Sequence record: NC_047838.1
Length of the DNA stretch: 64,000 nt
Reading direction: 5' to 3' (one strand)
The position numbers were made by a program, and so were the translations under genes. This document shows positions 1 to 64,000 of the stretch, piece by piece. Numbering within the stretch: the first letter of the stretch is position 1; the number at the start of each line of letters is the position of its first letter. The notes below the pieces were generated by a model that was given only the letters and a program-made list of their open reading frames with translations, was not told the origin of the DNA and searched no databases.

Positions 1-2
1 GT

Positions 3-929
3 ATCACCACGATTGTTGATATGGGCGATACGTTTGACAATAGAACTGGTATCAATTTTGCTGCCCTTGCATGGGCAAAAGATAATTACTACGATAGACT
101 TCAGAAGATGGGAGTCAAAGTTCATACCATCGTCGGTAATCATACAGCGTACTATAAAAACACTAACACCATTAACGCAGTTGATCTTCTGCTGCGTGAA
201 TATGATAATGTTGAAGTCTACTCTGCACCTGAAGAGGTTAAGTTAGACAATCTCAAAGTTCTTTTTATACCATGGATTAATCAAGAAAATGAAGCAGACA
301 CTCTTAAGATTATTGAAAAGACAACTTGCAACTGCGCGATGGGGCACCTTGAACTCCAAGGATTTAGAGTTAATCGACAGATCGTCATGGAGCATGGTAT
401 GGAGTGCTCACTATTTGAGAAGTTCAGTCATGTCTTCTCCGGTCACTATCACACTAGATCGACAGATGGGAAAATCTCGTACCTAGGTAATCCATATGAG
501 ATGTTCTGGAGTGATGTGAATGATGCTCGTGGATTTCATATCTTTGACACAGAGACTTTAGAAAGAACTCCTGTCAATAATCCTCATAGAATGTTCTACA
601 ACATTTACTATGAGGACACTCCACATCAGACATTTGACACCAGGGAATATGAAAACAAGATTGTAAAAGTTGTTGTTCGTAAGAAGACTGACACTAAAAA
701 CTTTGAAAAGTTTGTAGATAAACTTTACTCGTCAGGTATTGCCGAACTAAAGGTTGTTGAAAACTTTGACTTTAGCGGTTGGTATGATAAGGAAGTTGAT
801 ATGGTTGAATCTGAAGATACGATGTCAATCCTGAATAGATATATTGAAGAAGCAGAGGTCCCTCTTGATAAGTCTTTGATTCAAAAAATCATGAACGAAG
901 TATATCAGGAAGCATGTGAGCTGGTGTAA
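3..929 (+). CDS. gp47: T4 gp47-like recombination endonuclease subunit (Mre11/SbcD-like), 5'-truncated by window edge
   Basis: Metallophosphoesterase motifs DxGDxFD, VGNH, GHYH; directly upstream of gp46; frame stays open to the window start. Confidence 0.95.
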   Translation: MTTIVDMGDTFDNRTGINFAALAWAKDNYYDRLQKMGVKVHTIVGNHTAYYKNTNTINAVDLLLREYDNVEVYSAPEEVKLDNLKVLFIPWINQENEADTLKIIEKTTCNCAMGHLELQGFRVNRQIVMEHGMECSLFEKFSHVFSGHYHTRSTDGKISYLGNPYEMFWSDVNDARGFHIFDTETLERTPVNNPHRMFYNIYYEDTPHQTFDTREYENKIVKVVVRKKTDTKNFEKFVDKLYSSGIAELKVVENFDFSGWYDKEVDMVESEDTMSILNRYIEEAEVPLDKSLIQKIMNEVYQEACELV

Positions 930-1201
930 TGTATATCTTAACAATCTATGGAAAAGAGACGGAAGGTGCATATTCTGTAGCAGATGATGAAGGAGATCAG
1001 ATTCTTTATCTGTTTGAAGAGGAAGACGATGCGATGAGATATGCTATGATGTTGGAGGACGACGGAAGTCCTGACATGCATGTGATTGAAGTAGAAGATG
1101 AGATAATGATCAAAACCTGTGAGATGCATGACTATAAGTATGCAGTAATCACAAAGAACGACCTTGTAATTCCTCCAGACGCTAGTCATGATTTTGTTTG
1201 A
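929..1201 (+). CDS. Acidic hypothetical protein between gp47 and gp46
   Basis: 90-aa ORF whose start overlaps the gp47 stop and whose end overlaps the gp46 start. Confidence 0.75.
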   Translation: MYILTIYGKETEGAYSVADDEGDQILYLFEEEDDAMRYAMMLEDDGSPDMHVIEVEDEIMIKTCEMHDYKYAVITKNDLVIPPDASHDFV

Positions 1202-2900
1202 AAAGATTCGTTGGAAAAACTTTCTGTCAACGGGTAATCAATTTACTGAATTTGCACTCAACGAAAACTCTACCAATCTGATTATTGGCACAAACGGTGC
1301 AGGTAAGTCAACTGTATTGGATGCCTTGACGTTCTCTCTGTTTGGTAAACCTTTCCGTAAGATCAACAAACCTCAACTTATCAACTCTGTGAATGAGAAG
1401 GATTGTAAGGTAGAGGTTGAATTTACGATTGGTGACACGAATTGGAAAGTGGTTCGTGGAATCAAACCTGCTGTATTTGAGATCCATAGAAACGGTTCTG
1501 TAATGGATCAATTTGCTGCAGCCCTGGATCAGCAGAAGTGGTTGGAACAAAATGTTCTGAAGATGAACTACAAGTCATTCACTCAGATTGTGATTCTTGG
1601 TAGTAGCACGTTTGTTCCTTTCATGCAACTCCCTGCAAATAGCAGGAGAGAAGTGATTGAAGATTTACTTGATATCAAAATCTTTTCTTCCATGAATAGT
1701 ATTTTGAAAGATAAGATTAGGATGGTGAAGGAAGATATCAAAGTTCTTGATCTTAAGAAAGAGTCTCTGAACGATAAAGTTCAAATGCAGGAGAACTTTA
1801 TCGAAGAGTTGGAGGATCGTGGTAAGCAAAATATCAAAGACAAAGAACGCAAAATTCTTAGTCTCTTAAATGAAGAAAAGGATTTGATGAATGCTTGTGA
1901 TGGAATGAATGAGGAACTTCAAAGTCTCAACAAAAATCTTCAAAATCATTCAGGTGCCACGGATAAACTTCGCAAACTTGGAAACTTAAAGGGAAAGATT
2001 TCTCAGAAGGTATCTACGATTACTAAAGAGCATAAGTTTTTTACTGAAAACACGGTTTGCCCTACCTGTAATCAAGAGATTGAAGAGACCCTCAGAATAA
2101 ATAGAATTAACGACGCTCAAACTAAAGCAAAGGAGTTGCAATCCGGTTATAAAGAACTGGAGGGGGCAATTAAAGAGGAAGAAGAGCGAGAGCGTCAATT
2201 CACCACTCTATCAAAGGAGATCTCAAACCTCAATAATGACGTTTCTCAAAACAATATTAAGATCGCTGGATGTCAACGACAAGTCAGGGATCTGGAATCG
2301 GAAATTCAAAGAATTACCGAGCAACTTGCAAACAGAAATACTGAGCATGAAAAGTTAGAGACCTTCAAGGACAACCTTAAAACTACATACGACGAGTTAT
2401 CTTCAAAGAAGGACACTATTTGCTATTACGATTTTTCGTATAGTTTACTTAAAGACGGTGGAGTAAAATCTAAAATCATTAAGAAGTATCTGCCCCTGAT
2501 TAATCAGCAGGTGAACCGTTATCTACAGATGATGGACTTTTATATTAACTTCACGCTTGATGAGGAGTTTAGCGAAACCGTCCAGTCCCCAATTCATGAA
2601 GATTTTTCTTATGCTTCTTTCAGCGAGGGAGAGAAGATGAGAATCGACTTAGCACTCTTGTTTACCTGGAGAGAGGTGGCAAGAATGAAGAACTCTGTCA
2701 ACACAAATCTATTGATTATGGATGAAGTGTTTGACAGTTCTCTTGATGGATTTGGAACAGAGGAGTTCATCAAGATTATTAAATACGTTGTGAAAGATGC
2801 AAACATCTTTATCATCTCTCACAAGACTGGTCTAGAGGACCGATTTGATAACGTTATGAGATTTGAAAAAGTTAAAGGATTCAGCAGGATGGTATCATGA
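1188..2900 (+). CDS. gp46: T4 gp46-like recombination ATPase (Rad50/SbcC)
   Basis: Walker A GTNGAGKST, coiled coil with CPTC zinc hook, signature FSEGEK, Walker B LLIMDE. Confidence 0.97.
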   Translation: MILFEKIRWKNFLSTGNQFTEFALNENSTNLIIGTNGAGKSTVLDALTFSLFGKPFRKINKPQLINSVNEKDCKVEVEFTIGDTNWKVVRGIKPAVFEIHRNGSVMDQFAAALDQQKWLEQNVLKMNYKSFTQIVILGSSTFVPFMQLPANSRREVIEDLLDIKIFSSMNSILKDKIRMVKEDIKVLDLKKESLNDKVQMQENFIEELEDRGKQNIKDKERKILSLLNEEKDLMNACDGMNEELQSLNKNLQNHSGATDKLRKLGNLKGKISQKVSTITKEHKFFTENTVCPTCNQEIEETLRINRINDAQTKAKELQSGYKELEGAIKEEEERERQFTTLSKEISNLNNDVSQNNIKIAGCQRQVRDLESEIQRITEQLANRNTEHEKLETFKDNLKTTYDELSSKKDTICYYDFSYSLLKDGGVKSKIIKKYLPLINQQVNRYLQMMDFYINFTLDEEFSETVQSPIHEDFSYASFSEGEKMRIDLALLFTWREVARMKNSVNTNLLIMDEVFDSSLDGFGTEEFIKIIKYVVKDANIFIISHKTGLEDRFDNVMRFEKVKGFSRMVS

Positions 2901-3613
2901 GAGTTTTAGTTACAGGTCACAACGGGTTTATTGGTCGCAACGTTTTCTTAGATTGGCAACAGACCCTGGGTGTCAACAACGTTGATGGTATTGATTATCC
3001 TGATGATATTGGAGACTTCGATGGTGGTGACTACGATCTCGTTATTCACCTTGCAGCATATGCTGATATCAGAGAGAGTTTGAAGGAACCACAACTCTAT
3101 TATGAGAATAATGTGATCAAGGCAAAGAAGTTATTTGAGTGGTGTAGAAAGACAAACACAAGACTTCTGTATGCTTCCTCAAGTGCAGTAGAAGAAGAAT
3201 ACTGGGAGAATCCATATGCTATGACAAAGTGGATTAATGAAGTCATGGCTCCACCTAATTCAGTTGGTATGAGGTTCACAACTGTCTATGGTCCTGATAG
3301 TCGCCCCAATATGATGTATAGAATGCTTGAGGACAAGACAGCAAAGTATGTCACTAATCATAAGCGTGATTGGATTCATGTCAAAGATGTATGTCGTGCC
3401 ATTCATTACCTAGCATCCTCTAGTATTACGGGTCCTGTTACTATTGGTACAGGTAAATCAGTTTCTGTGAAAGCACTTGCTGATGCTATGGGTATGGGAC
3501 ACCTTCCTGTCGTGGAGGATACGCCTGGAGAGAGAATGGACAATCAAGCAGATATCTCAAGACTTAAGAAGATTGGGTGGTTCCCTACGGTAAATATTTT
3601 TGACACAGTATAA
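2897..3613 (+). CDS. NAD-dependent epimerase/dehydratase (extended SDR)
   Basis: TGHNGFIG Rossmann motif, HLAA, YASSS, YAMTK (YxxxK). Confidence 0.9.
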   Translation: MRVLVTGHNGFIGRNVFLDWQQTLGVNNVDGIDYPDDIGDFDGGDYDLVIHLAAYADIRESLKEPQLYYENNVIKAKKLFEWCRKTNTRLLYASSSAVEEEYWENPYAMTKWINEVMAPPNSVGMRFTTVYGPDSRPNMMYRMLEDKTAKYVTNHKRDWIHVKDVCRAIHYLASSSITGPVTIGTGKSVSVKALADAMGMGHLPVVEDTPGERMDNQADISRLKKIGWFPTVNIFDTV

Positions 3614-3671
3614 AGTTCTGTGTCTAGAATGTAAATTTAACAAAAACTTAATTAAGTTAGCATACGACTGC

Positions 3672-3677
3672 TAAATA
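3672..3677 (+). promoter_or_regulatory. T4-type late promoter TAAATA
   Basis: TAAATA in the intergenic region upstream of the ORF at 3747. Confidence 0.55.
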
Positions 3678-3746
3678 ATAACAGAATTGGGGATAGCAAG
3701 ATGCTCTAAACGTCTTCGTTATTTTTTATTGTAATTGGAGAGAGTC

Positions 3747-3929
3747 ATGCACAACATCATCTCACACAATCAACTAGCCGGTTGGAAACAAAGCGTGGAC
3801 CATCTAGATAGAACCATTACACACGCTAATCAACAATCTGACGCATTAAACGATTATTACAACTGCCTGATTGAGTGTGATGAGAGACAACACATCTGTA
3901 AACGAATTTGCAAAGAAGTCTTAGAGTAA
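3747..3929 (+). CDS. Small Cys-rich hypothetical protein (CxxxC-x6-CxxxC)
   Basis: ATG 3747 with GGAG upstream; MHNIISHNQLAGW...CLIECDERQHICKRIC. Confidence 0.75.
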   Translation: MHNIISHNQLAGWKQSVDHLDRTITHANQQSDALNDYYNCLIECDERQHICKRICKEVLE

Positions 3930-3935
3930 ACTGTA

Positions 3936-3992
3936 GACACAAGGAGAACTGTCACTAAGTGCCCCCCGCTTCGGCGGGGGGTTTAGTATTAT
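3936..3992 (+). promoter_or_regulatory. Candidate phage early-promoter module: GAC..ACTGTCAC motif plus -10 TATTAT
   Basis: ACTGTCAC 3949-3956 lies about 30 nt upstream of TATTAT 3987-3992; same arrangement at 6272-6328. Confidence 0.5.
3962..3984 (+). terminator. Intrinsic terminator with UUCG tetraloop
   Basis: CCCCCCGC-TTCG-GCGGGGGG-TTT. Confidence 0.75.
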
Positions 3993-4013
3993 AAGGGCAT
4001 CGACAGGACAAGC

Positions 4014-6134
4014 ATGACCGTTAAGCACGAAATCAAATCTCAACTCGCTAAACTCCTTGCAACTGAAGATCTGATCGTGGAGCACAAGCAAGTTCAAACT
4101 GCTTGCTTCAACGTTCACACTCGTGTCCTTACCCTCCCTATGTGGGAACGAGCAAGCAACACTGTCTATGATCTTCTGGTGGGTCATGAGGTGGGACATG
4201 CTCTTTTCACTCCAGATGAAGACTGGATCAAACGTAAAAGGATTCCTCCTCAATTTGTGAATGTGGTTGAGGATGCTAGAATCGAAAAGATGATGAAGCG
4301 TAAGTATGCTGGACTTGCAAAGACCTTCTACCATGGGTACAAAGAATTACACGAAGAGGATTTCTTCGCTCTATCTGATAGCGACATCGCTGATTTTAAT
4401 CTTGCTGATCGTGCAAATCTTTACTTTAAGATCGGTAATTTTCTAGACCTTTCTTTTACTGAGGAAGAAAAAACAATCATCCGTATGATTGACGGATGCG
4501 ATGACTTTGAAGATGTTCTTATTGCTGCAGAAGCACTCTACAAATTCTGCAAAAAGAAACAGGATGATGATGTAAAGAAACCTGCTAATCAAACTGAGAA
4601 CCAGCAACCTGCATCTGAGATTGTTGATGAGGATGCTAAGGAAGAAGTTCAGCATGAGTCTGATGATCAGACTGAAGATTCTCAAGAACCTATTTCTACA
4701 AGTCAAGAGATTGAATCTGACGAGAAAGATGATGACCTGCAGGTTGAGACTGCTGAGTCTCTTAGCAATAATCTGAAGGACCTGATTGACGAGAACTCTA
4801 GCGAAACTGTTTATCTGGAAGTTCCTAAGGTCAATCTTGATACTGTGATTGCCAGTAACGCTGATGTGCATGATTACATCAACTGGTGGTGGTCTCGTTA
4901 TGATGAGTTTGAAACTCCTGTCTTTGAAGAGTCTGATCAGGAGTTTGTCAAATTCAAACGTAATGCACAGAAAGAGGTAAACTATCTGGTAAAAGAGTTT
5001 GAGTGTCGCAAGGCAGCAGACTCATACGCTCGTGCCTCTACTGCTCGTACCGGTGTACTTGATACATCTAATCTGCATACCTATAAGTTCAACGAAGACC
5101 TTTTCAAGAAAGTCACAGTTCTTCCTGACGGTAAGAATCATGGTCTAGTGTTTGTCCTTGATTGGTCTGGGTCCATGTCTCAGGTCATGAAGGATACTTG
5201 TAAGCAACTGTTCAATCTGGTTTGGTTCTGTAAGAAGGTAAGCATTCCTTTTGAAGTCTATGCATTTACTAACGAGTGGAACCGTCAGTATGTTGACAAG
5301 GAAGGTGAGATTGTATTTCCTAAGAACACGCCGCACTTTGAAAAGAAAGAAGGTTTGCTTGCGGTTGATCATGACTTCTCTCTGATGAACATTCTTTCCA
5401 GTAAAGTTTCTGGTAAAGAACTAGAGAAACAAATGATTAGCATCTGGCGTCTTGCATATTCTTTCGGTCGCGCTTATTCTTCGTTGTATGCATGGCCAGA
5501 TCGTCTATCACTCTCTGGTACTCCTTTGAATGAGTCTCTTGTTTGCTTGCATCAGATCCTTCCAAAGTTTCAACGTGAAAACAAACTTCAGAAAGTTCAG
5601 TGTATTATCCTGACTGATGGTGAAGCAAATGCTCTAGCACAGTACAAAGAAATCAAACGTTATTGGGAGAAGGACTCTGAACCATACATCGGACACAAAC
5701 GTATTGAACCACACACAACTATTCTTCGTGATCGTAAACTTGGCACCACATATAGGTTTGGATATTCTTATCATGAGTTCACCGATGTGATGCTGCGTAA
5801 TCTTAAGGACAAGTTTCCTGAAGTAAACTTTATCGGTATGCGTGTTCTTGCATCTCGTGATGTTGGTAGTTTCATGCGTCTTCATAATCATCCTGGTGGT
5901 GACGAATTTCTTCGTCTTCAAAAAGAGTGGAAGAAAGAAAAGAGTTTCTGTATCAAGAACTCTGGATATGATGCATACTTTGGTTTGTCCTCAAACAACT
6001 TGTCTCAAGATTCGGAGTTTGAAGTTGATGATGGTGCTACTAAAGCAAAGATCAAATCTGCATTTGTCAAATCTTTGAAGGTTAAAAAACTAAATAAGAA
6101 AGTCCTAGGAGAGTTTATTTCTTTGGTGGCATGA
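4014..6134 (+). CDS. N-terminal HExxH metallopeptidase-like domain plus C-terminal VWA domain (CobT-like partner of MoxR ATPase)
   Basis: GHEVGH zincin motif, acidic linker, MIDAS motif LDWSGSM, GTPLNE, ILTDGE. Confidence 0.85.
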   Translation: MTVKHEIKSQLAKLLATEDLIVEHKQVQTACFNVHTRVLTLPMWERASNTVYDLLVGHEVGHALFTPDEDWIKRKRIPPQFVNVVEDARIEKMMKRKYAGLAKTFYHGYKELHEEDFFALSDSDIADFNLADRANLYFKIGNFLDLSFTEEEKTIIRMIDGCDDFEDVLIAAEALYKFCKKKQDDDVKKPANQTENQQPASEIVDEDAKEEVQHESDDQTEDSQEPISTSQEIESDEKDDDLQVETAESLSNNLKDLIDENSSETVYLEVPKVNLDTVIASNADVHDYINWWWSRYDEFETPVFEESDQEFVKFKRNAQKEVNYLVKEFECRKAADSYARASTARTGVLDTSNLHTYKFNEDLFKKVTVLPDGKNHGLVFVLDWSGSMSQVMKDTCKQLFNLVWFCKKVSIPFEVYAFTNEWNRQYVDKEGEIVFPKNTPHFEKKEGLLAVDHDFSLMNILSSKVSGKELEKQMISIWRLAYSFGRAYSSLYAWPDRLSLSGTPLNESLVCLHQILPKFQRENKLQKVQCIILTDGEANALAQYKEIKRYWEKDSEPYIGHKRIEPHTTILRDRKLGTTYRFGYSYHEFTDVMLRNLKDKFPEVNFIGMRVLASRDVGSFMRLHNHPGGDEFLRLQKEWKKEKSFCIKNSGYDAYFGLSSNNLSQDSEFEVDDGATKAKIKSAFVKSLKVKKLNKKVLGEFISLVA

Positions 6135-6280
6135 GCGACAAACAGTTACCCGAATGGAAGGTTAGAGCACTACAAGACCCTTCTGTGAACGATAAGCAAG
6201 CACGAATCATCATGGATGGTCCAAAGTGTTTGACTGATGCGTGGTTCCTCCAGGCGATGAAATTTAAATATGGACGATAA
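6131..6280 (+). CDS. Small hypothetical protein (49 aa, not in ORF track)
   Basis: ATGA overlap with the upstream stop; MSDKQLPEWKVRALQDP...MKFKYGR. Confidence 0.6.
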   Translation: MSDKQLPEWKVRALQDPSVNDKQARIIMDGPKCLTDAWFLQAMKFKYGR

Positions 6281-6328
6281 TTAGACTGTCCACCAGGGGG
6301 TCATGTGACCCCCTTTTCCGTATATAAT
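6272..6328 (+). promoter_or_regulatory. Candidate early-promoter module: GGAC..ACTGTCCAC plus -10 TATAAT
   Basis: ACTGTCCAC 6285-6293, TATAAT 6323-6328; same spacing as the module at 3936-3992. Confidence 0.55.
6295..6317 (+). terminator. Intrinsic terminator
   Basis: AGGGGGTCA-TG-TGACCCCCT-TTT. Confidence 0.7.
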
Positions 6329-6350
6329 AACTTCAGTTCAAACAAAGCAA

Positions 6351-7427
6351 ATGGGTCTGTCTAAAGAAAGCATCATCGAATGTCTTCGTGAGTCTTATGG
6401 CGAGTCTGTGACTTCTGCCGAGATCAAGGCATATTGTCAGATGAATGACTTTAACTACCAGACTGTTACTAACAAACTGACTGACTACAAAGTTGGTCGT
6501 GGCAAGTGGAACCTTGAAGTAACAAAGGAGACTGTGCAAGAACTGGAAGTATCTTATAGTGCTCCTGCCGCACTTCCGGCAATCGAACAAAACCTTATTC
6601 CTCAGAAAGATGATACCTTCGTCAGCTTTGGTAATTTCAGTGACGTTAAAAAAATTATTAAGTCCGGTCTCTTCTACCCTACGTTTATCACGGGTCTCTC
6701 GGGCAATGGTAAAACGTTTTCTGTCGAACAAGCGTGTGCCCAACTCGGACGAGAACTCATCCGAGTCAACATCACAGTAGAGACTGATGAGGACGATCTC
6801 ATCGGTGGTTTCCGTCTTGTCAACGGAGAGACTGTTTGGCACAACGGACCAGTCATCGAAGCTCTGCAACGGGGTGCTGTTCTGCTCCTTGATGAGATTG
6901 ACCTTGCATCTAACAAGATTCTTTGCCTTCAGTCCATTCTTGAAGGTAAGGGTGTATTCCTGAAGAAGATTGGCAAATGGGTTTCTCCTGCAGAGGGTTT
7001 CCAAGTGTTCGCTACTGCCAACACTAAAGGCAAAGGTTCTGATGATGGTCGCTTTATTGGCACTAATGTTCTGAATGAAGCATTCCTTGAGCGATTCCCT
7101 GTGACCTTTGAGCAAGAGTATCCTTCTGCTGCTATTGAACAGAAGATTCTTGGCAAGATCTGCAAGGATGAAGAGTTCTGCAAGCGTCTCTCTGACTGGG
7201 CAGACATCATCCGTAAGACCTTCTATGATGGTGGTATTGAGGAGATTATCTCCACTCGCCGTCTGGTTCACATCGTGAAGGCATACAGCATCTTCAACGA
7301 CAAGGCAAAGGCAATTCAAGTTTGCGTCAATCGTTTCGACGATGAAACCAAGCAGGCATTCTTGGAATTGTATGATAAAGTCGATGCTGACTTTGTGATG
7401 CCCGTTGACGAAACCCCTACAGTTTGA
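6351..7427 (+). CDS. cobS: MoxR/CobS-like AAA+ ATPase
   Basis: Walker A GLSGNGKT, Walker B LLLDEID, ATANTKG, LNEAFLERF; family usually annotated CobS in cyanophages. Confidence 0.9.
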   Translation: MGLSKESIIECLRESYGESVTSAEIKAYCQMNDFNYQTVTNKLTDYKVGRGKWNLEVTKETVQELEVSYSAPAALPAIEQNLIPQKDDTFVSFGNFSDVKKIIKSGLFYPTFITGLSGNGKTFSVEQACAQLGRELIRVNITVETDEDDLIGGFRLVNGETVWHNGPVIEALQRGAVLLLDEIDLASNKILCLQSILEGKGVFLKKIGKWVSPAEGFQVFATANTKGKGSDDGRFIGTNVLNEAFLERFPVTFEQEYPSAAIEQKILGKICKDEEFCKRLSDWADIIRKTFYDGGIEEIISTRRLVHIVKAYSIFNDKAKAIQVCVNRFDDETKQAFLELYDKVDADFVMPVDETPTV

Positions 7428-7433
7428 TATAAT
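7405..7433 (+). promoter_or_regulatory. Sigma70-like promoter
   Basis: TTGACG-17 nt-TATAAT with extended TGn. Confidence 0.7.
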
Positions 7434-7434
7434 T

Positions 7435-7947
7435 ATGGCTAACTCCTGGTCCTTTCTACACGATGAAATGAACATGTCTAATCAAGACTATTGGTATGAA
7501 GACGGATTCAGTTTGACTGGTAATCCTACTGCTGCACCTGATACTATCAACTTTAGTAGTACTACCATTGCTGCTCAACCAGTTCCGATGGATTATCTTT
7601 CCCTTGGCGGTGAAGATTCTGTTTCCTTTAACTTAAATATGGAAGAAAAGAACACACAAAGTAAATACAAATATAGTGAGGATGTAATCCTCAAAGAACT
7701 GCAAGATTATATTACTGGCACGTACAATCAGCATTATTCTGCTGGTGATGATAAAATTCAGACACTTGATCTGATTGAAGCGTGTGGTGATGGTGAATCC
7801 TTCTGCCGCAGTAACATCCTCAAGTATGCCTCTCGTTATGATAAGAAAGGCACCGCCCGACGTGACATTATGAAGATTTTGCATTATGCTGTACTTCTGA
7901 TGCATTTTAACGACAAGAATGCACAACGTGAAACCTACCCTCAGTGA
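7435..7947 (+). CDS. DUF3310-like protein (start uncertain)
   Basis: C-terminal QHY...FCRSNILKYASRYDKKG...DIMKILHY pattern typical of DUF3310 (T7 gp1.7-related) domains. Confidence 0.6.
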   Translation: MANSWSFLHDEMNMSNQDYWYEDGFSLTGNPTAAPDTINFSSTTIAAQPVPMDYLSLGGEDSVSFNLNMEEKNTQSKYKYSEDVILKELQDYITGTYNQHYSAGDDKIQTLDLIEACGDGESFCRSNILKYASRYDKKGTARRDIMKILHYAVLLMHFNDKNAQRETYPQ

Positions 7948-8630
7948 TGAAAACTCGACCCGCTATGAAACTCTCTGATAAGACTATTTCTGTGTTGAAG
8001 AACTTCTCTTCAATCAATCAGTCTATTCTGTTTAAGGAGGGTAACAAACTTCGCACTATTAGTGTGATGAAGAACATCCTTGCAGAAGCAACTGTATCTG
8101 AAGACTTCTCCAAAGATTTTGGTATCTACGATCTCAACCAGTTCCTTAATGGTTTGAGTCTGCACTCTAGTCCTGAACTTGACTTTGCTAATGACGGATA
8201 CGTTGTCATTCGTGAAGGTCGGTCTCGGTCTAAGTATTTCTTTGCTGACCCTAATGTAATTGTCACTCCTCCCGACAAAGCAATCACTCTTCCTAGTGAG
8301 GACGTTTGCTTTGAACTGAGTACGGATCAACTGGACAAACTTCTCAAGGCAGCAGCAGTTTATCAACTGCCAGACATCTCTGCAGTTGGTGAAGCAGGTG
8401 TGATCAAACTGGTTGTTCGTGACAAAAAGAACGACACTTCTAACAATCATGAGATTGTTGTGGGTGAGACGGACTCGGAGTTTGTCTTCAACTTCAAGGT
8501 AGAGAACATCAAGGTTCTGCCTGGAACTTATGAGGTGGTAGTGTCTCAGAAACTTCTTTCTCGATTCACTTCTAAGAACCATGACCTCACTTACTACATC
8601 GCACTTGAACCCGACTCCACCTTCGGGTAA
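7947..8630 (+). CDS. gp45: Sliding clamp gp45
   Basis: MKLSDKTISVLKNFSSINQSI, FGIYDLNQFL, YYIALE; synteny with gp44/gp62. Confidence 0.95.
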   Translation: MKTRPAMKLSDKTISVLKNFSSINQSILFKEGNKLRTISVMKNILAEATVSEDFSKDFGIYDLNQFLNGLSLHSSPELDFANDGYVVIREGRSRSKYFFADPNVIVTPPDKAITLPSEDVCFELSTDQLDKLLKAAAVYQLPDISAVGEAGVIKLVVRDKKNDTSNNHEIVVGETDSEFVFNFKVENIKVLPGTYEVVVSQKLLSRFTSKNHDLTYYIALEPDSTFG

Positions 8631-8720
8631 GAAGGATTATCAAGGTCCCCTCTACGCTCCCTGGTGGAAAGTTGAGGAGGGGAAAAAACAATTTCGTGAA
8701 TGGTTGAAAAAACAACAATA

Positions 8721-9056
8721 ATGAAACACATCCTTTTTACCCTTAAGGGTTGTCCGTTTGAACTCCTTGACGATAAAGAGTTCATTCGGATGCTTTTGTT
8801 TAGAGCAACAAAAGAATGTAAGTCTACTCTTCTCAATCTAGCAGTACATAAGTTTGATCCTCAAGGGGTGACTAGTATTGCTATGCTTGCGGAGAGTCAT
8901 ATCTCCATTCACACTTGGCCAGAGAAAGGCATGGCAGTTTGTGATGTCTTTACTTGTGGTGATACCGCTACACCTCAAGATGGTGTAGAATATATGAAAG
9001 AACAATTGAAGGCAACTGATATTGTTTCGCATGAATTTGTCCGACCTTTGGAATGA
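8721..9056 (+). CDS. speD: Pyruvoyl-dependent S-adenosylmethionine decarboxylase-like proenzyme
   Basis: LAESHISIHTWPE self-cleavage motif, DVFTCG. Confidence 0.9.
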   Translation: MKHILFTLKGCPFELLDDKEFIRMLLFRATKECKSTLLNLAVHKFDPQGVTSIAMLAESHISIHTWPEKGMAVCDVFTCGDTATPQDGVEYMKEQLKATDIVSHEFVRPLE

Positions 9057-10003
9057 TTATGAGTGACCAGTTTCTTTGGGTAGAAAAATATCGACCCAAG
9101 ACTATCGAAGAGTGTATACTTCCTGACAATACTAAAAAAACCTTTCAAGATTTCCTAGATAAAGGTGAGATACCTAACATGCTGCTTGCTGGTCCTGCAG
9201 GGTGTGGTAAAACAACTGTAGCTAAAGCACTTTGCAACGAACTGGGGGTAGATTACTATGTCATCAATGGATCCGATGAGGGACGCTTCCTTGATACGGT
9301 CAGAAATACTGCAAAAAATTTCGCTTCGACCGTATCACTTTCGTCAACTGCTAGACACAAAGTCATCATCATCGACGAAGCTGATAACACAACAAACGAC
9401 GTACAACTCCTCCTTAGGGCGTTTATTGAGGAGTTTCATGGCAACTGCAGATTCATCTTCACCTGCAACTTCAAAAACAAAATCCTCGAACCACTTCATT
9501 CCCGTACAACAGTGGTTGAATTCGGAATTGGGGGAAAGCAAAAACCTGCCATCGCCGCCGCCTTCTTCAAACGTATCCAACAAATCTTGGATGCAGAAGG
9601 TGTTGAATATGATAACAAGGTCCTGGTAGAACTGATTAACAAGCACTTCCCTGATTGGCGACGTGTCTTGAATGAATGCCAACGCTACTCTGCTGGTGGT
9701 AAGATTGACTCTGGCATTCTTGCAACCTTTAGTGATGTAAAAGTAAATGACTTGGTTAAGAAACTTAAGGAAAAAGATTTCCCCGAAGTACGTAAATGGG
9801 TTGTCAATAACTTGGACAACGATACTAGTGTACTTCTGCGTCGTATTTACGATGCTTGTTATGATTCCATGGTTCCGAATAGTATTCCTGCTGCTGTGCT
9901 TACTCTTGCTAAGTATCAGTATCAGATGGCATTTGTCGCGGATCAGGAGATAAATATGCTTGCGTGTCTAACCGAAATTATGGTGGAGTGTGAATTCAAA
10001 TGA
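9053..10003 (+). CDS. gp44: Clamp loader large subunit gp44
   Basis: WVEKYRP, GPAGCGKTT, IIIDEAD, FPDWRR. Confidence 0.97.
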   Translation: MIMSDQFLWVEKYRPKTIEECILPDNTKKTFQDFLDKGEIPNMLLAGPAGCGKTTVAKALCNELGVDYYVINGSDEGRFLDTVRNTAKNFASTVSLSSTARHKVIIIDEADNTTNDVQLLLRAFIEEFHGNCRFIFTCNFKNKILEPLHSRTTVVEFGIGGKQKPAIAAAFFKRIQQILDAEGVEYDNKVLVELINKHFPDWRRVLNECQRYSAGGKIDSGILATFSDVKVNDLVKKLKEKDFPEVRKWVVNNLDNDTSVLLRRIYDACYDSMVPNSIPAAVLTLAKYQYQMAFVADQEINMLACLTEIMVECEFK

Positions 10004-10194
10004 AAACCCCTAGACAAAAGAAATCCAGAACGTATTACTACTTCTGGGCGTTCATGGCACTTACAGTATTCTTTGGACAACTGTATGTTGGATATGGATA
10101 CCGTCTCATGCATGGAAGTATGTTAGATTTGATGGATAAAGTTGATGGAGTGCTTCTTCATGCAACCCCTGATAAGGGACCTAACTTCCTATGA
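10000..10194 (+). CDS. Small membrane hypothetical protein
   Basis: One hydrophobic helix; ATGA overlaps on both sides. Confidence 0.6.
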   Translation: MKTPRQKKSRTYYYFWAFMALTVFFGQLYVGYGYRLMHGSMLDLMDKVDGVLLHATPDKGPNFL

Positions 10195-11045
10195 AGTCTC
10201 TGAAAACTCCTCTTCGTTATCCTGGCGGTAAGAGTCGCGCATGTGTGAAGATGGATCCCTATATTCCTGATCTGCGCGAATACAAAGAATATCGTGAACC
10301 ATTCCTTGGTGGTGGTAGTGTAGCGATTCATATTACTAAAAAATACCCAGACCTTAAAATCTGGGTGAATGATTTGTACGAACCCCTTTACAACTTCTGG
10401 ACAGTTTTGCAGAACAAAACTCTGGGGTACAAAATGTATAAGAGACTGCAGGAACTTAAGTCTAGATATCCAGATCAAGGATCTGCTAGAGGTTTATTTT
10501 TAGAAGCAAAGGACTTAGTAAATGATTATTCCATTTCCCCTGTATATCGCGCTTGTAGTTTCTACGTTATTAACAAGTGCTCTTTTTCTGGTCTCACTGA
10601 ATCCAGCTCCTTCTCAAGACAAGCGTCAGATAGCAATTTCTCGATGCGTGGAATTGATAAACTCCCTGGATACACCCAACTCATCCGAAACTGGAAGATA
10701 ACCAATCAGTCCTATGAAACTTTGATGGATAATGAGTGGGATACTTTTGTGTATCTTGATCCACCATATGATATCAAAGATAATCTGTATGGTAAGAAGG
10801 GATCTATGCATAAAGGATTTGATCATGACCAGTTTGCAAAAAATTGTGATGAATGTTTTATGCCTCAGTTGATTAGTTACAACTCTAATCAACTTGTGAA
10901 GGATAGATTTACTAAGTGGCGAGCAGCAGAGTTTGACTTGACTTATACCATGCGTTCAGTTGGTGAATACATGCGTGAACAAAAAGATCGCAAAGAACTT
11001 TTACTTTTTAATTATGGAACTGAAGGATTGGCTGAACTCAATTAA
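10191..11045 (+). CDS. dam: DNA adenine methyltransferase (Dam-like)
   Basis: LRYPGGKS, EPFLGGGSV (motif I), YLDPPY (motif IV). Confidence 0.93.
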   Translation: MKSLKTPLRYPGGKSRACVKMDPYIPDLREYKEYREPFLGGGSVAIHITKKYPDLKIWVNDLYEPLYNFWTVLQNKTLGYKMYKRLQELKSRYPDQGSARGLFLEAKDLVNDYSISPVYRACSFYVINKCSFSGLTESSSFSRQASDSNFSMRGIDKLPGYTQLIRNWKITNQSYETLMDNEWDTFVYLDPPYDIKDNLYGKKGSMHKGFDHDQFAKNCDECFMPQLISYNSNQLVKDRFTKWRAAEFDLTYTMRSVGEYMREQKDRKELLLFNYGTEGLAELN

Positions 11046-11382
11046 TTTCACGAAGGAAGATCTGAGTGAAGAAACTAGCGATTACCCTCCATATATCGTT
11101 AATCGTTGTCTGTCTGGGCACCTTGATTGTGTCATGTACGCTAACGAGATGAACAAGTATCCTAATTTAGATAAAGATATGCAATATTCTTTTTATCTAA
11201 ATACTTTGAGGAAAAGAAAGAGATTCTCTCCCTGGCTCCGAAAGGATAAAGTCACGGACCTAGAAAGCGTCAAAAAATACTATGGTTATAGTAATGAAAA
11301 AGCATCCCAAGCTCTGAAAATCCTGACTAAAGAACAGATTAACTTTATTAAACAACGACTTGATATTGGAGGGAAGAAATGA
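11014..11382 (+). CDS. gp62: Clamp loader small subunit gp62
   Basis: MELKDWLNSIN, YPPYIVNRCLS, RKRKRFSPW, YYGYSNEKA. Confidence 0.92.
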   Translation: MELKDWLNSINFTKEDLSEETSDYPPYIVNRCLSGHLDCVMYANEMNKYPNLDKDMQYSFYLNTLRKRKRFSPWLRKDKVTDLESVKKYYGYSNEKASQALKILTKEQINFIKQRLDIGGKK

Positions 11383-11816
11383 CTAATACTGTAGAACCTA
11401 CGGTTGATTGGTCTCAAGATCAAATGGTAGAGGTTCTCCTTAATGAACCTGATGATTTTCTGAAAGTCAGAGAGACGCTAACTAGAATCGGAGTCGCGTC
11501 CCGTAAGGAGAAAAAACTCTACCAATCATGTCACATCCTGCACAAGCAGGGCAGGTACTTCATCGTTCACTTTAAGGAACTGTTTGCCCTGGATGGTAAG
11601 CACGCTAACCTGACCGTGAATGACGTGCAGAGACGCAATCGCATCACACGTCTGCTTGCTGACTGGGGACTTATCTCAGTTGTCAAAGAAGACACCGTGC
11701 TTGATATTGCTCCCTTGAATCAAATCAAAGTGTTAGCATACAAGGACAAATCCGATTGGATTTTGGAACAGAAGTACAACATTGGGAAAAAGGGTAAGAC
11801 CCAAGAAGAAGCATAA
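11379..11816 (+). CDS. regA: Translational repressor RegA
   Basis: DDFLKVRETLTRIGVAS, LYQSCHILHKQG, YFIVHFKELF. Confidence 0.96.
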   Translation: MTNTVEPTVDWSQDQMVEVLLNEPDDFLKVRETLTRIGVASRKEKKLYQSCHILHKQGRYFIVHFKELFALDGKHANLTVNDVQRRNRITRLLADWGLISVVKEDTVLDIAPLNQIKVLAYKDKSDWILEQKYNIGKKGKTQEEA

Positions 11817-11867
11817 ATAGAACGTCGCTTTCGTGCGCGACACGCTACATACGGAATATACGCTACT

Positions 11868-11897
11868 AAAGGGGGGATACCAACACCCCCCTTTTTT
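11868..11897 (+). terminator. Intrinsic terminator after regA
   Basis: AAAGGGGGG-ataccaaca-CCCCCCTTTTTT. Confidence 0.7.
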
Positions 11898-11973
11898 ATG
11901 CTTTCTTGTATAATTAGTATGTACGCCGTAAGGGTACACACAACACACTCTCGCTTAAATAAGGAGAAGTCAA

Positions 11974-12405
11974 ATGACTAACTTAATGAAGTTTAATGCT
12001 GCCGATTTGGATCAGTTGATGGATAAGATTGTCCGCAACTCTATCGGGATGGACGACTATCTAAACAACGTTTTCCATACTCAAACACAAAGCAACTATC
12101 CCCCATATAATGTCGTTCAGTTGAATAATACTGAGACTAAACTTGAGATTGCTCTTGCCGGATTCACCAAAGATGAGGTCAAGGCATTTACAGAATATGG
12201 TAAACTCACAGTAAAAGGGGAGAAGGAAGCAACCACCGAGGAGGGTCAATACCTTCACAAAGGACTTGCTTATAGGAACTTTGAAAGATCCTGGACTCTC
12301 GCGGAGGGAACTGAGGTAACAGATGTGAACTTTGAAAATGGACTTCTCACTATTCTTGTTAAGAAGATTGTCCCCGAACACCATGCTCGTAAGGATTATC
12401 TCTAA
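11974..12405 (+). CDS. hsp20: Small heat shock protein (Hsp20/IbpA family)
   Basis: NYPPYN, LEIALAGF, YLHKGLAYRNF, FENGLLTI. Confidence 0.95.
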   Translation: MTNLMKFNAADLDQLMDKIVRNSIGMDDYLNNVFHTQTQSNYPPYNVVQLNNTETKLEIALAGFTKDEVKAFTEYGKLTVKGEKEATTEEGQYLHKGLAYRNFERSWTLAEGTEVTDVNFENGLLTILVKKIVPEHHARKDYL

Positions 12406-12433
12406 ATATAATTGAATATCGTCGTCGCAGACG

Positions 12434-12474
12434 GAGGGGTAACTGGCCAAATCCAGTTGACACCCCTCTTTTTT
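12434..12474 (+). terminator. Intrinsic terminator after hsp20, overlapping the next promoter
   Basis: GAGGGGT-AACTGG...CCAGTT-gac-ACCCCTC-TTTTTT. Confidence 0.75.
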
Positions 12475-12485
12475 ATTGCTAGAAT
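12457..12485 (+). promoter_or_regulatory. Sigma70-like promoter for the gp43 unit
   Basis: TTGACA-17 nt-TAGAAT with TGn. Confidence 0.7.
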
Positions 12486-12506
12486 ATATGGAGGTTAGAA
12501 TACGTT

Positions 12507-12881
12507 ATGACAATTAAATTGATGCTGCTCAAATCAGGTGAAGATATCATCACCGATGTTTCTGAGATGTGCGTGGGCACAGAAGAGAACAAACGAGTCA
12601 TCGGTTACTATATGAATCGACCATGCATCGTCAAGATGGTCAACCCTAATGTGGTTAAGGAAGATGCAAAGGAAAAGAAAGCAGGATATGAAGTCACCAT
12701 GTTCCCCTGGATTCCTCTGACTCCAGATGAGGACATTCCTGTCCCTGCTGACTGGGTGATCACCATGGTCAACCCAACTGCTAAACTCAAAGAAATGTAC
12801 ATCGAAGACATCGTTAACTATGGAAAAGACAATCAAGGCGATACTGCTGACAACCAATCAGATTCTGATCAGTCAGATTGA
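12507..12881 (+). CDS. Hypothetical protein upstream of gp43
   Basis: GGAGG SD; MTIKLMLLKSGEDII...FPWIPLT. Confidence 0.75.
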   Translation: MTIKLMLLKSGEDIITDVSEMCVGTEENKRVIGYYMNRPCIVKMVNPNVVKEDAKEKKAGYEVTMFPWIPLTPDEDIPVPADWVITMVNPTAKLKEMYIEDIVNYGKDNQGDTADNQSDSDQSD

Positions 12882-13077
12882 TGAGATAGGGGCAGATATT
12901 GGTCAACCAGATTGTAAGTTGACCAGTCCATTTGTTCTCCAGCAAGACGGAACACTTGAACCATGGTTAATTTCTGTGTCACGTCAAGACGTTTTTATGA
13001 TTAGTTCTGATAAGATTATTACTCTTACAGAACCCATGCCCACCCTAGTTGAAAAATACGAACAACTTACTAAGTAA
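12820..13077 (+). CDS. Hypothetical protein upstream of gp43
   Basis: 85 aa; stop overlaps gp43 ATG; predicted beta-rich. Confidence 0.7.
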   Translation: MEKTIKAILLTTNQILISQIDEIGADIGQPDCKLTSPFVLQQDGTLEPWLISVSRQDVFMISSDKIITLTEPMPTLVEKYEQLTK

Positions 13078-15572
13078 TGCACTTCTACACTAATGTTCAG
13101 TTGATTGGAAATCAAGTCCTCGTTAGGGGAGTTGATAATGGAAAGAGGTATGAGCATCGTGATGAATTTTATCCAACACTGTTTGTTAGATCGAAGAGAG
13201 ATTCAAAATACAAGACACTCAACGGAGAACCGGTAGAGCCAATTAAACCTGGCACCGTCCGTGAGTGTCGTGACTTTTACAAGAAGTATGATGAAGTAGA
13301 TGGGTTTCCCATCTACGGGAATGACAGATACGTATATCAATACATTTCAGAAAAGTATCCTCAGGACGAGATCAAGTTTGATATCAGTCAGATTAAACTG
13401 GTAACTCTTGATATTGAGACTACTGCTGAGAAAGGATTTCCTGATGTAGAATCTGCATCGGAAGAGATCCTGGCAATCACAATTCAGGACTACACCACCA
13501 AGCAAATCACCACCTGGGGCGTCAAACCTTTTGTCAACAAACAAAAGAATGTCACCTATCACTACTGTGAGACAGAGCAAAAACTTCTATCATCCTTTAT
13601 CAATTACTGGATGCAGGATGTCCCGGATGTGGTGACTGGTTGGAACATTCAACTTTTCGATATCCCATACATCTGCAAGCGTCTCAATCGGGTGCTTGGA
13701 GAGAAGTTGATGAAGCGTTTCTCTAACTGGGGACTTGTTACTGAGGGTGAGATTTATGTTCAAGGTAGGAAGCACGTCACGTTTGATGTGGGCGGTCTGA
13801 CTCAACTTGACTATCTGGATCTGTATAAGAAGTTTACTTACAAGGCACAGGAATCTTATCGACTTGATTACATCGCAGAGGTAGAACTAGGGCAGAAGAA
13901 ACTGGACCACTCTGAGTTTGATACCTTCAAAGATTTCTATACTCACGGTTGGCAGAAGTTCATCGAGTATAACATCGTTGACGTAGAACTTGTGGATCGT
14001 CTTGAAGACAAGATGAAACTTATTGAACTTGCCTTGACTATGGCCTATGATGCTAAGGTAAATTATGCCGATGTGTTCTATCAAGTTCGCATGTGGGATA
14101 ACATCATTTATAACTATTTGAAGAAGAGGGATATTGTTATTCCTCCTAAGAACAGGTCTACCAAAAACGAAAAGTATGCAGGTGCCTATGTCAAGGAACC
14201 GATTCCAGGAAAGTATGATTGGGTGGTCAGTTTTGACCTTAATAGTCTGTATCCCCATCTTATTATGCAGTACAATATTTCCCCAGAGACACTCTTGGAT
14301 GAAAGACATCCCACAGCTTCGGTTGATAGAATCCTTGCGGAAGAAATAAACTTTGAGTTATATAAGGACAACGCAGTATGTCCAAATGGTGCCATGTACC
14401 GTAAGGATGTCCGTGGATTCCTTCCTGAGTTGATGGATAAGATGTATGGTGACCGTGTGATCTTCAAGAAGAAGATGATTCAGGCAAAGAAAGAATATGA
14501 AAAGACTCCTACAAAGACTCTGGAGAAAGAGATCGCCCGGTGCAACAATATCCAGATGGCTAAGAAGATCTCACTCAACTCTGCTTATGGTGCTATCGGT
14601 AATCAGTATTTTAGGTACTATCAACTGGCCAATGCGGAGGCGATTACGCTTTCTGGTCAAGTCTCTATCCGTTGGATTGAGCAGAAGATGAATGATTATC
14701 TAAATAAACTGTTGCAAACAACCGAAGAGGATTACGTTATTGCGTCCGACACAGACTCAATTTATCTTAATCTTGGACCTCTTGTTAATAAATTTTTTGG
14801 TGCTAAGTCTAGCGACAAAGCAGCAGTTGTTTCCTTACTTAACAAGATCTGCGAAGAGAAGTTTGAACCGTATATCGATCAGTGCTACCAAAATCTGGCG
14901 ACGTATGTCTCGGCATATGATCAGAAGATGCAAATGAAGCGTGAGAATATTGCTGACCGTGGTATCTGGACTGCGAAGAAGCGATACATTCTCAACGTGT
15001 GGGATAGTGAGGGTGTCCGTTATGAGGATGCCAAACTCAAGATGATGGGTATTGAGGCAGTCAAGTCATCGACTCCTGCTCCATGCAGGAAGATGATTAA
15101 GGATGCCTTGAAGTTGATGATGAATGGCACAGAGGAAGATGTAATTGACTTCATCGATAAGAGTCGTGAGGAGTTTAAGAAGTTGCCCCCAGAGCAAATT
15201 TCATTTCCTCGTTCTGTTTCTGATGTTGTGAAGTATAAGTCTCATTCTGACATCTATATCAAAGGGACTCCTATTCACTGTCGTGGAGCACTTCTCTACA
15301 ATCACTACATTCTCAAGAATAAACTTGACAACAAATACTCTCTCATTCAAAACGGAGAGAAGATCAAGTTCTGCTATTTGAAGAAACCAAATAGTATTCA
15401 TGAGAACGTGATTTCTTTTATTCAAGACTTTCCTAAGGAACTTGATATTGACAAGTACATCGACTATGACTTACAATTTGAAAAGAGTTTTGTTGAACCT
15501 CTAAAGGCAATCCTTGACGCTATCGGTTGGAACGTCGAAAAAACTGTAAACCTGGAACTATTTTTCTCCTAA
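13077..15572 (+). CDS. gp43: Family B DNA polymerase gp43
   Basis: Exo DIET, SFDLNSLYP, KISLNSAYG, SDTDS; 831 aa with no intein-sized insertion. Confidence 0.98.
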   Translation: MHFYTNVQLIGNQVLVRGVDNGKRYEHRDEFYPTLFVRSKRDSKYKTLNGEPVEPIKPGTVRECRDFYKKYDEVDGFPIYGNDRYVYQYISEKYPQDEIKFDISQIKLVTLDIETTAEKGFPDVESASEEILAITIQDYTTKQITTWGVKPFVNKQKNVTYHYCETEQKLLSSFINYWMQDVPDVVTGWNIQLFDIPYICKRLNRVLGEKLMKRFSNWGLVTEGEIYVQGRKHVTFDVGGLTQLDYLDLYKKFTYKAQESYRLDYIAEVELGQKKLDHSEFDTFKDFYTHGWQKFIEYNIVDVELVDRLEDKMKLIELALTMAYDAKVNYADVFYQVRMWDNIIYNYLKKRDIVIPPKNRSTKNEKYAGAYVKEPIPGKYDWVVSFDLNSLYPHLIMQYNISPETLLDERHPTASVDRILAEEINFELYKDNAVCPNGAMYRKDVRGFLPELMDKMYGDRVIFKKKMIQAKKEYEKTPTKTLEKEIARCNNIQMAKKISLNSAYGAIGNQYFRYYQLANAEAITLSGQVSIRWIEQKMNDYLNKLLQTTEEDYVIASDTDSIYLNLGPLVNKFFGAKSSDKAAVVSLLNKICEEKFEPYIDQCYQNLATYVSAYDQKMQMKRENIADRGIWTAKKRYILNVWDSEGVRYEDAKLKMMGIEAVKSSTPAPCRKMIKDALKLMMNGTEEDVIDFIDKSREEFKKLPPEQISFPRSVSDVVKYKSHSDIYIKGTPIHCRGALLYNHYILKNKLDNKYSLIQNGEKIKFCYLKKPNSIHENVISFIQDFPKELDIDKYIDYDLQFEKSFVEPLKAILDAIGWNVEKTVNLELFFS

Positions 15573-15742
15573 TGGACCTGCCTATTAACGATAAAGAACT
15601 TGCTACTATTGTTAGCGCACTTCGCCTTGGTGGAGATGCTGCTCTTTATCAGAAGATGACTAGAATTAAAGAGATCCGCGATGCTAACCCAGGCGGACCT
15701 TACAAAAAGATTGCCCGCGAAGAATTTGGATTTGTTATTTAA
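15572..15742 (+). CDS. Small hypothetical protein
   Basis: TAATG coupling on both sides; MDLPINDKEL... Confidence 0.65.
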   Translation: MDLPINDKELATIVSALRLGGDAALYQKMTRIKEIRDANPGGPYKKIAREEFGFVI

Positions 15743-16746
15743 TGGATTTTTTAAAAGAGATTGTAAAAGAGATTGGCGATGACTACACCAAACTCGCATC
15801 CGATATTGATGAGACTGAAACTTTTGTTGATACAGGTTCGTACATTTTTAACGGACTTGTTTCAGGGTCTATATTTGGTGGTGTATCTGGGAATAAGATT
15901 ACTGCCATTGCTGGCGAGTCTAGCACTGGCAAAACTTTCTTCAGTTTGGCAGTCGTCAAGAATTTCCTTGATTCTAATCCTGATGGTTATTGTCTATATT
16001 TTGACACTGAAGCCGCTGTTAACAAGAGTCTTATTGCAAGTCGGGGTATTGATCTAGATCGCCTGGTTGTTATCAATGTTGTTACAATTGAAGAGTTTAG
16101 AAGCAAAGCATTACGTGCTGTAGATATATACTTAAAAAAACCTGAAGACGAACGCAAACCCTGCATGTTTGTCCTAGACTCCTTGGGTATGCTTTCTACG
16201 GAGAAAGAAATTACTGACGCACTCAACGACAAACAAGTCCGCGACATGACCAAATCTCAACTGGTCAAAGGTGCGTTCCGAATGCTCACACTCAAACTTG
16301 GACAAGCAAATGTTCCGCTCATTGTCACAAATCACACATACGATGTCATCGGAGCTTACGTACCGACTAAAGAAATGGGAGGAGGCAGTGGCCTCAAGTA
16401 TGCCGCCAGTACGATCATTTATCTCTCAAAGAAAAAAGAAAAGGATGGAACGACTGTTATCGGAAACCTTATCAAAGCTAAGACTGCTAAGTCGCGTCTG
16501 AGTAAGGAGAACAAAGATGTTACGGTGCGTCTTTATTACGATGAGCGTGGTCTTGATCGATATTATGGTCTTCTGGAACTCGGTGAACTGGGTGGTCTCT
16601 GGAAGAACGTTGCTGGTCGATATGAGATAGATGGTAAGAAAGTCTATGCTAAGGCAATCTACAAGGACCCAGAACAATACTTTACTCCTGAGGTGATGGA
16701 GAAACTTGATGAGATTGCTCGTCAAGAGTTTAGTTATGGATCATGA
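15742..16746 (+). CDS. uvsX: RecA-like recombinase UvsX
   Basis: AGESSTGKT, FVLDSLG, VTNHTY, MGGGSGLKYAAS. Confidence 0.96.
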   Translation: MDFLKEIVKEIGDDYTKLASDIDETETFVDTGSYIFNGLVSGSIFGGVSGNKITAIAGESSTGKTFFSLAVVKNFLDSNPDGYCLYFDTEAAVNKSLIASRGIDLDRLVVINVVTIEEFRSKALRAVDIYLKKPEDERKPCMFVLDSLGMLSTEKEITDALNDKQVRDMTKSQLVKGAFRMLTLKLGQANVPLIVTNHTYDVIGAYVPTKEMGGGSGLKYAASTIIYLSKKKEKDGTTVIGNLIKAKTAKSRLSKENKDVTVRLYYDERGLDRYYGLLELGELGGLWKNVAGRYEIDGKKVYAKAIYKDPEQYFTPEVMEKLDEIARQEFSYGS

Positions 16747-17285
16747 TCAAGATTCTCAAGACTGGAATCAACGTAGATAAAGTCATTCAGCAACTGAAGA
16801 AATATCCAGGAGACTGGGACCACCAGAAGAATCTGGACCGGTCTCAGTCTCTTGTTGACAGAGGGTTTGCAGACTTGCCAGTCAGCGCACTTCAACTTAT
16901 AATAGGTGGGGTCAAACACAAAGATGATTTTGTGGGTGACTCTGAGATTAACGTAAAGACTCCGGCATACGCTCATCATAGTGAGATCAGAAAGATCATA
17001 CGCAAGCATTTTAAGAAAGCAGACATTCACAGATGCGGTTTTCTTTCACTTCCTATTGATGAGATTGTAGGAGCACATATTGACGAGGGTACATATTACC
17101 TGACAAGGAATCGCTATCATCTTTCTATACTCGGACGCTATCAGTATTTTTGCGGGAAAGAAAGTGTGATTGTGGAACCAGGAACTCTTCTGTGGTTCAA
17201 CAATAAATTACCTCATGGCACCGTTAACATCGGTGATGAGACACGCATAACATTTGTATTTGATATCCCTCATGGACAAAGTTGA
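16743..17285 (+). CDS. 2OG-Fe(II) oxygenase, aspartyl/asparaginyl beta-hydroxylase-like
   Basis: HID...PHGTVN facial triad, RYHL, RITFVFD. Confidence 0.8.
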   Translation: MIKILKTGINVDKVIQQLKKYPGDWDHQKNLDRSQSLVDRGFADLPVSALQLIIGGVKHKDDFVGDSEINVKTPAYAHHSEIRKIIRKHFKKADIHRCGFLSLPIDEIVGAHIDEGTYYLTRNRYHLSILGRYQYFCGKESVIVEPGTLLWFNNKLPHGTVNIGDETRITFVFDIPHGQS

Positions 17286-18648
17286 AATCCTTATCCTAAG
17301 AAACCTACTCTTTAATGAGGAATATCTTCGTAAGGTTGTTCCTTTTATCAAGGCAGAATATTTTGAGGAGATAACTCAGAAAGTAATCTTTGAAGAGATT
17401 TGGAACTTCGTTCAAGAATATAATCAAGCAACGACAAAGGAAGTTCTCTGTATTGAGATTGAGAAACGTAGCGATATTACCGATGCTTCGTTTAAAGAAA
17501 TCACGCAACTGATTAGTTACTTGGAAGATGTTCCAACAGACTATGATTGGTTGCTAGATACCACAGAGAAGTGGTGCCGTGATCGTGCTATCTATCTGGC
17601 ACTAATGGAATCCATCGCTCTTGCAGATGGAAAGGATAAAGAAAAGGATCGTGATGCGATCCCCAGCATTCTGTCAGATGCTCTGGCAGTTTCATTTGAC
17701 ACCCATGTGGGTCATGATTACTTACTCGATTATGAGGCGAGATATGAATCCTACCATCGCAAAGAAGACAAGATCGAATTCGACCTTGAGTTTTTCAATA
17801 AGATTACGAAAGGTGGTCTCCCGAACAAAACGCTTAATATTGCTCTTGCTGGCACTGGGGTCGGGAAATCTCTGTTTATGTGTCACGTCGCATCTGGAGC
17901 TCTCCTCGACGGAAAAAACGTATTATATATCACGATGGAAATGGCTGAGGAAAAGATTGCAGAGAGAATTGATGCTAATCTTCTCAACGTCCCTATCCAG
18001 GAGATAACAGAACTTCCTAAGGTGATGTTTGAGGATAAGGTGACAAAGTTAGCACAGAAAACTCAAGGCACTCTTATAATTAAAGAGTATCCAACGGCAT
18101 CTGCACATGCTGGACACTTTAGGGCACTTCTTAATGAACTTGCACTTAAGAAGTCATTTAGACCTGATATTATTTTCATCGATTACCTTAATATATGTGC
18201 TTCCAGCAGGTATCGCGGAAACAGCACTGTCAATTCATATAGTTATATCAAAGCTATTGCTGAAGAGCTTAGAGGACTGGCTGTTGAAGCAAACGTCCCT
18301 ATCGTATCTGCCACGCAGACCACTCGTTCTGGTTATGGTAGCTCTGATGTTGAGCTTACTGATACTAGTGAGTCCTTTGGTCTCCCTGCTACTGCTGATC
18401 TTATGTTTGCCCTTATTTCTACAGAAGAGCTTGAGGGGTTGGGACAAATTATGGTGAAGCAGTTGAAGAATCGTTATAATGATTTGTCGGTGTTCAAGCG
18501 TTTTGTGGTTGGCATCGACCGTGCCAAGATGCGACTCTATGATTGTGAACAGACAGCACAGAATGATATTCTTGACAGCGGTCAGGATGAAGAGTATAAT
18601 TATGAAGAATCAAAACCAAAGAAATCGTTTGAGGGGTTCAAGTTTTGA
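17272..18648 (+). CDS. gp41: Replicative DnaB-like helicase gp41
   Basis: LAGTGVGKS, ITMEM, IFIDYLN, SATQTTR, SESFGLPATAD. Confidence 0.97.
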   Translation: MDKVEILILRNLLFNEEYLRKVVPFIKAEYFEEITQKVIFEEIWNFVQEYNQATTKEVLCIEIEKRSDITDASFKEITQLISYLEDVPTDYDWLLDTTEKWCRDRAIYLALMESIALADGKDKEKDRDAIPSILSDALAVSFDTHVGHDYLLDYEARYESYHRKEDKIEFDLEFFNKITKGGLPNKTLNIALAGTGVGKSLFMCHVASGALLDGKNVLYITMEMAEEKIAERIDANLLNVPIQEITELPKVMFEDKVTKLAQKTQGTLIIKEYPTASAHAGHFRALLNELALKKSFRPDIIFIDYLNICASSRYRGNSTVNSYSYIKAIAEELRGLAVEANVPIVSATQTTRSGYGSSDVELTDTSESFGLPATADLMFALISTEELEGLGQIMVKQLKNRYNDLSVFKRFVVGIDRAKMRLYDCEQTAQNDILDSGQDEEYNYEESKPKKSFEGFKF

Positions 18649-18959
18649 ACGGATACTATTCAGTTTTCAATCCCCGTGGAGAGAAAATCGCTGACTGCGG
18701 TATCGAAAGAGATGCAGTCAATCTTATTGGTATGAGAAACCGTCGATGGGATGGTCATTACTACCAATTCAATCCTCTTCCTGGCGAGATCGTTGAAACC
18801 AAACTTCTTGAAAGACCTAAACTTCCTACTAAAGACATCGTAGTCAACATGGATGGTGGAGTCGGTGGATCATGGAGAGAGGTTGAGACCATCGAAATCA
18901 AAGGACAAAAATTACATCTACAGCAATCAGATTTACCCAAAGCAAATTATGACCGTTGA
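18645..18959 (+). CDS. Hypothetical protein
   Basis: TTG start overlapping the gp41 stop; ends overlapping mazG. Confidence 0.6.
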   Translation: MNGYYSVFNPRGEKIADCGIERDAVNLIGMRNRRWDGHYYQFNPLPGEIVETKLLERPKLPTKDIVVNMDGGVGGSWREVETIEIKGQKLHLQQSDLPKANYDR

Positions 18960-19353
18960 CACCGCTAAATATCTTGAGTTCGTTGAAGGAGTGACCAGTC
19001 CTCCTAGTCTTGACTGGCCTGTGCTTGCTGCTCGACTGAGTGAACTAGAAGTTAATGACTGCAACGTCACTCAACTGATGACTGCTGCACTTGGTTTGAC
19101 TGCTGAGTCTGGTGAGTTTACTGAAGTTGTGAAGAAGATCTTCCTGCAGGGTAAACCCTACACCGAAGAGAATATCTTCCACATGAAGCGTGAACTGGGT
19201 GATATCTGCTGGTATCTTGCTCAGGCATGTATGGCACTCGACACCACCTTTGATGAAGTCATCGAGATGAATGTTGAGAAACTTCAGTCTCGCTATCCTG
19301 GTGGTAGTTTTGATGTTCACAAGTCTGAGAATCGTCAAGACGGTGACGTTTGA
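18949..19353 (+). CDS. mazG: MazG-like nucleotide pyrophosphohydrolase
   Basis: ALGLTAESGEFTEVVKK, ELGDICWY, NVEKLQSRYP. Confidence 0.92.
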   Translation: MTVDTAKYLEFVEGVTSPPSLDWPVLAARLSELEVNDCNVTQLMTAALGLTAESGEFTEVVKKIFLQGKPYTEENIFHMKRELGDICWYLAQACMALDTTFDEVIEMNVEKLQSRYPGGSFDVHKSENRQDGDV

Positions 19354-19365
19354 CCCTTCGGGGTT
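19352..19365 (+). terminator. UUCG hairpin after mazG (terminator or processing signal)
   Basis: GACCC-TTCG-GGGTT directly upstream of tRNA-Ala. Confidence 0.5.
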
Positions 19366-19367
19366 GC

Positions 19368-19440
19368 GGGGTTATAGCTCAGTTGGTAGAGCGCCTGCTT
19401 TGCAAGCAGGATGTCAGCGGTTCGAGTCCGCTTAACTCCA
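19368..19440 (+). tRNA. tRNA-Ala(UGC)
   Basis: Acceptor GGGGTTA/TAACTCC, anticodon arm CCTGC-TTTGCAA-GCAGG, TTCGA T-loop; CCA not encoded. Confidence 0.95.
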
Positions 19441-19446
19441 TAAATA
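19441..19446 (+). promoter_or_regulatory. Late promoter TAAATA
   Basis: Immediately after tRNA-Ala, 13 nt upstream of the ORF at 19460. Confidence 0.6.
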
Positions 19447-19459
19447 TCTAAAAAGGGTA

Positions 19460-20758
19460 ATGGCGAAAAGTCTCCTTGATACAGATTTATATACTAAAAC
19501 AGTCACGGTTATCAACGACAACCTTTATGATCTGGGTATGTCAATTGATACTAAAAGAACTGAAGGATCATACATCTTTGTTATGTGTGATGAGGATAGA
19601 CTCGAAACTCAAGAGTCTTTGGAGATGGAAATTGAGAGAGTTTCTGGACTTCGTTGCAGCAGAAAATATGTCAAGTCAAAATCATCAACAGATTTAACGC
19701 AGGTTGAGGGGTTTGGAAAAAAATTAAATATTGTTTTTAAAAACACCAGGGGTGGGATGCAGGAAACCACCCTCAATTCTACTATTACTGAATTGTTTCC
19801 AGCTATTGCTTTTGAAGCAGGTATTAGTACAGATCTTGATCCGGCTATATTTTATAATAAACTTGTAGAGGCAAACGATCCAAAATTTGGTGCGTATAAA
19901 AATAAGAGTGCATATGATGCGGGCAAACCATTTTTAGATAAAGCACCAACTTCCTCTAAATTTGAGGAGAAAACAACAAACGCTCAAGCAATTACAGAGT
20001 GGTTGATTGGTGAGAACAAAAGAAAAAAAATTAAAAAAGTTGTCTGGGGATATCGCAATAATTTAAAACCAGATGGAGTTGCACCCAATCACAAGGGAGA
20101 TATTTTTGCTGTTTTTGATGATGGTAATATTTTAGGAATCTCCTTGAAGGCAGGTGGAGCAAAAACTGCTGAACCACAATTTAACAGTTACGTAAGACCT
20201 ATCTTTACTTCTTTTGGAATGCTTAATGACTATGCAAAACTTGAGAAACAATCTTACGAGACTTTCTACAAAGGTATCCCTGGGATTACGCCTGAGAATA
20301 CTTATGGAAAGCAACAAATGACAAAAGTCATAGGTGCCTTTGAAAAAAATAATTTAAAACAATATGAAATGCTATATGATGCACAACTTGAATTTGTGAG
20401 AGAGTATATTTGTGACATGATGAACAAATATCCTGCCAAAGCAAAGAATTGGTTGTTGCGTGAAGTTGCAGCAGAACAAGAAGGTGTTCCCTTGATTGTT
20501 TTGAAAGCAGCAGGTAAGACAACTAAGATTGTTGACGACGAGAATGTAATTAAGGATTGTGTTCAGACATCTAAAAAAGCAAATGGAATAAAAGCATACC
20601 CTTCAAAAACATCAAAACAAAATTGGCATATTGATTTAACGTGTAGAACTCATACTACAACCTTGAATTTTTCTATTAGAACAAACAAAACTGGGATCAG
20701 TCATAAATTGGGTCAGTATATCAATCTCGCAGTTAAGTTTAACGGAATCGCTAAATAA
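19460..20758 (+). CDS. Putative PD-(D/E)xK (restriction-endonuclease-like) nuclease
   Basis: KGDIFAVFDDGNILGISLK matches D-x(10-12)-(S/E)xK; visibly AT-richer codon usage than neighbours. Confidence 0.55.
   Translation: MAKSLLDTDLYTKTVTVINDNLYDLGMSIDTKRTEGSYIFVMCDEDRLETQESLEMEIERVSGLRCSRKYVKSKSSTDLTQVEGFGKKLNIVFKNTRGGMQETTLNSTITELFPAIAFEAGISTDLDPAIFYNKLVEANDPKFGAYKNKSAYDAGKPFLDKAPTSSKFEEKTTNAQAITEWLIGENKRKKIKKVVWGYRNNLKPDGVAPNHKGDIFAVFDDGNILGISLKAGGAKTAEPQFNSYVRPIFTSFGMLNDYAKLEKQSYETFYKGIPGITPENTYGKQQMTKVIGAFEKNNLKQYEMLYDAQLEFVREYICDMMNKYPAKAKNWLLREVAAEQEGVPLIVLKAAGKTTKIVDDENVIKDCVQTSKKANGIKAYPSKTSKQNWHIDLTCRTHTTTLNFSIRTNKTGISHKLGQYINLAVKFNGIAK
20752..20757 (+). promoter_or_regulatory. Late promoter TAAATA
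   Basis: Overlaps the upstream stop, 23 nt before ATG 20781. Confidence 0.6.
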
Positions 20759-20780
20759 TGTATAAGGATTATCAATATAA

Positions 20781-22016
20781 ATGAAAAGTTTATTTCAGTT
20801 CCTAAATGAGGCGCAATCACAAGCGTCGATGCAGGCGAAAAAACTGAATTTGAAAAGCGATGGCCATGGAGGTTGGTTAGACTCCAAGGGTAAATTTGTT
20901 GCGACTACAGAAGATGGTAAGTTAAAGTTTTTAGATAAGAAACAAGCAAAAGCACAAGATGAACCAAGTGCAAAACCAAAAGCAACTCAAGCAGAACCTG
21001 AAGCAAAGACTAAGAAACCTGCAACTCAAGAGACTGGCACGAAGAAAGCAGAAGCAGGTGATGGAGATCAAACTTCTGGGGAGACAACAGAAACCCTGAC
21101 CGTTGCATTCGGTCGTTTTAATCCACCGACTGTAGGACATGGTAAGTTACTTGCCGCGGCCAAGAAAGCGTCGGCAGGTGAAGACATGAAGATCTATCCT
21201 TCACGTTCACAGGATGCTAAGAAGAATCCTCTTGATCCTGACATGAAGGTTTCGTTTATGAAGAAAATGTTCCCTGATTATGCAGAGAACATTATTAATG
21301 ATGATGAGATGAAGTCTATCTTCAACGTTCTCACCACGGCAGATGAGCAAGGGTATCGCAACGTCAACATCATCGTAGGTTCAGACCGTCAATCTGAGTT
21401 TGAAAATCTGGCAACCAAATATAATGGTGACCTGTATAACTTTGAGAACATCCGTGTTATCTCTGCTGGTGTGAGAGATGCGGATGCTGAAGGTGTTGAG
21501 GGAATGTCAGCATCTAAGATGAGAAAGGCAGTCATGGATGATGACTTTAAAGCATTCCGTAGTGGCACACCAAAAGAATTGGATGATGGCGACACTCAGG
21601 CATTATTTGATGCAGTCCGTGCTGGCATGGGTATCAAGAAAAAGAAAGCAGAAGTTGCTGAGATGTGGCAGATTGCTCCCAAGTATGATCAAAGAGGTCT
21701 GCGCGAGCAGTATGTGAACGGACTAATCTATCGTCTTGGTGATATTGTAGAAAGTCTGCATACAGGATTGGTTGGTACGATTATCCGCAGAGGAACTAAT
21801 CACCTGATCTGTGTCACGAAAGAGGACTATATGTTTAAGTCCTGGATCCGTGATGTCATGGAATACACTGAGAAGAAAATGGAACGTCGTATGAGAGTTC
21901 CTGGAAAACCAAACACACTCGAAGGAACTGGTGGTTATACGAAGAATGCTATGGCAGCAACTGGCACATCTAGTATCAAGAATTTCATAAATAAGTATAA
22001 GATTAAAAAGTCATAG
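20781..22016 (+). CDS. HIGH-superfamily nucleotidyltransferase (cyanophage cytidyltransferase; NadM/NMNAT-like fold)
   Basis: AFGRFNPPTVGH (HxGH), IIVGSDR, SASKMR; low-complexity N-terminal extension. Confidence 0.85.
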   Translation: MKSLFQFLNEAQSQASMQAKKLNLKSDGHGGWLDSKGKFVATTEDGKLKFLDKKQAKAQDEPSAKPKATQAEPEAKTKKPATQETGTKKAEAGDGDQTSGETTETLTVAFGRFNPPTVGHGKLLAAAKKASAGEDMKIYPSRSQDAKKNPLDPDMKVSFMKKMFPDYAENIINDDEMKSIFNVLTTADEQGYRNVNIIVGSDRQSEFENLATKYNGDLYNFENIRVISAGVRDADAEGVEGMSASKMRKAVMDDDFKAFRSGTPKELDDGDTQALFDAVRAGMGIKKKKAEVAEMWQIAPKYDQRGLREQYVNGLIYRLGDIVESLHTGLVGTIIRRGTNHLICVTKEDYMFKSWIRDVMEYTEKKMERRMRVPGKPNTLEGTGGYTKNAMAATGTSSIKNFINKYKIKKS

Positions 22017-22023
22017 AATTACC

Positions 22024-23628
22024 ATGTCTAATGGAATCGGTAAAAATCCTTTAAACGATATTTCAAAGGTATACTTAGATCAAATCGTTGAGAAGAAGAA
22101 AGACGATACCTATCTTGAACCTGACATGAAGAAGCGTCAGGCAAATAATGAGAAGGCACGCAAAGAACTTGCCAAGGGTCCTCAAATGAAGAACCCCCAT
22201 TTTGAATCTGCTGAGAAGAGTGGTTGGGATGCTGTCAATTCCCTCGCAGATGTATATAAGAATATGAATGAAGAAGAAGTTGATGAAGCGATGAGTTCAT
22301 ATGATAGAAATCGTAAGAGAGCAGCACAGAGAGCAGCAGACAGAAATGCTGCCAGAGCAGCAGGTAAGACAGGTGTAGTTCCTGGAGTTGGATATGTGTC
22401 TCCTAGAAAGGAGAAAGAATCATATGTTGATTCTGCAGGCACAACCAGACATAAGTCAGGCGCAAAGATGGAAGCACTTGATCCTGTCGGTAAGGAAGAC
22501 GGTGATGTTAATAATGATGGTAAGAAAGACAGCACCGATTCTTACCTGATGAAGCGCCGCAAGGCAATTGGTAATGCGATGAAAAAGAAACTCAAAGAGT
22601 CAAGATCACTCTCTGAGGTTATGACTGATGAGGTTGATGAAAAACCCATCAAAGAAAAGAACGTAAAGAATAAGATCAAAATTAGTCCTAAACTGGGTGA
22701 AGCAGTTGAGGACCTTGGTGGTGAACTGCTTGAAATGACTGAAGTTGATGAAGCAGTCTACGGTGGCACTCCTAAAGAGGAACCAAAAGACAAGCGCATG
22801 GTTGTCACTAATGCTGATAAGAAAGGAAACACACCTGCTTATCGTGCATTCAAAGCAGGTGACAAGCGTTACAAGGCTGCTGATCACATGAAAGAAGAGC
22901 AGGTTGATGAAGAGAAGAAACCTTTACCCAAGACAAAGATGTTCCGCAAAGCGGGCAACTTAGGACGTGATGCAATTAGCACTCCTATCGATCCTGAGAA
23001 ACGTCAGAAGGCATACGATCGTTCTAAGAAGATTATCAAAACTTTGAACCAGAATGAGGATGTAAGCCTGGGAAAGTCACCAGAAACCTCAGAAATTCCT
23101 GAGGAGATGTCTCCACAGGAGATTCAACTTCAAAAGAAAAAAGCAACCATCGATAAGATGATTGCTCAAAGAAGAAAGACTGAACTTGCAAAAGGTAATG
23201 CTCCTACCAAAACCATGGGTGAAGGCAAGGGAGATCCTTGCTGGGACACTCACAAGCAAGTTGGTATGAAGAAGAAAGGAAACCGTATGGTTCCTAATTG
23301 TGTTCCCAAGAATGAGGAAGTAGAACTTGATGAACGTACCCGTTTCGCAAAAGAAACAGGTAAAGATTTCAAGACTGGTAATCCATCTGAAAAGGGTGGC
23401 ACCAGAACTGGCAAGTCTGCTTTTGATAAAGTAAGTCGCGATATGCGTAAGACTGGTGGTGTAATGTCCTCCAGAGGCAAAGGTATTCAACCTCAAGGTA
23501 AGAAGAAGGTCAAAGGTGCTAAGGGTTACAAAGGTGTAACTCCTGTAGATAAGATTAGGAACAGACTTGCTCAAAAGAGAGCAGCAAAACCTAACCCCTA
23601 TAGAGCAAGAGCAGGTGAGTCCGACTGA
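22024..23628 (+). CDS. Modular Lys/Arg- and Glu-rich late protein (probable head-internal protein)
   Basis: Basic modules separated by EEEVDEA, EVDEA, EEQVDEE, EEVELDE; TAAATA at 21988-21993. Confidence 0.7.
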   Translation: MSNGIGKNPLNDISKVYLDQIVEKKKDDTYLEPDMKKRQANNEKARKELAKGPQMKNPHFESAEKSGWDAVNSLADVYKNMNEEEVDEAMSSYDRNRKRAAQRAADRNAARAAGKTGVVPGVGYVSPRKEKESYVDSAGTTRHKSGAKMEALDPVGKEDGDVNNDGKKDSTDSYLMKRRKAIGNAMKKKLKESRSLSEVMTDEVDEKPIKEKNVKNKIKISPKLGEAVEDLGGELLEMTEVDEAVYGGTPKEEPKDKRMVVTNADKKGNTPAYRAFKAGDKRYKAADHMKEEQVDEEKKPLPKTKMFRKAGNLGRDAISTPIDPEKRQKAYDRSKKIIKTLNQNEDVSLGKSPETSEIPEEMSPQEIQLQKKKATIDKMIAQRRKTELAKGNAPTKTMGEGKGDPCWDTHKQVGMKKKGNRMVPNCVPKNEEVELDERTRFAKETGKDFKTGNPSEKGGTRTGKSAFDKVSRDMRKTGGVMSSRGKGIQPQGKKKVKGAKGYKGVTPVDKIRNRLAQKRAAKPNPYRARAGESD

Positions 23629-24092
23629 TGCCTGCTCTCTCTAAAAAACAACAGCGATTCTTTGGAATCGTTCGTGCGATTCAAAAAGGAGAACAAGCAC
23701 CTACCACTCCTGAAACTGCTAAGGCAGCAAGGGATATGAAGAAGGGTGATGTAAAAGATTTTGCATCAACCAAACATAAAGGTTTGCCTGAGAAAAAGGT
23801 CAAGAAAGAAGAGACTGATTACAAGTCAAGAGATAAAATTATGAAGAAAGCAAATCCTCTTCATAAACATCTTTACAAGAACCTTCATAAGAAGGATAAG
23901 ACTGGTGATGTAAATGAAGAAAGTAAGTATGATAGGTATGATACTGAAAAGAAAAAGTTTGCCAAGACCGACAAACGAATGAAGTTTGGTAAGTTCTATG
24001 ACAAGGCAAAGGAGGCAAAGAATCGTCTTCGTCCTGGTGAAGTGAAACGTTACGACAAAAAACTTGGTAAGTACGTTTCTAATAAAGATTGA
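23628..24092 (+). CDS. Basic hypothetical protein with similar EE-linked modules
   Basis: MPALSKKQQRFFG..., KKEETD, VNEESK; TGATG coupling. Confidence 0.7.
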   Translation: MPALSKKQQRFFGIVRAIQKGEQAPTTPETAKAARDMKKGDVKDFASTKHKGLPEKKVKKEETDYKSRDKIMKKANPLHKHLYKNLHKKDKTGDVNEESKYDRYDTEKKKFAKTDKRMKFGKFYDKAKEAKNRLRPGEVKRYDKKLGKYVSNKD

Positions 24093-24122
24093 CGATATAT
24101 ATAATAGTTACTGAGGTTCATC

Positions 24123-24326
24123 ATGCTCGCATTCCTTTTACCTTTAGCATCTAAGATTATTTCTGATGCAGTTGCCAAGATTCCAGAGAACGAGGAACTT
24201 GGAGAGAAGTTAGTTGAGATCTGCTTAGTCATCTTAGGCAAGGCAGTTAAGCTTACAAAAACCGATATGGACGACCAATTATTGGAGGTCGTAACCAAAG
24301 CAATCGCTGCCCGTGAGGGTGAGTGA
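24123..24326 (+). CDS. Small hypothetical protein
   Basis: 67 aa with GAGG SD. Confidence 0.65.
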   Translation: MLAFLLPLASKIISDAVAKIPENEELGEKLVEICLVILGKAVKLTKTDMDDQLLEVVTKAIAAREGE

Positions 24327-24329
24327 TTT

Positions 24330-24337
24330 TATAAATA
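24330..24337 (+). promoter_or_regulatory. Late promoter TATAAATA
   Basis: Exact T4 late consensus upstream of 24370. Confidence 0.75.
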
Positions 24338-24369
24338 TCTAATATCAAGTAAATTTTAGAGAGAAAGAC

Positions 24370-25173
24370 ATGGCACTCTGGGGAAATACCGATGCAATTA
24401 GTGTGAAGAGTGGTGGCACCGTTGCTATTAATTATGCTACAGGGGCTGTAACTGGTGCTGGCACTAGTTTTGGTGTGAGTGGTTTTGCTGATGTTGGCGA
24501 CATCCTGAGAGTTGGAACTCGTGTAGGAACTGGTACATATTTTGGTGATGCTGTAATCGTTGCTGTTGCAAGCACAATTTCTTGCACCATCGGATCCACG
24601 ATTGGTCTGCTTCATGCTGGTCCTAATGCACACACTTCAACTGGTGCAACTACCTTCCAGGTAAGCAGACTTCCAAAATACACCACCACGCAGCCTCGCT
24701 TCAGTCAGGACACTGACTTTAATAAAGCGGATGCTACCACAGCAACCGTAACAACTGCATCTGCAACTGGTGTAGCTGGTGTTGGAACAGATATTATTCC
24801 TGTTTCAGTATTAGGTGTTGTCAATACTAATAGCGATACTCTCGTAAATGACAGCAACAACATTAAGATTTCCTCAGTTAATGCAACACAAGTAAGTCTT
24901 GCATCAACAATCTCTGCTGGAATCTCTACTGGAGACACCTTGACCTTCCAGAGAACTGCTGGTGGATATGAAGCAAATGTCTATGCTGTTGCTGAAGGTG
25001 GTAAGGAGTCTGCTGCTGGTGGACAGTACCAGGTTGACCATGCTGGTTGGGTTGGTGTTACCACATACGTTGACAACCATGGCAACCTGAGAGTCAAGAA
25101 AGAGACTCTCGTCGCGATGTCTGGTATTACTACGGGCAACGTACCTCTCTATGATTCTGATCCCCTTGCATGA
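24370..25173 (+). CDS. Probable virion structural protein (Gly/Thr/Ala-rich)
   Basis: Late promoter; MALWGNTD N-terminus and HAGWVG/ETLVAMS C-terminus resembling cyanophage structural proteins. Confidence 0.6.
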   Translation: MALWGNTDAISVKSGGTVAINYATGAVTGAGTSFGVSGFADVGDILRVGTRVGTGTYFGDAVIVAVASTISCTIGSTIGLLHAGPNAHTSTGATTFQVSRLPKYTTTQPRFSQDTDFNKADATTATVTTASATGVAGVGTDIIPVSVLGVVNTNSDTLVNDSNNIKISSVNATQVSLASTISAGISTGDTLTFQRTAGGYEANVYAVAEGGKESAAGGQYQVDHAGWVGVTTYVDNHGNLRVKKETLVAMSGITTGNVPLYDSDPLA

Positions 25174-25180
25174 TGACTGA

Positions 25181-25573
25181 ATGATCTTTAATGAATTGAA
25201 TGAGGATAACTTCCTCCTCTTCGCTATTAAAAATTATGAAAATCCTCAGGCAGTTACCAAAGAGGATTTTGATAAAGATCTAAATCACTTTAAGTATATC
25301 AAACGATTACTGAAGCGATATAAGAATACGGGTCAACTTAAGACTCATCTTCTTTTAAACCACTTTATCATTCTTTATAATATTTTTGGTGAAGCAACAA
25401 CACCCATGTTGTTCTTTAAAATTGAAGAGGATTTGTGGTCTTCCATGAAAAGTTTTATCATTTTTCTTGGAAGATTTCCTGAATATCCTCACTCATCGAT
25501 TCATGATATCCAGGTCGATATGTTTTGTTTATCGGAACTCTACAAGATCTATAATGAAAAAGAGTCCTCTTGA
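25181..25573 (+). CDS. Hypothetical protein
   Basis: 130 aa; MIFNELNEDNFLLFA...HLLLNH. Confidence 0.75.
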   Translation: MIFNELNEDNFLLFAIKNYENPQAVTKEDFDKDLNHFKYIKRLLKRYKNTGQLKTHLLLNHFIILYNIFGEATTPMLFFKIEEDLWSSMKSFIIFLGRFPEYPHSSIHDIQVDMFCLSELYKIYNEKESS

Positions 25574-25766
25574 TAAGATTATTCAGATGATTCGTGAGGA
25601 TGCTCCCACGAATGCGATGGCACATGGGAAGATTGCAGGGTCAGTAGAGGCTGGAGATGATCCTCCAGTAAGAAAGAAAAAGAAAAAGAATTATGCATAT
25701 GGTGGTCACGGCAGCAGGAGAGTCTGGTTAGATTACTTCAGAAAGCAAAATGGCAGAGCAAATTAA
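25554..25766 (+). CDS. Small basic hypothetical protein
   Basis: MKKSPLDKII...; overlaps both neighbours. Confidence 0.6.
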   Translation: MKKSPLDKIIQMIREDAPTNAMAHGKIAGSVEAGDDPPVRKKKKKNYAYGGHGSRRVWLDYFRKQNGRAN

Positions 25767-26151
25767 ACTTGCGGTCCTAGAAGAGAAACTTCAAAACTTT
25801 GAGACATTAGTCTCTAGGTTGGACTCTGCTATTGAAAAAATTGCTGAGGTAAATAATAACGTGAGTAGGATGCTTGCCGTTCATGAGGAAAGAATTACGA
25901 AGCAAGAGGAAATCGACGCGGTGTTGTTTGATAAAATCGACAAACTCCGTGATAAAATGGACAGCGATCATGACATCGTTACTCAACGATTATCATTATT
26001 GGAACGGAAACTTTGGATTGGCATCGGAATACTGGGAGCAGTTGTAGCACTTACCAATCCTCAAGCAATCAAGACTCTCAGACCCTTGTTATCCTCTGCT
26101 GAAAGTGCTATAGTGGCACCAGCAGTTGCTTTTGTGGATGGATCATATTGA
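25750..26151 (+). CDS. Coiled-coil protein with C-terminal transmembrane helix
   Basis: Heptad pattern followed by LWIGIGILGAVVAL. Confidence 0.7.
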   Translation: MAEQIKLAVLEEKLQNFETLVSRLDSAIEKIAEVNNNVSRMLAVHEERITKQEEIDAVLFDKIDKLRDKMDSDHDIVTQRLSLLERKLWIGIGILGAVVALTNPQAIKTLRPLLSSAESAIVAPAVAFVDGSY

Positions 26152-27106
26152 CTCCAAGTTTATTGGACTCGTATCTTCACGGTTAGAAAAATTCAAGAGG
26201 GTAAAGGCGAATCTGTATAACTTTCGCTGCCCCATCTGTGGAGACTCTAAGAAGAACAAGAGTAAGACTAGAGGTTATTTGTATGCCGTGAAGGCAAACA
26301 CTAACTTTAAGTGCCACAACTGTGGTGCTTCGATGTCACTTAACAACTTCTTGAAAGAAGTGGATCCTGTTATCCATAAGCAATATACTATGGAGAAGTT
26401 CAAGCAGGGACATACTGGTAGAAACTTTGTTACTGAAGAACCTGTCTTCAAGTTTGAGGCACCTAAATTTAAGAAGAAACTGAAACTTCCTAAGGCATCT
26501 GAGCATCCTAGATCTGCCGGATATCTAACGGCACGGAAACTCAATCCCGATGATTTCTACTATGCCAAACACTTTAAGAAGTTTGCCAACAGTCTCAAAC
26601 CAACCTTTGATAGTGAGGAGCATGATGAAGAACGCATCATTATTCCTCTTTATTATGAAAAGAACTTAATTGGATTCCAGGGAAGATCCCTAGGTCCGAG
26701 CAAGGTTAAATACATTACCGTGATGCTTGATGATGACGCACCAAAAATCTACGGATTGGATAACATCAGAAGAGATGCTCCAGTCTACGTTACAGAAGGA
26801 CCTTTCGACAGCACGTTCATTTGCAACGCGATTGCTATGTGCGGAGCTGACGCTGATGTTGGTCGTTGGGGGATTAGCAATCCTGTGTGGATCTATGATA
26901 ACGAACCACGCAATAGAGAGATCACCAACCGTATCTCCAAAACAATTGATGCAGGTTACTCTGTAGTTATCTGGCCAAATGGCATAGATGATAAGGACAT
27001 AAATGATATGGTGATGTCTGGACTGGACGTGCAGTCTGTGGTAGAATCAAACACTTATAGTGGATTAGAAGCAAAACTTAAATTCAACACTTGGAAGAAG
27101 ATATGA
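26138..27106 (+). CDS. gp61: DNA primase gp61
   Basis: FRCPICGDS...CHNC zinc finger, TOPRIM YVTEGPFDS, DNEPRN, KDIND. Confidence 0.96.
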   Translation: MDHIDSKFIGLVSSRLEKFKRVKANLYNFRCPICGDSKKNKSKTRGYLYAVKANTNFKCHNCGASMSLNNFLKEVDPVIHKQYTMEKFKQGHTGRNFVTEEPVFKFEAPKFKKKLKLPKASEHPRSAGYLTARKLNPDDFYYAKHFKKFANSLKPTFDSEEHDEERIIIPLYYEKNLIGFQGRSLGPSKVKYITVMLDDDAPKIYGLDNIRRDAPVYVTEGPFDSTFICNAIAMCGADADVGRWGISNPVWIYDNEPRNREITNRISKTIDAGYSVVIWPNGIDDKDINDMVMSGLDVQSVVESNTYSGLEAKLKFNTWKKI

Positions 27107-29400
27107 GTAACGGTATTAAAGTTCAGAAGAGAGATGGGCGAATTGAGTCTCTTGACCTAGACAAGATGCATTTGATGGTTGACGAGGCAACCAAGGGTCT
27201 TGCAGGGGTGTCTGCGAGTCAAGTTGAGATGAAGTCGGGTATCCAGTTTTATGATGGCATCACCACCGCAGAGATTCAAGAAATTCTGATTAAGGCAGCA
27301 AGTGATCTGATTGATTTAGATCACCCGAACTATCAGTTTGTAGCAGCACGTCTGCTTCTCTTTAGTCTCCGTAAGAGTCTCTACGGAAAGATGAGAGAAC
27401 TTCCTCATCTTGAGAATCACATCTATAGTTGTACAAATATTGATGTGTATGACAAAGAGATCTTCGTCAAGTATTCAAAGGAAGAGATTGATAAGGCAAA
27501 CGGATATATTGATCATCACCGTGATTTCTTGTTCACCTATGCTGGTTTGAGGCAGGTTGCGGATAAATACCTAGTACAGGACAGGAGCAGTGGCGGAGTC
27601 TATGAGACTCCTCAGTTCATGTACATGATGATTGCTCTCACTATCTTCCAAGAATATCCTAAAGACACTAGGATGTCTTACGTTAAGAGGTACTATGACG
27701 CAATCTCCAGACACCGACTCAACATTCCCACACCTATCATGGCAGGAGTGCGAACTCCACTTCGACAGTTTGCTAGCTGTGTTCTTGTTGATGTTGATGA
27801 CACCCTCGATTCTATCTTTAGCTCTGATATGGCAATTGGCCGCTACGTTGCACAAAGGGCGGGAATCGGTATCAACGCAGGTAGAATCCGTGGCATCAAC
27901 AGTAAAATCAGAGGTGGAGAAGTCCAGCACACTGGCGTTGTTCCGTTTCTCAAAAAATTTGAATCGACTGTCAGATGCTGTACGCAAAATGGCATCAGAG
28001 GTGGATCAGCTACGGTTCACTTTCCAATCTGGCACCAAGAAATCGAAGACATCATCGTACTCAAGAACAACAAAGGAACCGAAGACAACCGCGTAAGAAA
28101 ACTTGACTACTCTATCCAGATTACAAAACTTTTCTACGAACGTTTCATCCAAGATGCGGAGATTAGCTTATTCTCACCGCATGACACGCCGGGTCTCTAT
28201 GATGCTTTTGGGACTGATCGTTTTGACGACTTATATGTTAGTTACGAACGAGATGAGTCTATTCCTAGAAAAACTATCGGGGCACAAAAATTGATCCTTG
28301 ATCTTCTCAAGGAGAGAGCAGAGACTGGTCGAATCTATATCATGAACCTTGACCACTGCAATACTCACTCTTCCTTCAAAGACAAGGTAGAGATGTCTAA
28401 TCTTTGTCAAGAAATTACTCTGCCAACTTATCCTCTTCAGCATATTGATGATGAGTTTGGTGAGATTGCTCTGTGTATTCTGTCTGCCATCAACGTTGGT
28501 AAGGTCAAGTCTGATGAGGAGTTGGAAGATCTCTGTGATCTTTCTGTACGTTCCCTTGATGAATTGATTGATTATCAGGAGTATCCAGTCAAGGCAGCAG
28601 AGGTCGCTACAAAGGCACGTAGGTCCCTTGGAATTGGTTTTATTGGTTTGGCACACTATCTTGCTAAACTTGGATTTAAATATGGATCTCAAGAGGCATG
28701 GGATGCTGTTCATGGTCTCTCAGAATCATTCCAATTCTACCTCCTTAAGTCATCAAACAAACTTGCTCAGGAGAAAGGACACTGCTCTAACTTTGGTCGC
28801 ACTAAGTATGCAGATGGTATCCTGCCGATTGATACATACAAGAAGGATGTAGATGAAATCAGCACTCAGGAGTATCAGCATGATTGGGAGTCTCTTAGAG
28901 CATCTATCTTGGAGACAGGACTGCGACACAGCACTCTGTCCGCACAAATGCCTTCAGAGAGTAGTTCCGTTGTGTCAAACGCAACCAACGGAATCGAACC
29001 ACCGCGTGGATTTTTGTCCATTAAGAAATCAAAGAAAGGACCTCTTAAGCAGGTTGTTCCGTCTTATACAACGTTGAAAAATAACTACACACTTTTGTGG
29101 GACATGCCTGATAACACAGGTTACATAAATGTGGTGGCAGTTATGCAAAAATTCTTTGATCAAGCCATATCTGGTAACTGGTCGTATAATCCCGAACACT
29201 TTGATGATAATGAGGTCCCTGTTTCTGTGATGGCAAATGATCTGCTGACTACATATAAGTATGGTTGGAAGACTTCATACTATCAAAATACAAATGACCT
29301 CAAGAGTGATGAGGTTGAGGAGGAGAAGTCTGACTTAAATAATCTGTTAAACGAATTAGAACAAGCCGAGGAGGGAGAGTGTGAATCCTGTGCAGTTTAA
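27103..29400 (+). CDS. nrdA: Class Ia ribonucleotide reductase alpha subunit
   Basis: ATP cone VQKRDG, PTPIMAG, SCVL, SNLCQEI, AQMPSESSS, C-terminal CESC. Confidence 0.98.
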   Translation: MSNGIKVQKRDGRIESLDLDKMHLMVDEATKGLAGVSASQVEMKSGIQFYDGITTAEIQEILIKAASDLIDLDHPNYQFVAARLLLFSLRKSLYGKMRELPHLENHIYSCTNIDVYDKEIFVKYSKEEIDKANGYIDHHRDFLFTYAGLRQVADKYLVQDRSSGGVYETPQFMYMMIALTIFQEYPKDTRMSYVKRYYDAISRHRLNIPTPIMAGVRTPLRQFASCVLVDVDDTLDSIFSSDMAIGRYVAQRAGIGINAGRIRGINSKIRGGEVQHTGVVPFLKKFESTVRCCTQNGIRGGSATVHFPIWHQEIEDIIVLKNNKGTEDNRVRKLDYSIQITKLFYERFIQDAEISLFSPHDTPGLYDAFGTDRFDDLYVSYERDESIPRKTIGAQKLILDLLKERAETGRIYIMNLDHCNTHSSFKDKVEMSNLCQEITLPTYPLQHIDDEFGEIALCILSAINVGKVKSDEELEDLCDLSVRSLDELIDYQEYPVKAAEVATKARRSLGIGFIGLAHYLAKLGFKYGSQEAWDAVHGLSESFQFYLLKSSNKLAQEKGHCSNFGRTKYADGILPIDTYKKDVDEISTQEYQHDWESLRASILETGLRHSTLSAQMPSESSSVVSNATNGIEPPRGFLSIKKSKKGPLKQVVPSYTTLKNNYTLLWDMPDNTGYINVVAVMQKFFDQAISGNWSYNPEHFDDNEVPVSVMANDLLTTYKYGWKTSYYQNTNDLKSDEVEEEKSDLNNLLNELEQAEEGECESCAV

Positions 29401-30571
29401 GGTGTCGTCAGTGGAAGATGTGAAAACTAAAGTTAAAGGCATGACTGTCTTTAACACCGAACAAGTTAATACTAAAAAGCAACCGATGTTCTTCGGTAAA
29501 CCTCTGGGAGTCCAGAGATACGATTCATACAAATACCCAGTATTCGATAAACTTACAACGCAACAATTAGGATACTTCTGGAGACCAGAAGAAGTTTCAC
29601 TACAGAAAGACCGTGGGGATTATCAAACACTTCGCCCAGAACAAAAGCATATCTATACCTCTAACCTCAAGTACCAGATTATGCTTGACTCCATTCAAGG
29701 GCGTGGTCCTGGGATGGCTTTTATTCCTTACTGTAGCTTACCTGAACTAGAGGCATGTATGGAGGTCTGGGGATTCATGGAGATGATCCATAGTCGCTCC
29801 TACACATACATTATCAAGAACATCTACAGCGACCCCTCAGAGGTCTTTGATAAGATTGTCACCGATGACCGTATCCTAGAGCGTGCTAGCAGCGTCACAC
29901 AGGGGTATGACGACTTTATTCAGAGTGCTCATCAATATGATGGTAGCACCATGTGGGAACTTGCCACGGAGGGACATATTGGAGGTCAATATGATCGCCG
30001 TGAGGTGAAGCGTAAACTTTATAGAGCAGTTGCAAATGTCAACATCCTGGAAGGAATACGGTTTTATGTTTCTTTTGCTTGCAGTTTTGCTTTTGGTGAA
30101 CTTAAACTCATGGAGGGTTCTGCAAAAATTATCTCCCTTATTGCTAGAGATGAGAATCAACACCTCGCCATCACCCAAAACATTCTGAACAAGTGGAGAT
30201 CAGGTGATGATCCTGAGATGAAGCAGATCATGAAAGAAGAGGAGGAGTGGACTCTCAAAGCATTTGATAATGCAGTCAACGAAGAGAAACGTTGGGCAGA
30301 CTATCTGTTCAGAGATGGATCGATGATTGGTTTGAATGACAAGTTGCTTCAGCAATATGTTGAGTGGATTGCTAATCGTCGTCTGAAAGCGATTGGTCTG
30401 AAACCACAGTATGATATTGCAGCAAGTAACAACCCTCTGCCCTGGACGCAGCATTGGATCTCTTCTAAGGGTCTTCAGGTAGCACCACAGGAGACTGAGG
30501 TAGAGTCCTACGTTGTCGGTGGTATCAAGCAAGATGTGAAAAAGGACACATTTAGTGGTTTTAAGCTCTGA
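29381..30571 (+). CDS. nrdB: Class Ia ribonucleotide reductase beta subunit
   Basis: FWRPEE, EMIHSRSY, LEGIRFYVSF, RDENQH, PQETEVESY. Confidence 0.98.
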   Translation: MNPVQFKVSSVEDVKTKVKGMTVFNTEQVNTKKQPMFFGKPLGVQRYDSYKYPVFDKLTTQQLGYFWRPEEVSLQKDRGDYQTLRPEQKHIYTSNLKYQIMLDSIQGRGPGMAFIPYCSLPELEACMEVWGFMEMIHSRSYTYIIKNIYSDPSEVFDKIVTDDRILERASSVTQGYDDFIQSAHQYDGSTMWELATEGHIGGQYDRREVKRKLYRAVANVNILEGIRFYVSFACSFAFGELKLMEGSAKIISLIARDENQHLAITQNILNKWRSGDDPEMKQIMKEEEEWTLKAFDNAVNEEKRWADYLFRDGSMIGLNDKLLQQYVEWIANRRLKAIGLKPQYDIAASNNPLPWTQHWISSKGLQVAPQETEVESYVVGGIKQDVKKDTFSGFKL

Positions 30572-30579
30572 TTGTTGCT

Positions 30580-30606
30580 TAAATAGGGAGGAGTGATTCT
30601 CCTCCC
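30580..30606 (+). promoter_or_regulatory. Late promoter TAAATA followed by an 8-bp hairpin
   Basis: TAAATA 30580-30585; GGGAGGAG-tgatt-CTCCTCCC without U-tract. Confidence 0.5.
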
Positions 30607-30621
30607 ATCGTGCCTAGAAAT

Positions 30622-30765
30622 ATGTTGACTAAAGACGAGATCAAGGTTAGAGTCTTGAAGTTGAAAAACGAATTGATTCATGAACAAGAACCTGTGATGT
30701 ACAAAGATCTTGCTCATAAATACCTCAATAAGGTATTAGACATTCTGGATGAGTATCGAAGTTGA
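30622..30765 (+). CDS. Small hypothetical protein (47 aa, not in ORF track)
   Basis: MLTKDEIKVRVLKLKNEL...DEYRS; overlaps the next gene. Confidence 0.55.
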   Translation: MLTKDEIKVRVLKLKNELIHEQEPVMYKDLAHKYLNKVLDILDEYRS

Positions 30766-31192
30766 TTATGAAAACCCCTGGATATTTGAAGGAACCCCTT
30801 TTTTATCTGAGAATATTGACGATAACTTCGGTTTTGTCTATCTCATTACAAATCTCACAAACAATCGCCAGTACATCGGTAGAAAATACTTTTGGAAGTT
30901 CCGAACTCCAAAAGGTAAAAAACGAAAAGTAAAATCCGAATCTGATTGGAAAAACTATTATGGGTCTTGTCCAGAACTTAAAGAAGACATTGAACGAATG
31001 GGGCGACAGAATTTTAGTCGCACTATCCTCTCAGTACATAAAACATCTGGCAAAACAAACTTTGAAGAAACAAGACAACTCTTCGTCAACGGGGTACTCA
31101 CCGAGACCCTTGACAGCGGAGTCCCAAGATACTACAATGGAAACATCCTCAACAGATATTTCCGAAAAGACTACTATGAAGGAGACGGTTGA
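30749..31192 (+). CDS. GIY-YIG family endonuclease (Seg-like, short)
   Basis: GFVYLITNLTNNRQYIGRK, YYGS, YYNGNI. Confidence 0.85.
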   Translation: MSIEVDYENPWIFEGTPFLSENIDDNFGFVYLITNLTNNRQYIGRKYFWKFRTPKGKKRKVKSESDWKNYYGSCPELKEDIERMGRQNFSRTILSVHKTSGKTNFEETRQLFVNGVLTETLDSGVPRYYNGNILNRYFRKDYYEGDG

Positions 31193-31403
31193 CATCGTTA
31201 ATCACATTCGTGAATGGGCAGTTGATCAAGTAGAATCTAAGGATGACTTTGATGAAATTGCAGATAGGTTTGCACTCATCGAAGAATACAAGGAATGGTT
31301 CAACCTTGAAGACGACCTTGAAATTGTAAGTCTTGACCAAATCAAAGAAGACGAGTATAATGACTTTGTTGATTACATGAATGACGGCATGGAACGCGGT
31401 TGA
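31176..31403 (+). CDS. Acidic hypothetical protein
   Basis: MKETVDIVNHIREWA...; real start internal to ORF-track call 30960. Confidence 0.65.
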   Translation: MKETVDIVNHIREWAVDQVESKDDFDEIADRFALIEEYKEWFNLEDDLEIVSLDQIKEDEYNDFVDYMNDGMERG

Positions 31404-31412
31404 TTCTTATTT

Positions 31413-31486
<74 letters not shown>

Positions 31487-31538
31487 CTGGGCATCAGGAG
31501 AGACCACCACCACCTCCTCTCCTGTGTAAGACCCGCTT

Positions 31539-31609
31539 GCGAGTGTGGTGTAGCGGTAACATGCGAGCCTTCCAAGCTCTTGTCACGGGTTCGATCCCCG
31601 TCACTCGCT
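31539..31609 (+). tRNA. tRNA-Gly(UCC)
   Basis: GCGAGTG/CACTCGC acceptor; loop CTTCCAA. Confidence 0.93.
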
Positions 31610-31610
31610 T

Positions 31611-31730
31611 AACGGATTAGCGACATCCGTGCTCACATCTCCGAGAGAAAAAAGAATCGGAACAACAACCCATGTGAGAGAGGGGTGGGATCCCCCTTGG
31701 TGCTACCGCTGCTGACGAGTAGCGGTTATT
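31611..31730 (+). ncRNA. Candidate multi-stem structured RNA between tRNA-Gly and tRNA-Asn
   Basis: ACGGAT/ATCCGT; CTCACAT/ATGTGAG enclosing TCCGA/TCGGA; AGGGG/CCCCT; ACCGCTGCT/AGTAGCGGT. Confidence 0.55.
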
Positions 31731-31735
31731 CTCAA

Positions 31736-31808
31736 TCCTCTATAGCTCAGTTGGTAGAGCAGGTGACTGTTAATCACCCTGTCCCTGGTTCGAGTCCAGG
31801 TGGAGGAG
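31736..31808 (+). tRNA. tRNA-Asn(GUU)
   Basis: TCCTCTA/TGGAGGA; GGTGA-CTGTTAA-TCACC. Confidence 0.95.
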
Positions 31809-31811
31809 TAC

Positions 31812-31883
31812 GGGAGTTTGGCGCAGCGGTAGCGCATCTGCTTTACACGCAGCTGGTCACTGGTTCGATCCCAGTAACTCCCA
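31812..31883 (+). tRNA. tRNA-Val(UAC)
   Basis: GGGAGTT/AACTCCC; loop TTTACAC; one mismatch at the top of the anticodon stem. Confidence 0.9.
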
Positions 31884-31907
31884 TTCCCTCTAAGAGGTCT
31901 ATGAAAA

Positions 31908-32156
31908 ATGATTACCGTAAGATGCAAAGAATGTGGAAAGGAATTGACTTCCACTAGTAAGGTTCAATTCTGTGGTTGCCCCAACCAAGTAAGAGTTGTG
32001 GACAACAAAGTTGGTGCTGTTGACTTGGATAAAGTCGTAATGGTATCTAACAACGTAGAGAATAAGATTAACAGTCATTTCTCTAGATCAGAACTCCTCT
32101 ATCAAGAGGAGAGACGTAGGCGCAAAGTTCGTAGACTGGACTTTGAAGTCAAATAA
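31908..32156 (+). CDS. Small Zn-ribbon hypothetical protein
   Basis: CKEC...CGC; GAGG SD. Confidence 0.7.
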   Translation: MITVRCKECGKELTSTSKVQFCGCPNQVRVVDNKVGAVDLDKVVMVSNNVENKINSHFSRSELLYQEERRRRKVRRLDFEVK

Positions 32157-32243
32157 GGAAGAGTGGTCGAGTGGTTTATGGCACTGGTCTTGAAAACCAG
32201 CGAGGGTGCAAGTCCTCCGTGGGTTCAAATCCCACCTCTTCCG
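32157..32243 (+). tRNA. tRNA-Ser(UGA)
   Basis: GGAAGAG/CTCTTCC; CTGGT-CTTGAAA-ACCAG; long variable arm; 87 nt. Confidence 0.95.
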
Positions 32244-32319
32244 TTATAATTTCCTAATATTTAATATTTTTGTAACAGTCTGATACACTAGATAGGTTGT
32301 AGGCAATCTTTCTACCACC

Positions 32320-32475
32320 ATGCATCCCGACGAGTTACAAAACTGGCAGATTATCAAAGAGAAATTTGAGGAAAACGGCACAACAGACAACTACTTTTAC
32401 AAGCGAGCTTGTGCTATAGTAAGCGGGCAACCGGACCCGATGAGTAATTTACCAAATGTCTCACAGGATGGATGA
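32320..32475 (+). CDS. Small hypothetical protein (51 aa, not in ORF track)
   Basis: MHPDELQNWQIIKEKFEENG...YFYKRACAI. Confidence 0.6.
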   Translation: MHPDELQNWQIIKEKFEENGTTDNYFYKRACAIVSGQPDPMSNLPNVSQDG

Positions 32476-32638
32476 GATCAAACCTGAGCACTACCTTACT
32501 AAAAAAGAGTGCCAGGAGATGATCGACAAAGCAATTGACAAACACAATAAAACTGCTACAGTTATAAGTGCCATCCTCGGCGGTATCCTCCTTGCGTTTT
32601 ATTCGCATGGTGTGCTATCATTAGTAGGTCGAGTGTAG
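32456..32638 (+). CDS. Small membrane protein
   Basis: C-terminal hydrophobic helix ISAILGGILLAF. Confidence 0.65.
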   Translation: MSHRMDEIKPEHYLTKKECQEMIDKAIDKHNKTATVISAILGGILLAFYSHGVLSLVGRV

Positions 32639-32689
32639 GCTGCGGTAACCCCCTTGGTAGTTCAGGGTTAGCGGCGACAGGAACTACCA
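32639..32689 (+). ncRNA. Candidate H-type pseudoknot immediately 5' of tRNA-Pro
   Basis: TAACCC/GGGTTA stem (extendable by GCTGC/GCGGC); loop TGGTAGTTC is complementary to downstream GAACTACCA. Confidence 0.5.
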
Positions 32690-32692
32690 CCA

Positions 32693-32766
32693 CGGGGTGT
32701 AGCTCAGTTTGGTAGAGCACTCGCTTTGGGAGCGAGTGGCCGAAGGTTCAAATCCTTTCACCCCGA
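32693..32766 (+). tRNA. tRNA-Pro(UGG)
   Basis: CGGGGTG/CACCCCG; CTCGC-TTTGGGA-GCGAG. Confidence 0.95.
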
Positions 32767-32958
32767 TTGCTTATACATAATGGCAAGATGCAATTTTTTT
32801 CTGTGGAATACTGGCAGGAGAACTGGGAAACTCTCATGGAGAGAGTGGAGAATGGGGAAACAATTGGTGTAGAGAATGAGAACGGAGATAGAGCAGTAAT
32901 GGTTCCAGCGGATGATGAAATCATACGCTTATACACAGATCACGAAGAAGGATCGTAG
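32767..32958 (+). CDS. Small hypothetical protein (true start probably internal)
   Basis: ...VEYWQENWETLMERVENGETIGV... Confidence 0.55.
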   Translation: MLIHNGKMQFFSVEYWQENWETLMERVENGETIGVENENGDRAVMVPADDEIIRLYTDHEEGS

Positions 32959-33031
32959 GGGGGTTTAGCAATCTGGTGAATGCAGCAAACTCATAATTTG
33001 CCTAAGGTGAGTTCGATCCTCACAACCCCTA
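32959..33031 (+). tRNA. tRNA with CAU anticodon (elongator Met or Ile2; not initiator)
   Basis: GGGGGTT/AACCCCT; GCAAA-CTCATAA-TTTGC lacks the three G-C pairs of initiator tRNA. Confidence 0.88.
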
Positions 33032-33060
33032 TTGACGGTTCTCCGTCATTCCCTTATAAT
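33032..33060 (+). promoter_or_regulatory. Sigma70-like promoter
   Basis: TTGACG-17 nt-TATAAT. Confidence 0.75.
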
Positions 33061-33082
33061 ACTAAGGTCAACAAGCAAGAAA

Positions 33083-33295
33083 ATGACACTGACTAGTAAG
33101 TTCAAGAAAGACATTCAAACCCTCCGTGGTGCTGTAAACGGTGAGTTTTTCCTTGATGTGAAGAATCCGAAACTTCTCAAAAAGGTTCGTCGTTATTATG
33201 AGAATAACGGAGTTGTATTTTCTGGCGATGCTCTTGACGACTATGATATTCTAATGGAGCAAATCGCAATTGATCTTGAAGCAGTAGAGGCATGA
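33083..33295 (+). CDS. Hypothetical protein
   Basis: MTLTSKFKKDIQTL... downstream of the promoter. Confidence 0.7.
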   Translation: MTLTSKFKKDIQTLRGAVNGEFFLDVKNPKLLKKVRRYYENNGVVFSGDALDDYDILMEQIAIDLEAVEA

Positions 33296-33525
33296 AAATT
33301 CTTCTAGAGCGTTTCCCTTATCGTTATGTTGAGTCTGGCACACTTGAAAATGGTATGCCAGACTATCGCATTCAAAAAGCACATGAGTATACCAAGCGAT
33401 ACTCTGACATGTATCTTCTTGACAATCAGATGCAACTTCTGACTGCCATGGATGATTTTGAATACACCAAATGGTTGGACCCTGCAGGTGTTCCTTGCTA
33501 CATCAAAGACTCGGTAAGTCGTTAA
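33292..33525 (+). CDS. Hypothetical protein
   Basis: MKILLERFPYRYVE...; ATGA coupling. Confidence 0.7.
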   Translation: MKILLERFPYRYVESGTLENGMPDYRIQKAHEYTKRYSDMYLLDNQMQLLTAMDDFEYTKWLDPAGVPCYIKDSVSR

Positions 33526-33594
33526 ACTAGCCCTGGTCGGGATACCCCCAAGTCACGGATGGACTATAACAGAACTGGTGGAGTCATTAGACCC
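33508..33594 (+). ncRNA. Candidate structured RNA with repeated GACT/AGTC pairing blocks and a UGGUG motif
   Basis: GACT-cggta-AGTC; GGTC(33535)/GACC(33590); AGTC-acggatg-GACT with alternative partner AGTC 33582. Confidence 0.4.
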
Positions 33595-33634
33595 TCTAAA
33601 AACTAAATAATACAAGAGTAAATTCTTTAGTAAA

Positions 33635-33835
33635 ATGGCAACAAAAGGAACGGCAGCAAAGTCTGCAAGTGGTGCATCGATGTCTAAGTATGATGTCGAA
33701 GTAGAGGCACGACTTAATCAAATTGAAGCGAGACTCGCAGAGATGGAAGTTAAACTTTATGAAGGTTCTGACGACTCTGTGAAAGCACAGTTGGAAGATC
33801 TTATTAAAAGACTACAGCGCAAAATGAGTTTCTGA
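33635..33835 (+). CDS. Small coiled-coil late protein
   Basis: TAAATA at 33604-33609; MATKGTAAKSASG... Confidence 0.7.
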   Translation: MATKGTAAKSASGASMSKYDVEVEARLNQIEARLAEMEVKLYEGSDDSVKAQLEDLIKRLQRKMSF

Positions 33836-33930
33836 TGGTTTCTTGCTTTACCTAAGAGCAAGTGGTGCGGATGGAGGTAACACTCCCGCCCTGTTTCTTG
33901 CTTCAGGTTAAAGAGCAAGTGGCGTGCATG
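33836..33930 (+). ncRNA. Probable wcaG RNA motif (tandem hairpin-pseudoknot units with two UGGYG)
   Basis: Two units X-TTTCTTGCTT-X'-TAA(A)GAGCAAG-TGGYG, upstream of a WcaG-type SDR gene; family assignment from memory of the Rfam description. Confidence 0.6.
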
Positions 33931-33942
33931 AAAGACCTTACG

Positions 33943-33972
33943 AGGGGTGGTTGTGTAAACCGCCCCTTTTTG
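33943..33972 (+). terminator. Intrinsic terminator with overlapping extended -10 promoter (TGcTATGAT 33972-33980)
   Basis: AGGGGTGGTT-gtgta-AACCGCCCCT-TTTTT. Confidence 0.7.
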
Positions 33973-34005
33973 CTATGATATATAAGGAGGAAAATTACTA
34001 TTATT

Positions 34006-35091
34006 ATGTCTCAGTATAAGAAGACAGCACTTGTTCTTGGTGCTGGTGGATTTATTGGAAGTCATATGGTCAAACGCCTACGCGCTGAGGGATATTGGGT
34101 GCGCGGTGTGGACCTTAAGGATACTGAGTTTTCATCGACTCAAGCACATGAATTTGTCACCGGTGATCTACGTGATGTGAGGTTTGTTCGTGAGTGTATC
34201 CAGTTCAAAGGATACCCTGGCAACTTTAATGCAAACGTACCTTATCAGTATGTTGAACCTTTTGATGAGATCTATCAGTTTGCTGCTGATATGGGTGGAG
34301 CAGGATTTGTCTTTACTGGAGAGAATGATGCAGAGATTATGCATAACTCCTGTACTATTAACTTGAATGTTCTTGAGGAAGTTCGTAAACTGAACGAGAC
34401 CTTCGATGGTGTTGTAAAAGAATGGACGGAAGCAAATCGTCCTAAGTTGGATCAACCCACCAAGATCTTCTACTCTGGATCTGCTTGCATGTATCCTGAG
34501 TATAATCAACTTGACCCTGATAACCCTGATTGCCGTGAAGAATCAGCATACCCAGCAGCACCAGACTCAGAGTATGGGTGGGAGAAACTCTTCAGTGAGC
34601 GGTTGTATCTCGCTTATAATAGGAATCATGGCATTCCTATTTGTATTGCTCGCTACCACAATATCTTCGGACCAGAAGGAACCTGGGAGGGAGGAAGAGA
34701 GAAAGCGCCAGCTGCAATCTGCCGCAAGGTCGCTTATCTCCCGGAGTCGGGTGGAGCAATCGAGGTGTGGGGAGATGGTCTACAGACTCGTTCCTTCCTG
34801 TTCATTGATGAATGCATCGAAGCGACTTGGAGACTAATGCAGTCTGACTTCCAAGGACCTGTGAATATTGGTTCTGAAGAGATGGTTACAATCAATCAAC
34901 TCGTGGATACCGTTGCTAAAGTTTCTGGTAAGGATGTGAACAAGATTCATATCGATGGTCCTCTTGGAGTCCGTGGTCGTAACTCTAACAACGATCTGAT
35001 TCGTGAGAATCTTGGATGGGATTATCAGATGACTCTTGAGGAGGGCATCGCTAAAACTTATGCATGGATTGAGGAGCAAACTAAACAGTGA
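34006..35091 (+). CDS. GDP-mannose 3,5-epimerase-like SDR
   Basis: GAGGFIG, AADMGG, SACMYP, YGWEK, GTWEGGREKAPAAICRK, WGDGLQTRSF closely follow GME motifs. Confidence 0.88.
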   Translation: MSQYKKTALVLGAGGFIGSHMVKRLRAEGYWVRGVDLKDTEFSSTQAHEFVTGDLRDVRFVRECIQFKGYPGNFNANVPYQYVEPFDEIYQFAADMGGAGFVFTGENDAEIMHNSCTINLNVLEEVRKLNETFDGVVKEWTEANRPKLDQPTKIFYSGSACMYPEYNQLDPDNPDCREESAYPAAPDSEYGWEKLFSERLYLAYNRNHGIPICIARYHNIFGPEGTWEGGREKAPAAICRKVAYLPESGGAIEVWGDGLQTRSFLFIDECIEATWRLMQSDFQGPVNIGSEEMVTINQLVDTVAKVSGKDVNKIHIDGPLGVRGRNSNNDLIRENLGWDYQMTLEEGIAKTYAWIEEQTKQ

Positions 35092-35894
35092 TTGGATTTA
35101 ATTATCTTGGCAAACTGGGGCAACTTGGAAATCAAATGTTCCAGGTTGCTGCCCTGAAAGGTATTGCTGCCAATCGTGGTTTTAACTTTTGCTTTCCAAA
35201 CCATGATGAAGTTTTTGATGATGGTATCGGAAACAAACTGCACATCGAATTGTTCAAACCATTCAAGTTGTCTCGCACCAGTCAACTGAATCTTCAGGCA
35301 ATTGATCCTGACAGACCTGTAGTTCAGGAGCAAGGATTTCAATTCAACGAAACTCTGTTTAATGAGTGTCCTGACTGGGTGAGTCTGTATGGATTCTTCC
35401 AGACTGAAAAATACTTCAAGCATATTGAAGATGAGATCCGTGAGGACTTCTCATTTAAGGATGAGATTGAGGGACCATGTAAGGAGATGATTGAAGCAGT
35501 TGAAGAACCGATTGGTCTTCACATTCGTAGAGGAGATTTTCTTACGAATAACGCTAATCACAACAATCTGACCCTTGAATACTATGCTGAAGCATTAGAT
35601 AAATTTAAGTCAGATAGAAATGTGATTATTTTTTCTGATGATACTGAGTGGTGTAAGCAACAGGAACTGTTCTCTGGCGATAGATTCCTTGTCTCAGAAA
35701 GTGGCAACCCATATGTTGATCTCTGTCTGATGAGCATGTGCTCTGACTTTATTATTGCCAACAGCACGTTCTCCTGGTGGGGTGCATGGTTGGCGAATAG
35801 AGGTACAGTCATCGCTCCTAAGAAATGGTTCGGACCTAATAACGCACACCTAGATACTAGTGACTTATATCCTGAGAGTTGGACTGTGATATGA
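35088..35894 (+). CDS. GT11 alpha-1,2-fucosyltransferase-like
   Basis: GQLGNQMFQ, HIRRGDF, ANSTFSWWGAWL. Confidence 0.92.
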   Translation: MIGFNYLGKLGQLGNQMFQVAALKGIAANRGFNFCFPNHDEVFDDGIGNKLHIELFKPFKLSRTSQLNLQAIDPDRPVVQEQGFQFNETLFNECPDWVSLYGFFQTEKYFKHIEDEIREDFSFKDEIEGPCKEMIEAVEEPIGLHIRRGDFLTNNANHNNLTLEYYAEALDKFKSDRNVIIFSDDTEWCKQQELFSGDRFLVSESGNPYVDLCLMSMCSDFIIANSTFSWWGAWLANRGTVIAPKKWFGPNNAHLDTSDLYPESWTVI

Positions 35895-36607
35895 AACTTG
35901 CCGTTGTTTTTATTGGCACAGGTGACTATATTAACTTCTTACCTTCATATTATGAGGCATGTGAAGAGTTTCTAGTCCCTAATACTGAGAAGACATACTT
36001 TGTTTTTACTGATGGTGACATCGGTGATCCTCCAGAGAATGTGAAACTGTATGAGCAAGAGCATCTGCCTTGGCCATATATCACTCTGGAGCGTTTTAAG
36101 TATATCTTAAAAGCAGAGTCTGACCTAGCAGAATTTGATTATGTTCTCTTCCTAGATGCAGACACCCGTGTGGTTGAGACTGTGACTGAGGAAGAATTGT
36201 TCACCGACAAGAAATATATTGGTGTTCATCACCCCTGCCATTTCTTGGGTATGCCACCTCATGACAACCCTCCTGGTGCCTTTGAGACACGCTTTGAATC
36301 TGCTGCTGGTATTTCAGGTGATGATGACACCTCAATTTACTTCCAGGGGTGTCTGTGGGGAGGTAAGATGCCCTATGTTCTTGATATGATTAGGGAGTTG
36401 GCACAGAGAACTCAGTTTGATTTAAATCGTGATGTCATCGCACAGTGGCATGATGAGAGTCAGATGAATAAATTCTTTTGTGAACGCAGAGAAGACGTTC
36501 ATGTGATGGGACCAGAATATGCATACCCAGAATGCTTTGGAGCATACTGCACCTTTGAACCCAAAATCGTGCATCTAGCAAAGGACAATTCAAAGTATCA
36601 GCAGTAA
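35891..36607 (+). CDS. GT6 alpha-1,3-galactosyl/GalNAc transferase-like
   Basis: FIGTGDY, YFVFTD, FLDAD (DxD), YFQGCLWGG, WHDESQMNK. Confidence 0.9.
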   Translation: MKLAVVFIGTGDYINFLPSYYEACEEFLVPNTEKTYFVFTDGDIGDPPENVKLYEQEHLPWPYITLERFKYILKAESDLAEFDYVLFLDADTRVVETVTEEELFTDKKYIGVHHPCHFLGMPPHDNPPGAFETRFESAAGISGDDDTSIYFQGCLWGGKMPYVLDMIRELAQRTQFDLNRDVIAQWHDESQMNKFFCERREDVHVMGPEYAYPECFGAYCTFEPKIVHLAKDNSKYQQ

Positions 36608-37287
36608 TGTTTAACAGGTATGTAAATAAAGCAGACTTGCTTATCTACAGTAAGTTTATTTTAGATAATCAGTATCCTGATAGATACAGGATGAAGAACG
36701 ATCAAGAGCAGCACCTTTATAAGACACCTGATTGTTATTCAAAGTGGGCGTCTATCCTGATGATGTTTAATGAGATTAAAAAGGATGGTATAAAGGTTGT
36801 CGATCTGGGTGTAGGTGAGGGACCAGTTCCACATATTATCTGTGACCAAGGATATGATGTCACAGGTGTTGATAATATGAGAATAGATCATCCATTTAAG
36901 ACTAGTCTGGTACAGATGATTTTAAGAGATGCCATCGAATTTCTTACAGATATTGAGGAAGAATCAGTTGATGTATTTACTGACAGTTGCTCTGTAACTC
37001 ACTTTGATTTTGGTGGTGGACAAAATCCTGGATGGAAAAATGTGTTATCTAGTGTGTATCAAAAATTAAAACCAGGTGGATACTTTCTAATCGCTAGTGA
37101 TTGTCATGCTCTACCTGAGAGAAAAACAAACGGAGAGTTTTTGTTAGGAGAGGAAATTGCTGCTACTGCAAAGGAGTGTGGATTTACGTTGACCACAGAG
37201 TTTAATAATGATAAGATGGATATAATTTATAGAAACGCTGGTCGAGAAACAGACTTATCCGTTGCAACCTTTATGTTAAAAAAATGA
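36607..37287 (+). CDS. Class I SAM-dependent methyltransferase-like
   Basis: VVDLGVGEG motif I, LKPGG. Confidence 0.75.
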   Translation: MFNRYVNKADLLIYSKFILDNQYPDRYRMKNDQEQHLYKTPDCYSKWASILMMFNEIKKDGIKVVDLGVGEGPVPHIICDQGYDVTGVDNMRIDHPFKTSLVQMILRDAIEFLTDIEEESVDVFTDSCSVTHFDFGGGQNPGWKNVLSSVYQKLKPGGYFLIASDCHALPERKTNGEFLLGEEIAATAKECGFTLTTEFNNDKMDIIYRNAGRETDLSVATFMLKK

Positions 37288-37820
37288 TTAAACTTGTTAT
37301 TCTTGATGTCGATGGTGTAATGACTGACGGCAAGAAGTATTATGATCGTGACGGTAATGTCGTGATGAAAAACTTCTGTGATAAAGACTGGACTGCAGTC
37401 AAACGCTTTCGTGCGATTGGAATCCCTGTTGTATTTTTGACAGGCGACCCCTTCAACGCCAAAATTCTAAGTAATAGAAACTTACCATACGTTGTCAATC
37501 GTGGTGAAGGATTTCATAGAGATAAGGTAAATTTCCTTGATGAGATTCTTCTTGACTACAATTGTGGAGCAGAGGATGTTGTTTATCTGGGTGACGATCT
37601 GTTTGATTATGGTATAATGGAGGCAGTAGGACACCCTTACTCCATGGCAGACTCTCCTGCTATGCTTCAGAACATTTCTGTGCCTCTTGCCTGCAAGGGT
37701 GGAGAGAATGCTATCATGTATCTGTACGAAGATCTGGAGGAACTGGAGATTATTCCTCGTATTCCTTATGATGTTGTCATGGAAAAAATCTACGAACTTG
37801 ATTTGAAGGAAAAATTCTGA
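37284..37820 (+). CDS. KdsC-like HAD phosphatase
   Basis: LDVDGVMTDG, YLGDDLFD. Confidence 0.85.
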   Translation: MIKLVILDVDGVMTDGKKYYDRDGNVVMKNFCDKDWTAVKRFRAIGIPVVFLTGDPFNAKILSNRNLPYVVNRGEGFHRDKVNFLDEILLDYNCGAEDVVYLGDDLFDYGIMEAVGHPYSMADSPAMLQNISVPLACKGGENAIMYLYEDLEELEIIPRIPYDVVMEKIYELDLKEKF

Positions 37821-38491
37821 TGAAAGATATTTCTCTTTATGGTCACTTGACGATTGATACGATTGTCGATGGTGTTAAAGAAAGAAAGACTCTGGGTTCT
37901 ATGGCAAACGTCTGGAAAGCGTTGCTAGAACTAGATGCGACCCTTGATATTGGTCTCTCACCTATTGATGTGGGTCAAGCGTTGATCTATATCGATAAAC
38001 CTGCTGCTCAACGGTACTCAAAGGTGCAGTTGAGTCTGGTAGAACATCAGGCAAAGATCTACTCATCGAAGATTCATCACCTGATTTACCTTAATGAGTT
38101 GACTCGGACTGATTTCATCCCTGCTCTGGACGGTATTATCACCGCAGACATCTGTCCTGGTAGGTCTGTCAATAAAGAGTTACTCAAGCATGTAGACTAT
38201 CTGTTTATTTCTGATGAGGATATTGATGGTGACTTGTCTGACTACACAGAGGTAACAAGAGGATGGGTAATTCTGCATAGTGCCTCTGGTAGTGTGGTCT
38301 CAAACGGTGAGAAGGAGTTTTTCTACAAGTTGCCAGAGGATTTGATGCTCAGGGATGTGAATGTCCTTGGTGCAGGTGATACATTTGCCTCTTGTTTCTT
38401 GCATAAATTACTACAGAATGAAGGAGATATCCACAACTGGATTGAATTTGCTCATTTAAAGACGACTGAAATCATTAGGAATTCAATATGA
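37820..38491 (+). CDS. PfkB/ribokinase-family sugar kinase (divergent)
   Basis: C-terminal DVNVLGAGDTF signature. Confidence 0.75.
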   Translation: MKDISLYGHLTIDTIVDGVKERKTLGSMANVWKALLELDATLDIGLSPIDVGQALIYIDKPAAQRYSKVQLSLVEHQAKIYSSKIHHLIYLNELTRTDFIPALDGIITADICPGRSVNKELLKHVDYLFISDEDIDGDLSDYTEVTRGWVILHSASGSVVSNGEKEFFYKLPEDLMLRDVNVLGAGDTFASCFLHKLLQNEGDIHNWIEFAHLKTTEIIRNSI

Positions 38492-39645
38492 AACCAAATA
38501 TCCTTGTCCCTATGGCAGGACTTGGGAGCCGCTTCATCAAAGAAGGGTTCAAGGTTCCCAAGCAGTTAATTAATATCAAAGATAAACATCTGATTGACAT
38601 CTCTCTTGATTGTTTGGATTATGAGGGATGCAATCTTATTTTTGTGGTTCGTGATGAGACAGTCTATAATCACCACATGGACGAACTTCTGCGTAAGAAG
38701 TTTGGTGACGACATCAAAGTAGTTATTCTCGATAAACTAACAGATGGATCGGTTTCTAGTTGTCTTTACGCCGAAGAATATATTGACAACGATGCTCCTC
38801 TTATTATTCATACTCTGGATATTGAGTTTAGACCCGTTTTTAATCCTCATGTTATGACAGAGATGGATGCTGATGGACTGATCCTCACATTCAAATCAAA
38901 CTCTGCAAACTACAGTTATGCTAAGGTCGGTGACGATGGATTTGTCACGGAGACTGCAGAGAAGAAAGCAATTAGCAATAATGCCTGTGTAGGAATCTAT
39001 GGATTCAAGAAAGGATCTGACTTCTGCAAGTATGCACGAGACATGATCAACCGTGACCTACGCACTAAGAATGAGTTTTATATCTCTCCACTTTACAATC
39101 TTTTGATTGAAGACAACAAACAGATCAAGACACGATCTGTAGATAAAATGCATGTCTTTGGAACTCCTGATGAATATCACTTCTACAAAGATAATGTCAC
39201 TCGTCGTATTGGTGATAAACCTATTGCCATTTGTTCTGATCATTCTGGCTTTGAGGCAAAAGAAATCTTCAAAGAAGTTCTAGACAAGCATGGTCTGGAG
39301 TATATTGACTTTGGAACTGTGTTGAATCGTGATTGTGACTACCGTGATTACATCGCATCAGCAGTCAAATCTATCGGTGAGCGTGATTGTGACTATGGAT
39401 TTGGGTTTTGTCGCACAGGTCAAGGTGTGAATATCTGTGCAAACAAGTACAAAGGTATTAGATCTGCTCTGATTTATGATAATTTTGCTATGGAAATGTC
39501 AATCCGACACAACTGTGCAAACTTTTTTGCTATCCCAGCAAAGGATGCAGACTATGATGTATTAGATAAGTATCTTGAGATCTGTTCCTCCAATACCTTT
39601 GATGGTGGTCGTCATCAGATTCGTATTCAGGAGTTGGAGAAGTGA
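38488..39645 (+). CDS. Fusion: sugar-phosphate nucleotidyltransferase plus RpiB/LacAB isomerase
   Basis: N-term VPMAGLGSRF...PK; C-term SDHSG, CRTGQG, HNCAN, FDGGRH. Confidence 0.88.
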   Translation: MKPNILVPMAGLGSRFIKEGFKVPKQLINIKDKHLIDISLDCLDYEGCNLIFVVRDETVYNHHMDELLRKKFGDDIKVVILDKLTDGSVSSCLYAEEYIDNDAPLIIHTLDIEFRPVFNPHVMTEMDADGLILTFKSNSANYSYAKVGDDGFVTETAEKKAISNNACVGIYGFKKGSDFCKYARDMINRDLRTKNEFYISPLYNLLIEDNKQIKTRSVDKMHVFGTPDEYHFYKDNVTRRIGDKPIAICSDHSGFEAKEIFKEVLDKHGLEYIDFGTVLNRDCDYRDYIASAVKSIGERDCDYGFGFCRTGQGVNICANKYKGIRSALIYDNFAMEMSIRHNCANFFAIPAKDADYDVLDKYLEICSSNTFDGGRHQIRIQELEK

Positions 39646-39962
39646 TTGAAGCAAATATTCAAGACTTTCATGGGGGATGGTTCGTAGGAGACTTCGATCC
39701 ATCCCTTTTCAAGAACCCATTTTTTGAGGTTGCACACCATAAACATGAGAAAGGATGTGAAACATTCCCTCATTTTCACAAAGTCACTAATGAGTTGAAC
39801 TATATTGTGAGTGGTGAACTCATGGTTTCTGGTAAACATTTGAAAGCAGGAGACATGTGGATCTATGAACCGAATGAAGTCTCTGATGTTGAGTTCCTTG
39901 AGGACTCTGAATTGATTATTGTAAGGTGGCCATCTATTCCCTCTGATAAGTATCCAGCATGA
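39642..39962 (+). CDS. Small cupin
   Basis: GWFVGDF, PHFH...ELNY, PNE. Confidence 0.75.
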   Translation: MIEANIQDFHGGWFVGDFDPSLFKNPFFEVAHHKHEKGCETFPHFHKVTNELNYIVSGELMVSGKHLKAGDMWIYEPNEVSDVEFLEDSELIIVRWPSIPSDKYPA

Positions 39963-40711
39963 AACTAGCACTTTGTTTTTCGGGGCAACCCAGGTTCACA
40001 GAGGAGTGTTCTGGTAGCATTCTTGCTAATGTTATCCAAAATCATGACGTTGATGTCTTCGCACACCTGTGGTTTGACGAAGATTTGCAGACAAAACCCT
40101 ATAAATTTGGTGGAACTGGTGCATGGGAGGCACAGAGAATCCAAGAGAATGCTATTGAGACCTTCCAAAAGATCTACCAACCTGTCAGTCTGGCAGTAGA
40201 AAAGAGCAAATTCTTTGGTGATCCTGACCTTGATGCTGACTTTGAGGCATCAGAAGCAAAGTATTGGCCAGGTGGTATTGAAGAGCAACCAGACTTTCAG
40301 AAGAGACAAATCAACAACAGTCTCTCATATTTCTACAGTCTCTGTGAGGCAAATAGATTAAGAAAACTGTATGAATATGATAATAAGATAAAATATGATT
40401 ATGTAATTAGATGTAGAACCGATAGCGTGGTGCAAGTTCCCATCCCATATGAGAAATTTGACCCTAATGCAATCCATTTTACGTCACTTCAAGCACCTCC
40501 ACCGTTCCTGAATGACTGGTTTAACTTCGGTGGACCCGAAGCGATGGAGTCATTTATGGGTGTATTCCCTCTCCTTCGCAGTTTGATCCGCTCAACTAAG
40601 GAGAGACGTGAGGGAACATGGTGCATCGAACTAATTCATGTGGAGTTGCTAGATAGAATGGGCATCCCCATGCAGAGGCATCCAATCCCCGTCACACTTC
40701 CAAGATTCTGA
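39959..40711 (+). CDS. Putative glycosyltransferase-like protein (paralog of 44799)
   Basis: LALCFSGQPR...YDYVIRCRTD...NDWF. Confidence 0.55.
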   Translation: MKLALCFSGQPRFTEECSGSILANVIQNHDVDVFAHLWFDEDLQTKPYKFGGTGAWEAQRIQENAIETFQKIYQPVSLAVEKSKFFGDPDLDADFEASEAKYWPGGIEEQPDFQKRQINNSLSYFYSLCEANRLRKLYEYDNKIKYDYVIRCRTDSVVQVPIPYEKFDPNAIHFTSLQAPPPFLNDWFNFGGPEAMESFMGVFPLLRSLIRSTKERREGTWCIELIHVELLDRMGIPMQRHPIPVTLPRF

Positions 40712-40712
40712 T

Positions 40713-42287
40713 ATGAAAGTTGTAATTCCCATGTCTGGGATGAGTCGTAGATTCTCAGTAGCAGGTTATAAAGATCCAAAATACCTTTTAGAGATTGATG
40801 GCATGACTGTCATCGAACATATTGTCAATCTGTATCCAAAAGACTCAGAGTTTGTATTCATTATTAATGACAAACATGAGAAAGAGACTGAAGTAGTTGA
40901 AGTTTTGAACCGTATTACAGATGATCCGACCATCATTACCATCAATCAACATAAGAAAGGACCAGTTCATACGGTATTAGAGGCAGAGAGATTTATCGAT
41001 GATGATGAACCTGTCATCGTTAATTACTGTGACTTCTCTATGAAGTGGGACTACGATGACTTTGTTTCTCACGTCGAAGACACCGAGTGTGATGGGTCTG
41101 TGATCTCATATACTGGATTCCACCCTCACATGCTGGGTAGTGATAACTATGCTTTCTGTAGATTAAGAGAAGGATCATATCAGATCGAAGAGATTAGAGA
41201 GAAGCAACCATTTACTGACAACAAGATGTCAGAGTATGCCTCTACTGGCACTTACTATTTCAAGAAAGGTAAGTATATCAAGCATTATTTTCAGCAATTG
41301 ATTGATGAAGAAATCAGTTGTAAGGATGAATATTATGTCAGTCTTGTTTACAACTTGATGATTAAGGATGGACTTTATAACACCGTATATGAGGTCCCAA
41401 ACATGCTTCAGTGGGGAACACCACTAGATGTGAAGATGTATCAGCAGTGGTCAAATTACTATGCTGACAATATGAATGGCATCAAACTTCTTAAAATTAA
41501 GGGATGCACCACCGTCATTCCCATGGCAGGTGCAGGTAGTAGATTCTCAAAAGAAGGATACGGAGTTCCCAAACCATTTCTTGAAGTGAATGGTGGATAT
41601 ATGATCAATCAGGCACTCCGATGCCTTCCTGAAACTGATAATAAGATCTTTGCATGTCTCAGATCTCATATGAGTATGCTGCCCCTAGAGGACTTTGAAA
41701 ACGTTGTTTGGATTGATGAGGTCACAGAGGGACAAGCTTGCACCACAGAATTATTGGTTGACAAAGTGAACGAGGGTGATTCAATTCTACTCTCTGCATG
41801 TGATAATGGTGCTCTCTATGACTCAGATAAGTTTGCAGACCTTATTGAGAATGTTGAGAATGATATTGTAGTCTGGAGTTATAGAAATAATTACACAGCA
41901 CACCACAATCCCAACATGTATTCGTGGTTAGATGTGGATGATGATGGAAATGTTAACAAGGTAAATGTCAAGAAATTCCCATATGGATCAAACCCTGTAG
42001 ATGAATATGCTATAGTAGGGACTATGTTCTTTAGAAATAAAGAAGTTTATAAAAAATCTCTTGAACGACTGTATGAAATCGATGAGAGAGTTAACGGTGA
42101 GTTCTATGTAGATACACTATTGAACACCGCAATAGAACTTGGATACAAGGTCAAGAATTTTGAGATTGATCACTATATTTGTTGGGGAACACCTAACGAT
42201 TTAAAGACTTATAGATACTGGCAAAGATTTTTTACATCTGTAGATTGGCACCCTTATGACTACTATAAAGATTTCTTCACAGATTAG
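40713..42287 (+). CDS. Tandem double sugar-nucleotidyltransferase-domain protein
   Basis: Two N-terminal signatures VIPMSGMSRRF and VIPMAGAGSRF, each ending WGTP. Confidence 0.85.
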   Translation: MKVVIPMSGMSRRFSVAGYKDPKYLLEIDGMTVIEHIVNLYPKDSEFVFIINDKHEKETEVVEVLNRITDDPTIITINQHKKGPVHTVLEAERFIDDDEPVIVNYCDFSMKWDYDDFVSHVEDTECDGSVISYTGFHPHMLGSDNYAFCRLREGSYQIEEIREKQPFTDNKMSEYASTGTYYFKKGKYIKHYFQQLIDEEISCKDEYYVSLVYNLMIKDGLYNTVYEVPNMLQWGTPLDVKMYQQWSNYYADNMNGIKLLKIKGCTTVIPMAGAGSRFSKEGYGVPKPFLEVNGGYMINQALRCLPETDNKIFACLRSHMSMLPLEDFENVVWIDEVTEGQACTTELLVDKVNEGDSILLSACDNGALYDSDKFADLIENVENDIVVWSYRNNYTAHHNPNMYSWLDVDDDGNVNKVNVKKFPYGSNPVDEYAIVGTMFFRNKEVYKKSLERLYEIDERVNGEFYVDTLLNTAIELGYKVKNFEIDHYICWGTPNDLKTYRYWQRFFTSVDWHPYDYYKDFFTD

Positions 42288-43368
42288 ATACTGGGACCAA
42301 AGTCCAACTAGAAGAATCACACCTACGGACAGGAATGGTAGGACAATTGAGGTAGCATATTTTCATCTCGCTCAATTCACAGGATATTCTAAACATTATC
42401 CTCTTCCACTTCTTTACTCTTATAAGAATAAAAAACTCTCTCTACCTTTGAGAGAAAAGTTCATGTCTTTGGACAGAGGAACAGTCTATGAAGCAAGTGA
42501 TATGTTTTTTGAGGATGAACTTCCTGAGGTGCAAAAGACAGTAGACATTCCCGTGTTTTACTTCGTGTATAACATGGCAAACTATTACCATTTTATCTAC
42601 GATACACTGCCATATCTGTACTCTTACTTTAATGAGAAGAAGATTCACCCTGACATGAAACTCCTTGTCAGTCCGCCTGAGGGTCAGGATGATCTGTATC
42701 CTTTCGTATGGGACTCTTTGAACATGCTGGGGATTACGAAAGATGATGTGGTGTTTCTTGACCCAGAAGTGATGTATAACCGTGTATGTGTGTCATCTTC
42801 TCTGACACATAATGGTCTCTCTAACTGTCCACCCCATGACGGTGTGTTTGAGATTTTGAATAGTTTGAAGAGTGACTATATTGGTCCAGAAAAGATTTAT
42901 ATCTCACGTCGCACCTGGGTTCACAATAAAAAAGACAACATCGGAACGGACTATACAGAACGTCGTCGCTGTGTAAATGAAGATCAGATGGCACAGATCT
43001 TTAAACTGTATGGATTTAAAGAAATTTTCTGTGAGAACTTGACAATGGAGGAGAAGATTGGTATGTTTAGGACTGCAAAATATGTCGCAGGTCCTATAGG
43101 TGGTGGGATGTGCAATCTTATTTTCTCTCCTTCAGAGACCAAAGTTATGTCAATCAATAGTCCTACATTCATGGATGTGAACTTGAGATTCGCATACTCT
43201 ATGGTTCATACCGATCTCTTTAACTTTGAACATACAGAGTTTGTGGATAGGCAGGAGGAGAGTGTTGAGAGTGAGGGATCTCTATCTATTACTGGGGGTC
43301 TTAATTCACCTTGGCAAGTTGATCTAAATAAACTATCCAAAATTCTTGATAAATGGATTCAATCATAG
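42256..43368 (+). CDS. GT61/DUF563 glycosyltransferase-like
   Basis: NYYHFIYD, KIYISRR, ENLTMEEKI, GPIGGGMCNLIF. Confidence 0.8.
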   Translation: MTTIKISSQIRYWDQSPTRRITPTDRNGRTIEVAYFHLAQFTGYSKHYPLPLLYSYKNKKLSLPLREKFMSLDRGTVYEASDMFFEDELPEVQKTVDIPVFYFVYNMANYYHFIYDTLPYLYSYFNEKKIHPDMKLLVSPPEGQDDLYPFVWDSLNMLGITKDDVVFLDPEVMYNRVCVSSSLTHNGLSNCPPHDGVFEILNSLKSDYIGPEKIYISRRTWVHNKKDNIGTDYTERRRCVNEDQMAQIFKLYGFKEIFCENLTMEEKIGMFRTAKYVAGPIGGGMCNLIFSPSETKVMSINSPTFMDVNLRFAYSMVHTDLFNFEHTEFVDRQEESVESEGSLSITGGLNSPWQVDLNKLSKILDKWIQS

Positions 43369-44015
43369 AGTTAGCAAGGACGTTAGGTCCATATGCTATA
43401 TGCGGGGAGGGTAACGTCTCCGTGAAGGATGATGACTGTTTCTGGGTGAAAGCAAGTGGTACATCACTTGACACTCTTGAGAAGAAAGATCTTGTCGCGT
43501 GCAAGATGAGTGGTGTGCCTTTTGATTCTCTGGGCATCAAACCAAGTATTGAAACTTCTTTTCATGCATGGTTGCAGCGTGAGTTTGATGCTATCAAGTA
43601 TGTGGCACACACTCATCCTCCCAAGACGATGCAGGTTGTGTGTTCAGAGCAGATTTACTCGTTTGCTGAGCATAGATTGTTTCCTGATCAGGTGGTGAGG
43701 AACGGTGCAAAGTCTTGCGTCGTGCCATATGCCATGCCAGGTAAACCACTTTTAGAAGAAATTAAGAAGAGTGTTCTTGCATTTATAGAGGTTGAGGAAT
43801 ATTTTCCTAAATTGATCTTACTGCAGAATCATGGTATAATTGTAGCGTCTACCTCACACAAAGAGTGTATTGCATCTACTCTGATGTGTGAAAAATCTGC
43901 AGAGATCTTTATTGGTGCAAAGGTTCTGGGTCAAACTAGATTCCTTTCTGCTGAAGAGGTTGAAGAAATTGACAAGTGTCCAAGCGAAGAAAGAAGGAGA
44001 ATGATGTATCGATGA
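43353..44015 (+). CDS. Class II aldolase/adducin family protein
   Basis: GNVS, KPSIETSFH, AHTHP, LLQNHG. Confidence 0.88.
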   Translation: MDSIIELARTLGPYAICGEGNVSVKDDDCFWVKASGTSLDTLEKKDLVACKMSGVPFDSLGIKPSIETSFHAWLQREFDAIKYVAHTHPPKTMQVVCSEQIYSFAEHRLFPDQVVRNGAKSCVVPYAMPGKPLLEEIKKSVLAFIEVEEYFPKLILLQNHGIIVASTSHKECIASTLMCEKSAEIFIGAKVLGQTRFLSAEEVEEIDKCPSEERRRMMYR

Positions 44016-44320
44016 TAATCTACGTTGATATTGACGAGACCATTTGTCATAGAGAAACTTCTACTGACTTTGGAGTGACGCATGACTATACGAAAGCAAA
44101 ACCCATTCAAGAAAACATAGATAAGATTAATAAGTTGTATGATGATGGTCATACAATTGTCTATTGGACTGCACGAGGCAGTAGAAAACAGATTGACTGG
44201 ACTGAACTTACTAAGAATCAATTGGAAGAGTGGGGTGCCAAGTATAATGAACTGAGAACTGACAAACCTTTCTATGATCTTTTTGTTGAAGATAAATCAT
44301 GTGTGATCGAACAACTTTAA
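44012..44320 (+). CDS. Minimal HAD-superfamily phosphatase
   Basis: YVDIDETIC, WTARG, KP, DK. Confidence 0.8.
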   Translation: MIIYVDIDETICHRETSTDFGVTHDYTKAKPIQENIDKINKLYDDGHTIVYWTARGSRKQIDWTELTKNQLEEWGAKYNELRTDKPFYDLFVEDKSCVIEQL

Positions 44321-44802
44321 AAATTATTTCTCACCGAGGTAATATTAAAGGACCTCAACCAGACAAAGAAAATAGACCTAGTTACATCGATTGTGCTATT
44401 GGTAATGGATATCAGGTAGAGATTGATGTCAATCTACGTGATGGTGAACTGTGGTTAGGTCATGATGAACCTCAGTATAAGATCAATCATAAGTGGATTG
44501 ATGAGAGAGCAGATTATCTGTGGTTGCACTGCAAGGACTTTGATGCGGCTAGAGAGTGCTGGCAATATCAAGCATTCTGTCACTCTGGTGATCCATTCGT
44601 TTACACCTCTAACGGTAAGATCTGGTTGCATGGTGAGAATGACAACCTATATACCCTTGACGACATGACTATTATTCCAGTCATTAACGAAGAGGATTCA
44701 AAGTCCTTTGGCACTATGTTGCTGAGAGGGTCTACACAATTTTTTGGAATGCCTTTTGGTGTTTGTACTGACTACCCTGCCATTATTGGAGAATATGTAT
44801 GA
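44299..44802 (+). CDS. Glycerophosphodiester-phosphodiesterase-like (short TIM barrel)
   Basis: ISHRG...EN...VEIDV...LGHD...VCTDY. Confidence 0.7.
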   Translation: MCDRTTLKIISHRGNIKGPQPDKENRPSYIDCAIGNGYQVEIDVNLRDGELWLGHDEPQYKINHKWIDERADYLWLHCKDFDAARECWQYQAFCHSGDPFVYTSNGKIWLHGENDNLYTLDDMTIIPVINEEDSKSFGTMLLRGSTQFFGMPFGVCTDYPAIIGEYV

Positions 44803-45554
44803 GTAAGAAATTTGCGGTTTGTTTTTCTGGGTATCCTAGATTCGTTAGACAACAATTTAAGAGCATCAAAGAGAACTTCTTAGATGGTCTGGGTGACTAT
44901 GATGTCTACGCTAAGTTCCAATGGAAAGACGATTACGAAAATATTCAGATTCATCATGAGTATGATGATAAGTTTGAGGTCAACGAACTTGAGGACTTCA
45001 AAGAACTGTATGCAGACAAACTGAAGAAGATTGAGGTTATTGAACCATACAAGTTTGACTTAGAGTTTAGTGACCAGAGTGCTGAAGGAGATATGTTCCT
45101 GTCCAAAGAGCAGGCAAAGGATGTTGGATATCGAATGAAGTGCCAGTTCCAAGGTATTGCTGACTGTATTGACATCATCGACAATATCGAGGACTATGAT
45201 TATGTTGTCCGCATGAGGACTGATGTGACCTTCATGTCTGAGATTGAGATGAAGGACCTTGAGACTGATGTCATCATGAATCAGGATGGTTTTGTTGCTG
45301 GTCGTGATCGTCCCTGGTCTGATTGGTTCTTCATCTCTCCGGTCAAGGATGTTCAGTTCTTTCATGATATGGCAAAGATTGAGGAGCACTTTAGTGGGGG
45401 TGTCAGACACACCCATAACGTCCTTGCAGAGGTCGGACGTAAGTATGGCATGGAATACTTTGAGTTCTATGTTAGAACTCCCACAGCAACTGGTGGTGAT
45501 ATTGGCACACCGTTTAAGAAACAAACTAACAAGTATACTGTTATTGCACGATGA
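44799..45554 (+). CDS. Putative glycosyltransferase-like protein (paralog of 39959)
   Basis: FAVCFSGYPR...YDYVVRMRTD...SDWF. Confidence 0.55.
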   Translation: MSKKFAVCFSGYPRFVRQQFKSIKENFLDGLGDYDVYAKFQWKDDYENIQIHHEYDDKFEVNELEDFKELYADKLKKIEVIEPYKFDLEFSDQSAEGDMFLSKEQAKDVGYRMKCQFQGIADCIDIIDNIEDYDYVVRMRTDVTFMSEIEMKDLETDVIMNQDGFVAGRDRPWSDWFFISPVKDVQFFHDMAKIEEHFSGGVRHTHNVLAEVGRKYGMEYFEFYVRTPTATGGDIGTPFKKQTNKYTVIAR

Positions 45555-46567
45555 CTACAGTTTTTGCCAAGGCACCGTTGCGTTTAGCGATGGCAGGTGG
45601 CGGAACTGATCTTCTGCCATACTGGAGACATTATGGTGGTGTGGTATTGAATGGGACGATTGACCAGTATGCTTACTGTAAGATTGAACCATACCATGAG
45701 TGGTTGTTTAAGAGTGTTGATCTTGAAGAGGAGGAGGGGTATTTTCCTCTAGGTGATCAGTATGTTGACACAAAATTAAAACTGCTGATCAATACATATC
45801 AATACCTTACAAAGGGTATTGATAGGCATCCTGTTAAGATCACAACATTTGTTGAGGCACCTCCTGGTAGTGGTCTTGGTAGTTCTAGTGCTCTTGTAGT
45901 AGCACTTATCTCTGCTATTGCTGAGTATTACAGCATCCCTCTAGGCGAATATGATGTTGCAGAGTATGCTGTAGAGATTGAAAGAAATATTTGTAACCTT
46001 CCAGGTGGTAAGCAGGATCAATTTGCTGCTGCATTTGGTGGGTTTAACTTTATTGAGTTCTTGCCTGACGGTAGGACAATTGTGAATCCTTTGAGACTTA
46101 ATCCAAAGACTCAGAACATGCTTGAGTTGAGCACGGTCTTGTATTACGTCGGCAAACCAAGGATGGACGAGAGAGTTATTGAGAATACTTCACTTAATCT
46201 CCTCAATAACGATGAAGCAACTCTACAAGCAACACATAGAATCAAATCTGCTGCCATAGAATACAAGAGAAGTCTTCTTCTAGGTGATGTTGATAAGATC
46301 TGTGAGACCATGAACACCTATTGGAAGAACAAAATTCAGACTAATGAGAAGGTTGTCTCTCCTGAGTTGCTAGATAGTTATGAGTTTGCTCTTAAGAACG
46401 GAGCGAAAGCTGCTAAGATATCTGGTGCTGGTGGCGGTGGTCACATGATTCTCTTCACAGATTTTGAGAGGAGACATCAACTTATTTCTGCTCTGAAAAA
46501 GAGAAAGAAGGGAAGAGTGGTGCCATTTAAGTTCGTCAAACATGGGGTTGATGTATGGAGACCGTAG
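45551..46567 (+). CDS. hddA: D-glycero-D-manno-heptose 7-phosphate kinase (GHMP)
   Basis: KAPLRLAMAGGGTD, PPGSGLGSSSA, GGKQDQFAAAFGG, KISGAGGGG. Confidence 0.9.
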   Translation: MTTVFAKAPLRLAMAGGGTDLLPYWRHYGGVVLNGTIDQYAYCKIEPYHEWLFKSVDLEEEEGYFPLGDQYVDTKLKLLINTYQYLTKGIDRHPVKITTFVEAPPGSGLGSSSALVVALISAIAEYYSIPLGEYDVAEYAVEIERNICNLPGGKQDQFAAAFGGFNFIEFLPDGRTIVNPLRLNPKTQNMLELSTVLYYVGKPRMDERVIENTSLNLLNNDEATLQATHRIKSAAIEYKRSLLLGDVDKICETMNTYWKNKIQTNEKVVSPELLDSYEFALKNGAKAAKISGAGGGGHMILFTDFERRHQLISALKKRKKGRVVPFKFVKHGVDVWRP

Positions 46568-46905
46568 AACTTCATCCAAAAGGATGGGGATACGAAAAAT
46601 GGATTGTCAATACTGATGAGTATTGTGGCAAACTTCTCTTCTTTGAAGAAGGAAAGAGGTGTTCGTGGCACTATCATAAACTGAAAGATGAAACTTTCTA
46701 TCTTCAGTCTGGTAAGATGTTGCTTTATTATGGAGACTCTGACGATCTGAACTTAGCAAAGGACCGTATCTTAGAACCAGGAGACAAGTTTCATATCTAC
46801 CGTGGATTGAGACATCAGATGGTTGCAGTTGAACCGTCTGAACTTTTTGAATTTTCAACACAACATTTTGAAGATGATAGTTACAGAGTTATCAAAGGGG
46901 ACTAA
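46555..46905 (+). CDS. Cupin, mannose-6-phosphate-isomerase type II-like
   Basis: KGWGYE, CSWHYHKLKDETF, HQM. Confidence 0.75.
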   Translation: METVELHPKGWGYEKWIVNTDEYCGKLLFFEEGKRCSWHYHKLKDETFYLQSGKMLLYYGDSDDLNLAKDRILEPGDKFHIYRGLRHQMVAVEPSELFEFSTQHFEDDSYRVIKGD

Positions 46906-47524
46906 GTTATATCTGCTGGTAGGTGGTCGTGGAACTAGATTAGCGTCTGTAACTAACGGTAAACCTAAACCTCTTGTAGATATTCAAGAGCAATCATTCC
47001 TTGATATTGTTTTAGACAACTTATCTGGGTTTGATGTCACCTTGATATGCTCTGATTTAAACTACGAATACTTTAAAACTTACCGTAGGTCTGGTTATGA
47101 AGTATTCAACGAAGGCATTCCCTCAGGAACTGGTGGATTTTTACGGAAAGTAAATCTACCAGATTCTTTTTATGTGATGAATGGTGACACCTTTTTCTCT
47201 GGTGATTTGAACCTGGATTGTGATGAGTCAACTATCTTTGTTGCTGAAGAAGATGTGACTCATGACGTTGGATACATCCAAGGAGAGGATGGAAAGGTGA
47301 AATGTTTTGTAGAAAAGAATCCTGATGCATCTGGTAAGGAACTTGTGAGTCTTGGTATCTACAAATTGTTTAAGAAAGATATAGATATTCCGAATAAGTT
47401 GCCCGTCAGTATGGAATATGATATACTACCAAAGATGGAACTATGTTACAAAATTCTAAAGACTAGAAGGTTCGACATCGGAACTCCTGAAAGATTACAA
47501 ACATTCAAAGACTGGGTATGTTAA
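46874..47524 (+). CDS. hddC: Heptose-1-phosphate guanylyltransferase-like
   Basis: LLVGGRGTRL...KPL, GTGG, MNGDTF, FDIGTPE; next to hddA; start uncertain. Confidence 0.8.
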   Translation: MIVTELSKGTKLYLLVGGRGTRLASVTNGKPKPLVDIQEQSFLDIVLDNLSGFDVTLICSDLNYEYFKTYRRSGYEVFNEGIPSGTGGFLRKVNLPDSFYVMNGDTFFSGDLNLDCDESTIFVAEEDVTHDVGYIQGEDGKVKCFVEKNPDASGKELVSLGIYKLFKKDIDIPNKLPVSMEYDILPKMELCYKILKTRRFDIGTPERLQTFKDWVC

Positions 47525-48336
47525 AGATTATTGGTGCCACCGGTAATGTTGGCAAAAGACTTTTAGAAAAATCTCTTGATGTTTGGCATGATGATGTAGA
47601 AGCGATTGCTACACGTCTTGATAAAGATGAATTGGAATATGATTTTGACTCTCTTAATCATGAAGATGTGATTGCTTTTTGTGCAGCAATCTCTGAACCG
47701 ACTGTTTGTGCTAATAATCCTGAACTGGCTAGGAAAGTCAACGTAACTAAAACGATTGAGTTTATTGAAAAGTCAACTCAGAGGGGAGCAAGAGTTGTGT
47801 TTCTCTCAAGTGATGCGGTGTATGGTAATATTGATAATCAATTTGATGAGCAGTGGCATAAAGATCCGATTGGTGTCTATGGTGAGATGAAGTCTGAAGT
47901 TGAGGAATATTTCAGAGGAAGTCCTGATGTCAAAGTGCTTAGGTCATCGTTCAACTTCTTCAAAGAGGATAGATTTACATCGTATCTGCAGAAGTGTGCA
48001 TTAAATCATGAGGTTGCGGAGGTATTCTCTCCTTTTGAAAGATCTATTATTCATCGTGATGATACAGTTGATGCTATACTAAGTCTTTCTAGAAACTGGG
48101 AGGGTCCTCAGTTCATCAATTGTGGTGGTCCTCATACTATTTGTAGGTCTGAGTTTGCTCAAATTTTGAAGGAAGAGGTGTTCCCTTCTCTTCAAATTGA
48201 GATTGTCAGACCACCTGAAAAATTCTATCAAGACAGACCTGGCACGGTATCGATGATCTCAAATCCTCTTGTTAATGTGCTTGGCAGACCACAAAGAACG
48301 TTGAGAGAGGCAATTCGCATGGAGTTTGACGTATGA
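47518..48336 (+). CDS. dmhB: GDP-4-keto-6-deoxy-heptose reductase-like SDR
   Basis: GATGNVG, AAISEP, SSDAVYG, YGEMKSEVE; resembles Yersinia DmhB as recalled. Confidence 0.7.
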   Translation: MLKIIGATGNVGKRLLEKSLDVWHDDVEAIATRLDKDELEYDFDSLNHEDVIAFCAAISEPTVCANNPELARKVNVTKTIEFIEKSTQRGARVVFLSSDAVYGNIDNQFDEQWHKDPIGVYGEMKSEVEEYFRGSPDVKVLRSSFNFFKEDRFTSYLQKCALNHEVAEVFSPFERSIIHRDDTVDAILSLSRNWEGPQFINCGGPHTICRSEFAQILKEEVFPSLQIEIVRPPEKFYQDRPGTVSMISNPLVNVLGRPQRTLREAIRMEFDV

Positions 48337-49352
48337 AAAGAGTATTGATCACCGGAATCACAGGTCAAGTTGGTTCTCAATTAGCAGATTATATTCTCAA
48401 TAACACCGATTACGAAGTAGTTGGTATGATGCGGTGGCAAGAACCACTTGATAACATCTATCACCTGACTGATCGTATCAATAAGAAAGACAGAATCAGC
48501 ATTTACTATGCTGATTTGAATGATGGCATGTCCATCAGGAGAATGATTGAGGAGATTAGACCCGACTATATCTCTCATCTTGCTGCACAGTCATATCCAA
48601 AGACATCGTTTGATATTCCTATCGAAACTCTGCAAACAAACATCATCGGCACCGCTAATTTGCTTGAGGCAATCCGTCAGACACCAAAGTATGACCCTGT
48701 GGTGCATGTTTGCTCGTCATCTGAGGTCTATGGTAAGACACCGACAGGAGTTGTGCTTAATGAAGACACTCAAATGCATGGAGCAAGTCCATATAGTATC
48801 AGCAAAATTGGAACAGATCACCTAGGAAAATTCTATGGTGAGGCATATGGTCTGAAAACATTTATGACTCGTATGGGAACTCATACTGGACCTAGAAGGA
48901 GTGATGTTTTCTTTGAGAGCACGGTAGCAAAACAGATTGCTTTGATTGAAGCAGGTTATCAAGAACCTTATGTGTACGTTGGCAACTTGTCCAGCACTAG
49001 AACATTTCAAGATGCACGAGATGCGGTAAGAGCTTACTACCTGTTGCTTGAAGCAAGTGCTGAGGGTAGGATTGCACCAGGAGAACACTTTAATATCGCT
49101 GGTGACGAGGCATATAACCTGGAGGATGTTGTTAACCTGTTGCTGAGTTTTAGCACAAAGAGAGGTATTACAGTCAAAACTGATGTAAATCGTCTGAGAC
49201 CTATCGATGCAGACTATCAGATGTTTGACAACGCTAAAATTAAAAGTGTGATTGATTGGAAACCTGAGATTCCTACCAGACAAATGTTTCTTGATCTTTT
49301 AGTCCACTGGAGAGAGCAGATTAAGGGTGGTCGTGTGCCCCTGAATCGTTGA
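48333..49352 (+). CDS. dmhA: GDP-manno-heptose 4,6-dehydratase
   Basis: TGQVGSQLADY, MMRWQE, TSFDIPIETLQTN, RMGTHTGPRRSDVF, RPIDADYQ; resembles Yersinia DmhA as recalled. Confidence 0.85.
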   Translation: MKRVLITGITGQVGSQLADYILNNTDYEVVGMMRWQEPLDNIYHLTDRINKKDRISIYYADLNDGMSIRRMIEEIRPDYISHLAAQSYPKTSFDIPIETLQTNIIGTANLLEAIRQTPKYDPVVHVCSSSEVYGKTPTGVVLNEDTQMHGASPYSISKIGTDHLGKFYGEAYGLKTFMTRMGTHTGPRRSDVFFESTVAKQIALIEAGYQEPYVYVGNLSSTRTFQDARDAVRAYYLLLEASAEGRIAPGEHFNIAGDEAYNLEDVVNLLLSFSTKRGITVKTDVNRLRPIDADYQMFDNAKIKSVIDWKPEIPTRQMFLDLLVHWREQIKGGRVPLNR

Positions 49353-49377
49353 CTTGAGAGACAATATATACTATGAT
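49349..49377 (+). promoter_or_regulatory. Internal sigma70-like promoter in the glycan island
   Basis: TTGACT-17 nt-TATGAT in the only sizeable gap of the island. Confidence 0.65.
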
Positions 49378-49397
49378 TGAAGAAACATATTGTCTGT

Positions 49398-50369
49398 ATG
49401 AAAATTGTTATCTGGGGTCATCCCCTTGGGACGCATACTCATTCATATTCTAATCACGGATATTACCGAGCATTTAAACAACTAGGACATGATGTCCACT
49501 GGTTCCCTGATGAAGAACCACCAGAGGACTTTGACTTCTCCAACACCATCTTTATTGGTGAGGGAGATAGTGGTGCAAAACATATTCCCATCAACGACAC
49601 TAGCACATACTTCATGATGTACCTTCCTGATCCCAGGAGGTTTGATGGTGTCAAGAATCTAATCGATGTTCGTCTGACTGCAAAGAACTGTAAGGATCAC
49701 ATCTACGACTTCTCATTTGACGCGAGCAAGTGTAAGTCCATGGGTCCTAGCGTGTGGTTTGAACCTAAGAAAGAAGGTCTCATTCACTTCAAGAACGACT
49801 ATGTAGACGCAGAGATTCCTGATACAAACAAGATGTATATCAGTTGGGCAACGGATCTGCTGCCTGATGAGATTGACTTTGATGAGATGTATCGTGAGCG
49901 TGAGAAAGCTATCTGGTTCTGTGGAACAATCTCACCTCATGGTCAAGCAGAGAACTGGTCTAACTGGGAACCATTTATTGAGCAGTGTTCTAGTCATGGC
50001 TTAGATTTTCATTATAACGATGTGTGGCAGAATCCTTTGTCATTTGCTGATGTAATGGATCTGACCCGTCGATCTATGCTTGGTATCGATATTCGTGGTA
50101 AGTGGCACGTAGAGACCCGTGTGGTGACCTGTCGTGTGTTTAAGAACATCAGTTATGGTCATCTCGGCATGACTAACTCAGAGCAGATCTATCAAGAGAT
50201 GGATGGCAATATGATTTACAATCCTGATCCTGCTCAACTATTCCATGATGGAATGAAGAATCGAACCAACTTTGATTTGATTCGTAAAGGTATGCAGTAT
50301 GTCAAAGAGAATCACACATACATCAATCGTGCTACCTCCCTGTTGAAAGTATTTGAAGAAGTATCATGA
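49398..50369 (+). CDS. Putative GT-B glycosyltransferase (CgeB/DUF3880-like C-terminus)
   Basis: RAFKQLGHDVHW; RVFKNISYG; KENHTYINR. Confidence 0.6.
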   Translation: MKIVIWGHPLGTHTHSYSNHGYYRAFKQLGHDVHWFPDEEPPEDFDFSNTIFIGEGDSGAKHIPINDTSTYFMMYLPDPRRFDGVKNLIDVRLTAKNCKDHIYDFSFDASKCKSMGPSVWFEPKKEGLIHFKNDYVDAEIPDTNKMYISWATDLLPDEIDFDEMYREREKAIWFCGTISPHGQAENWSNWEPFIEQCSSHGLDFHYNDVWQNPLSFADVMDLTRRSMLGIDIRGKWHVETRVVTCRVFKNISYGHLGMTNSEQIYQEMDGNMIYNPDPAQLFHDGMKNRTNFDLIRKGMQYVKENHTYINRATSLLKVFEEVS

Positions 50370-51172
50370 ATAAAGCAACTATTGTCTCTGCTCTCTTTAA
50401 TATTGAGAGAGAGGTTATGGATGGTAGACCTTGGGAGGAGTATCTTAAATGGTTTGACATCTTTCTGAAACTTAAGACACCGATGGTTCTCTTTGTCACA
50501 GAGGACCTTGTGGAGTTTATTGACGAAAGACGTAAGGATATTCCAACTAAAGTCATCGTTCAGAAGACAGAAGACATCCCATACTTCTATCTTCATGACC
50601 AGATTCAAGAGATTCTTGACTCTGAAGAATACAAAGAGAAGATCTCTGATCCTGATAGGATTGAGTGTAATCATGCTATGTATTCTGTTATTCAGTATTC
50701 CAAATTCCCTTGGATGAAGAAAGCAGCAGAACTGAATCCACATGACTCTGATGTATTCTTCTGGTTGGATGCTGGTGGATCTAGATTCTTCGGTGACTTT
50801 GACCTGAACAAAGAGTTCCCAGGTAAACCCGCATATGAATCCCTGGAGGAGATGGGTGAAAGTTTCTTGATTCAGATGAATTGTGATTACTACCCTGATC
50901 TATTTCAGAAGAAAGAACTCACCCTGTCATACCTCTTTGACAATAGATCATATGTTCTGGGTTCTCTGTTTGGTGGACATAAGAACTCTGTTGCAAAGGT
51001 GTGTGATATGGTAGAGGACATTCTGTTGAACAGAATGATCAAGAAAGGTAATGTAAATAACGAACAGATTGCTCTAGGATACTTGGTTAAGAAGCATCCT
51101 GATGAGTTTTCTGTGTACTCCAGGACGAATGGAGAGCACATGGACATCTTTAACGTATTAGCAAGCGAATGA
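50366..51172 (+). CDS. HtrL/YibB (WlaTC)-family glycosyltransferase-like
   Basis: TIVSALF, YSVIQYSKF, FWLDAG, NEQ. Confidence 0.75.
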   Translation: MNKATIVSALFNIEREVMDGRPWEEYLKWFDIFLKLKTPMVLFVTEDLVEFIDERRKDIPTKVIVQKTEDIPYFYLHDQIQEILDSEEYKEKISDPDRIECNHAMYSVIQYSKFPWMKKAAELNPHDSDVFFWLDAGGSRFFGDFDLNKEFPGKPAYESLEEMGESFLIQMNCDYYPDLFQKKELTLSYLFDNRSYVLGSLFGGHKNSVAKVCDMVEDILLNRMIKKGNVNNEQIALGYLVKKHPDEFSVYSRTNGEHMDIFNVLASE

Positions 51173-52122
51173 AAGTAGCAATTGTTGGACCTGGCATCAT
51201 GCCTATCCCACCTACAGGATGGGGTGCAGTTGAGATTCTGATCTGGGATCAGAAACTTGCTCTTGAGAAACTGGGTCATGAAGTTCAGATTGTAAATACA
51301 CCTAACCCTGTTGAAATTATTCAACAGATCAACGCATATCGACCCGACTTTGTTCATGTTCAGTATGATGACTTTGTTGAGGTTGTTCCCTACATTCAGT
51401 ATCCTTGTGCGATTACCAGTCACTTTGGATATCTAGAGCAACCAAGTAGGTGGGATTACTATGGTCCTAGGGTAGCAAAGAAATTTGTAGAACTTAAACC
51501 AAATGTATTCTGTTTGTCTCAGGGCATTAAGGATACTTACAATAGTATGATGGGATTTAAAGATGAGAATCTTTTTGTCACACCTAACGGAGTCAACCTC
51601 ACTAACTTCAAAGTTTCTGACAATCCTGAGTGTCCTGACAAGTCTATCTACCTTGCTAAGATTGACTATCGTAAGCGTCAGCACATGTTCCAGAGTATTG
51701 AGAGTCTGTATTTTGCTGGCAATAATGCAGACCCCCGCTTTGATGTAAACACCAGATACCTGGGTGAGTGGTCCAAGGATCACCTCTATAACAACCTGAC
51801 AGAGTTTGGCAACCTAATCCTACTGAGTGATGGTGAAGCACATCCTCTGGTCTGTCTTGAGGCATTTGCTGCAGGTCTTGGTGTGGTTGTAAGTGAGTGG
51901 GCTGCTGCCAACCTAGATACTAGTAAGGGATTTATCACAGTCATACCCGAATCGAAGATTAGCGATATCGAGTTTGTAGAATCGGAGATTATTAAGAACA
52001 GAGAATACTCTGCAGCAAATCGGGAAGAGATTCTTGACTATGCAAAAGAGTTTGAATGGTCTAGAATAGTTGATGAATACTATGTGCCCGCGATGAACAA
52101 GATTATTGAGAGATATCAATGA
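51169..52122 (+). CDS. GT4-like glycosyltransferase
   Basis: IPPTGWGAVE, PNGV, RKRQH, EAHPLVCLEAFAAGL. Confidence 0.82.
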   Translation: MKVAIVGPGIMPIPPTGWGAVEILIWDQKLALEKLGHEVQIVNTPNPVEIIQQINAYRPDFVHVQYDDFVEVVPYIQYPCAITSHFGYLEQPSRWDYYGPRVAKKFVELKPNVFCLSQGIKDTYNSMMGFKDENLFVTPNGVNLTNFKVSDNPECPDKSIYLAKIDYRKRQHMFQSIESLYFAGNNADPRFDVNTRYLGEWSKDHLYNNLTEFGNLILLSDGEAHPLVCLEAFAAGLGVVVSEWAAANLDTSKGFITVIPESKISDIEFVESEIIKNREYSAANREEILDYAKEFEWSRIVDEYYVPAMNKIIERYQ

Positions 52123-53693
52123 AGAATCTGGTTAGTATTTTTGCAGGTCATGATGCAAACATTTCTTTCTATAGTGCAAAGGAAGATAAGTATTACACAA
52201 TTGAGATTGAGAGACTTGTAAAGAAGAGATATTTTCGTCTGCATGTAGATAATGACGAGCAGACTGTTCGTGATATTCTTTTCGAGTGTAGAAATATTGC
52301 TGCCACAGAGTGGGGTATCACTAACGACTATGAGACAGTTCTCGTCTCATCTGATGGTTGGATTAGTCCACCATCCATCATCAAAGAGGTGTTCAACACA
52401 GAGTCTGTGAAGACTGTTGCCCGACACCATGAGACCCATGCTGCTGCAGCATTCTACAAGTCCCCATTTGATGAGGCACTTATCATCTCCTACGATGGTG
52501 GTGGCGATGATGGATTCTTTAACGTCTATCGTGGAGGACCTGATGGTATTGAAAGTTTTGAAAGCATTCAGGCAGACTTTGGTGGTGCCTATCTTTTGTG
52601 TGGATCTCTAATTCGTGAGGTAGCAGAGAAGAGTAGACATCAACTTGCTCTGTCTGGAAAGTTGATGGGTCTCTGTGCATATGGAAACGTCGTAGAGGAA
52701 TACATTCCTGCATTTGAGAAGTTCTTCTTTGACAAGGACTACAAGAGACTTGCAGAGGAAACTGGTCTGCCTCTAAAGAATGTTGATGATCCATGGGCAA
52801 ATCCTCTGGAGAACTGGGTCTTTGAGGGTCAGCAAGGATACGATATTGCTGCTACGGCACAGCAGGCATTTGAGAATGCATTCTTTACTGTCTTGCAGAG
52901 ATACGAACCCGATCTTCCCCTGGTCCTTACAGGTGGATGTGCCCTTAATGTGCTGGTAAATGAGAAGATCAAACAGGTAAGCACGCGACCTTTGTATGTC
53001 CCACCTGATCCCCATGATGGTAGTCTTTCTTTAGGACACCTGTTCTTGTATAAGAAACCAACCAAGAAAGTAGACATTACATATGCTGGTCTGCCTCTGG
53101 TTGACCGACATAGACTGAAGCGTGAGATCAAAAACTATAATGCCAAGAAGATTACCAAGGCAGATGCTGCTGAACTTCTGAAGCAAGGCAACATTATTGG
53201 ATTTGTGTATGGAGATTCTGAGGTAGGACCACGCGCACTAGGTAATCGTTCTATTGTATGTGACCCTAACATCAAGGAGATGAAGGACATCTTGAATGCT
53301 AAGGTCAAGTTCCGTGAATGGTATCGTCCCTTTGCTCCTTTCTGTAAGAAGGAAGAAGCACACAGATACTTTGACTCACCTAACTTTGAGAACCTTGAGT
53401 ACATGAGCTATGCTCCTAAGGTTCGTGAAGAATATATTGAGAAACTGCCATCCATCACTCATGCTGACAATACTGCTAGACTGCAGACTGTCACAGAAGA
53501 GTCACACGCACACTTCTATGAGTTGCTTACAGAGTTTGGTAAGATCTCAGAGACTAACGTGCTGCTGAATACTTCATTCAACATCAGAGGATTCCCTGTT
53601 CTCTCTTCAATTGAGGATGCTTTGTATGCTCTAAATAACACGCAAATGGATTATGTGGTGATTGAAGATTATCTTTTTGGTAAAGCAGAATGA
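52119..53693 (+). CDS. Carbamoyltransferase (NodU/CmcH family)
   Basis: HHETHA, DGGGD, GKLMGL, GGCALN, GPRALGNRS, REWYRPFAP, LNTSFN. Confidence 0.93.
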   Translation: MKNLVSIFAGHDANISFYSAKEDKYYTIEIERLVKKRYFRLHVDNDEQTVRDILFECRNIAATEWGITNDYETVLVSSDGWISPPSIIKEVFNTESVKTVARHHETHAAAAFYKSPFDEALIISYDGGGDDGFFNVYRGGPDGIESFESIQADFGGAYLLCGSLIREVAEKSRHQLALSGKLMGLCAYGNVVEEYIPAFEKFFFDKDYKRLAEETGLPLKNVDDPWANPLENWVFEGQQGYDIAATAQQAFENAFFTVLQRYEPDLPLVLTGGCALNVLVNEKIKQVSTRPLYVPPDPHDGSLSLGHLFLYKKPTKKVDITYAGLPLVDRHRLKREIKNYNAKKITKADAAELLKQGNIIGFVYGDSEVGPRALGNRSIVCDPNIKEMKDILNAKVKFREWYRPFAPFCKKEEAHRYFDSPNFENLEYMSYAPKVREEYIEKLPSITHADNTARLQTVTEESHAHFYELLTEFGKISETNVLLNTSFNIRGFPVLSSIEDALYALNNTQMDYVVIEDYLFGKAE

Positions 53694-54547
53694 AATTTGA
53701 ATTAGGAGATTATACGATTGAGTGTGACATAGATCCTACTCAAGAGAACAACGCTAGTGATGAGAGAGTTCCGATTGAGAGTATCGGATTCATCTATAAC
53801 TGTCTTTTCAAACAGAAGAGAGCATTTGAGCACTCTGTAGAAGCAATCAGGGAGGTTTATCCTGATGCAAAGATCTATGCTGTCTCTGATGGTGGTCTTG
53901 ACTACTCATACATGGAGGATGAGAACTTTAAGTTCTCCATGGAAGAAGATACCGTGTCTGATCTGAAGAAGGTTGGAGGTGAAAACTTCTTAAGTGAAGA
54001 GTGTCAGATGTATATTAAGAGAGGCATGGCAGCAACTCTTGATCGCCTGGAGCGTGGTATCGAATACTGTGGTAATCCAGAGTGGATCTGCATGACAGAA
54101 CCTGATGTATTGATCCGTGGTAAGTTGACTGCTCCCGTTAATGGAAAACTCCTTGGATCACGTATCAATTGTGGGTGGAGAACACCAAAAGCACTTGAGC
54201 AATTCATGGGTCTCAACGAAGTGATTGCTGAAGTCGAGGGATCTATTCCAGTTCTGAGATGGGGTGCTGTTCCTGTAGTATTTCATACAGAAACTTTTCT
54301 GAAAGCACTTAAAATATACAAAGAAAACTTTAATATTGTAGACAAGTTCTCTGAGAAACATTACTCACCAGGCACCTTTGACTTGTTTATTGGTCTGGTC
54401 TTTGCTTTAATTGGTGAACCAGAAGTCTTTAACTCTGAGGTAACTGAGTGTCTTAGAAACCCTGGATGGCAGACATCAGGTCATCCAATTGTCCATCAAT
54501 ACAGAGAATATTACGAACAAAGCGATTTTTACGGAGTACCAGCATGA
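53690..54547 (+). CDS. Putative GT-A glycosyltransferase-like hypothetical
   Basis: AVSDGG, MTEPD; island context. Confidence 0.45.
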   Translation: MKFELGDYTIECDIDPTQENNASDERVPIESIGFIYNCLFKQKRAFEHSVEAIREVYPDAKIYAVSDGGLDYSYMEDENFKFSMEEDTVSDLKKVGGENFLSEECQMYIKRGMAATLDRLERGIEYCGNPEWICMTEPDVLIRGKLTAPVNGKLLGSRINCGWRTPKALEQFMGLNEVIAEVEGSIPVLRWGAVPVVFHTETFLKALKIYKENFNIVDKFSEKHYSPGTFDLFIGLVFALIGEPEVFNSEVTECLRNPGWQTSGHPIVHQYREYYEQSDFYGVPA

Positions 54548-55284
54548 ACAGGATTGAAGATTACGCAGCACTAAAGAACAGAATCAACAAGTGGTTGGTT
54601 GATTATTTTGATAAAAGCAAGTCGGGGTGCTTTGTTGTAGGTGTGTCTGGTGGTATTGATTCTGCAGTTGTATCCACGCTGGCTGCTGAGACTGGTAAGC
54701 AGGTGTATGCCTTGAACATGCCTATTCATCAGAAACCAGAGCAAGAAGGACTATCTGCTGCCCATATCGAATGGTTGGAGGAGAAATATCCTAACGTAAC
54801 TGGTATGAGATTTGATTTGACTGGACTCTTTGAGTCATTCAAAGATACGATAGGTAAGATTAACGAGACCAATCACTCTCTTGCTAACACCAGATCACGT
54901 CTGCGGATGGTGACCCTATATCAAATCGCAGGAAGATATGGTGGTCTTGTGGTTGGTACAGGAAATAAGGTTGAGGATTACGGTGTAGGATTCTATACTA
55001 AATATGGTGACGGTGGAGTTGACATCGCTCCTATCGCAGACCTTTATAAAACTGAAGTATGGGAACTTGGAAAATTCTTGGGAGTTGACTCAAGGATTAT
55101 TGAAGCAAAACCAACTGATGGATTATGGGATGATGGTAGAAATGATGAAGACCAACTAGGTGCTTCTTACGAAGACCTAGAGTATGCCATGGAGCATGGC
55201 ACCGGACCTGCTGTTAGAGTCTTGCATGACTTTCACGCGCAGAACAAACATAAGATGCAACCAATCCCTACATTCAAACTATGA
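54544..55284 (+). CDS. nadE: NH3-dependent NAD+ synthetase
   Basis: VSGGIDSAV, NTRSRLRM, GTGNKVE, FYTKYGDG, PIADLYKTEV, PTDGLW, DEDQLG. Confidence 0.93.
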   Translation: MNRIEDYAALKNRINKWLVDYFDKSKSGCFVVGVSGGIDSAVVSTLAAETGKQVYALNMPIHQKPEQEGLSAAHIEWLEEKYPNVTGMRFDLTGLFESFKDTIGKINETNHSLANTRSRLRMVTLYQIAGRYGGLVVGTGNKVEDYGVGFYTKYGDGGVDIAPIADLYKTEVWELGKFLGVDSRIIEAKPTDGLWDDGRNDEDQLGASYEDLEYAMEHGTGPAVRVLHDFHAQNKHKMQPIPTFKL

Positions 55285-56060
55285 CGGCAACGATTGAAGA
55301 TGTAAAAGAGTATTGGAATAGACAACCATGTAATGTCAAACATTCCAAGAAAGAAGTTGGCACAAGAGAATACTTTGAAGAAGTAGAAAGAAAAAGATAC
55401 ACCGCAGAACCACACATTCCTAGATTTGCTAACTTTCCTGCATGGAAGGGTAAGAAAGTTCTAGAGATTGGATGTGGTCTTGCGACTGAGGGTATCAACT
55501 TTGCTCATGATGGTGCTGATTATACAGCAACTGATCTCTCTGCTGAGTCACTTGATCTTGCTAAAAAAAGATTTGAAGTCTATAATAGGGAAGGTAAATT
55601 TTATCAAGGGAATGCAGAAGAATTAGATTCTTTTCTTCCTAGACAAAAATTTGATTTGATTTATTCCTTTGGTGTCATTCACCATAGTCCTAATCCAAGT
55701 AAGATCTTTGACCAGATCTATGAATACATGGATGAGAACAGTGTTTTGAAAATTATGCTGTATGCAAAGGACTCATGGAAAGGTTACATGATTGAGGCAG
55801 GGCACGATCAACCAGAAGCACAGTATGGTTGCCCTATCGCCAACATGTATACTAATGATGAGGTCAAAGAACTGATGCGACATGGATTTGATATCTTGTC
55901 AATTGAACAAGATCATATCTTTCCATATCAAATCGAACCATACAAGCGAGGTGAGTTTGTAAAAGAACCCTGGTTTGAAGCCATGCCCGATGATATATTC
56001 AACGCAGTGAAGAAGAAACTTGGTTGGCATTTACTTATTACAGCACGGAGATCACGATGA
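55281..56060 (+). CDS. Class I SAM-dependent methyltransferase
   Basis: VLEIGCG, FDLIYSFGVIHH. Confidence 0.88.
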   Translation: MTATIEDVKEYWNRQPCNVKHSKKEVGTREYFEEVERKRYTAEPHIPRFANFPAWKGKKVLEIGCGLATEGINFAHDGADYTATDLSAESLDLAKKRFEVYNREGKFYQGNAEELDSFLPRQKFDLIYSFGVIHHSPNPSKIFDQIYEYMDENSVLKIMLYAKDSWKGYMIEAGHDQPEAQYGCPIANMYTNDEVKELMRHGFDILSIEQDHIFPYQIEPYKRGEFVKEPWFEAMPDDIFNAVKKKLGWHLLITARRSR

Positions 56061-57295
56061 CTAGAAGACTGTCTACAAAAGTTGCGATGATCGGTGTAGG
56101 CAAGTTAGGTCAAGCCTGCGCCGAAGTGATGGCAGAAACATATCCTGTAGTTGGATATGATGTTATGCCAAGAGAACCCAGAAACTTCAGGATGGTTGAT
56201 ACTGTCCAGGAAGCAGTAGAGTTTGCAGATATCGTTTTCATCGCTGCTCCTACTCCTCATGACCCTCTGTATGATGGTCGCCAACCAACTGCACACCTAC
56301 CCAATAAAGACTTTGACTACACAATTGTCAAAGAGATTATTGGTAATGTGAATCAGTATGCAGACAAGTCTAAACTTGTGGTGCTGATTTCTACAGTTCT
56401 TCCTGGCACTACACGTCGTGAACTGGAACCTCTGATCACTAATGCACGTTTTGTGTATAATCCTTACCTGATTGCCATGGGCACCGTGGGTTGGGACTTC
56501 TCTAATCCAGAGATGGTGATGATTGGAACTGAAGATGGATCAGAGACTGGTGATGCCAGAGAACTGATTAACTTCTATCGTCCTATGATGATCAACGATC
56601 CACGCTATGTGGTCGGCACCTGGGATGAGTGTGAATGTATTAAGATCTTCTACAATACCTTTATCTCTGCCAAACTCAGTCTGGTCAATATGATCCAGGA
56701 CGTTGCAGAGAAGCAAGGTAATATCAACGTTGATGTGGTCACAGATGCTCTGAAGAACTCTAATCAGCGTATCATGGGTCCTCGCTACATGAAGGCAGGC
56801 ATGGGTGATGGAGGTGCCTGTCACCCTAGAGATAACATCGCCCTGCGTTGGATGTCTGATAACCTTGAACTGGGTTATGACATCTTTGATGCGATCATGG
56901 AGGCAAGAGAGATTCAAGCAAAGAACCTTGCAAAGAAACTCCTTGAACCTGGTCTACCTGTAGTCATCATCGGTAAGGCATATAAACCACACGTTCACTA
57001 TGTGGATGGTTCATATAGTATTCTGGTTGGACACTATGTTGAAGAACTTGGTGGCACCGTGTATTATGATGATGACTACACAGGTGACAAACCTCCTGCA
57101 GATCTGGGTGCTGCATCCTATCTGCTAGGACATGATCCAGAGTCTGCTTTCCTTGGTTGTCTTGATCCTGACCCTGACAAGGAAGAGTCTTCTATCTTCC
57201 CTGCGGGATCTGTGGTTATTGACCCCTGGAGAAAGTGCCCTGACATTCCAGGATGCACCGTAGTTCACTATGGCAATACTCGATTGAAGAAATGA
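56057..57295 (+). CDS. ugd: UDP-glucose/GDP-mannose 6-dehydrogenase family
   Basis: IGVGKLG, PTP, STVLPG, K...N, GGACHPRD catalytic Cys, KAYKP. Confidence 0.9.
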   Translation: MTRRLSTKVAMIGVGKLGQACAEVMAETYPVVGYDVMPREPRNFRMVDTVQEAVEFADIVFIAAPTPHDPLYDGRQPTAHLPNKDFDYTIVKEIIGNVNQYADKSKLVVLISTVLPGTTRRELEPLITNARFVYNPYLIAMGTVGWDFSNPEMVMIGTEDGSETGDARELINFYRPMMINDPRYVVGTWDECECIKIFYNTFISAKLSLVNMIQDVAEKQGNINVDVVTDALKNSNQRIMGPRYMKAGMGDGGACHPRDNIALRWMSDNLELGYDIFDAIMEAREIQAKNLAKKLLEPGLPVVIIGKAYKPHVHYVDGSYSILVGHYVEELGGTVYYDDDYTGDKPPADLGAASYLLGHDPESAFLGCLDPDPDKEESSIFPAGSVVIDPWRKCPDIPGCTVVHYGNTRLKK

Positions 57296-58128
57296 CCGAA
57301 CTTGATAGGAACAAATCTGCATACAAGTTGCAGAACTTTGGTCCCGTATACTGCATCAACCTGGATGATCAGGAAGATCGATGGGAGTATATGGAGAATC
57401 AATTTAAATATTGGGAGGTCACAGATTATCATCGCATCTCTGCTTATGATGGTAGAGACGATGACCTGAGTGATATTCTGACAGGTAGATATCCTACTAA
57501 TATGTTGACGGGTGAGATTGGTTGCACAACCTCTCACCTTCGTGCCATGAAGCACTTTCTTGAAACATCTGATTCGCCTTATGCAATCATGATGGAGGAC
57601 GATTGTGATCTGGATATTGTTAGGTTCTGGAACTTTACCTGGGATGACCTGTATGCACAGTTTCCATATGACTGGGATGTGGTTCAACTTGCGATCATCT
57701 GCACGGGAGATCTGCATGTCAAACTACACAAGAGATTTGTAAATGATTTCTCTACTGCTTGCTATGTCATCAGCAGGTATCATGCCGAGAAACTTGTGCG
57801 TCTCCACTGCCGTGGTGAGAAATATAAACTGGATCAAGGCGTCAAACCCAGACCAGTTGCTGATGATCTGATTTATAATTCAGGTAATACGTTTGCTATC
57901 CCTCTCTTGATGTATAAGATTGAGCTAGGATCTAGCATTCATGAGGATCATATTGATGCTTTCCATAGGGGTAATCATGAGGCACTATGGAACTACTGGT
58001 CTCAACATGGAGCAAATGTTGACATCGCAGACTACATGAACTATGATCCTTACCTCGGTCGAATCACCGAGAACTCTGCTGCTCAACGAGCAAAAGAGGC
58101 ACAAGAGGCGGAAAACCCATCCGCTTGA
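57292..58128 (+). CDS. GT25 glycosyltransferase
   Basis: CINLD..DR, GEIGCTTSHL, MMEDD, TACYVIS. Confidence 0.88.
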   Translation: MTELDRNKSAYKLQNFGPVYCINLDDQEDRWEYMENQFKYWEVTDYHRISAYDGRDDDLSDILTGRYPTNMLTGEIGCTTSHLRAMKHFLETSDSPYAIMMEDDCDLDIVRFWNFTWDDLYAQFPYDWDVVQLAIICTGDLHVKLHKRFVNDFSTACYVISRYHAEKLVRLHCRGEKYKLDQGVKPRPVADDLIYNSGNTFAIPLLMYKIELGSSIHEDHIDAFHRGNHEALWNYWSQHGANVDIADYMNYDPYLGRITENSAAQRAKEAQEAENPSA

Positions 58129-58158
58129 CAGAAAGTTAAGAAACTGTTAGTATAAATA
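58125..58158 (+). promoter_or_regulatory. Overlapping sigma70-like and late promoters
   Basis: TTGACA-17 nt-TAGTAT (TGn) overlapping TATAAATA 58151-58158. Confidence 0.7.
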
Positions 58159-58260
58159 CTTAACCTTTTGTCTTAATATAACAAAAGGTAACGGGGAGTT
58201 GTCGATTCCCCTTTCATCTGCGGGTAACCATTCCGCAAGTAAACAACGAGGTAAAAACAA

Positions 58261-58626
58261 ATGATCAAATCTGTATTCGCGGCTACTGCTGCTCTGTCCA
58301 TGTCCGCAGGCGCTGCCCTTGCAGGTCCCTACGTCAACGTAGAAGCAAATGCTGGTTGGGTTGGAGATGACTACACTTCAACGACCACAGATATCCACGT
58401 AGGCTACGAGGGAGAAGTTGGTGCTGCTTCATACTACGTCCAGGCTGGCCCTGCGATCGTGGCTGTTGACGGCGTTGACACCGAAACTCAGTTCTCTGGT
58501 AAAGCAGGTCTGGGTATCCCCGTTTCGGATGCACTTAGTGCATATGGCGAGGTTTCCTTCCTGACTGCTGATGACGACGATGACTTCGGCGTTGGTGGTA
58601 AACTGGGTGTCAAGTACAACTTCTGA
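58261..58626 (+). CDS. Small outer-membrane beta-barrel-like protein with signal peptide
   Basis: Signal MIKSVFAATAALSMSAGAALA; alternating beta strands; C-terminal GVKYNF (BAM-type). Confidence 0.8.
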   Translation: MIKSVFAATAALSMSAGAALAGPYVNVEANAGWVGDDYTSTTTDIHVGYEGEVGAASYYVQAGPAIVAVDGVDTETQFSGKAGLGIPVSDALSAYGEVSFLTADDDDDFGVGGKLGVKYNF

Positions 58627-58660
58627 GTTGTAGAGTAGACATATAAACATCTAGATGTAC

Positions 58661-58690
58661 GGGGTTCCTGACGAGGGACCCCATTTTTTT
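58661..58690 (+). terminator. Intrinsic terminator
   Basis: GGGGTTCC-tgacga-GGGACCCC-A-TTTTTTT. Confidence 0.8.
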
Positions 58691-58743
58691 ATGCTTGGTT
58701 TTAGAGAGAGTAAAATTTGGGTTAAACTGTGCAATATAGTAAG

Positions 58744-58762
58744 GTTTACCTTTTCTTAAATA
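58744..58762 (+). promoter_or_regulatory. Possible Pho-box-like direct repeat upstream of the beta-barrel/pstS unit
   Basis: GTTTACCT and CTTAAATA 11 bp apart; imperfect matches to YTTAAYYW. Confidence 0.25.
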
Positions 58763-58822
58763 CAGGATTCATTTATCCTGTTAAAATGTATGGGTAAACT
58801 TAAGCAATTTACGCACAAAGAA

Positions 58823-59191
58823 ATGAAAGCATTCGCAGTTGCCCTGCTCGGATTGGCGGTTACCGCCCCAGCAATGGCAGGTCCATATGTATCCACCAAG
58901 TCCGAGTTCAAGGGCGATGAAGATGGATATAGTAAAACAGTTCACCAATCGCGTATTGGTTACGGAACCAAACTTAGTAATGGCATCAAACCCTATGTTG
59001 AAGTCGGTGCAGGTCTCTCTGCTGCCGATGGTGTAGAGGTCTTTGACGGTGATCGTTTCACCGTTGCAGAAGTCGGAGCATCAATCCCCATTACTGAATC
59101 TTTCTCTGCAAAGGCAAAGTTCGAGCACAAGTGGGGCGAAGACGATGCCCGTGATTGGAAGTTTGAAGTCGGTACGAAGTATAAGTTCTGA
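58823..59191 (+). CDS. Second small beta-barrel-like protein with signal peptide
   Basis: MKAFAVALLGLAVTAPAMA-GPYV; C-terminal GTKYKF. Confidence 0.78.
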   Translation: MKAFAVALLGLAVTAPAMAGPYVSTKSEFKGDEDGYSKTVHQSRIGYGTKLSNGIKPYVEVGAGLSAADGVEVFDGDRFTVAEVGASIPITESFSAKAKFEHKWGEDDARDWKFEVGTKYKF

Positions 59192-59202
59192 GGAATTGAA
59201 AA

Positions 59203-60198
59203 ATGAAACGTTCACTTCTCCTTGCGGCAGGTTTAACTGCTGCTATCAGTATTCCCGCAGTTGCACAGGCTTTCTGGTGGGGTGGGGACAAGAAGGCAGA
59301 CGCCCCTGTTGCCTTCAAACTCAACGGGGCAGGTGCGACCTTCCCTGCTCCTTTGTATAACTCCTGGTTCCAATCTTTTGCTAAAGAAACTGGAAATAAA
59401 GTGAACTACCAAGCAGTTGGTAGTGGTGCTGGAGTACGTCAGTATAATGCTAAGACTGTTGACTTTGGTGCCTCTGATGGTGCTGTGTCAGATGCTAAGC
59501 AGAAACTGCCGATGATTCACGTCCCTATGACTGGTGGTGCTATTGTTCCTGCTTACAACTATCCTGGTTGTGATGCCAAGATGACTCAGACTCAACTCGC
59601 TGATGTCTTCCTTGGCAAGATTACCAACTGGTCTGAGTTTGGTTGTGCCGACAAGAACATCTTGACTGTTCATCGTTCTGATGGTTCTGGCACTACTAAA
59701 GGTTTCACCAATTCTCTGTCTGCGTTTTCTCCTGAGTGGAAAAAGACCATAGGAACTGGTAAGTCAGTTCAGTGGCCTGTTGGTGTTGGCGGCAAAGGTA
59801 ACTCCGGTGTTGCTGGTACTATCAAGAACCAGATCGGCGCTATCGGTTATCTGAACTATGGTTATGTGAACGGTGGTAAGTTCCAACAGGTTGCTCTGCA
59901 AAACAAGGCAGGTAACTTTGTGAAAGCAAACAGCGAAACCTCCGCTGCTGGACTTGCCAAGATCGTCCTAGACGATAAACTTCGTGGGGCAGATCCAAAT
60001 CCTGCAGGTGCGAATGCTTACCCAATCGTATCTCTGACTTGGATCCTTGCCTATCCTGAATCCAAAACTGGAGTAAAGGAAACTCTTCGTTATATGTTGA
60101 GTGAAAAAGCACAATCGGTTTCAGATTCTCTGGGATATGTACCTCTTCCAGAGTCTCTTCGACAGAAATCTCTTGCTGCTGTAGACTCAATTAATTGA
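59203..60198 (+). CDS. pstS: Phosphate-binding protein PstS
   Basis: GAGATFP, YQAVGSGAG, DFGASD, RSDGSGTT, GGKGNSG, IGYL, YPI. Confidence 0.96.
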   Translation: MKRSLLLAAGLTAAISIPAVAQAFWWGGDKKADAPVAFKLNGAGATFPAPLYNSWFQSFAKETGNKVNYQAVGSGAGVRQYNAKTVDFGASDGAVSDAKQKLPMIHVPMTGGAIVPAYNYPGCDAKMTQTQLADVFLGKITNWSEFGCADKNILTVHRSDGSGTTKGFTNSLSAFSPEWKKTIGTGKSVQWPVGVGGKGNSGVAGTIKNQIGAIGYLNYGYVNGGKFQQVALQNKAGNFVKANSETSAAGLAKIVLDDKLRGADPNPAGANAYPIVSLTWILAYPESKTGVKETLRYMLSEKAQSVSDSLGYVPLPESLRQKSLAAVDSIN

Positions 60199-60219
60199 TA
60201 TAAGTATAAATCACTACAG

Positions 60220-60246
60220 AGGAACCCTTGACAGGGTTCCTTTTTT
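60220..60246 (+). terminator. Intrinsic terminator whose loop is a -35 box
   Basis: AGGAACCC-TTGACA-GGGTTCCT-TTTTT. Confidence 0.8.
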
Positions 60247-60256
60247 ACTATATAAT
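60228..60256 (+). promoter_or_regulatory. Consensus sigma70 promoter for the hli cluster
   Basis: TTGACA-17 nt-TATAAT. Confidence 0.8.
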
Positions 60257-60282
60257 ATGTAAAGATTTGCAACATAAAGTAA

Positions 60283-60486
60283 ATGACTGTAACGACGAAC
60301 GAATTTGGTCAACAGAATCTGTTCGCCAAAGAACCCCAGATGGTAGTAGAATCTTACAACCGTAAGGGGCTTGAATCGCCACAACAATACGCAGAGACCT
60401 ATAATGGTCGTTGGGCTATGATGGGAATCGTCTCTGGTTTCATCTCATATGCCTTCACCGGTAACTTCTTCTTCGGCATCTTCTGA
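60283..60486 (+). CDS. hli: High-light-inducible protein
   Basis: AETYNGRWAMMG (ExxNGRxAMxG). Confidence 0.92.
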   Translation: MTVTTNEFGQQNLFAKEPQMVVESYNRKGLESPQQYAETYNGRWAMMGIVSGFISYAFTGNFFFGIF

Positions 60487-60572
60487 TGACGGAGACTGTA
60501 TTTACGGTTACTTCAATTGCCTTCCTAGTTCTGCTAGGATATTCTGTACAACAACTTGCTGAAACTTATTGA
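60486..60572 (+). CDS. 28-aa membrane peptide (not in ORF track)
   Basis: TGATG coupling on both sides; MTETVFTVTSIAFLVLLGYSVQQLAETY. Confidence 0.55.
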   Translation: MTETVFTVTSIAFLVLLGYSVQQLAETY

Positions 60573-60796
60573 TGGAAAACTCCCTTCTTGAAATTCTTAC
60601 TTATTATGTGATTGGAGGTGCCCTTTTGATTGGTGCCCCAGGAGTATTCTTCTTTGTTGTATTCATGTCTGCCCTTCAAAATACCAAGGGTCGCATGGTT
60701 GGTTACAAAGACCACAAAACATATGGTGATTCTTCTATCTACGAGAACACACCTTCCGACAATAGTAAATTTTACCTTACACTAGAAAATGTTTAA
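60572..60796 (+). CDS. Single-pass membrane hypothetical protein
   Basis: YYVIGGALLIGAPGVFFFVVF helix. Confidence 0.65.
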   Translation: MENSLLEILTYYVIGGALLIGAPGVFFFVVFMSALQNTKGRMVGYKDHKTYGDSSIYENTPSDNSKFYLTLENV

Positions 60797-60899
60797 CGAA
60801 AAAGCAGAAAAACTGAATGGACGCGCAGCGATGGTCGGTTTCGTCGCCGCTGTTGGATCCTATCTCGCAACAGGTCAAGTCATCCCAGGTTTGTGGTGA
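60789..60899 (+). CDS. hli: Short high-light-inducible protein (36 aa, not in ORF track)
   Basis: MFNEKAEKLNGRAAMVGFVAAVGSYLATGQVIPGLW. Confidence 0.92.
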   Translation: MFNEKAEKLNGRAAMVGFVAAVGSYLATGQVIPGLW

Positions 60900-60904
60900 G
60901 CGAC

Positions 60905-61036
60905 ATGTTACTCATAGCAACTTCCATGATAGGAGGGTTTATCTTTGCTGCCCTATTGACTGATGGAAATGTTGATGATGATGACAACGGTCCAGACGGT
61001 GGTCTTATGACCCCTGCATACGTCCCAAACTCTTGA
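60905..61036 (+). CDS. Small membrane peptide with acidic tail (43 aa, not in ORF track)
   Basis: MLLIATSMIGGFIFAALL-TDGNVDDDDNGPDGGLM. Confidence 0.6.
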   Translation: MLLIATSMIGGFIFAALLTDGNVDDDDNGPDGGLMTPAYVPNS

Positions 61037-61061
61037 CAAGAAAAATTTAATATTCTATAAT
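61033..61061 (+). promoter_or_regulatory. Consensus sigma70 promoter
   Basis: TTGACA-17 nt-TATAAT. Confidence 0.8.
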
Positions 61062-61064
61062 ACG

Positions 61065-61087
61065 GGAGCAAACATGCTCCTTTTTTT
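61065..61087 (+). terminator. Intrinsic terminator overlapping the predicted start site of the upstream promoter
   Basis: GGAGCA-aaca-TGCTCC followed by a T-run. Confidence 0.65.
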
Positions 61088-61483
61088 ATGCTCGCTACAA
61101 TTCTTGCACTAACGGCAATCGATTATGATCACCTAGCAAGGACCATTCAAGTTGAAGCAGCGAAGGGAACGATGGATGAGTATTGCGTGGCAGTATCGGT
61201 CTTGAATCGTGTTCGCTCACCACGTTTTCCTAACACGGTCGCTAGTGTTGTGTATTCTCCTGGACAATATGAGGGTTTCAGCAAATGGCGACCGGTTGCT
61301 AATCCTGACCTTGTAAATAGACTTAAGTCCGTAGAGGGTCGCAAGAACCTTCTAAAGGCATACAGCATCATCGGGGATCGAACTGACTTCAAAGGTCAGA
61401 GTCAACTCAAATACAGGGTTGCATCTGAAGACCCGATGTGTCATACTAAAGGAAACTTCTATCACCACTTCTGGCAGACATGA
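61088..61483 (+). CDS. SleB/Hydrolase_2 cell-wall hydrolase
   Basis: IQVEA, VLNRVRSPRFPNTV..VV...QYE. Confidence 0.85.
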   Translation: MLATILALTAIDYDHLARTIQVEAAKGTMDEYCVAVSVLNRVRSPRFPNTVASVVYSPGQYEGFSKWRPVANPDLVNRLKSVEGRKNLLKAYSIIGDRTDFKGQSQLKYRVASEDPMCHTKGNFYHHFWQT

Positions 61484-61875
61484 TTACCACTCTCACAGAC
61501 GCTCTCAGAGGCATTCTAGGTCTCAATAAACCTATTGATGAAGAGAAAGTTGAATGTGCTATTGATGAGGATGTCGTAGAGTGTTCTGAAATGGATGCTC
61601 CTTCATATACAGGTATTCCAGCACCTGTATATCTAAAAGATGATGAGTGGTTTGGTCCTGCTTCTGAATACACAGAGAAGCAAAAAGATTATATGGTACA
61701 GGAAACTGAAATCAAACGCCAAGAGTTTGAAAAAAGTTTTTCTGTAGAACCTGAAGATATTCATCAGGTAATGTACGAGATGGCAACCAATAGTGGTGCT
61801 ACTACGGTTCAACTTGATCCTATTGGTGGATCAGAAAACTTCCAAGGAGGATCTGAGAACTTCCATGAACGATGA
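61480..61875 (+). CDS. Acidic hypothetical protein
   Basis: ATGA coupling; 131 aa. Confidence 0.65.
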   Translation: MITTLTDALRGILGLNKPIDEEKVECAIDEDVVECSEMDAPSYTGIPAPVYLKDDEWFGPASEYTEKQKDYMVQETEIKRQEFEKSFSVEPEDIHQVMYEMATNSGATTVQLDPIGGSENFQGGSENFHER

Positions 61876-62086
61876 TTGGCGATATAGTGACGATAAATTA
61901 AAACTTCGTCAGCAAGCACTTACCATTCTTCTTGCAAAGTATGGAAGTGAACTTGACAGCACTAGAAAATCAAAGTATACTAGTCAATCTATATACGAAT
62001 GTGCCCATGACTGGGTATCTCAAGGTAATGTAAATTGTAATGGCATTACCGCATACTACGAGGCTTACTATGCAAAAGGTAATTAA
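61865..62086 (+). CDS. Hypothetical protein
   Basis: MNDDWRYSDDKLKLRQ...IYECAHDWV. Confidence 0.65.
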   Translation: MNDDWRYSDDKLKLRQQALTILLAKYGSELDSTRKSKYTSQSIYECAHDWVSQGNVNCNGITAYYEAYYAKGN

Positions 62087-62312
62087 TGTTTTAGCAGTTC
62101 TATCGTTCTTAGGAACTGCTGGTATCATCGGTGGAGGAACAGTTGTTTATCTCCGTCGTGATGCTATCGCTGAAAGTGTCAAAGAGCGTGTTGCTAAAGC
62201 GGCAACAGAGGCGATTGCAGGAGCACTTCCTGGTATGCTAGACGCTGCTATGCCCGAACTTCCTGCTGCTACTGGCGGCGCTATCCCTTCTACAACTGGT
62301 CTTCCTTTCTGA
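62070..62312 (+). CDS. Membrane-anchored hypothetical protein
   Basis: N-terminal helix INVLAVLSFLGTAGIIGGG; Pro-rich tail. Confidence 0.65.
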   Translation: MQKVINVLAVLSFLGTAGIIGGGTVVYLRRDAIAESVKERVAKAATEAIAGALPGMLDAAMPELPAATGGAIPSTTGLPF

Positions 62313-62313
62313 T

Positions 62314-62991
62314 ATGAAAAAACTTATGATGGCACTGGCAGCAGCACTTATGACTGCTCCAGTTATGGCAGACCCAATCACAGAAGATGAGTTCTTCACC
62401 CCTCATGCTCAGGGGTGCATGTTGCTCCAAGAATGCACCGATCATGTTCAAGAACTTAAAACAGTTTCTGACCTCAACAAGCATGAGGAACTGGCTGATA
62501 TTGATTACGGTATTGTTGCTGATGAGTTTAACTCTCTCGTCCGATCACTTAATAAGGTCGGAGCTAAGGTTTTTCTAGCAGATATGCGATACTTCCCGGT
62601 TGGTCATCGTGGAGTATATCATACTGTAGGTAACAACTTCTTTCTGAATGTGGCACATATGCATCGTCCTGGCACTATGATGTCAGTTATGCGTCATGAA
62701 GGATGGCACGCTGCTCAGGATTGCATGGCAGGAACAATCGAGAACAACTTTATCGCTATCATTCATGATCAAGAGGATGTACCTCGCATGTATCAGGCAA
62801 TCGCAAAGAGTGCTTATCAGTCTCAACCAAAGGCAATTCCTTGGGAGAAAGAAGCATACTGGGCAGGTCATACTGAGGGCATGACTGCGGCAGCACTTGA
62901 GTCCTGTGCTGCAGGAACCATGTGGACTGATTTTGATCCCACACCCATGACTCGTGAATGGTTGGTTGAAAACGGATTCCTTTCTAAATAG
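62314..62991 (+). CDS. Secreted zincin-like metallopeptidase candidate
   Basis: Signal MKKLMMALAAALMTAPVMA; RHEGWHAAQDC (HExxH) and downstream EKEA. Confidence 0.65.
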   Translation: MKKLMMALAAALMTAPVMADPITEDEFFTPHAQGCMLLQECTDHVQELKTVSDLNKHEELADIDYGIVADEFNSLVRSLNKVGAKVFLADMRYFPVGHRGVYHTVGNNFFLNVAHMHRPGTMMSVMRHEGWHAAQDCMAGTIENNFIAIIHDQEDVPRMYQAIAKSAYQSQPKAIPWEKEAYWAGHTEGMTAAALESCAAGTMWTDFDPTPMTREWLVENGFLSK

Positions 62992-63012
62992 AGTTGCCTT
63001 TGCTGGTGACTC

Positions 63013-63468
63013 ATGCCCGAAGAAGTAAAGAAGGAAGAACCTAAAAAGAAAGGTCCTTTTGGCAGACTGAAAGATAAAGTTGAGGATGCTGATGAACAGA
63101 TGGCAGTCATCAGCACCTTAGTAAGACTAGGTATTCTAGTTTGGTCTGGTGGTATTCTTACTCTTAACTATGTGACCATTCCTGGTTTGCCGCAGCAGAA
63201 GATCGATCCGACCTTCATAGCCAGCGTGTTCACTGGGGTTTTAGCTACGTTCGGGGTTCAGACGGCGAAGAAGTCTGGTGATGGCACGATGAAGATGAAT
63301 GGTGCTAATGGTGTCGCTGCTGCTGGTGGACCTGGTGCGATCACCAAGGCAGACCTTGAAAGACTGATCGCTGCTGCTAAGGAAACTGCACCTGCACAGA
63401 CCATCAGAGTCGAGCAAGGACCAATCAAAATCGTAACCGATTCAGAACAACCTCCATACAAAATGTGA
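63013..63468 (+). CDS. Two-helix membrane hypothetical protein
   Basis: TAAATA just upstream; two hydrophobic segments. Confidence 0.7.
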   Translation: MPEEVKKEEPKKKGPFGRLKDKVEDADEQMAVISTLVRLGILVWSGGILTLNYVTIPGLPQQKIDPTFIASVFTGVLATFGVQTAKKSGDGTMKMNGANGVAAAGGPGAITKADLERLIAAAKETAPAQTIRVEQGPIKIVTDSEQPPYKM

Positions 63469-63469
63469 T

Positions 63470-64000
63470 ATGAAACCTTACCTCAAGTGGACTGCCATTA
63501 GTCTTGGCAGCGTAGTAGCGATTGCACACATCGGTGTGCTGGGACATTTGGTTAGGAGAGAACCTGATAGGATTCAGGTCCCGACCATCAACATCCCACG
63601 CGGTACTCCATATTCCTCTTACAAAATAGAGGCGGGTAAGGACGGATATACAATTGAATACAAAGCAAACGATCCTGCTATTCTCGAATCCCAGAGATCA
63701 TTACATCTTGATCAAGATAAGAAAGGACTCTTTGGCGGAAAAACTGAGCAGAGAAGAGAGTGGAGACGTGATCAATATACTGCCGAAGGTGTGAGGAACA
63801 TAGGAGGTGCCGGAACGCTGGCAAGCGAGGGAAAGTCTGCGAAAGACGTAGAGTGCATCGTGGCGGACGCTGGAGCACGGTCACAAGGTGCGATGGCGGG
63901 TAGTGCTGTTGCTACGGGTGTTCTTGTCCCTGCAGTTGTAAACGTCCCATACATCGGATGGTTGGCAGCAGGTTGGGCAGCATTACTTGGTCAGAATATT
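63470..64000 (+). CDS. Membrane hypothetical protein, 3'-truncated by window edge (not in ORF track)
   Basis: MKPYLKWTAISLGSVVAIAHIGVLG... frame open to the window end; glycine-zipper-like C-terminal part. Confidence 0.7.
   Translation, partial: MKPYLKWTAISLGSVVAIAHIGVLGHLVRREPDRIQVPTINIPRGTPYSSYKIEAGKDGYTIEYKANDPAILESQRSLHLDQDKKGLFGGKTEQRREWRRDQYTAEGVRNIGGAGTLASEGKSAKDVECIVADAGARSQGAMAGSAVATGVLVPAVVNVPYIGWLAAGWAALLGQNI

Follow-up and report, generated by a model that had tools for sequence, protein, structure and literature searches.

A late nucleotidyltransferase of Synechococcus phage Bellamy with a leader resembling the T4 capsid-targeting sequence

The gene 170 locus

The stretch of DNA analyzed here (the window; 64,000 nucleotides of NC_047838.1) comes from Synechococcus phage Bellamy, a T4-like cyanomyovirus. 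Gene 170 lies between gene 169 and a set of genes whose order is shared with phage S-SM1, and it is preceded by a late promoter motif and a Shine-Dalgarno sequence.

19460–20758, plus strand: gene 169 (432 aa, PHROG 2496); a late motif of its own lies at 19441–19446
20751–20757, plus strand: late promoter motif CTAAATA (T4-type late −10 element), overlapping the stop codon of the upstream gene 169
20760–20764, plus strand: probable transcript 5′ end, from metatranscriptome contig ends
20764–20768, plus strand: Shine-Dalgarno AAGGA, read off the sequence, 12 nt 5′ of the ATG
20781–22016, plus strand: CDS of gene 170 (411 aa; T4-GC190/PHROG 395), an HxGH-type (here TxGH) nucleotidyltransferase
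22024–25573, plus strand: downstream genes 171–175, syntenic with S-SM1 SSM1_191–196

The S-SM1 orthologue of gene 170 is SSM1_190 (42% identity over 390 aa, nearly full length). Late motifs also precede gene 171 (21988–21993) and gene 174 (24332–24337); the S-SM1 products GC1454, GC1455, and GC425 are found in virions, and the upstream neighbor of the S-SZBM1 enzyme (ORF139) is likewise virion-detected.

Comparative sequence evidence indicates that the true start of gene 170 is the ATG at 20781, because more than 12 other cyanomyoviruses have the homologue annotated from the equivalent of M1, homologue alignments (tblastn) begin at residue 1 of the query, and all 119 environmental variants (at least 84% identity) keep both E10 and A11. 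The protein thus opens MKSLFQFLNE/A (the slash marks the predicted cleavage site), and both this N-terminus and the reading frame 20781..22016 are as claimed in an earlier reading made from the sequence only. The RefSeq gene model (NC_047838) begins instead at window position 20829 (M17) and omits the leader. Initiation at M17, with the leader as untranslated sequence, would agree with that annotation, and a second TATAAAT-like string (20774–20781) overlaps the upstream ATG; we nevertheless regard it as scarcely credible, given that the amino acid sequence of the leader is conserved in phages down to 40% identity that are annotated from M1, that M17 itself is not conserved, that no Shine-Dalgarno sequence comparable to AAGGA precedes 20829, and that transcript contigs begin at about 20760. 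The full-length start therefore corrects a truncated RefSeq model of the gene.

The TAAATA hexamer at 20752–20757 lies 23 nt 5′ of the ATG at 20781. Its density over the whole Bellamy genome is 0.36 per kb per strand, and it ends 10–35 nt upstream of 44 of 215 crude Bellamy ORFs, versus about 2 expected; most of these 44 are structural, with sheath, tube, portal, scaffold, and fiber genes among them. Because it is enriched before ORFs that include structural genes, TAAATA can be taken as the late-promoter signal of Bellamy, which bears out the earlier claim that the gene follows a late promoter. The motif is conserved in the same place in S-SM2, Sf-CH8, S-SCSM2R, and ACG-2014f. Metatranscriptome contigs (three samples, one study) end at 20760–20762 and leave gene 169 almost uncovered; these are assembled Logan contigs, which give neither true 5′ ends nor expression levels, and the transcript start that they place just 3′ of CTAAATA is suggestive only. 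A scan for sigma-70 promoters between 19300 and 24400 found no enrichment (8 found, 10.9 expected). Late expression of gene 170 is supported.

Domain architecture and the catalytic domain

The gene 170 product matches the full-length PHROG 395 profile (E = 1.5e-102) and has relatives in 4306 clusters at E ≤1e-3. Members of the family have also been called "cytidylyltransferase" or "NMNAT-like," and T4-GC190 is a cyanophage core gene. The following segments can be distinguished.

20781–20810, plus strand: leader, residues 1–10, with a predicted protease site L8-N9-E10/A11 (from alignment and matrix score)
20811–20960, plus strand: N-module, residues 11–60, a helix and a three-stranded sheet (conserved core, G-D-G-H-G-G-W)
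20961–21089, plus strand: disordered low-complexity linker, residues 61–103 (about 52–103), rich in Lys, Ala, Thr, Glu, Pro, and Gln
21090–21680, plus strand: Rossmann-type nucleotidyltransferase domain, residues 104–300 (pLDDT about 97)
21129–21140, plus strand: motif T117-V-G-H120, a TxGH variant as in PPAT
21507–21524, plus strand: motif S243-A-S-K-M-R248, C-terminal, SxTxxR-like
21690–21875, plus strand: small C-terminal beta-barrel domain, residues 304–365 (strands 322–361, pLDDT 94–97)
21876–22013, plus strand: C-terminal helical tail, residues 366–411 (helices 383–394 and 399–410; pLDDT 47–77 in ten-residue blocks)

The N-module is modeled with a pLDDT of 94–96 (AlphaFold, full-length model), and a fold search of the PDB with the N-terminal 62 residues alone reached no more than Z = 4.3, too little to assign a fold. 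This module also occurs at the head of kinases and of PHROG 3561 proteins. The Lys/Ala/Thr low-complexity linker that had been noted ahead of the catalytic domain is predicted by AlphaFold to be disordered (pLDDT below 50 at residues 62–98), and close variants differ more in it than in any other segment (conservation 0.79 versus 0.94 elsewhere).

The catalytic HxGH domain described in the sequence-only reading is present as the TxGH variant on a Rossmann domain, in which P115, P116, and H120 are invariant and S243, S245, and R248 reach 90% conservation or more. Structural alignment of residues 103–286 (VIA-align) gives Z = 14.1 for PPAT (rmsd 2.8 Å over 152 residues) and Z = 12.8–13.2 for NadD, NadM, and archaeal NMNAT, at 10–16% identity; overall, many PPAT and NMNAT chains are recovered at Z = 12.6–14.1, with Foldseek E values of about 1e-5. 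Superfamily membership rests on fold and motifs, because the Pfam PF01467 score (17.8 bits) is below the gathering threshold of 21; some relatives do pass, P0261 for instance at 28 bits. A sequence search of the PDB returned no match for the enzyme, a profile search of the PDB only a weak one (3gmi, E = 0.057), and NCBIfam no equivalog match (TIGR00482, 12.5 bits versus a cut-off of 112).

PPAT (CoaD), NadD, NadM, and archaeal NMNAT thus share with gene 170 the Rossmann fold and the TxGH and SxSxxR-type motifs; unlike them, gene 170 carries extra N- and C-terminal domains. By structure, PPAT and NMNAT score equally, and the NMNAT label given to the S-SCSM1 and S-SCSM2R proteins is annotation only. 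NMN or NaMN may be proposed as the best single guess for the substrate, one that we would expect to be right about a third of the time. The C-terminal beta-barrel is a separate ORF in Syn1 and S-RSM4; it matches PHROG 4808 (E = 3.8e-09), a group for which the label "RNR alpha" seems to be an error of annotation.

The leader and the prohead machinery

Residues 4 and 7 of the T4 capsid-targeting sequence (CTS) serve targeting and residues 8 and 10 serve processing, and L/I-x-E is the cleavage motif at its end (PMC9026906). Position 4 of the Bellamy leader is L (F in most homologues) and position 7 is F; in an alignment of 26 linker-bearing cluster representatives E10 never varies and F7 hardly does. 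The form MK-x-F-x-x-F-L-x-E-A is common to diverse cyanomyoviruses and to 50%-identity cluster representatives, and strict leader patterns occur in 94 of 138 complete representatives versus 4 of 215 Bellamy ORFs. Conservation across homologues, put forward earlier as a check on the leader, is therefore family-wide.

Whichever domain comes next, the leader is found at the very N-terminus: short forms have it immediately before strand 1, cyanophage forms have the module and linker between it and strand 1, and it is again N-terminal where the nucleotidyltransferase domain begins only at residue 292–524, as well as on unrelated enzymes (kinases and SAM hydrolase). Because its position is constant while the following domains vary, the leader is tied to the N-terminus and not to the catalytic domain. 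Homologues lacking the leader exist (in Syn1, S-RSM4, RaK2, and PA5oct), so the enzyme can function without packaging.

A scoring matrix built solely from 80 family N-termini (and, like the leader pattern, defined after the data had been seen) places IPII (16.8 bits), IPIII (14.8), and IPI (12.7) ahead of all the others among 254 T4 ORFs, with T4 leaders taken from NC_000866; gene 170 itself scores 20.0 bits and the next Bellamy ORF 6.8. An N-terminal pattern taken from T4 asks for hydrophobic residues 4 and 7, an aliphatic residue 8, and Glu10; the ORFs that fit it number 2 of 243 in Bellamy, 4 of 254 in T4, and 6 of 208 in S-CREM2. The match of gene 170 is not a chance feature; the leader agrees with the T4 CTS at its functional positions and the family matrix puts the T4 internal proteins at the top, as expected if the leader is CTS-like, the likeness on which the earlier reading was founded. 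The other Bellamy ORF matching the pattern, a UvsX-like protein, was judged to do so by chance, and matrix and pattern together found no further leader-bearing genes in Bellamy.

Bellamy also encodes the corresponding prohead proteins. Gene 131 is a gp21-type protease (75 of 212 positions, 35%, identical to T4 gp21) and gene 132 a gp22-type scaffold; the maturation site of the capsid protein, MLNE/Q, aligns with FLTE/A of T4 gp23.

Virion detection of homologues and a possible route into the head

Published mass-spectrometric proteomes place homologues of the enzyme in the purified virions of at least five cyanophages (S-SM1, S-SCSM1, S-SZBM1, S-CREM2, and S-CBWM1), the S-SM1 homologue with 25 peptide counts versus 18 for the portal. 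Long-form homologues were undetected in the S-PM2 and Syn9 proteomes, which are shallower studies; the leaderless PA5oct homologue, which serves as a negative control, is not flagged as detected, though its neighbors are. Authors of virion proteomes caution that abundant late proteins may persist through CsCl purification. In S-CREM2, five of the six ORFs with the T4 pattern are virion proteins (Fisher p = 0.004, on five proteins only): a SAM hydrolase, a kinase, the nucleotidyltransferase homologue, ORF13, and ORF136. Both pattern matches in S-SM1 are virion proteins, and a matrix-threshold test there gave one non-virion false positive, a hypothetical protein at 128733–129185. In S-CREM2 ORF6, ORF13, and ORF154 the leader occurs without the module and is followed by disordered acidic or basic stretches.

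Taken together, these data make it probable, in our view, that gene 170 encodes a late PPAT/NMNAT-like nucleotidyltransferase that is loaded into the prohead by its leader in the manner of T4 CTS cargo. The gp55-type late sigma factor (gene 141) would drive transcription from CTAAATA at 20751–20757; the leader would dock the protein on the scaffolding core, chiefly through hydrophobic residues 4 and 7, L8, and E10; and the gp21-type protease (gene 131) would cut past Glu10 to leave a mature protein beginning at Ala11. The enzyme would then be kept in the DNA-filled head, enter the next host together with the genome, and be able to act ahead of any phage gene expression. The targeting function of the leader, the cut between E10 and A11, the passage of the enzyme into the host, and its substrate are what we infer; ejection into the host would follow the precedent of T4 IPI and Alt, and the ejection of a folded 44-kDa protein is an assumption for which the precedent is T4 Alt only. 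The packaging reading of the sequence is supported overall, and every link that could be tested computationally or from the literature held.

Carriage of the enzyme in the virion and its entry into the host have already been proposed as a hypothesis (PMC9602691, PMC10665884); no targeting leader or protease site for the enzyme is mentioned in the searched passages of these two papers or of PMC3037559 and PMC9146016, and a literature search for CTS or propeptides with cyanophages found only a T4 review. The packaging idea is thus not new, and what appears to be new is the mechanism of targeting and cleavage.

The leader might be no more than an N-terminal amphipathic helix that serves the structure or regulation of the enzyme or its N-module (through oligomerization, autoinhibition, or translation efficiency, for example), the virion signal then reflecting carry-over of an abundant late protein or other determinants. 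AlphaFold makes residues 4–10 helical and continuous with the helix of the module (the isolated N-terminal model is one helix, 4–21; pLDDT there is 58–73), so that the scissile bond may not be extended; contamination was raised by the proteome authors themselves, and the weak 3gmi profile match (E = 0.057), an unrelated HIGH enzyme, has a similar helix before strand 1. We consider this explanation unlikely, however, as the leader occurs without the module in the three S-CREM2 proteins named above, is present on kinases and SAM hydrolase, holds residue 1 even with the nucleotidyltransferase domain hundreds of residues away, is specific enough to single out the T4 internal proteins, and is enriched among virion proteins.

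The leader could, alternatively, package an enzyme that works inside the particle or in its assembly and is not an injected effector; it might assist the core or scaffold, associate with DNA as an internal protein, or modify packaged DNA or head proteins. T4 IPIII aids head morphogenesis (PMC9026906), the Lys-rich linker could bind DNA, and the gene belongs to an island of genes for virion proteins, the S-SM1 counterparts of which have been called structural. Against such a role, which we think improbable, stand the strong conservation of the catalytic motifs, the host-directed appearance of the SAM hydrolase, kinase, and nuclease co-packaged in S-CREM2, and the usual requirement of HIGH-type enzymes for ATP or CTP and small-molecule substrates, which are absent from a filled head.

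Prohead loading by the leader, the reading we prefer for gene 170, leads to a broader and more tentative one, to which we give slightly less than even weight: that the M-K-x-F-x-x-F-L-x-E leader, often with the 50-residue module, is a portable capsid-targeting signal throughout aquatic T4-like phages. If so, it marks head-packaged, host-directed enzymes (this nucleotidyltransferase, protein or small-molecule kinases, a SAM hydrolase, and a Cas9-like nuclease), and the injected protein set of each phage becomes predictable from its genome. The tag would link the enzyme to the SAM hydrolase, kinase, and nuclease cargo, which look like tools for takeover or counter-defense at time zero, and the T4 CTS system would be much more ancient and widespread than the internal proteins of T-evens. 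The T4-GC190 product has been in virion proteomes for 15 years with its route of entry unexplained; a T4-like tag would supply the mechanism, and would turn "possible contamination" into a testable prediction, a mature N-terminus at Ala11. Few viruses in the ocean are more abundant than cyanomyoviruses, and the leader could be a handle for loading chosen proteins into cyanophage heads.

Among known systems, T4 Alt is likewise a head-borne enzyme of a T4-type phage, an ADP-ribosyltransferase packaged in about 40 copies, trimmed by gp21, injected, and active in the host at time zero (PMC9026906). Gene 170 is a HIGH-type nucleotidyltransferase, in contrast to the ART fold and chemistry of Alt, and the propeptides of Alt are not CTS of the internal-protein type, unlike the gene 170 leader. 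The T4 internal proteins are small and basic, whereas the Bellamy cargo is a 44-kDa three-domain enzyme; its leader, unlike theirs, is often adjoined by an extra conserved 50-residue module of no known fold, and the lineage is one of marine and freshwater T4-like phages, in which, unlike the T-evens, we only infer cleavage and ejection. What gene 170 shares with the T4 internal proteins is the leader itself, N-terminal and roughly 10 residues in length, which opens with M-K, has an aromatic or hydrophobic side chain at position 4 and again at 7 and an aliphatic one at 8, carries Glu10, and is followed by Ala; in both cases the genes are late, homologues of gp21, gp22, and gp23 are encoded in Bellamy, and relatives of the enzyme are found in virions.

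Gene 170, its start and its late promoter

The window derives from Synechococcus phage Bellamy (megablast), a T4-like cyanomyovirus of the Kyanoviridae (NC_047838 / MF351863, 204,930 bp; genome position minus 124,000 gives window position). Gene 170 lies in the replication module, 3′ of a DnaB-like helicase, MazG, and a tRNA-Ala gene; several hypothetical genes follow, and then primase and NrdAB.

Features around gene 170 (window positions)
19441-25573: island syntenic with SSM1_188-197 of phage S-SM1
20752-20757: TAAATA, 23 nt 5′ of the gene 170 ATG
20764-20768: AAGGA
20781-22016 (+): gene 170, 411 residues
22024-23628: gene 171, 534 residues

The first eleven residues of gene 170 are MKSLFQFLNE-A, as the sequence-only reading had them. 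GenBank MF351863 labels the product only "hypothetical protein"; RefSeq names it "cytidyltransferase" and begins it at 20829 (M17), cutting off 16 conserved residues (20781-20829) that include the leader, residues 1-10. The RefSeq start is wrong, because conservation in more distant relatives covers the leader and not M17. The protein is matched in 562 phage records by tblastn (383 with at least 80% coverage), the alignment beginning at query residue 1 in most cyanomyoviruses. The annotated start is the leader, or a few codons before it, in 13 fetched homologues (S-SM2, Sf-CH8, S-SRM01, S-SCSM2R, P-SSM2, P-SSM3, S-CAM9, S-SSM5, S-H25, S-RIM2, S-MbCM6, ACG-2014f, and S-SM1). An unannotated copy with the same leader and following module is present in the large cyanophage S-SKS1 (HQ633071, a Llyrvirus outside Kyanoviridae; L019:2501-3750); its frame breaks after the module and the nucleotidyltransferase part apparently continues in other frames, which would fit either a pseudogene or a frameshift introduced by sequencing.

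The late promoter claimed for gene 170 is borne out by the motif and its distribution. TAAATA occurs 147 times on both strands of the Bellamy genome (0.36 per kb per strand). A copy ending 10-35 nt ahead of the start is present for 44 of 215 crude ORFs against about 2 expected, with a peak at 15-29 nt; genes for structural proteins (sheath, tube, portal, scaffold, fibres, and baseplate) make up the great majority of those that bear it, and the phage encodes a gp55-type late sigma factor. Genes 169, 170, 171, and 174, within the replication module, each carry the hexamer and form a small late-gene island. Three samples of a single metatranscriptome study gave contigs ending at 20760-20762, with upstream gene 169 nearly uncovered; contig ends do not prove a 5′ end, and these fit a start just after TAAATA, with the ATG at 20781 inside the mRNA.

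The late motif of gene 169 starts one base past the end of tRNA-Ala, one of eight tRNA genes in the window (Ala, Arg, Gly, Asn, Val, Ser, Pro, and Met; 19368-19440 and 31413-33031). The products of genes 171 and 172 have a very high Lys/Arg content and are candidate internal head proteins; the corresponding S-SM1 proteins occur in virions. Gene 171 has a calcium-binding dockerin-like motif, D-x-D-x-N-x-D-G (Pfam Dockerin_1, sub-threshold), and shares short modules with S-SM1 SSM1_191 and with PHROG 764, whose label "cytidyltransferase" looks spurious.

Domain architecture and substrate

The AlphaFold model (80-sequence alignment, mean pLDDT 84.8) agrees with the earlier claim of a low-complexity linker; the scissile region of the leader is modelled as helix with modest confidence.

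Domains in the model of the gene 170 product
Residues 4-10: leader helix; pLDDT 73 (block 1-10)
Residues 11-60: compact helix and three-stranded sheet (the module); pLDDT 94-96
Residues 62-98: disordered linker; pLDDT <50
Residues 105-300: Rossmann domain; pLDDT ~97
Residues 322-361: small beta-barrel; pLDDT 94-97
Residues 383-410: two terminal helices; pLDDT 47-77 by ten-residue block

A fold search with the isolated N-terminal 62 residues gave no recognisable relative (best Z 4.3). The product scores 17.8 bits against Pfam PF01467, below the threshold of 21; NCBIfam returned only sub-threshold matches, and a sequence search of the PDB no match. The enzyme is probably active, because the T-x-G-H and S-x-S-x-x-R catalytic motifs are kept family-wide. 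Its Rossmann domain superimposes on PPAT (Z = 14.1, rmsd 2.8 Å over 152 residues) and on NadD, NadM, and archaeal NMNAT (Z = 12.8-13.2), with 10-16% identity to these types, a relationship that the sequence methods hardly register; the PPAT and NMNAT scores are tied, so the fold leaves the substrate unsettled.

The motif G-R-F-N-P-P-T-x-G-H is reminiscent of archaeal and NadM-type NMNATs, a lead only. We regard NMN or NaMN as a plausible substrate at well under even chances, and give another phosphorylated small molecule the same weight; a macromolecular target is unlikely, and so, to a like degree, is a non-catalytic role. To assign the enzyme a part in anti-defence, such as replenishing NAD in the face of NAD-depleting systems, is speculative.

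In the metagenomic relatives P0192, P0169, and P0155 the nucleotidyltransferase is fused to other domains (an AAA_33/zeta-toxin-like kinase with a Pol-beta-type nucleotidyltransferase, a PAP2 phosphatase, or DUF5824), a hint of a multi-step phospho-nucleotidyl pathway. The C-terminal beta-barrel (21690-21875) is a small ORF of its own in Syn1 and S-RSM4 (L014:1740-2018; L015:1746-2000), where the annotation "ribonucleotide reductase alpha subunit" (PHROG 4808, T4-GC534) looks like a propagated mis-annotation.

A leader resembling the T4 capsid-targeting sequence

Conservation of the leader extends across the fetched cyanomyovirus homologues: the 13 keep M-K-x-F-x-x-F-L-x-E-A with conservative changes only, S-CAM9 being the deviant exception. 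A word-indexed protein search listed 120 close variants at ≥84% identity; among the 119 of at least 400 residues (the other is the 395-residue RefSeq product), conservation is 0.94 in the leader, 0.94 in the catalytic domain, and 0.79 in the linker, and E10 and A11 are invariant. An exhaustive HMMER search found 4306 cluster representatives at E ≤ 1e-3. Of the listed representatives, 138 have both an intact N-terminus and the catalytic motif; strict leader patterns occur in 94 of these, against 4 of 215 Bellamy ORFs; many non-matching representatives are obvious variants lacking only the basic residue.

What follows the leader differs widely. The catalytic motif starts within residues 1-30 in 101 listed representatives (67 with a strict leader pattern), and in these short forms any leader immediately precedes strand 1; in cyanophage forms the module and linker put about 95 residues between the two, and multi-enzyme fusions, in which the nucleotidyltransferase begins at residue 292-524 after kinase or Pol-beta-type domains, retain a leader-like N-terminus. 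Unrelated proteins also begin with this leader, in most cases accompanied by the module; these are APH/protein-kinase-like proteins of S-N03 and S-CREM2, and the 796-residue PHROG 3561 family of ACG-2014f. In S-CREM2 ORF6, ORF13, and ORF154 low-complexity sequence directly follows the leader and the module is absent; the leader therefore stands alone. The short forms of Syn1, S-RSM4, RaK2, and PA5oct are leaderless. Because it holds its place at the N-terminus whatever partner lies downstream, the leader behaves like a signal, and not like part of a catalytic fold.

In the T4 record, IPII and IPIII share the N-terminus M-K-T-Y-Q-E-F-I-A-E-A, and that of IPI starts M-K-T-F-K-E-F. In the T4 capsid-targeting sequence, residues 4 and 7 chiefly govern targeting and 8 and 10 processing, and the prohead protease gp21 cleaves after L/I-x-E (Black review, PMC9026906); the corresponding Bellamy residues are L4, F7, L8, and E10, with F at position 4 in most relatives. 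Residues 2-12 of 80 metagenomic members of the family were used for a position matrix, which, like the T4-derived pattern, was designed once leaders had been seen; it gives gene 170 20.0 bits and the next Bellamy ORF 6.8. Applied to 254 crude T4 ORFs, it ranks IPII (16.8), IPIII (14.8), and IPI (12.7) highest, followed by gp61.1 (12.3), an uncharacterised protein of 54 residues whose N-terminus is IP-like. The T4-derived pattern, which is tied to residue 1 and asks for hydrophobic residues at 4 and 7, an aliphatic one at 8, and Glu at 10, selects four T4 ORFs: IPII, IPIII, gp61.1, and gp24, the last annotated as gp21-cleaved (T4 record). The Bellamy protease is 35% identical to gp21, and the capsid maturation site F-L-T-E|A of T4 gp23 aligns with M-L-N-E|Q in Bellamy, whose L-N-E recurs in the gene 170 leader.

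T4 gene 61.1 (NC_000866 18966-19130), beside the primase gene, starts M-K-T-F-K-E-F-I-K-E and may encode an unrecognised packaged peptide. The Bellamy UvsX/RecA-like protein (15742-16746; genome 139742-140746) also fits the T4-derived pattern (M-D-F-L-K-E-I-V-K-E); given its score of just 3.7 bits in the family matrix, the fit was judged to be chance.

Virion proteins and comparison with known systems

Sullivan et al. (2010, PMC3037559) report 25 peptide counts for T4-GC190, the family of gene 170, in purified S-SM1 virions (portal 18, gp22 22, gp21 8), and likewise detect the flanking GC1453, GC1454, GC1455, GC425, and GC426. The S-SM1 enzyme is the long form with leader, and Bellamy genes 170-175 are syntenic with this virion-protein island. 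The enzyme is also reported from virions of S-SZBM1 (PMC9146016), S-SCSM1 and, by citation, S-CBWM1 (PMC9602691), and S-CREM2 (PMC10665884). Two of these papers propose outright that enzymes of this kind travel in the virion and pass into the host, and voice caution about carry-over (PMC9602691, PMC10665884).

Across the whole S-CREM2 genome the T4-derived pattern matches 6 of 208 ORFs, five of which belong to the 52 proteins that mass spectrometry detected in virions (odds ratio 16, Fisher p = 0.004; few proteins).

S-CREM2 virion proteins matching the T4-derived pattern
ORF6: SAM hydrolase
ORF13
ORF14: kinase
ORF136
ORF154: gene 170 homologue (nucleotidyltransferase)

The Cas9-like virion nuclease ORF12 (L031:4205-6814) has the module (G-H-G) and F-M-A-E|A at residues 23-26, so that its propeptide may be longer or its start mis-called. 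Both S-SM1 matches are virion proteins, the enzyme and gp5 (two proteins only); the gp5 match is probably due to chance. The leaderless PA5oct protein lacks a mass-spectrometry detection flag, and its neighbours are flagged. By analogy with T4, we infer that the leader may be needed or sufficient for packaging, that it would be cut after E10, and that the protein would leave the head.

Nothing found in the searchable literature connected cyanophages or this enzyme family with a capsid-targeting sequence, or recognised a single leader as the mark of several packaged enzymes. As a gene, 170 is nothing out of the ordinary: it is an orthologue of a known cyanophage core gene whose product has already been published as present in virions, and the proposed mechanism is of a known kind, that of the T4 capsid-targeting sequence and its processing by gp21.

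Follow-up and report, generated by a model that had tools for sequence, protein, structure and literature searches.

The head of a glycan gene cluster in phage Bellamy

The stretch of DNA analysed here (the window, 64,000 nucleotides) is bases 124001–188000 of record MF351863.1, from Synechococcus phage Bellamy, a T4-like cyanomyovirus with a genome of 204,930 bases. Synechococcus WH8109 is its named host. In the window, a run of sugar genes of about 24 kb occupies a single strand from 34006 to 58128. At its head stands a trio (34006–36607, Bellamy genes 200–202) encoding a protein of the GDP-mannose 3,5-epimerase type (GME, gp200), a GT11 (gp201) and a GT6 (gp202), preceded by an RNA element (Table 1).

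Table 1. Features at and around the head of the sugar-gene run, in window positions
Feature	Position	Strand	Basis or remark
wcaG RNA	33834..33933	+	Rfam RF01761
Terminator-like hairpin and T-run	33942..33975	+	11-pair stem, between wcaG RNA and GME
GME, 361 aa	34006..35091	+	Pfam Epimerase 1.6e-36; PDB 2c59 match
GT11, 268 aa	35088..35894	+	Glyco_transf_11 (PF01531) 2.8e-32
GT6, 238 aa	35891..36607 (alternative start 35879)	+	Glyco_transf_6 (PF03414) 2.3e-19
SAM-methyltransferase-like gene	36607..37287	+	Pfam Methyltransf_23/11
Rest of glycan gene cluster	37284..58128	+	Pfam and NCBIfam scans

The earlier note on this DNA had described GME, GT11 and GT6 as the coupled first three genes, and this description holds: the family of each is identified by profile match, and the stops and starts overlap. 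The GTG start of GT11 overlaps the stop of GME in a GTGA at 35088–35091, the ATG of GT6 overlaps the stop of GT11 in an ATGA at 35891–35894, and the fourth gene follows GT6 through a TAATG at 36605–36609 with an overlap of 1 base. The start of GT6 is most likely this ATG at 35891, not the TTG at 35879. Metatranscriptome contigs span the trio and bridge both of its junctions (these are assembled contigs of RNA libraries, in which DNA carry-over is possible).

The RNA in front of GME is a known orphan riboswitch candidate (Rfam RF01761). It covers the full model (1–98) and scores 93.6 bits (gathering score 42; E=1.7e-16), and its 3' end lies 72 bases before the GME start, in the position of a 5' leader of the operon. 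The hairpin behind it has a stem at 33942–33968, with 6 of its pairs G-C, followed by TTTGCT, and is possibly the expression platform. An AAGGAGG Shine-Dalgarno sequence is found between the hairpin and the ATG at 34006. The wcaG motif recurs in 7 of 18 related loci, ahead of GME-first and Gmd-first operons alike. With this, the orphan candidate is linked to GDP-sugar operons of the two kinds, so that its ligand can be sought among fewer compounds.

The fourth gene matches its Pfam methyltransferase families with E=1e-6 to 1e-5, and in a related locus (the uncultured contig L107) a TylF-like sugar O-methyltransferase is found two genes past GT6. It is possible that the fourth gene encodes a glycan O-methylase, and its membership of the module is uncertain. 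The cluster beyond it encodes nucleotidyltransferases, a HAD phosphatase, kinases, a GT61-like protein and a heptose module, together with HtrL-like, GT4, carbamoyltransferase, NadE-like, methyltransferase, sugar dehydrogenase and GT25 proteins. The GT25 (57253–58128) may, to judge by its family name, produce a beta-Gal acceptor. Pfam and NCBIfam scans recognised no flippase, polymerase or priming transferase in the Bellamy glycan cluster.

The three enzymes and their relatives

The epimerase matches Arabidopsis GME (2c59) with 280 bits (E=2.3e-82, residues 10–359) and another solved GME (8sg0) with 275 bits, and the best match to a short-chain dehydrogenase that is not a GME reaches 71 bits. 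These far higher scores place the phage protein with the genuine GMEs specifically. The glycines of the NAD site (G12xxG15xxG18) are invariant among 117 distinct phage homologues, and so, in 117 of 117, are S159, C161, Y190, K194 and K233. The last four correspond to C145, Y174, K178 and K217 of the Arabidopsis enzyme, a numbering offset that was verified with the K178R mutant chain. Bellamy thus keeps the whole Ser-Tyr-Lys triad and the Cys145/Lys217 acid-base pair, which are identical in the phage protein and in the GMEs of Arabidopsis (2c59) and Methylacidiphilum (PMC8787198). In contrast to the plant enzyme, the phage GME carries two extra inserts, one of 15 residues at 67–81 (in 112 of the 117 homologues) and a variable one at 128–152, and it is found in a glycan operon instead of in ascorbate synthesis. 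Its predicted products, from GDP-D-mannose, are GDP-L-galactose and some GDP-L-gulose.

GT11 scores 112.6 bits against profile PF01531 (cut-off 23.9) and matches PHROG 2644 with E=1.6e-122. The HxRRxD motif is present as H145-I-R147-R148-G-D150, with R147 invariant and the other positions at least 90% conserved across 32 homologues, and so is the C-terminal S-x-x-S-W-W-G-A. A sequence search of the PDB with GT11 matched zero chains, so a fold search was used instead. With an AlphaFold2 model (pLDDT 94.7, pTM 0.92), the top matches listed by Foldseek were all GDP-fucose transferases, namely POFUT1, NodZ, FUT8 and AtFUT1 (E 1e-6 to 3e-5). As modelled, GT11 has the fold of the GDP-fucose-dependent GT-B fucosyltransferase superfamily.

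These fold matches bear on the idea that L-galactose could take the place of L-fucose, and its biochemical logic is well founded: FUT8 and AtFUT1, as well as FucT-A and FucT-V, accept GDP-L-galactose (PMC8787198). In the xyloglucan of the Arabidopsis mur1 mutant, L-galactose replaces L-fucose, and FUT8 and AtFUT1 L-galactosylate in vitro (PMC8787198). The chemical swap would be the same in the phage, and among solved structures the folds of FUT8 and AtFUT1 are some of those that come closest to the phage GT11 model. In those systems, however, the swap is seen in a mutant or in vitro, whereas in the phage, if the proposal is true, it would be an encoded natural design, and so a natural case of a donor substitution whose known examples to date are plant mutants and in vitro reactions.

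GT6 scores 69.8 bits against profile PF03414 (cut-off 25) and matches BoGT6a (4ayj) with E=3e-20 and human GTA/GTB with about 1e-13. The F-L-D-A-D of the Bellamy protein falls in the same columns as the F-F-N-A-N of BoGT6a, with D89-A-D91 aligned to N95-x-N97, and the DxD motif seen in the earlier note is therefore real. It is not the peculiarity that it was taken for; it has been published as the feature that defines a clade of minimal GT6 enzymes from cyanophages and Parachlamydia (PMC3516806) and is present in 41 of 41 distinct phage GT6. Members of this P-SSM2/PaGT6 clade resemble the Bellamy protein in size (about 240 aa), in the DxD and in marine phage origin (PMC3516806), and it has been suggested that the clade can serve as a model of the enzyme ancestral to those of vertebrates. 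Across the 41 phage sequences, D89-A-D91, H114, C116, Y150, Q152-G-C154, E189, H228 and K231 are invariant or nearly so, and position 186 is mostly W and sometimes F or Y. The catalytic glutamate, E189, is invariant, lies within W-H-D-E-S and corresponds to E192 of BoGT6a and E303 of GTA/B. Bacterial and phage GT6 share this glutamate, the acceptor His and Tyr and the C-terminal Lys, but differ in that the phage proteins have DxD for NxN and lack the C-terminal membrane-binding domain. With DxD in place of NxN, the phage enzymes are expected to be metal-dependent. The Q-G-C donor triad, invariant in the clade of the Bellamy GT6, had no counterpart when compared with characterised enzymes.

It is worth noting which acceptor these residues would admit. 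At the A1 position, enzymes that use 2'-fucosyl acceptors have His and alpha3GT has Gln, and Trp at two positions of alpha3GT excludes fucose (PMC3516806). By the same criteria Bellamy GT6 has acceptor-admitting residues, with A1 occupied by His instead of Gln and Trp absent from A2 and A7 (H114, C116, H228). PaGT6, of the same DxD clade, transfers GalNAc only onto H antigen or 2'-fucosyllactose and requires Mg or Mn (PMC3516806). From the alignment we infer a preference of the phage GT6 for a 2'-substituted Gal acceptor. As for the donor, the name of NCBIfam NF041524, 'family 6 glucosyltransferase', was dropped as a clue, being a mere name with a score (186.6 bits) under the cut-off of 250.

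GME and Gmd-Fcl are exchangeable cassettes

The genes ahead of GT11 and GT6 differ between phages. As an example, one uncultured contig (L107) has the order wcaG-GME-GT11-GT6-...-HAD/NTP-transferase, and another (L120) has wcaG-radical SAM-Gmd-Fcl-GT11-GT6-...-HAD/NTP-transferase. GME and Gmd-Fcl are thus observed directly as exchangeable cassettes heading one GT11-GT6 frame, and inside a single GT11 clade the donor gene ahead of GT11 has switched at least 3 times. Among isolates, P-SSM2 has Gmd and Fcl upstream of GT11 where Bellamy has GME, and in S-CAM9, S-PRM1 and S-8S55 the trio is contiguous, as in Bellamy, with no Gmd-like gene genome-wide at E<=1e-30.

The two cassettes are mostly alternatives. 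When true Gmd/Fcl were sought in the whole records of 13 other GME-bearing isolates, 12 were without them, so that with Bellamy 13 of 14 GME-bearing phage isolates lack Gmd/Fcl. This status comes from family searches of whole records, given the scope of the tblastn comparison of isolates, which listed the best 60 of 103 records for GT11, of 89 for Gmd and of 78 for Fcl, together with a complete list for GME. Isolates with both Gmd and Fcl among the matches listed are P-SSM2, P-SSM5, ACG-2014f, S-CAM7, S-SRM01, S-SKS1 and DSL-LC02/03, and none of them is in the complete GME list. GT11 is present in all GME-bearing isolates and in every isolate with GT6, including phages B3 and B23, which have GT11 and GT6 without GME. 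Strict mutual exclusion was considered and rejected: it holds for the 13 of 14 isolates but is broken by S-SCSM1, where GME co-occurs with Gmd-Fcl, and by 6 IMG/VR loci that have GME together with Gmd (with or without Fcl). The Gmd-Fcl-GME cluster of S-SCSM1 (PMC9602691) resembles that of Bellamy in that GME is so annotated and has a wcaG RNA upstream and GT11 downstream; unlike Bellamy, it carries genes for both donor routes and gave no match for GT6. The S-SCSM1 paper draws no connection between GME and fucosyltransferases (PMC9602691).

GT11 adjoins GT6 in 23 of 26 GT6-centred loci, and two of the three exceptions are incomplete loci; in some loci the order is reversed, with GT6 before GT11. 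The neighbourhood of GME is more varied. A GT10 or GT11 gene lies within 3.5 kb of GME in 32 of 65 GME-centred loci, and 21 of the 65 have no fucosyltransferase neighbour recognised with the query set used here. In S-SM2 a GT10-like gene, confirmed by Pfam, is directly 3' of GME, and S-T4 and Sf-CH5 have a gene behind GME that matches it in size and position.

A blood-group-like glycan and its alternatives

Pairs of GT11 and GT6 make the ABO(H) antigens of humans as well as the structures with which bacteria mimic them. In E. coli O86 the pair is WbnK (GT11) and WbnI (GT6). The Bellamy trio has this pairing in common with the bacterial histo-blood-group modules (E. coli O86; Bacteroides ovatus BoGT6a), but its donor-synthesis gene is GME, where those modules have Gmd/Fcl. 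A possible pathway would begin with GME turning GDP-D-mannose of the host into GDP-beta-L-galactose, a sugar nucleotide that the picocyanobacterial host would nearly never make. GT11, as an inverting GT-B enzyme, would then add the L-sugar in alpha-1,2 linkage to a galactose-type acceptor (GDP-L-fucose would probably be used too when present), and the metal-dependent GT6 would attach a hexose, alpha-1,3-linked, to that same residue of the acceptor. This would give a branched trisaccharide like blood group A/B, with L-galactose in place of L-fucose. In this scheme the donors of both transferases, the action of GT11 before GT6, the acceptor and the carrier (host envelope or virion) are inferred. 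On the reading that the trio heads a phage glycan operon and builds such an L-galactose-based trisaccharide we are evenly divided.

Another reading is that of a classical H/A/B module working on GDP-L-fucose of the host, with GME supplying GDP-L-galactose or GDP-L-gulose to a different transferase of the cluster or to none of the trio; we consider this doubtful. Gmd above cut-off was found in 115 of 151 host-family genomes and a strong Fcl homologue in 93 (GME in one), and infected cells may therefore have GDP-L-fucose available. The host-family genomes were located via a PstS scan of genome contigs (4 loci, one in a Prochlorococcaceae MAG). The active sites of GT11 and GT6 are also alike in GME and Gmd/Fcl contexts: 20 GME-linked and 7 Gmd/Fcl-linked GT11 sequences gave no consistent specificity-determining positions, with differences that are lineage-specific, confined to one clade of three sequences, and with invariant motif residues, and the GT6 substrate-site residues examined are the same in both contexts. 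GME sits beside Gmd-Fcl in S-SCSM1 and some contigs, and the cluster does have other transferases (GT61-like, GT4, GT25, HtrL-like). However, many phages bring their own Gmd-Fcl directly before GT11-GT6, so there is no reliance on the host there, and GME fills exactly that slot. The GME gene overlaps GT11, GME is paired with GT10-like fucosyltransferases too, and GT11 is the sole transferase in the Bellamy cluster whose family is known to use GDP-L-sugars as donors. The epitope proposed in the earlier note, A/B-like with L-Gal for L-Fuc, is thus left partly standing: cassette exchange, the 13 of 14 isolates and the pairing of GME with GT10 argue for it, and the common host Gmd/Fcl, the co-occurrence of GME with Gmd and the similar active sites argue against it.

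A phage-made 6-deoxy-L-hexose as the donor of GT11 has to be weighed as well. The earlier note saw no Gmd/Fcl pair in the window, and no true Gmd or Fcl above cut-off was found in the entire 204,930-base genome; the window does, however, contain a Gmd paralogue (48333–49352, 165–168 bits to TIGR01472 against a cut-off of 415), in a heptose module with a cupin (46555–46905) and an RmlD-like reductase (47518–48336), the three genes spanning 46555–49352. They could supply GT11 if, besides GDP-heptose, their products also took GDP-mannose as a substrate. The score to TIGR01472 is in favour of this, and for related heptose 4,6-dehydratases GDP-mannose is an accepted substrate in vitro. The neighbouring HddA (278.8 bits) and HddC-like guanylyltransferase, on the other hand, mark the module as a heptose pathway, and the trio exists in S-CAM9, S-PRM1 and S-8S55 without any Gmd-like gene, which makes this route very improbable. 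That GME itself works on phage GDP-heptose is also unlikely, as a search for the Gmd family in the 13 other GME isolates gave, in 11 of them, no match of any kind at E<=1e-30. Lastly, GT11 and GT6 may be mere neighbours acting on separate acceptors, with no A/B-like branched epitope. In line with this, K128, E132 and T134 in the loop with which BoGT6a binds 2'-fucosyllactose are not conserved in the Bellamy GT6 alignment, and some loci have the reversed order. We regard it as quite unlikely, given the adjacency of GT11 in 23 of 26 GT6 loci, its presence in all isolates with GT6, the retention of His114, Y150, E189 and K231, and the inactivity of the clade relative PaGT6 on non-fucosylated LacNAc (PMC3516806).

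If the L-galactose-based trisaccharide is what the trio builds, the sugar would mark infected picocyanobacteria specifically, because GME is almost never encoded by the host. GME together with a promiscuous transferase would also make a compact pair for producing L-galactosides. A wider and more tentative proposal is an ABO-like glycan polymorphism of cyanomyoviruses, in which GME, Gmd-Fcl or both stand before a conserved GT11-GT6, the wcaG riboswitch senses a GDP-sugar or related metabolite, and the GME version decorates the infected cell or the virion with an A/B-like epitope, based on L-galactose, that the host cannot make. An ABO-like architecture on L-galactose would then be present in very abundant ocean viruses. 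IMG/VR has more than 600 relatives of GME and at least nearly 600 of GT11, and the module is therefore ecologically common.

A wcaG-led operon head

The 2.6-kb stretch holding the trio is 100% identical to Synechococcus phage Bellamy (MF351863.1), a member of the Kyanoviridae with WH8109 as host; in its genome of 204,930 bases the window runs from 124001 to 188000. In GenBank, genes 200-202 are an 'NAD-dependent epimerase/dehydratase' followed by two 'glycosyltransferases'. An earlier note had assigned them to an epimerase SDR like GDP-mannose 3,5-epimerase (GME), GT11 and GT6, and all three assignments hold, with Pfam scores well above the curated cut-offs. Its view that the genes are coupled is also borne out: start and stop codons overlap at each junction, and the trio is therefore translationally coupled. 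ATG 35891 is the most likely GT6 start, being the annotated one and aligning with Met1 of BoGT6a. A one-strand run of sugar-metabolism genes of ∼24 kb begins with the trio and stops at 58128.

Absent from the earlier note is a wcaG RNA leader, an orphan riboswitch candidate known from T4-like cyanophages and marine metagenomes (PMC2864571). Next come a terminator-like hairpin and then, ahead of the GME start, an AAGGAGG site. The anatomy of a wcaG-led operon head encoding GME, GT11 and a DxD GT6 is solid. The same RNA heads sugar operons in 7 of 18 loci scanned, with GME, Gmd, another SDR or a 2OG oxygenase as the first gene; these varied first genes and the Bellamy hairpin point to a ligand related to GDP-sugars. 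Metatranscriptome contigs from three studies fall on 20-27 of the 30 bins of 33700-36700, and some of them bridge the leader-GME, GME-GT11 and GT11-GT6 junctions; as these are assembled contigs, DNA carry-over is possible, and strand and level cannot be read from them. The order of tRNA genes directly followed by a glycan operon also occurs in S-CAM9, S-SM2, SynMITS9220M01 and IMG/VR loci. Further into the cluster, a carbamoyltransferase and its neighbour suggest carbamoylated or amidated sugars.

Features of the Bellamy window and of compared loci (L-numbers are fetched loci)
Feature	Location	Remarks
tRNA genes	31413-33031	seven, clustered directly upstream of operon
tRNA gene	19368-19440	
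wcaG RNA	33834-33933	Rfam RF01761, full length, 93.6 bits (gathering score 42)
Hairpin with T-run	33942-33975	11 pairs, 3' of wcaG RNA
GME gene	34006-35091	Pfam Epimerase
GME insert, residues 67-81	34204-34248	
GME insert, residues 128-152	34387-34461	
GT11 gene	35088-35894	Pfam Glyco_transf_11
GT6 gene	35879-36607	Pfam-scanned ORF, Glyco_transf_6
Junctions	35088-35091; 35891-35894; 36605-36609	GTGA; ATGA; TAATG
Nucleotidyltransferase fused to RpiB/LacAB-type sugar-phosphate isomerase	38488-39645	385 aa
Double nucleotidyltransferase	40713-42287	524 aa
GDP-heptose module	45551-49352	HddA (278.8 bits), cupin, HddC-like guanylyltransferase, RmlD-like reductase, Gmd paralogue
Gmd-like gene	48333-49352	165-168 bits (cut-off 415)
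Carbamoyltransferase and NadE-like amidotransferase-type protein	52119-55284	Carbam_trans_C, 2.9e-59
wcaG RNA elsewhere	L094:2322-2421; L095:1285-1380; L100:1703-1800; L105:1338-1436; L107:399-493; L120:2267-2370; L127:505-604	
S-SM2 GT10-like gene	L095:3579-4385	268 aa, alpha-1,3/4-fucosyltransferase family; annotated only 'putative transferase'/'hypothetical'
Divergent GT6 (possibly)	L020/L021:5099-5797	
Host-family GME	L090, G158:C1:263295-267317	

The three enzymes

Plant GMEs of known structure match the phage epimerase at 275-280 bits (E about 1e-82, residues 10-359), against 71 bits for the best other sugar SDR. Arabidopsis S143, C145, Y174, K178 and K217 correspond to phage S159, C161, Y190, K194 and K233, a numbering confirmed with the K178R mutant chain; these catalytic residues and GxxGxxG show no variation among 117 distinct phage homologues. 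Judged by sequence, the enzyme is a true GME. A loop insert of 15 residues (67-81) without counterpart in plant GME is present in 112 of the 117, and a second (128-152) is variable, either short (10-11 aa) or long (24-25 aa).

The GT11 has the motif H-I-R-R-G-D at 145-150 and a C-terminal S-x-x-S-W-W-G-A block. It matched no chain in a PDB sequence search; the solved folds closest to its AlphaFold2 model (alignment of 32 homologues, pLDDT 94.7, pTM 0.92) are POFUT1, NodZ, FUT8 and AtFUT1, exclusively GDP-fucose-dependent GT-B enzymes. In experiments, fucosyltransferases including FUT8 and AtFUT1 used GDP-L-Gal as a donor of L-galactose (PMC8787198).

Full-length alignments of the GT6 give E=3e-20 for BoGT6a and E about 1e-13 for human GTA/GTB. 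Its donor triad is Q152-G-C154, compared with A-G-G in BoGT6a and M-G-A in the aligned ABO chains; GTA has L-G-G and alpha3GT H-A-A. Q-G-C matches none of these, and the sequence does not tell the donor. By the acceptor criteria of PMC3516806, His114 is shared with fucosyl-acceptor enzymes (alpha3GT has Gln), Cys116 and His228 stand where alpha3GT has its two fucose-excluding Trp, and Tyr150 and Lys231 are conserved, as is W-H-D-E189-S. The DxD that the earlier note had set apart from most bacterial GT6s is real, D89-A-D91 aligning with N95-A-N97 of BoGT6a, but it is no oddity, because a minimal DxD clade, with cyanophage P-SSM2 and Parachlamydia PaGT6 as its typical members, is already defined (PMC3516806) and across 41 distinct phage sequences the motif, acceptor and triad residues vary little or not at all. 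PaGT6 transfers GalNAc to H antigen or 2'-fucosyllactose only and requires Mg or Mn (PMC3516806). One divergent sequence in the phage alignment has A-G-G as in BoGT6a, with Tyr and Ala at acceptor positions A2 and A7, and may be a second specificity type. It is possibly the GT6-like gene upstream of GT11 in L020 and L021, which is 31% identical to that of Bellamy.

GME and Gmd-Fcl in phages and hosts

The earlier note saw no Gmd/Fcl pair in the window, and this extends to the whole Bellamy genome at NCBIfam cut-offs. The sole Gmd-like gene is grouped with HddA, HddC-like, cupin and RmlD-like genes in a GDP-heptose module. The complete GME list of isolates has 37 records, and its named isolates are all on the GT11 list too. 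Isolates with Gmd and Fcl among the matches listed (P-SSM2, P-SSM5, ACG-2014f, S-CAM7, S-SRM01, S-SKS1 and DSL-LC02/03) are absent from it. When 13 other GME-bearing genomes were searched whole, true Gmd (568.6 bits) and Fcl (455 bits) were found in S-SCSM1 only; SynMITS9220M01 has just a heptose-type paralogue like that of Bellamy.

The overlapping, contiguous trio recurs in S-CAM9, S-PRM1, S-8S55 and SynMITS9220M01, so that with Bellamy it spans at least three named genera and one unclassified phage. In S-SM2, a GT10-like fucosyltransferase gene (PF00852, E=4.5e-12) overlaps the GME end in place of GT11, and in S-T4 and Sf-CH5 GME is followed by a gene of equal size and position. S-SCSM2R has a GT10-annotated gene three genes downstream; two genes downstream lie a member of the S-SM2 gene's T4-like cluster in S-SSM7 and a glycosyltransferase in Sf-FS3, in both cases beyond a methyltransferase-like gene and a second SDR.

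In uncultured phages (IMG/VR), GT11 adjoins GT6 in 23 of 26 GT6-centred loci, two of the three exceptions being truncated. The pair is preceded by GME in L103-L107, L122 and L127, and by Gmd-Fcl in L120, L121, L123 and L124. Both layouts occupy one frame, as L107 (wcaG RNA, GME, GT11, GT6, unknown, TylF-like O-methyltransferase, HAD/nucleotidyltransferase) and L120 (wcaG RNA, radical-SAM protein, Gmd, Fcl, GT11, GT6, DUF7796, HAD/nucleotidyltransferase) show. On a tree of GT11 sequences, the GT6-linked enzymes form a single, weakly supported clade (82) in which GME-headed and Gmd/Fcl-headed loci interleave, with at least three state changes. Around GME, a GT10-like or GT11 gene lies within 3.5 kb in 32 of 65 loci with sufficient downstream sequence.

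Which sugar the cassette delivers

It is about an even bet, and our most likely working model, that GME would supply GDP-L-galactose to GT11, whose product GT6 would extend to an A/B-like branched motif. The main rival, which we think possible but less likely, is a classical fucose-based module that draws on GDP-fucose of the host, while GME would feed a different transferase. Among 151 sampled Prochlorococcaceae genomes (a family reached via one MAG), Gmd is above cut-off in 115, an Fcl homologue (E≤1e-120) is found in 93, and GME (E≤1e-60) in one, adjoining a sugar dehydrogenase; from these counts, hosts could often make GDP-fucose, and GDP-L-galactose would be an essentially phage-borne capacity. 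Counting against the L-galactose model, true Gmd lies within 10 kb of GT11 in 15 of 80 GT11-centred loci, six of them with GME too (GME is in 24, and in many loci neither gene lies in range). The GT11s and GT6s of GME contexts show no consistent residue differences from those of Gmd/Fcl contexts, which fits a promiscuous GT11 and, equally, one that always uses fucose.

The three protein families, the DxD clade and GME in one cyanophage (PMC9602691) were known already. What appears to be new is GME replacing Gmd-Fcl as a cassette before a conserved GT11-GT6 pair, and the link of GME to two fucosyltransferase families with its near absence in hosts; in the literature searched, no paper made this connection.

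The lone host-family GME, on a low-GC chromosome, is 77% identical to the phage enzyme and may be a phage-to-host transfer; its neighbour is a UDP-glucose/GDP-mannose dehydrogenase, and ∼1.4 kb upstream lacks long ORFs. The PstS encoded on a 4.6-kb contig of a 'Lewinella' MAG (L086, CAJXMP010000220.1) shares 86% identity with that of the phage; the contig probably comes from a cyanophage and was mis-binned into this Bacteroidota MAG.

Follow-up and report, generated by a model that had tools for sequence, protein, structure and literature searches.

Among the closest described systems is the bacterial dmhB-dmhA-hddA-gmhA-hddC-gmhB cassette, as found in Escherichia coli O52, a strain with 6-deoxy-D-manno-heptose in its O antigen. 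In the capsular heptose pathways of Campylobacter jejuni, the route from the precursor sedoheptulose-7-phosphate runs via HddA and HddC, as proposed here for a phage (PMC10680097). A third group comprises the LPS gene clusters of cyanomyoviruses such as P-SSM2, S-SM2, and S-SSM7 (T4-GC 304 to 308). The analyzed window, a stretch of 64,000 nucleotides, belongs to Synechococcus phage Bellamy (NC_047838/MF351863; 100% identity), and the module described below occupies record positions 169551 to 173352. As stated in the first-pass annotation, it consists of five coupled, overlapping open reading frames on the plus strand, and the assignment to protein families was confirmed: a GHMP kinase (HddA, 45551-46567), a cupin of 116 residues (46555-46905), an HddC-like nucleotidyltransferase (46874-47524), a putative DmhB/WcbJ-type reductase of 272 residues (47518-48336), and the dehydratase DmhA (48333-49352). 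Consecutive genes overlap by 13, 32, 7, and 4 nucleotides, respectively. For the HddC-like gene, the RefSeq ATG start at 46874 was used; the mechanical open reading frame opens at TTG 46823.

Together with a small HAD phosphatase of 102 residues encoded on the same strand (44012-44320), these five genes may constitute a self-contained phage route from sedoheptulose 7-phosphate to GDP-6-deoxy-heptose, a reading to which we assign a probability of roughly 0.6. [quoted passage not shown] Homology to characterized enzymes argues for steps 2, 4, and 5, most strongly for step 5, and homology combined with conserved gene position for step 6; steps 1 and 3, as well as the acceptor of the sugar, are what we infer.

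The dehydratase aligned over its whole length with the C. jejuni heptose dehydratase (PDB 7US5) at approximately 75% identity (561 bits, E = 8e-168), whereas the next PDB match reached 158 bits and GDP-mannose dehydratase (GMD) and RMD structures scored 115 to 158 bits. Its identity to E. coli O52 DmhA is 74% and that to the products of about 65 bacterial genes in dmhA position 72 to 77%; on the GMD equivalog model it scores 168 bits, below the cut-off of 415 bits. Sequence and HMM comparison, to which the first-pass annotation had referred the choice between the two enzyme types, thus places the protein closer to characterized heptose dehydratases than to GDP-mannose dehydratases. In the alignment with 7US5 it shows the features of an extended SDR, namely GITGQVGS (the GxxGxxG NAD site), SSSE, and YSISK (YxxxK).

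The kinase, composed of the Pfam domains GHMP_kinases_N and GHMP_kinases_C, has HddA as its best NCBIfam model (279 bits over the full length, compared with 86 bits for the second-best family), matches PDB entries 3K85, 4USK/4USM (WcbL), and 4N3O with 234 to 258 bits, and shares 42% identity with HddA of E. coli O52; by sequence it is clearly a relative of HddA/WcbL. The nucleotidyltransferase (Pfam NTP_transferase) carries a GGRGTRL motif of the GGxGTRL type, and its top NCBIfam model is HddC (62 bits). With Yersinia HddC (5XHW/6JQ8) as best PDB match (52 bits) and 31% identity to HddC of E. coli O52, we propose that it is a distant HddC, i.e., a heptose-1-phosphate guanylyltransferase; its presumed GTP specificity is read solely from the GDP-dependent partner DmhA. 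Note that both scores lie under the respective NCBIfam equivalog cut-offs (279 versus 600 bits for HddA and 62 versus 300 bits for HddC), and sugar and nucleotide specificity are therefore not certain. The reductase, an SDR protein of the Pfam family RmlD_sub_bind, possesses the GxxGxxG, Ser, and YxxxK motifs. Over the full length it is 41% identical to the product of a Nitrosomonas gene just upstream of dmhA, 34% identical to that of a gene in a Synechococcus single-cell genome, and 32% identical to that of the gene in dmhB position in E. coli O52, and a homologue lies directly upstream of dmhA in about 30 bacterial loci. We propose that the protein, as an enzyme of the DmhB/WcbJ positional type, reduces C4 of GDP-4-keto-6-deoxy-heptose, although the C4 stereochemistry that it sets cannot be read from identities of 32 to 41%. 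The protein is distinct from the cyanophage T4-GC 308 SDR. These family matches of DmhA, HddA, HddC, and the reductase support the view, already expressed in the first-pass annotation, of a phage-borne module leading from GDP-heptose to GDP-6-deoxyheptose.

That annotation had correctly pointed out that the pathway requires a GmhB, which is missing from the module; it had overlooked the phosphatase upstream and left the cupin without a role. The protein encoded at 44012-44320 is a capless member of the HAD superfamily, and the name "phosphoheptose isomerase" that it bears in RefSeq and PHROG (T4-GC 306, phrog_1238) is wrong. Its HAD motifs DxDxT (VDIDGT), T-A-R, and GKP...DDK are invariant in seven cyanophage copies. 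HAD_PNKP, capsule-phosphatase, and BT0820-type models matched weakly, and the GmhB family models gave no match. In Bellamy the HAD gene is located 1.2 kb upstream of the module; in most phage loci it directly adjoins the cupin gene (median gap of 14 nucleotides in 61 loci), and in loci L006-L008 a homologue is situated between hddA and the cupin gene. The HAD thus probably performs the heptose-1,7-bisphosphate 7-phosphatase step, and we propose that it is, by context, a functional analogue of GmhB, not an orthologue.

The cupin, known in databases as T4-GC 307, phrog_7851, or "cysteine dioxygenase" and matching Pfam Cupin_2, is probably a sedoheptulose-7-phosphate isomerase, a previously unrecognized, non-homologous analogue of GmhA. 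Its gene lies between hddA and hddC, which is the slot of gmhA in the bacterial cassette. All 30 members of the cupin family analyzed matched Pfam Lyx_isomer (PF07385; best E = 1.3e-5), the Bellamy protein scoring below the gathering threshold (15.0 versus 20.8 bits), and we treat it as a distant PF07385 relative with a new substrate. Residues H39, H41, E46, H87, K26, K44, E96, E99, and D108 are invariant. The active site of Thermofilum lyxose isomerase is formed by K62/H75/H77/K86/E88/H143/E156/D163 (PMC8378251), with the counterparts K26/H39/H41/K44/E46/H87/E96 or E99/D108 in the cupin, where the motif alignment was made to 2Y0O and the mapping of E156 and D163 comes from spacing alone. The three-His-one-Glu metal site and the catalytic Lys, Glu, and Asp of PF07385 are hence present in its sequence. 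Consistently, D-lyxose isomerase was the top Foldseek match of the AlphaFold2 model (pLDDT of 94); the fold is generic, as the CapF epimerase domain, KdgF, and dioxygenases appeared at similar E-values.

In hundreds of phage contigs, the cupin is accompanied by a kinase, a phosphatase, and a nucleotidyltransferase, whereas a SIS isomerase is missing. A census of 55 IMG/VR cupin loci, each with at least 14 kb of context, revealed adenylyltransferase-PfkB kinase-HAD-cupin as the commonest architecture and a SIS gene in only two loci. In tblastn searches with two SIS queries, no SIS gene was found in cultured cyanophages except SynMITS9220M01, and none was found in Bellamy; within the cupin family, no consistent SIS match was obtained (one stray SIS_2 hit among 30 members, E = 0.021). 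Natural fusions join the cupin to HldE, to its kinase half (in either order), to its adenylyltransferase half, or to the HAD; the HldE-cupin fusion (P0251) scores 410 bits with the HldE model, and in a cellular genome the HldE-cupin gene lies two genes away from a canonical GmhB. At 116 residues, the Bellamy protein is far shorter than lyxose isomerases, which speaks against an isomerase. Another candidate isomerase of the cluster is an RpiB domain fused to a nucleotidyltransferase (38488-39645), which is syntenic in relatives, and GmhA might instead be supplied by the host.

The operon shared with a dehydratase and a reductase would also suit a C3 or C3/C5 epimerase with GDP-4-keto-6-deoxy-heptose as its substrate, like Campylobacter DdahB/MlghB or the CapF cupin domain of S. 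aureus, since in Campylobacter heptose clusters cupin-fold epimerases and C4 reductases accompany the dehydratase (PMC10680097) and since the CapF domain occupies Foldseek ranks 3 to 10 (16% identity). In that case the product would be a 6-deoxyheptose of different stereochemistry (altro, ido, or gulo type), with the isomerization of sedoheptulose-7-phosphate falling to the host or another phage gene. We regard this assignment as unlikely: the RmlC-type epimerase family (dTDP_sugar_isom) matched none and FdtA one of the 30 cupin family members, the Lys/Glu/Asp set of lyxose isomerases is kept, and the fusion partners, HldE kinase/adenylyltransferase and HAD, are early-pathway enzymes. Moreover, the cupin mostly occurs in cassettes without a 4,6-dehydratase, and in at least nine of the 55 loci there is no SDR gene within 8 kb, so that an epimerase would have no keto-sugar substrate there.

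Very unlikely is a module acting on hexoses, with the cupin as phosphomannose isomerase and the dehydratase and reductase leading to a GDP-6-deoxyhexose such as GDP-rhamnose or GDP-6-deoxytalose. The dehydratase does match Pfam GDP_Man_Dehyd (247 bits), published heptose dehydratases have some GDP-mannose activity, and the small cupin phosphomannose isomerases 7ZVY and 7ZVM are among the Foldseek matches (22 to 23% identity). The bit scores of the dehydratase given above, however, favor the heptose enzyme, the kinase is far nearer to HddA/WcbL heptokinases than to any hexose kinase, a kinase combined with a phosphatase follows the logic of the heptose route and not that of the ManB mutase route, and the partners in the sister cassettes are HldE-type heptose enzymes. 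Passive carriage of the module as horizontally acquired "stuffer" DNA with no role in infection, an explanation raised for cyanophage LPS clusters by Sullivan et al. in 2010 (PMC3037559), would fit its location in a hypervariable region beside tRNA genes and the presence of dmhA in only two of 50,697 deposited phage records, Bellamy and SynMITS9220M01. Compared with the latter, a related phage, all five genes nevertheless show dN/dS values of 0.04 to 0.09 (dS of 0.6 to 1.7), indicating purifying selection and thus maintained genes, not chance open reading frames. Their G+C content corresponds to that of the remaining phage genome, the genes overlap tightly, synteny is kept in at least 14 IMG/VR contigs (76 to 92% DmhA identity), and the phage DmhA copies form a single well-supported clade (98/98), all of which makes mere carriage highly improbable. 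Neither HddC nor the small HAD is encoded in variants L009, L010, and L015, so the parts list is not fixed.

The cupin role, the HAD phosphatase, and a sugar not specific to pathogens extend the earlier reading of this locus. The description of the product as "pathogen-type" does not hold, as the cassette is widespread among environmental bacteria, including Nitrosomonas, Gallionella, Limnohabitans, and marine gammaproteobacterial single-cell genomes. [quoted passage not shown] The suggestion that the host may never make the sugar is weakened by the marine Synechococcus single-cell genome AG-679-D13, in which an 87-kb contig with cellular genes harbors the full canonical cassette.

The module is embedded in a 24-kb glycan-synthesis cluster of 29 co-directional genes on the plus strand (34006-58128), preceded by a terminator-like hairpin (33942-33968) and a block of seven tRNA genes. 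The cluster encodes GT11, GT6, GT61, GT4, and GT25 proteins, HtrL/YibB, a carbamoyltransferase, a UDP-sugar dehydrogenase, methyltransferases, and further sugar-activation enzymes, and no membrane segments were predicted in any of the 29 proteins. Its soluble glycosyltransferases would transfer the sugar on the cytoplasmic side to an acceptor, candidates being a host lipid-linked glycan exported by host transporters or virion proteins. Directly 3' of dmhA, a gene for a conserved 323-residue protein (49398-50369, plus strand) is found, as in every phage locus with dmhA (syntenic in L002, L004-L015, and L017; L016 ends 35 bp past dmhA). The protein is possibly a glycosyltransferase using the pathway product; it gave a weak Glyco_trans_1_2 match (E = 0.011), its AlphaFold2 model is poor (pLDDT of 51), and Foldseek matches to GT-B folds were not significant.

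Compared with the bacterial cassette, the Bellamy module shares the chemistry, the tight gene linkage, and four homologous enzymes. It differs in its rearranged order (hddA-cupin-hddC-reductase-dmhA), in the cupin instead of SIS-fold GmhA, in the lack of a HAD-IIIA GmhB, for which a HAD of another subfamily would substitute, and in its carrier, a lytic T4-like phage with no linked export genes. With Campylobacter, the module shares the dehydratase. Campylobacter C4 reductases did not turn up when the phage reductase was compared with PDB sequences, most Campylobacter loci have no homologue of this reductase, and the Campylobacter C3/C5 epimerases are RmlC-type cupins, a type that the phage cupin does not match. 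With ManC/AlgA-type enzymes, D-lyxose isomerase, L-ribose isomerase, and archaeal cupin phosphomannose isomerase, all metal cupins converting ketoses to aldoses of manno/lyxo configuration, the phage cupin has the YCxK, HxH, KxE, and H motifs in common, and its coupling to a nucleotidyltransferase resembles the coupled or fused cupins of type II phosphomannose isomerase/GDP-mannose pyrophosphorylase. It differs in its proposed substrate, a seven-carbon phosphosugar, in its low identity (22 to 24%), and in lacking the extra helices of the 170- to 230-residue lyxose isomerases. The LPS clusters of cyanomyoviruses, likewise located near tRNA and hli genes, share with Bellamy the pair of HAD (306) and cupin (307) and the logic of kinase, phosphatase, nucleotidyltransferase, and cupin. 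Their PfkB kinase and their adenylyltransferase correspond to the two halves of HldE (ADP-heptose logic), and their SDR, of 270 residues, is a different one; Bellamy instead combines the GHMP kinase HddA with HddC (GDP-heptose logic) and adds a dehydratase/reductase pair for 6-deoxygenation.

The five-gene organization that the first-pass annotation had proposed for positions 45551 to 49352 was confirmed by the ORF layout and by the protein families matched in Pfam and NCBIfam. The interval matches Synechococcus phage Bellamy (NC_047838/MF351863) at 100% identity and phage SynMITS9220M01 at 82% DNA identity; Bellamy is a T4-like phage of the Kyanoviridae with isolation host WH8109. All five ORFs are located on the plus strand and fill the interval, overlapping by 13, 32, 7, and 4 nt. 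Specifically, gene 1 encodes a GHMP kinase, for which HddA was the best model (279 bits over the full length, the next family reaching 86 bits); gene 2 (46555 to 46905) a Cupin_2 protein; gene 3 (46874 to 47524) a nucleotidyltransferase with HddC as the best model (62 bits); gene 4 (47518 to 48336) an RmlD-like SDR; and gene 5 (48333 to 49352) an SDR of the GDP_Man_Dehyd type. The similarities of the dehydratase, kinase, nucleotidyltransferase, and SDR support the assignment to a GDP-6-deoxyheptose pathway, and the suggested origin of this pathway in sedoheptulose-7-phosphate was likewise supported. Judged by its gene content, the cluster may be interpreted as an almost complete route leading from a Calvin-cycle/pentose-phosphate intermediate to GDP-6-deoxyheptose. 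Phage "LPS" clusters and the GDP-6-deoxyheptose pathway were each known separately; the 6-deoxyheptose branch on a phage appears to have no prior description, since dmhA occurs in only 2 of 50,697 phage records, where it is annotated merely as epimerase/dehydratase. The Bellamy-like module of the sister phage SynMITS9220M01 does not include a small HAD. This phage has a further heptose-type module (21373 to 24452 of locus L002), in which a second GHMP kinase is accompanied by a divergent SIS protein, a 295-aa SDR, and a fusion of a HAD with a cytidylyltransferase-like domain.

A function of the module on a hexose, i.e., GDP-mannose, is contradicted by the similarities of the dehydratase and the kinase, both of which speak for heptose. 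The top PDB match of the Bellamy dehydratase is the C. jejuni heptose dehydratase (7US5). In the comparison with ordinary Gmd suggested by the first-pass annotation, RMD and GMD enzymes followed as the next PDB matches with only 115 to 158 bits, and the protein fell below the GMD equivalog cut-off. A scan of one genome per species yielded 69 dehydratase loci, about 65 of which contain full-length copies 68 to 77% identical to the phage enzyme, while one copy, on a mis-binned phage contig, reached 86%. The carriers include Campylobacter, Helicobacter, Nitrosomonas, Dechloromonas, Gallionella, and Limnohabitans as well as marine gammaproteobacterial single-cell genomes and one Synechococcus single-cell genome. 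The 272-aa phage SDR contains the GxxGxxG, Ser, and YxxxK motifs and shares 41% full-length identity with the product of the Nitrosomonas gene located directly 5′ of dmhA; on the basis of these motifs and this homology, genes 4 and 5 are read as a putative DmhB-position C4 reductase and its dehydratase, and the product would presumably have the manno configuration. An equation of the SDR with the cyanophage "epimerase" T4-GC 308 was rejected, as the two are unrelated (30% identity over 106 aa). In three IMG/VR contigs with variants of the dmhA module (L009, L010, and L015), the reductase gene directly follows the cupin gene, and neither an HddC homologue nor a small HAD was found within 8 kb of the module, so that another nucleotidyltransferase and another phosphatase of the cluster may substitute. 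A 25-kb contig labeled "MAG: Methanobacteriota archaeon NP128" (L017, PCAW01000016.1) is syntenic with the Bellamy cluster (protein identity, 73 to 96%) and encodes a DmhA that groups within the phage clade. Mis-binning of a phage contig into an archaeal MAG is almost certainly the explanation.

"LPS" gene clusters in large cyanomyoviruses have been recognized since 2005, and we know of no account of what they produce or whether they are functional. In 2010, the idea was raised that such clusters are "stuffer DNA" (PMC3037559). For the module, this notion is contradicted by purifying selection on its genes, by synteny maintained in at least 14 viral contigs, and by the grouping of the phage DmhA copies in a single well-supported clade (98/98). 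With SynMITS9220M01 as the reference, dN/dS was 0.04 to 0.09 in all five genes, ratios that are only approximate because the dS range of 0.6 to 1.7 is partly saturated. The module genes are not decaying, and their G+C content equals that of the remaining phage genome.

The first-pass annotation left the role of the cupin open. Two different SIS queries detected no SIS-type GmhA in Bellamy, and SynMITS9220M01 was the only cultured cyanophage in which they gave a match. The cupin gene is located between hddA and hddC, the position occupied by gmhA in bacteria. It is present in 35 deposited cyanophage records, e.g., those of P-SSM2, S-SM2, S-CAM1, S-CAM3, S-SSM7, P-TIM68, and S-T4, and in at least 569 IMG/VR contigs. 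Co-occurrence was analyzed by best-query-per-region assignment and identity thresholds for 55 cupin loci for which 14 kb or more of surrounding sequence was available. The order adenylyltransferase, PfkB kinase, HAD, and cupin was the commonest architecture; SIS was present at 2 of the 55 loci, and an SDR was absent within 8 kb at 9 or more. The partner genes of the P-SSM2 cupin match both halves of HldE. In P-TIM68, the heptose kinase/cupin cassette is directly preceded by a gene (2923 to 4068 of locus L089) that bears the annotation "transketolase central region" and might be a source of sedoheptulose-7-phosphate.

All 30 cupin family members tested matched the Pfam family Lyx_isomer (best E-value, 1.3e-5), whereas RmlC was matched by none of the 30 and FdtA by one. 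A search of the cupin profile against the PDB retrieved D-lyxose and L-ribose isomerases, with the motifs YCxK, GxxCxxHxH, and KxETF in common. The aldose products of lyxose and mannose isomerases have the same configuration at C2/C3 as D-glycero-D-manno-heptose. For the Mn- and sugar-binding residues K62, H75, H77, K86, E88, H143, E156, and D163 of the Thermofilum lyxose isomerase (PMC8378251), the phage family has the invariant counterparts K26, H39, H41, K44, E46, H87, E96 or E99, and D108. The AlphaFold model of the cupin (pLDDT, 94) had D-lyxose isomerase as its top PDB match in Foldseek, closely followed by small archaeal phosphomannose isomerases; the scores of the CapF epimerase domain, KdgF, and dioxygenases were similar, as expected because the cupin barrel is generic. 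Among viral predicted structures, Foldseek retrieved only generic cupins. When 1.84 billion representative proteins were searched with the cupin profile, 4,832 cupin relatives were retrieved (representative clusters at an E-value of ≤1e-3), including fusions of the cupin to a complete HldE (protein P0251, 410 bits to the HldE model), to a heptose-7-phosphate kinase (in both orders), to a heptose-1-phosphate adenylyltransferase, and to the small HAD. Each of the three remaining enzymes of NDP-heptose synthesis is thus fused to the cupin in one lineage or another, and the isomerase is the only activity still without an assigned enzyme. The HldE-cupin gene belongs to a cellular genome assembly, in which it lies at a distance of two genes from a canonical GmhB, and no SIS gene was found within the 7.6 kb examined around it. 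At this locus (L172, 4144 to 7397; GCA_040961665.1, JBFOMY010016177.1), a three-domain HldE-cupin of 587 aa is followed by a GSU2086-family protein and then by a GmhB-type phosphatase.

A role of the cupin as a C3/C5 epimerase, as in Campylobacter or CapF, would be compatible with the Bellamy operon, but it fits neither the many cupin cassettes devoid of any dehydratase or SDR nor the cupin fusions to early-pathway enzymes. A caveat to the isomerase reading is an RpiB-domain isomerase fused to a nucleotidyltransferase (38488 to 39645), which is encoded in the same cluster and syntenic in relatives; the lack of HddC and the small HAD in the three variant contigs L009, L010, and L015 is a further caveat. 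Overall, position, co-occurrence, sequence, structure, and fusions are several independent lines that point to the cupin as the isomerase. We assign a probability of roughly 0.55 to the proposal that the 116-aa cupin (T4-GC 307, annotated in databases as "cysteine dioxygenase") represents a new class of sedoheptulose-7-phosphate isomerases that is not homologous to the known one and, together with the mini-HAD, allows ADP- or GDP-heptose synthesis without GmhA or GmhB in marine phages and some cellular organisms, including in picocyanobacterial hosts with heptose-free LPS. In the literature library searched, no paper brings together cupin, sedoheptulose, heptose, and isomerase. A cupin and a mini-HAD that replace GmhA and GmhB would be a novelty, with a probably new enzyme family acting at the first committed step of heptose synthesis.

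The small HAD gene (44012 to 44320) is named "phosphoheptose isomerase" in RefSeq and in PHROG 1238. As a source of GmhA it was rejected, since its motifs identify it as a HAD protein. An alignment of seven cyanophage copies showed invariant DIDGT, TAR, and GKP..DDK motifs, and its only family matches were weak ones to phosphatase families. By these motifs, T4-GC 306/phrog_1238 is classified as a HAD phosphatase of about 105 aa with DxDxT, T, K, and DD signatures, and the isomerase name is wrong; P-SSM2, S-SM2, S-CAM3, P-TIM68, and S-T4 carry the same misnomer. In three of the compared loci (L006 to L008), the small HAD gene lies between hddA and the cupin gene, and over 61 phage loci the median gap between small HAD and cupin genes is 14 nt. 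The small HAD is no orthologue of GmhB, but it is the natural candidate for the heptose-1,7-bisphosphate 7-phosphatase step. Two names spread over dozens of phage genomes are thereby corrected: the "phosphoheptose isomerase" is a phosphatase, and its "cysteine dioxygenase" neighbor is probably the real isomerase.

The module is embedded in a 24-kb cluster of 29 co-directional genes (34006 to 58128), located 3′ of a tRNA block and a terminator-like hairpin (33942 to 33968). A promoter/terminator scan of positions 33000 to 52000 gave no more sites than shuffled sequence and is uninformative on operon structure beyond this hairpin. The cluster encodes transferases of the GT11, GT6, GT61, GT4, GT25, and HtrL/YibB types, a carbamoyltransferase, a UDP-sugar dehydrogenase, a NadE-like protein, and methyltransferases. 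Hydrophobic segments typical of a membrane span are absent from all 29 products, and no flippase, polymerase, ligase, or polyprenyl-phosphate transferase is among them; therefore, the glycan would have to be built on a cytoplasmic acceptor. One candidate is a lipid-linked intermediate of the host that the host machinery exports, in line with the superinfection exclusion envisaged by Sullivan et al. 2005 (PMC1079782); virion proteins are another, for which the location of the sister cassette next to tail-fibre and structural genes in P-SSM2 and S-CAM3 is only a hint.

The conserved protein encoded directly 3′ of dmhA (49398 to 50369) was not called a glycosyltransferase with confidence (model pLDDT, 51; non-significant GT-B matches in Foldseek). 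A second, four-part sugar-activation module (37284 to 39962), found directly 5′ of the hddA module in related phage contigs, encodes a KdsC-like HAD, a protein similar to the PfkB C-terminal half, a fusion of a nucleotidyltransferase with an RpiB/LacAB sugar-phosphate isomerase, and another small cupin. This second cupin shares 21% identity with the first and does not have the His of the second motif. The consecutive genes at 52119 to 57295, encoding a carbamoyltransferase (NodU/CmcH type), a 285-aa protein, a NadE-like ATP-pyrophosphatase, a methyltransferase, and a UDP-sugar 6-dehydrogenase, suggest that the same glycan contains a uronic acid that is carbamoylated and/or amidated. Two paralogous phrog_13607 proteins with a weak DUF7796 match are encoded at 39959 to 40711 and, immediately 5′ of hddA, at 44799 to 45554; their relatives in related phages are named "capsular polysaccharide biosynthesis protein." A cyanophage outer-membrane-protein-like β-barrel gene (58261 to 58626; Pfam Phage_OMP, 175 bits) lies between the glycan cluster, which it immediately follows, and pstS.

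GDP-6-deoxyheptose provides a concrete target for analyses of infected Synechococcus cells and of virions. Should phages use a host-absent sugar to remodel the surfaces of picocyanobacteria or to glycosylate their own particles, this would be relevant to superinfection exclusion, to host range, and to the flow of carbon in abundant phototrophs of the ocean. The heptose-free LPS cited in the first-pass annotation is indeed reported for strains WH8102 and CC9311 (PMC4515613). Its description of the sugar as "pathogen-type" is misleading because the cassette is widespread in environmental bacteria, and the statement that the host may never make it goes too far, given that the canonical cassette is present in a single-cell genome of marine Synechococcus (taxon as labeled on the record). 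In this genome (Synechococcus sp. AG-679-D13, QCUM01000003.1; locus L064, 7120 to 11875), the complete order reductase-dmhA-hddA-gmhA-hddC-gmhB has type I secretion genes and large glycosyltransferase genes on its flanks, with a G+C content of 43% over 17 kb; the DmhA encoded there is not the one most closely related to the phage clade. 6-Deoxy-D-manno-heptose is present in the O antigen of E. coli O52 (PMC7685785), where the annotated order is SDR, dehydratase, GHMP kinase, GmhA, nucleotidyltransferase, and GmhB, an order found again in about 30 bacterial loci and on the Synechococcus single-cell genome contig. Between E. coli O52 and Bellamy, identity amounts to 74% for the dehydratase and 42% for the kinase, compared with 32% for the SDR and 31% for the nucleotidyltransferase.
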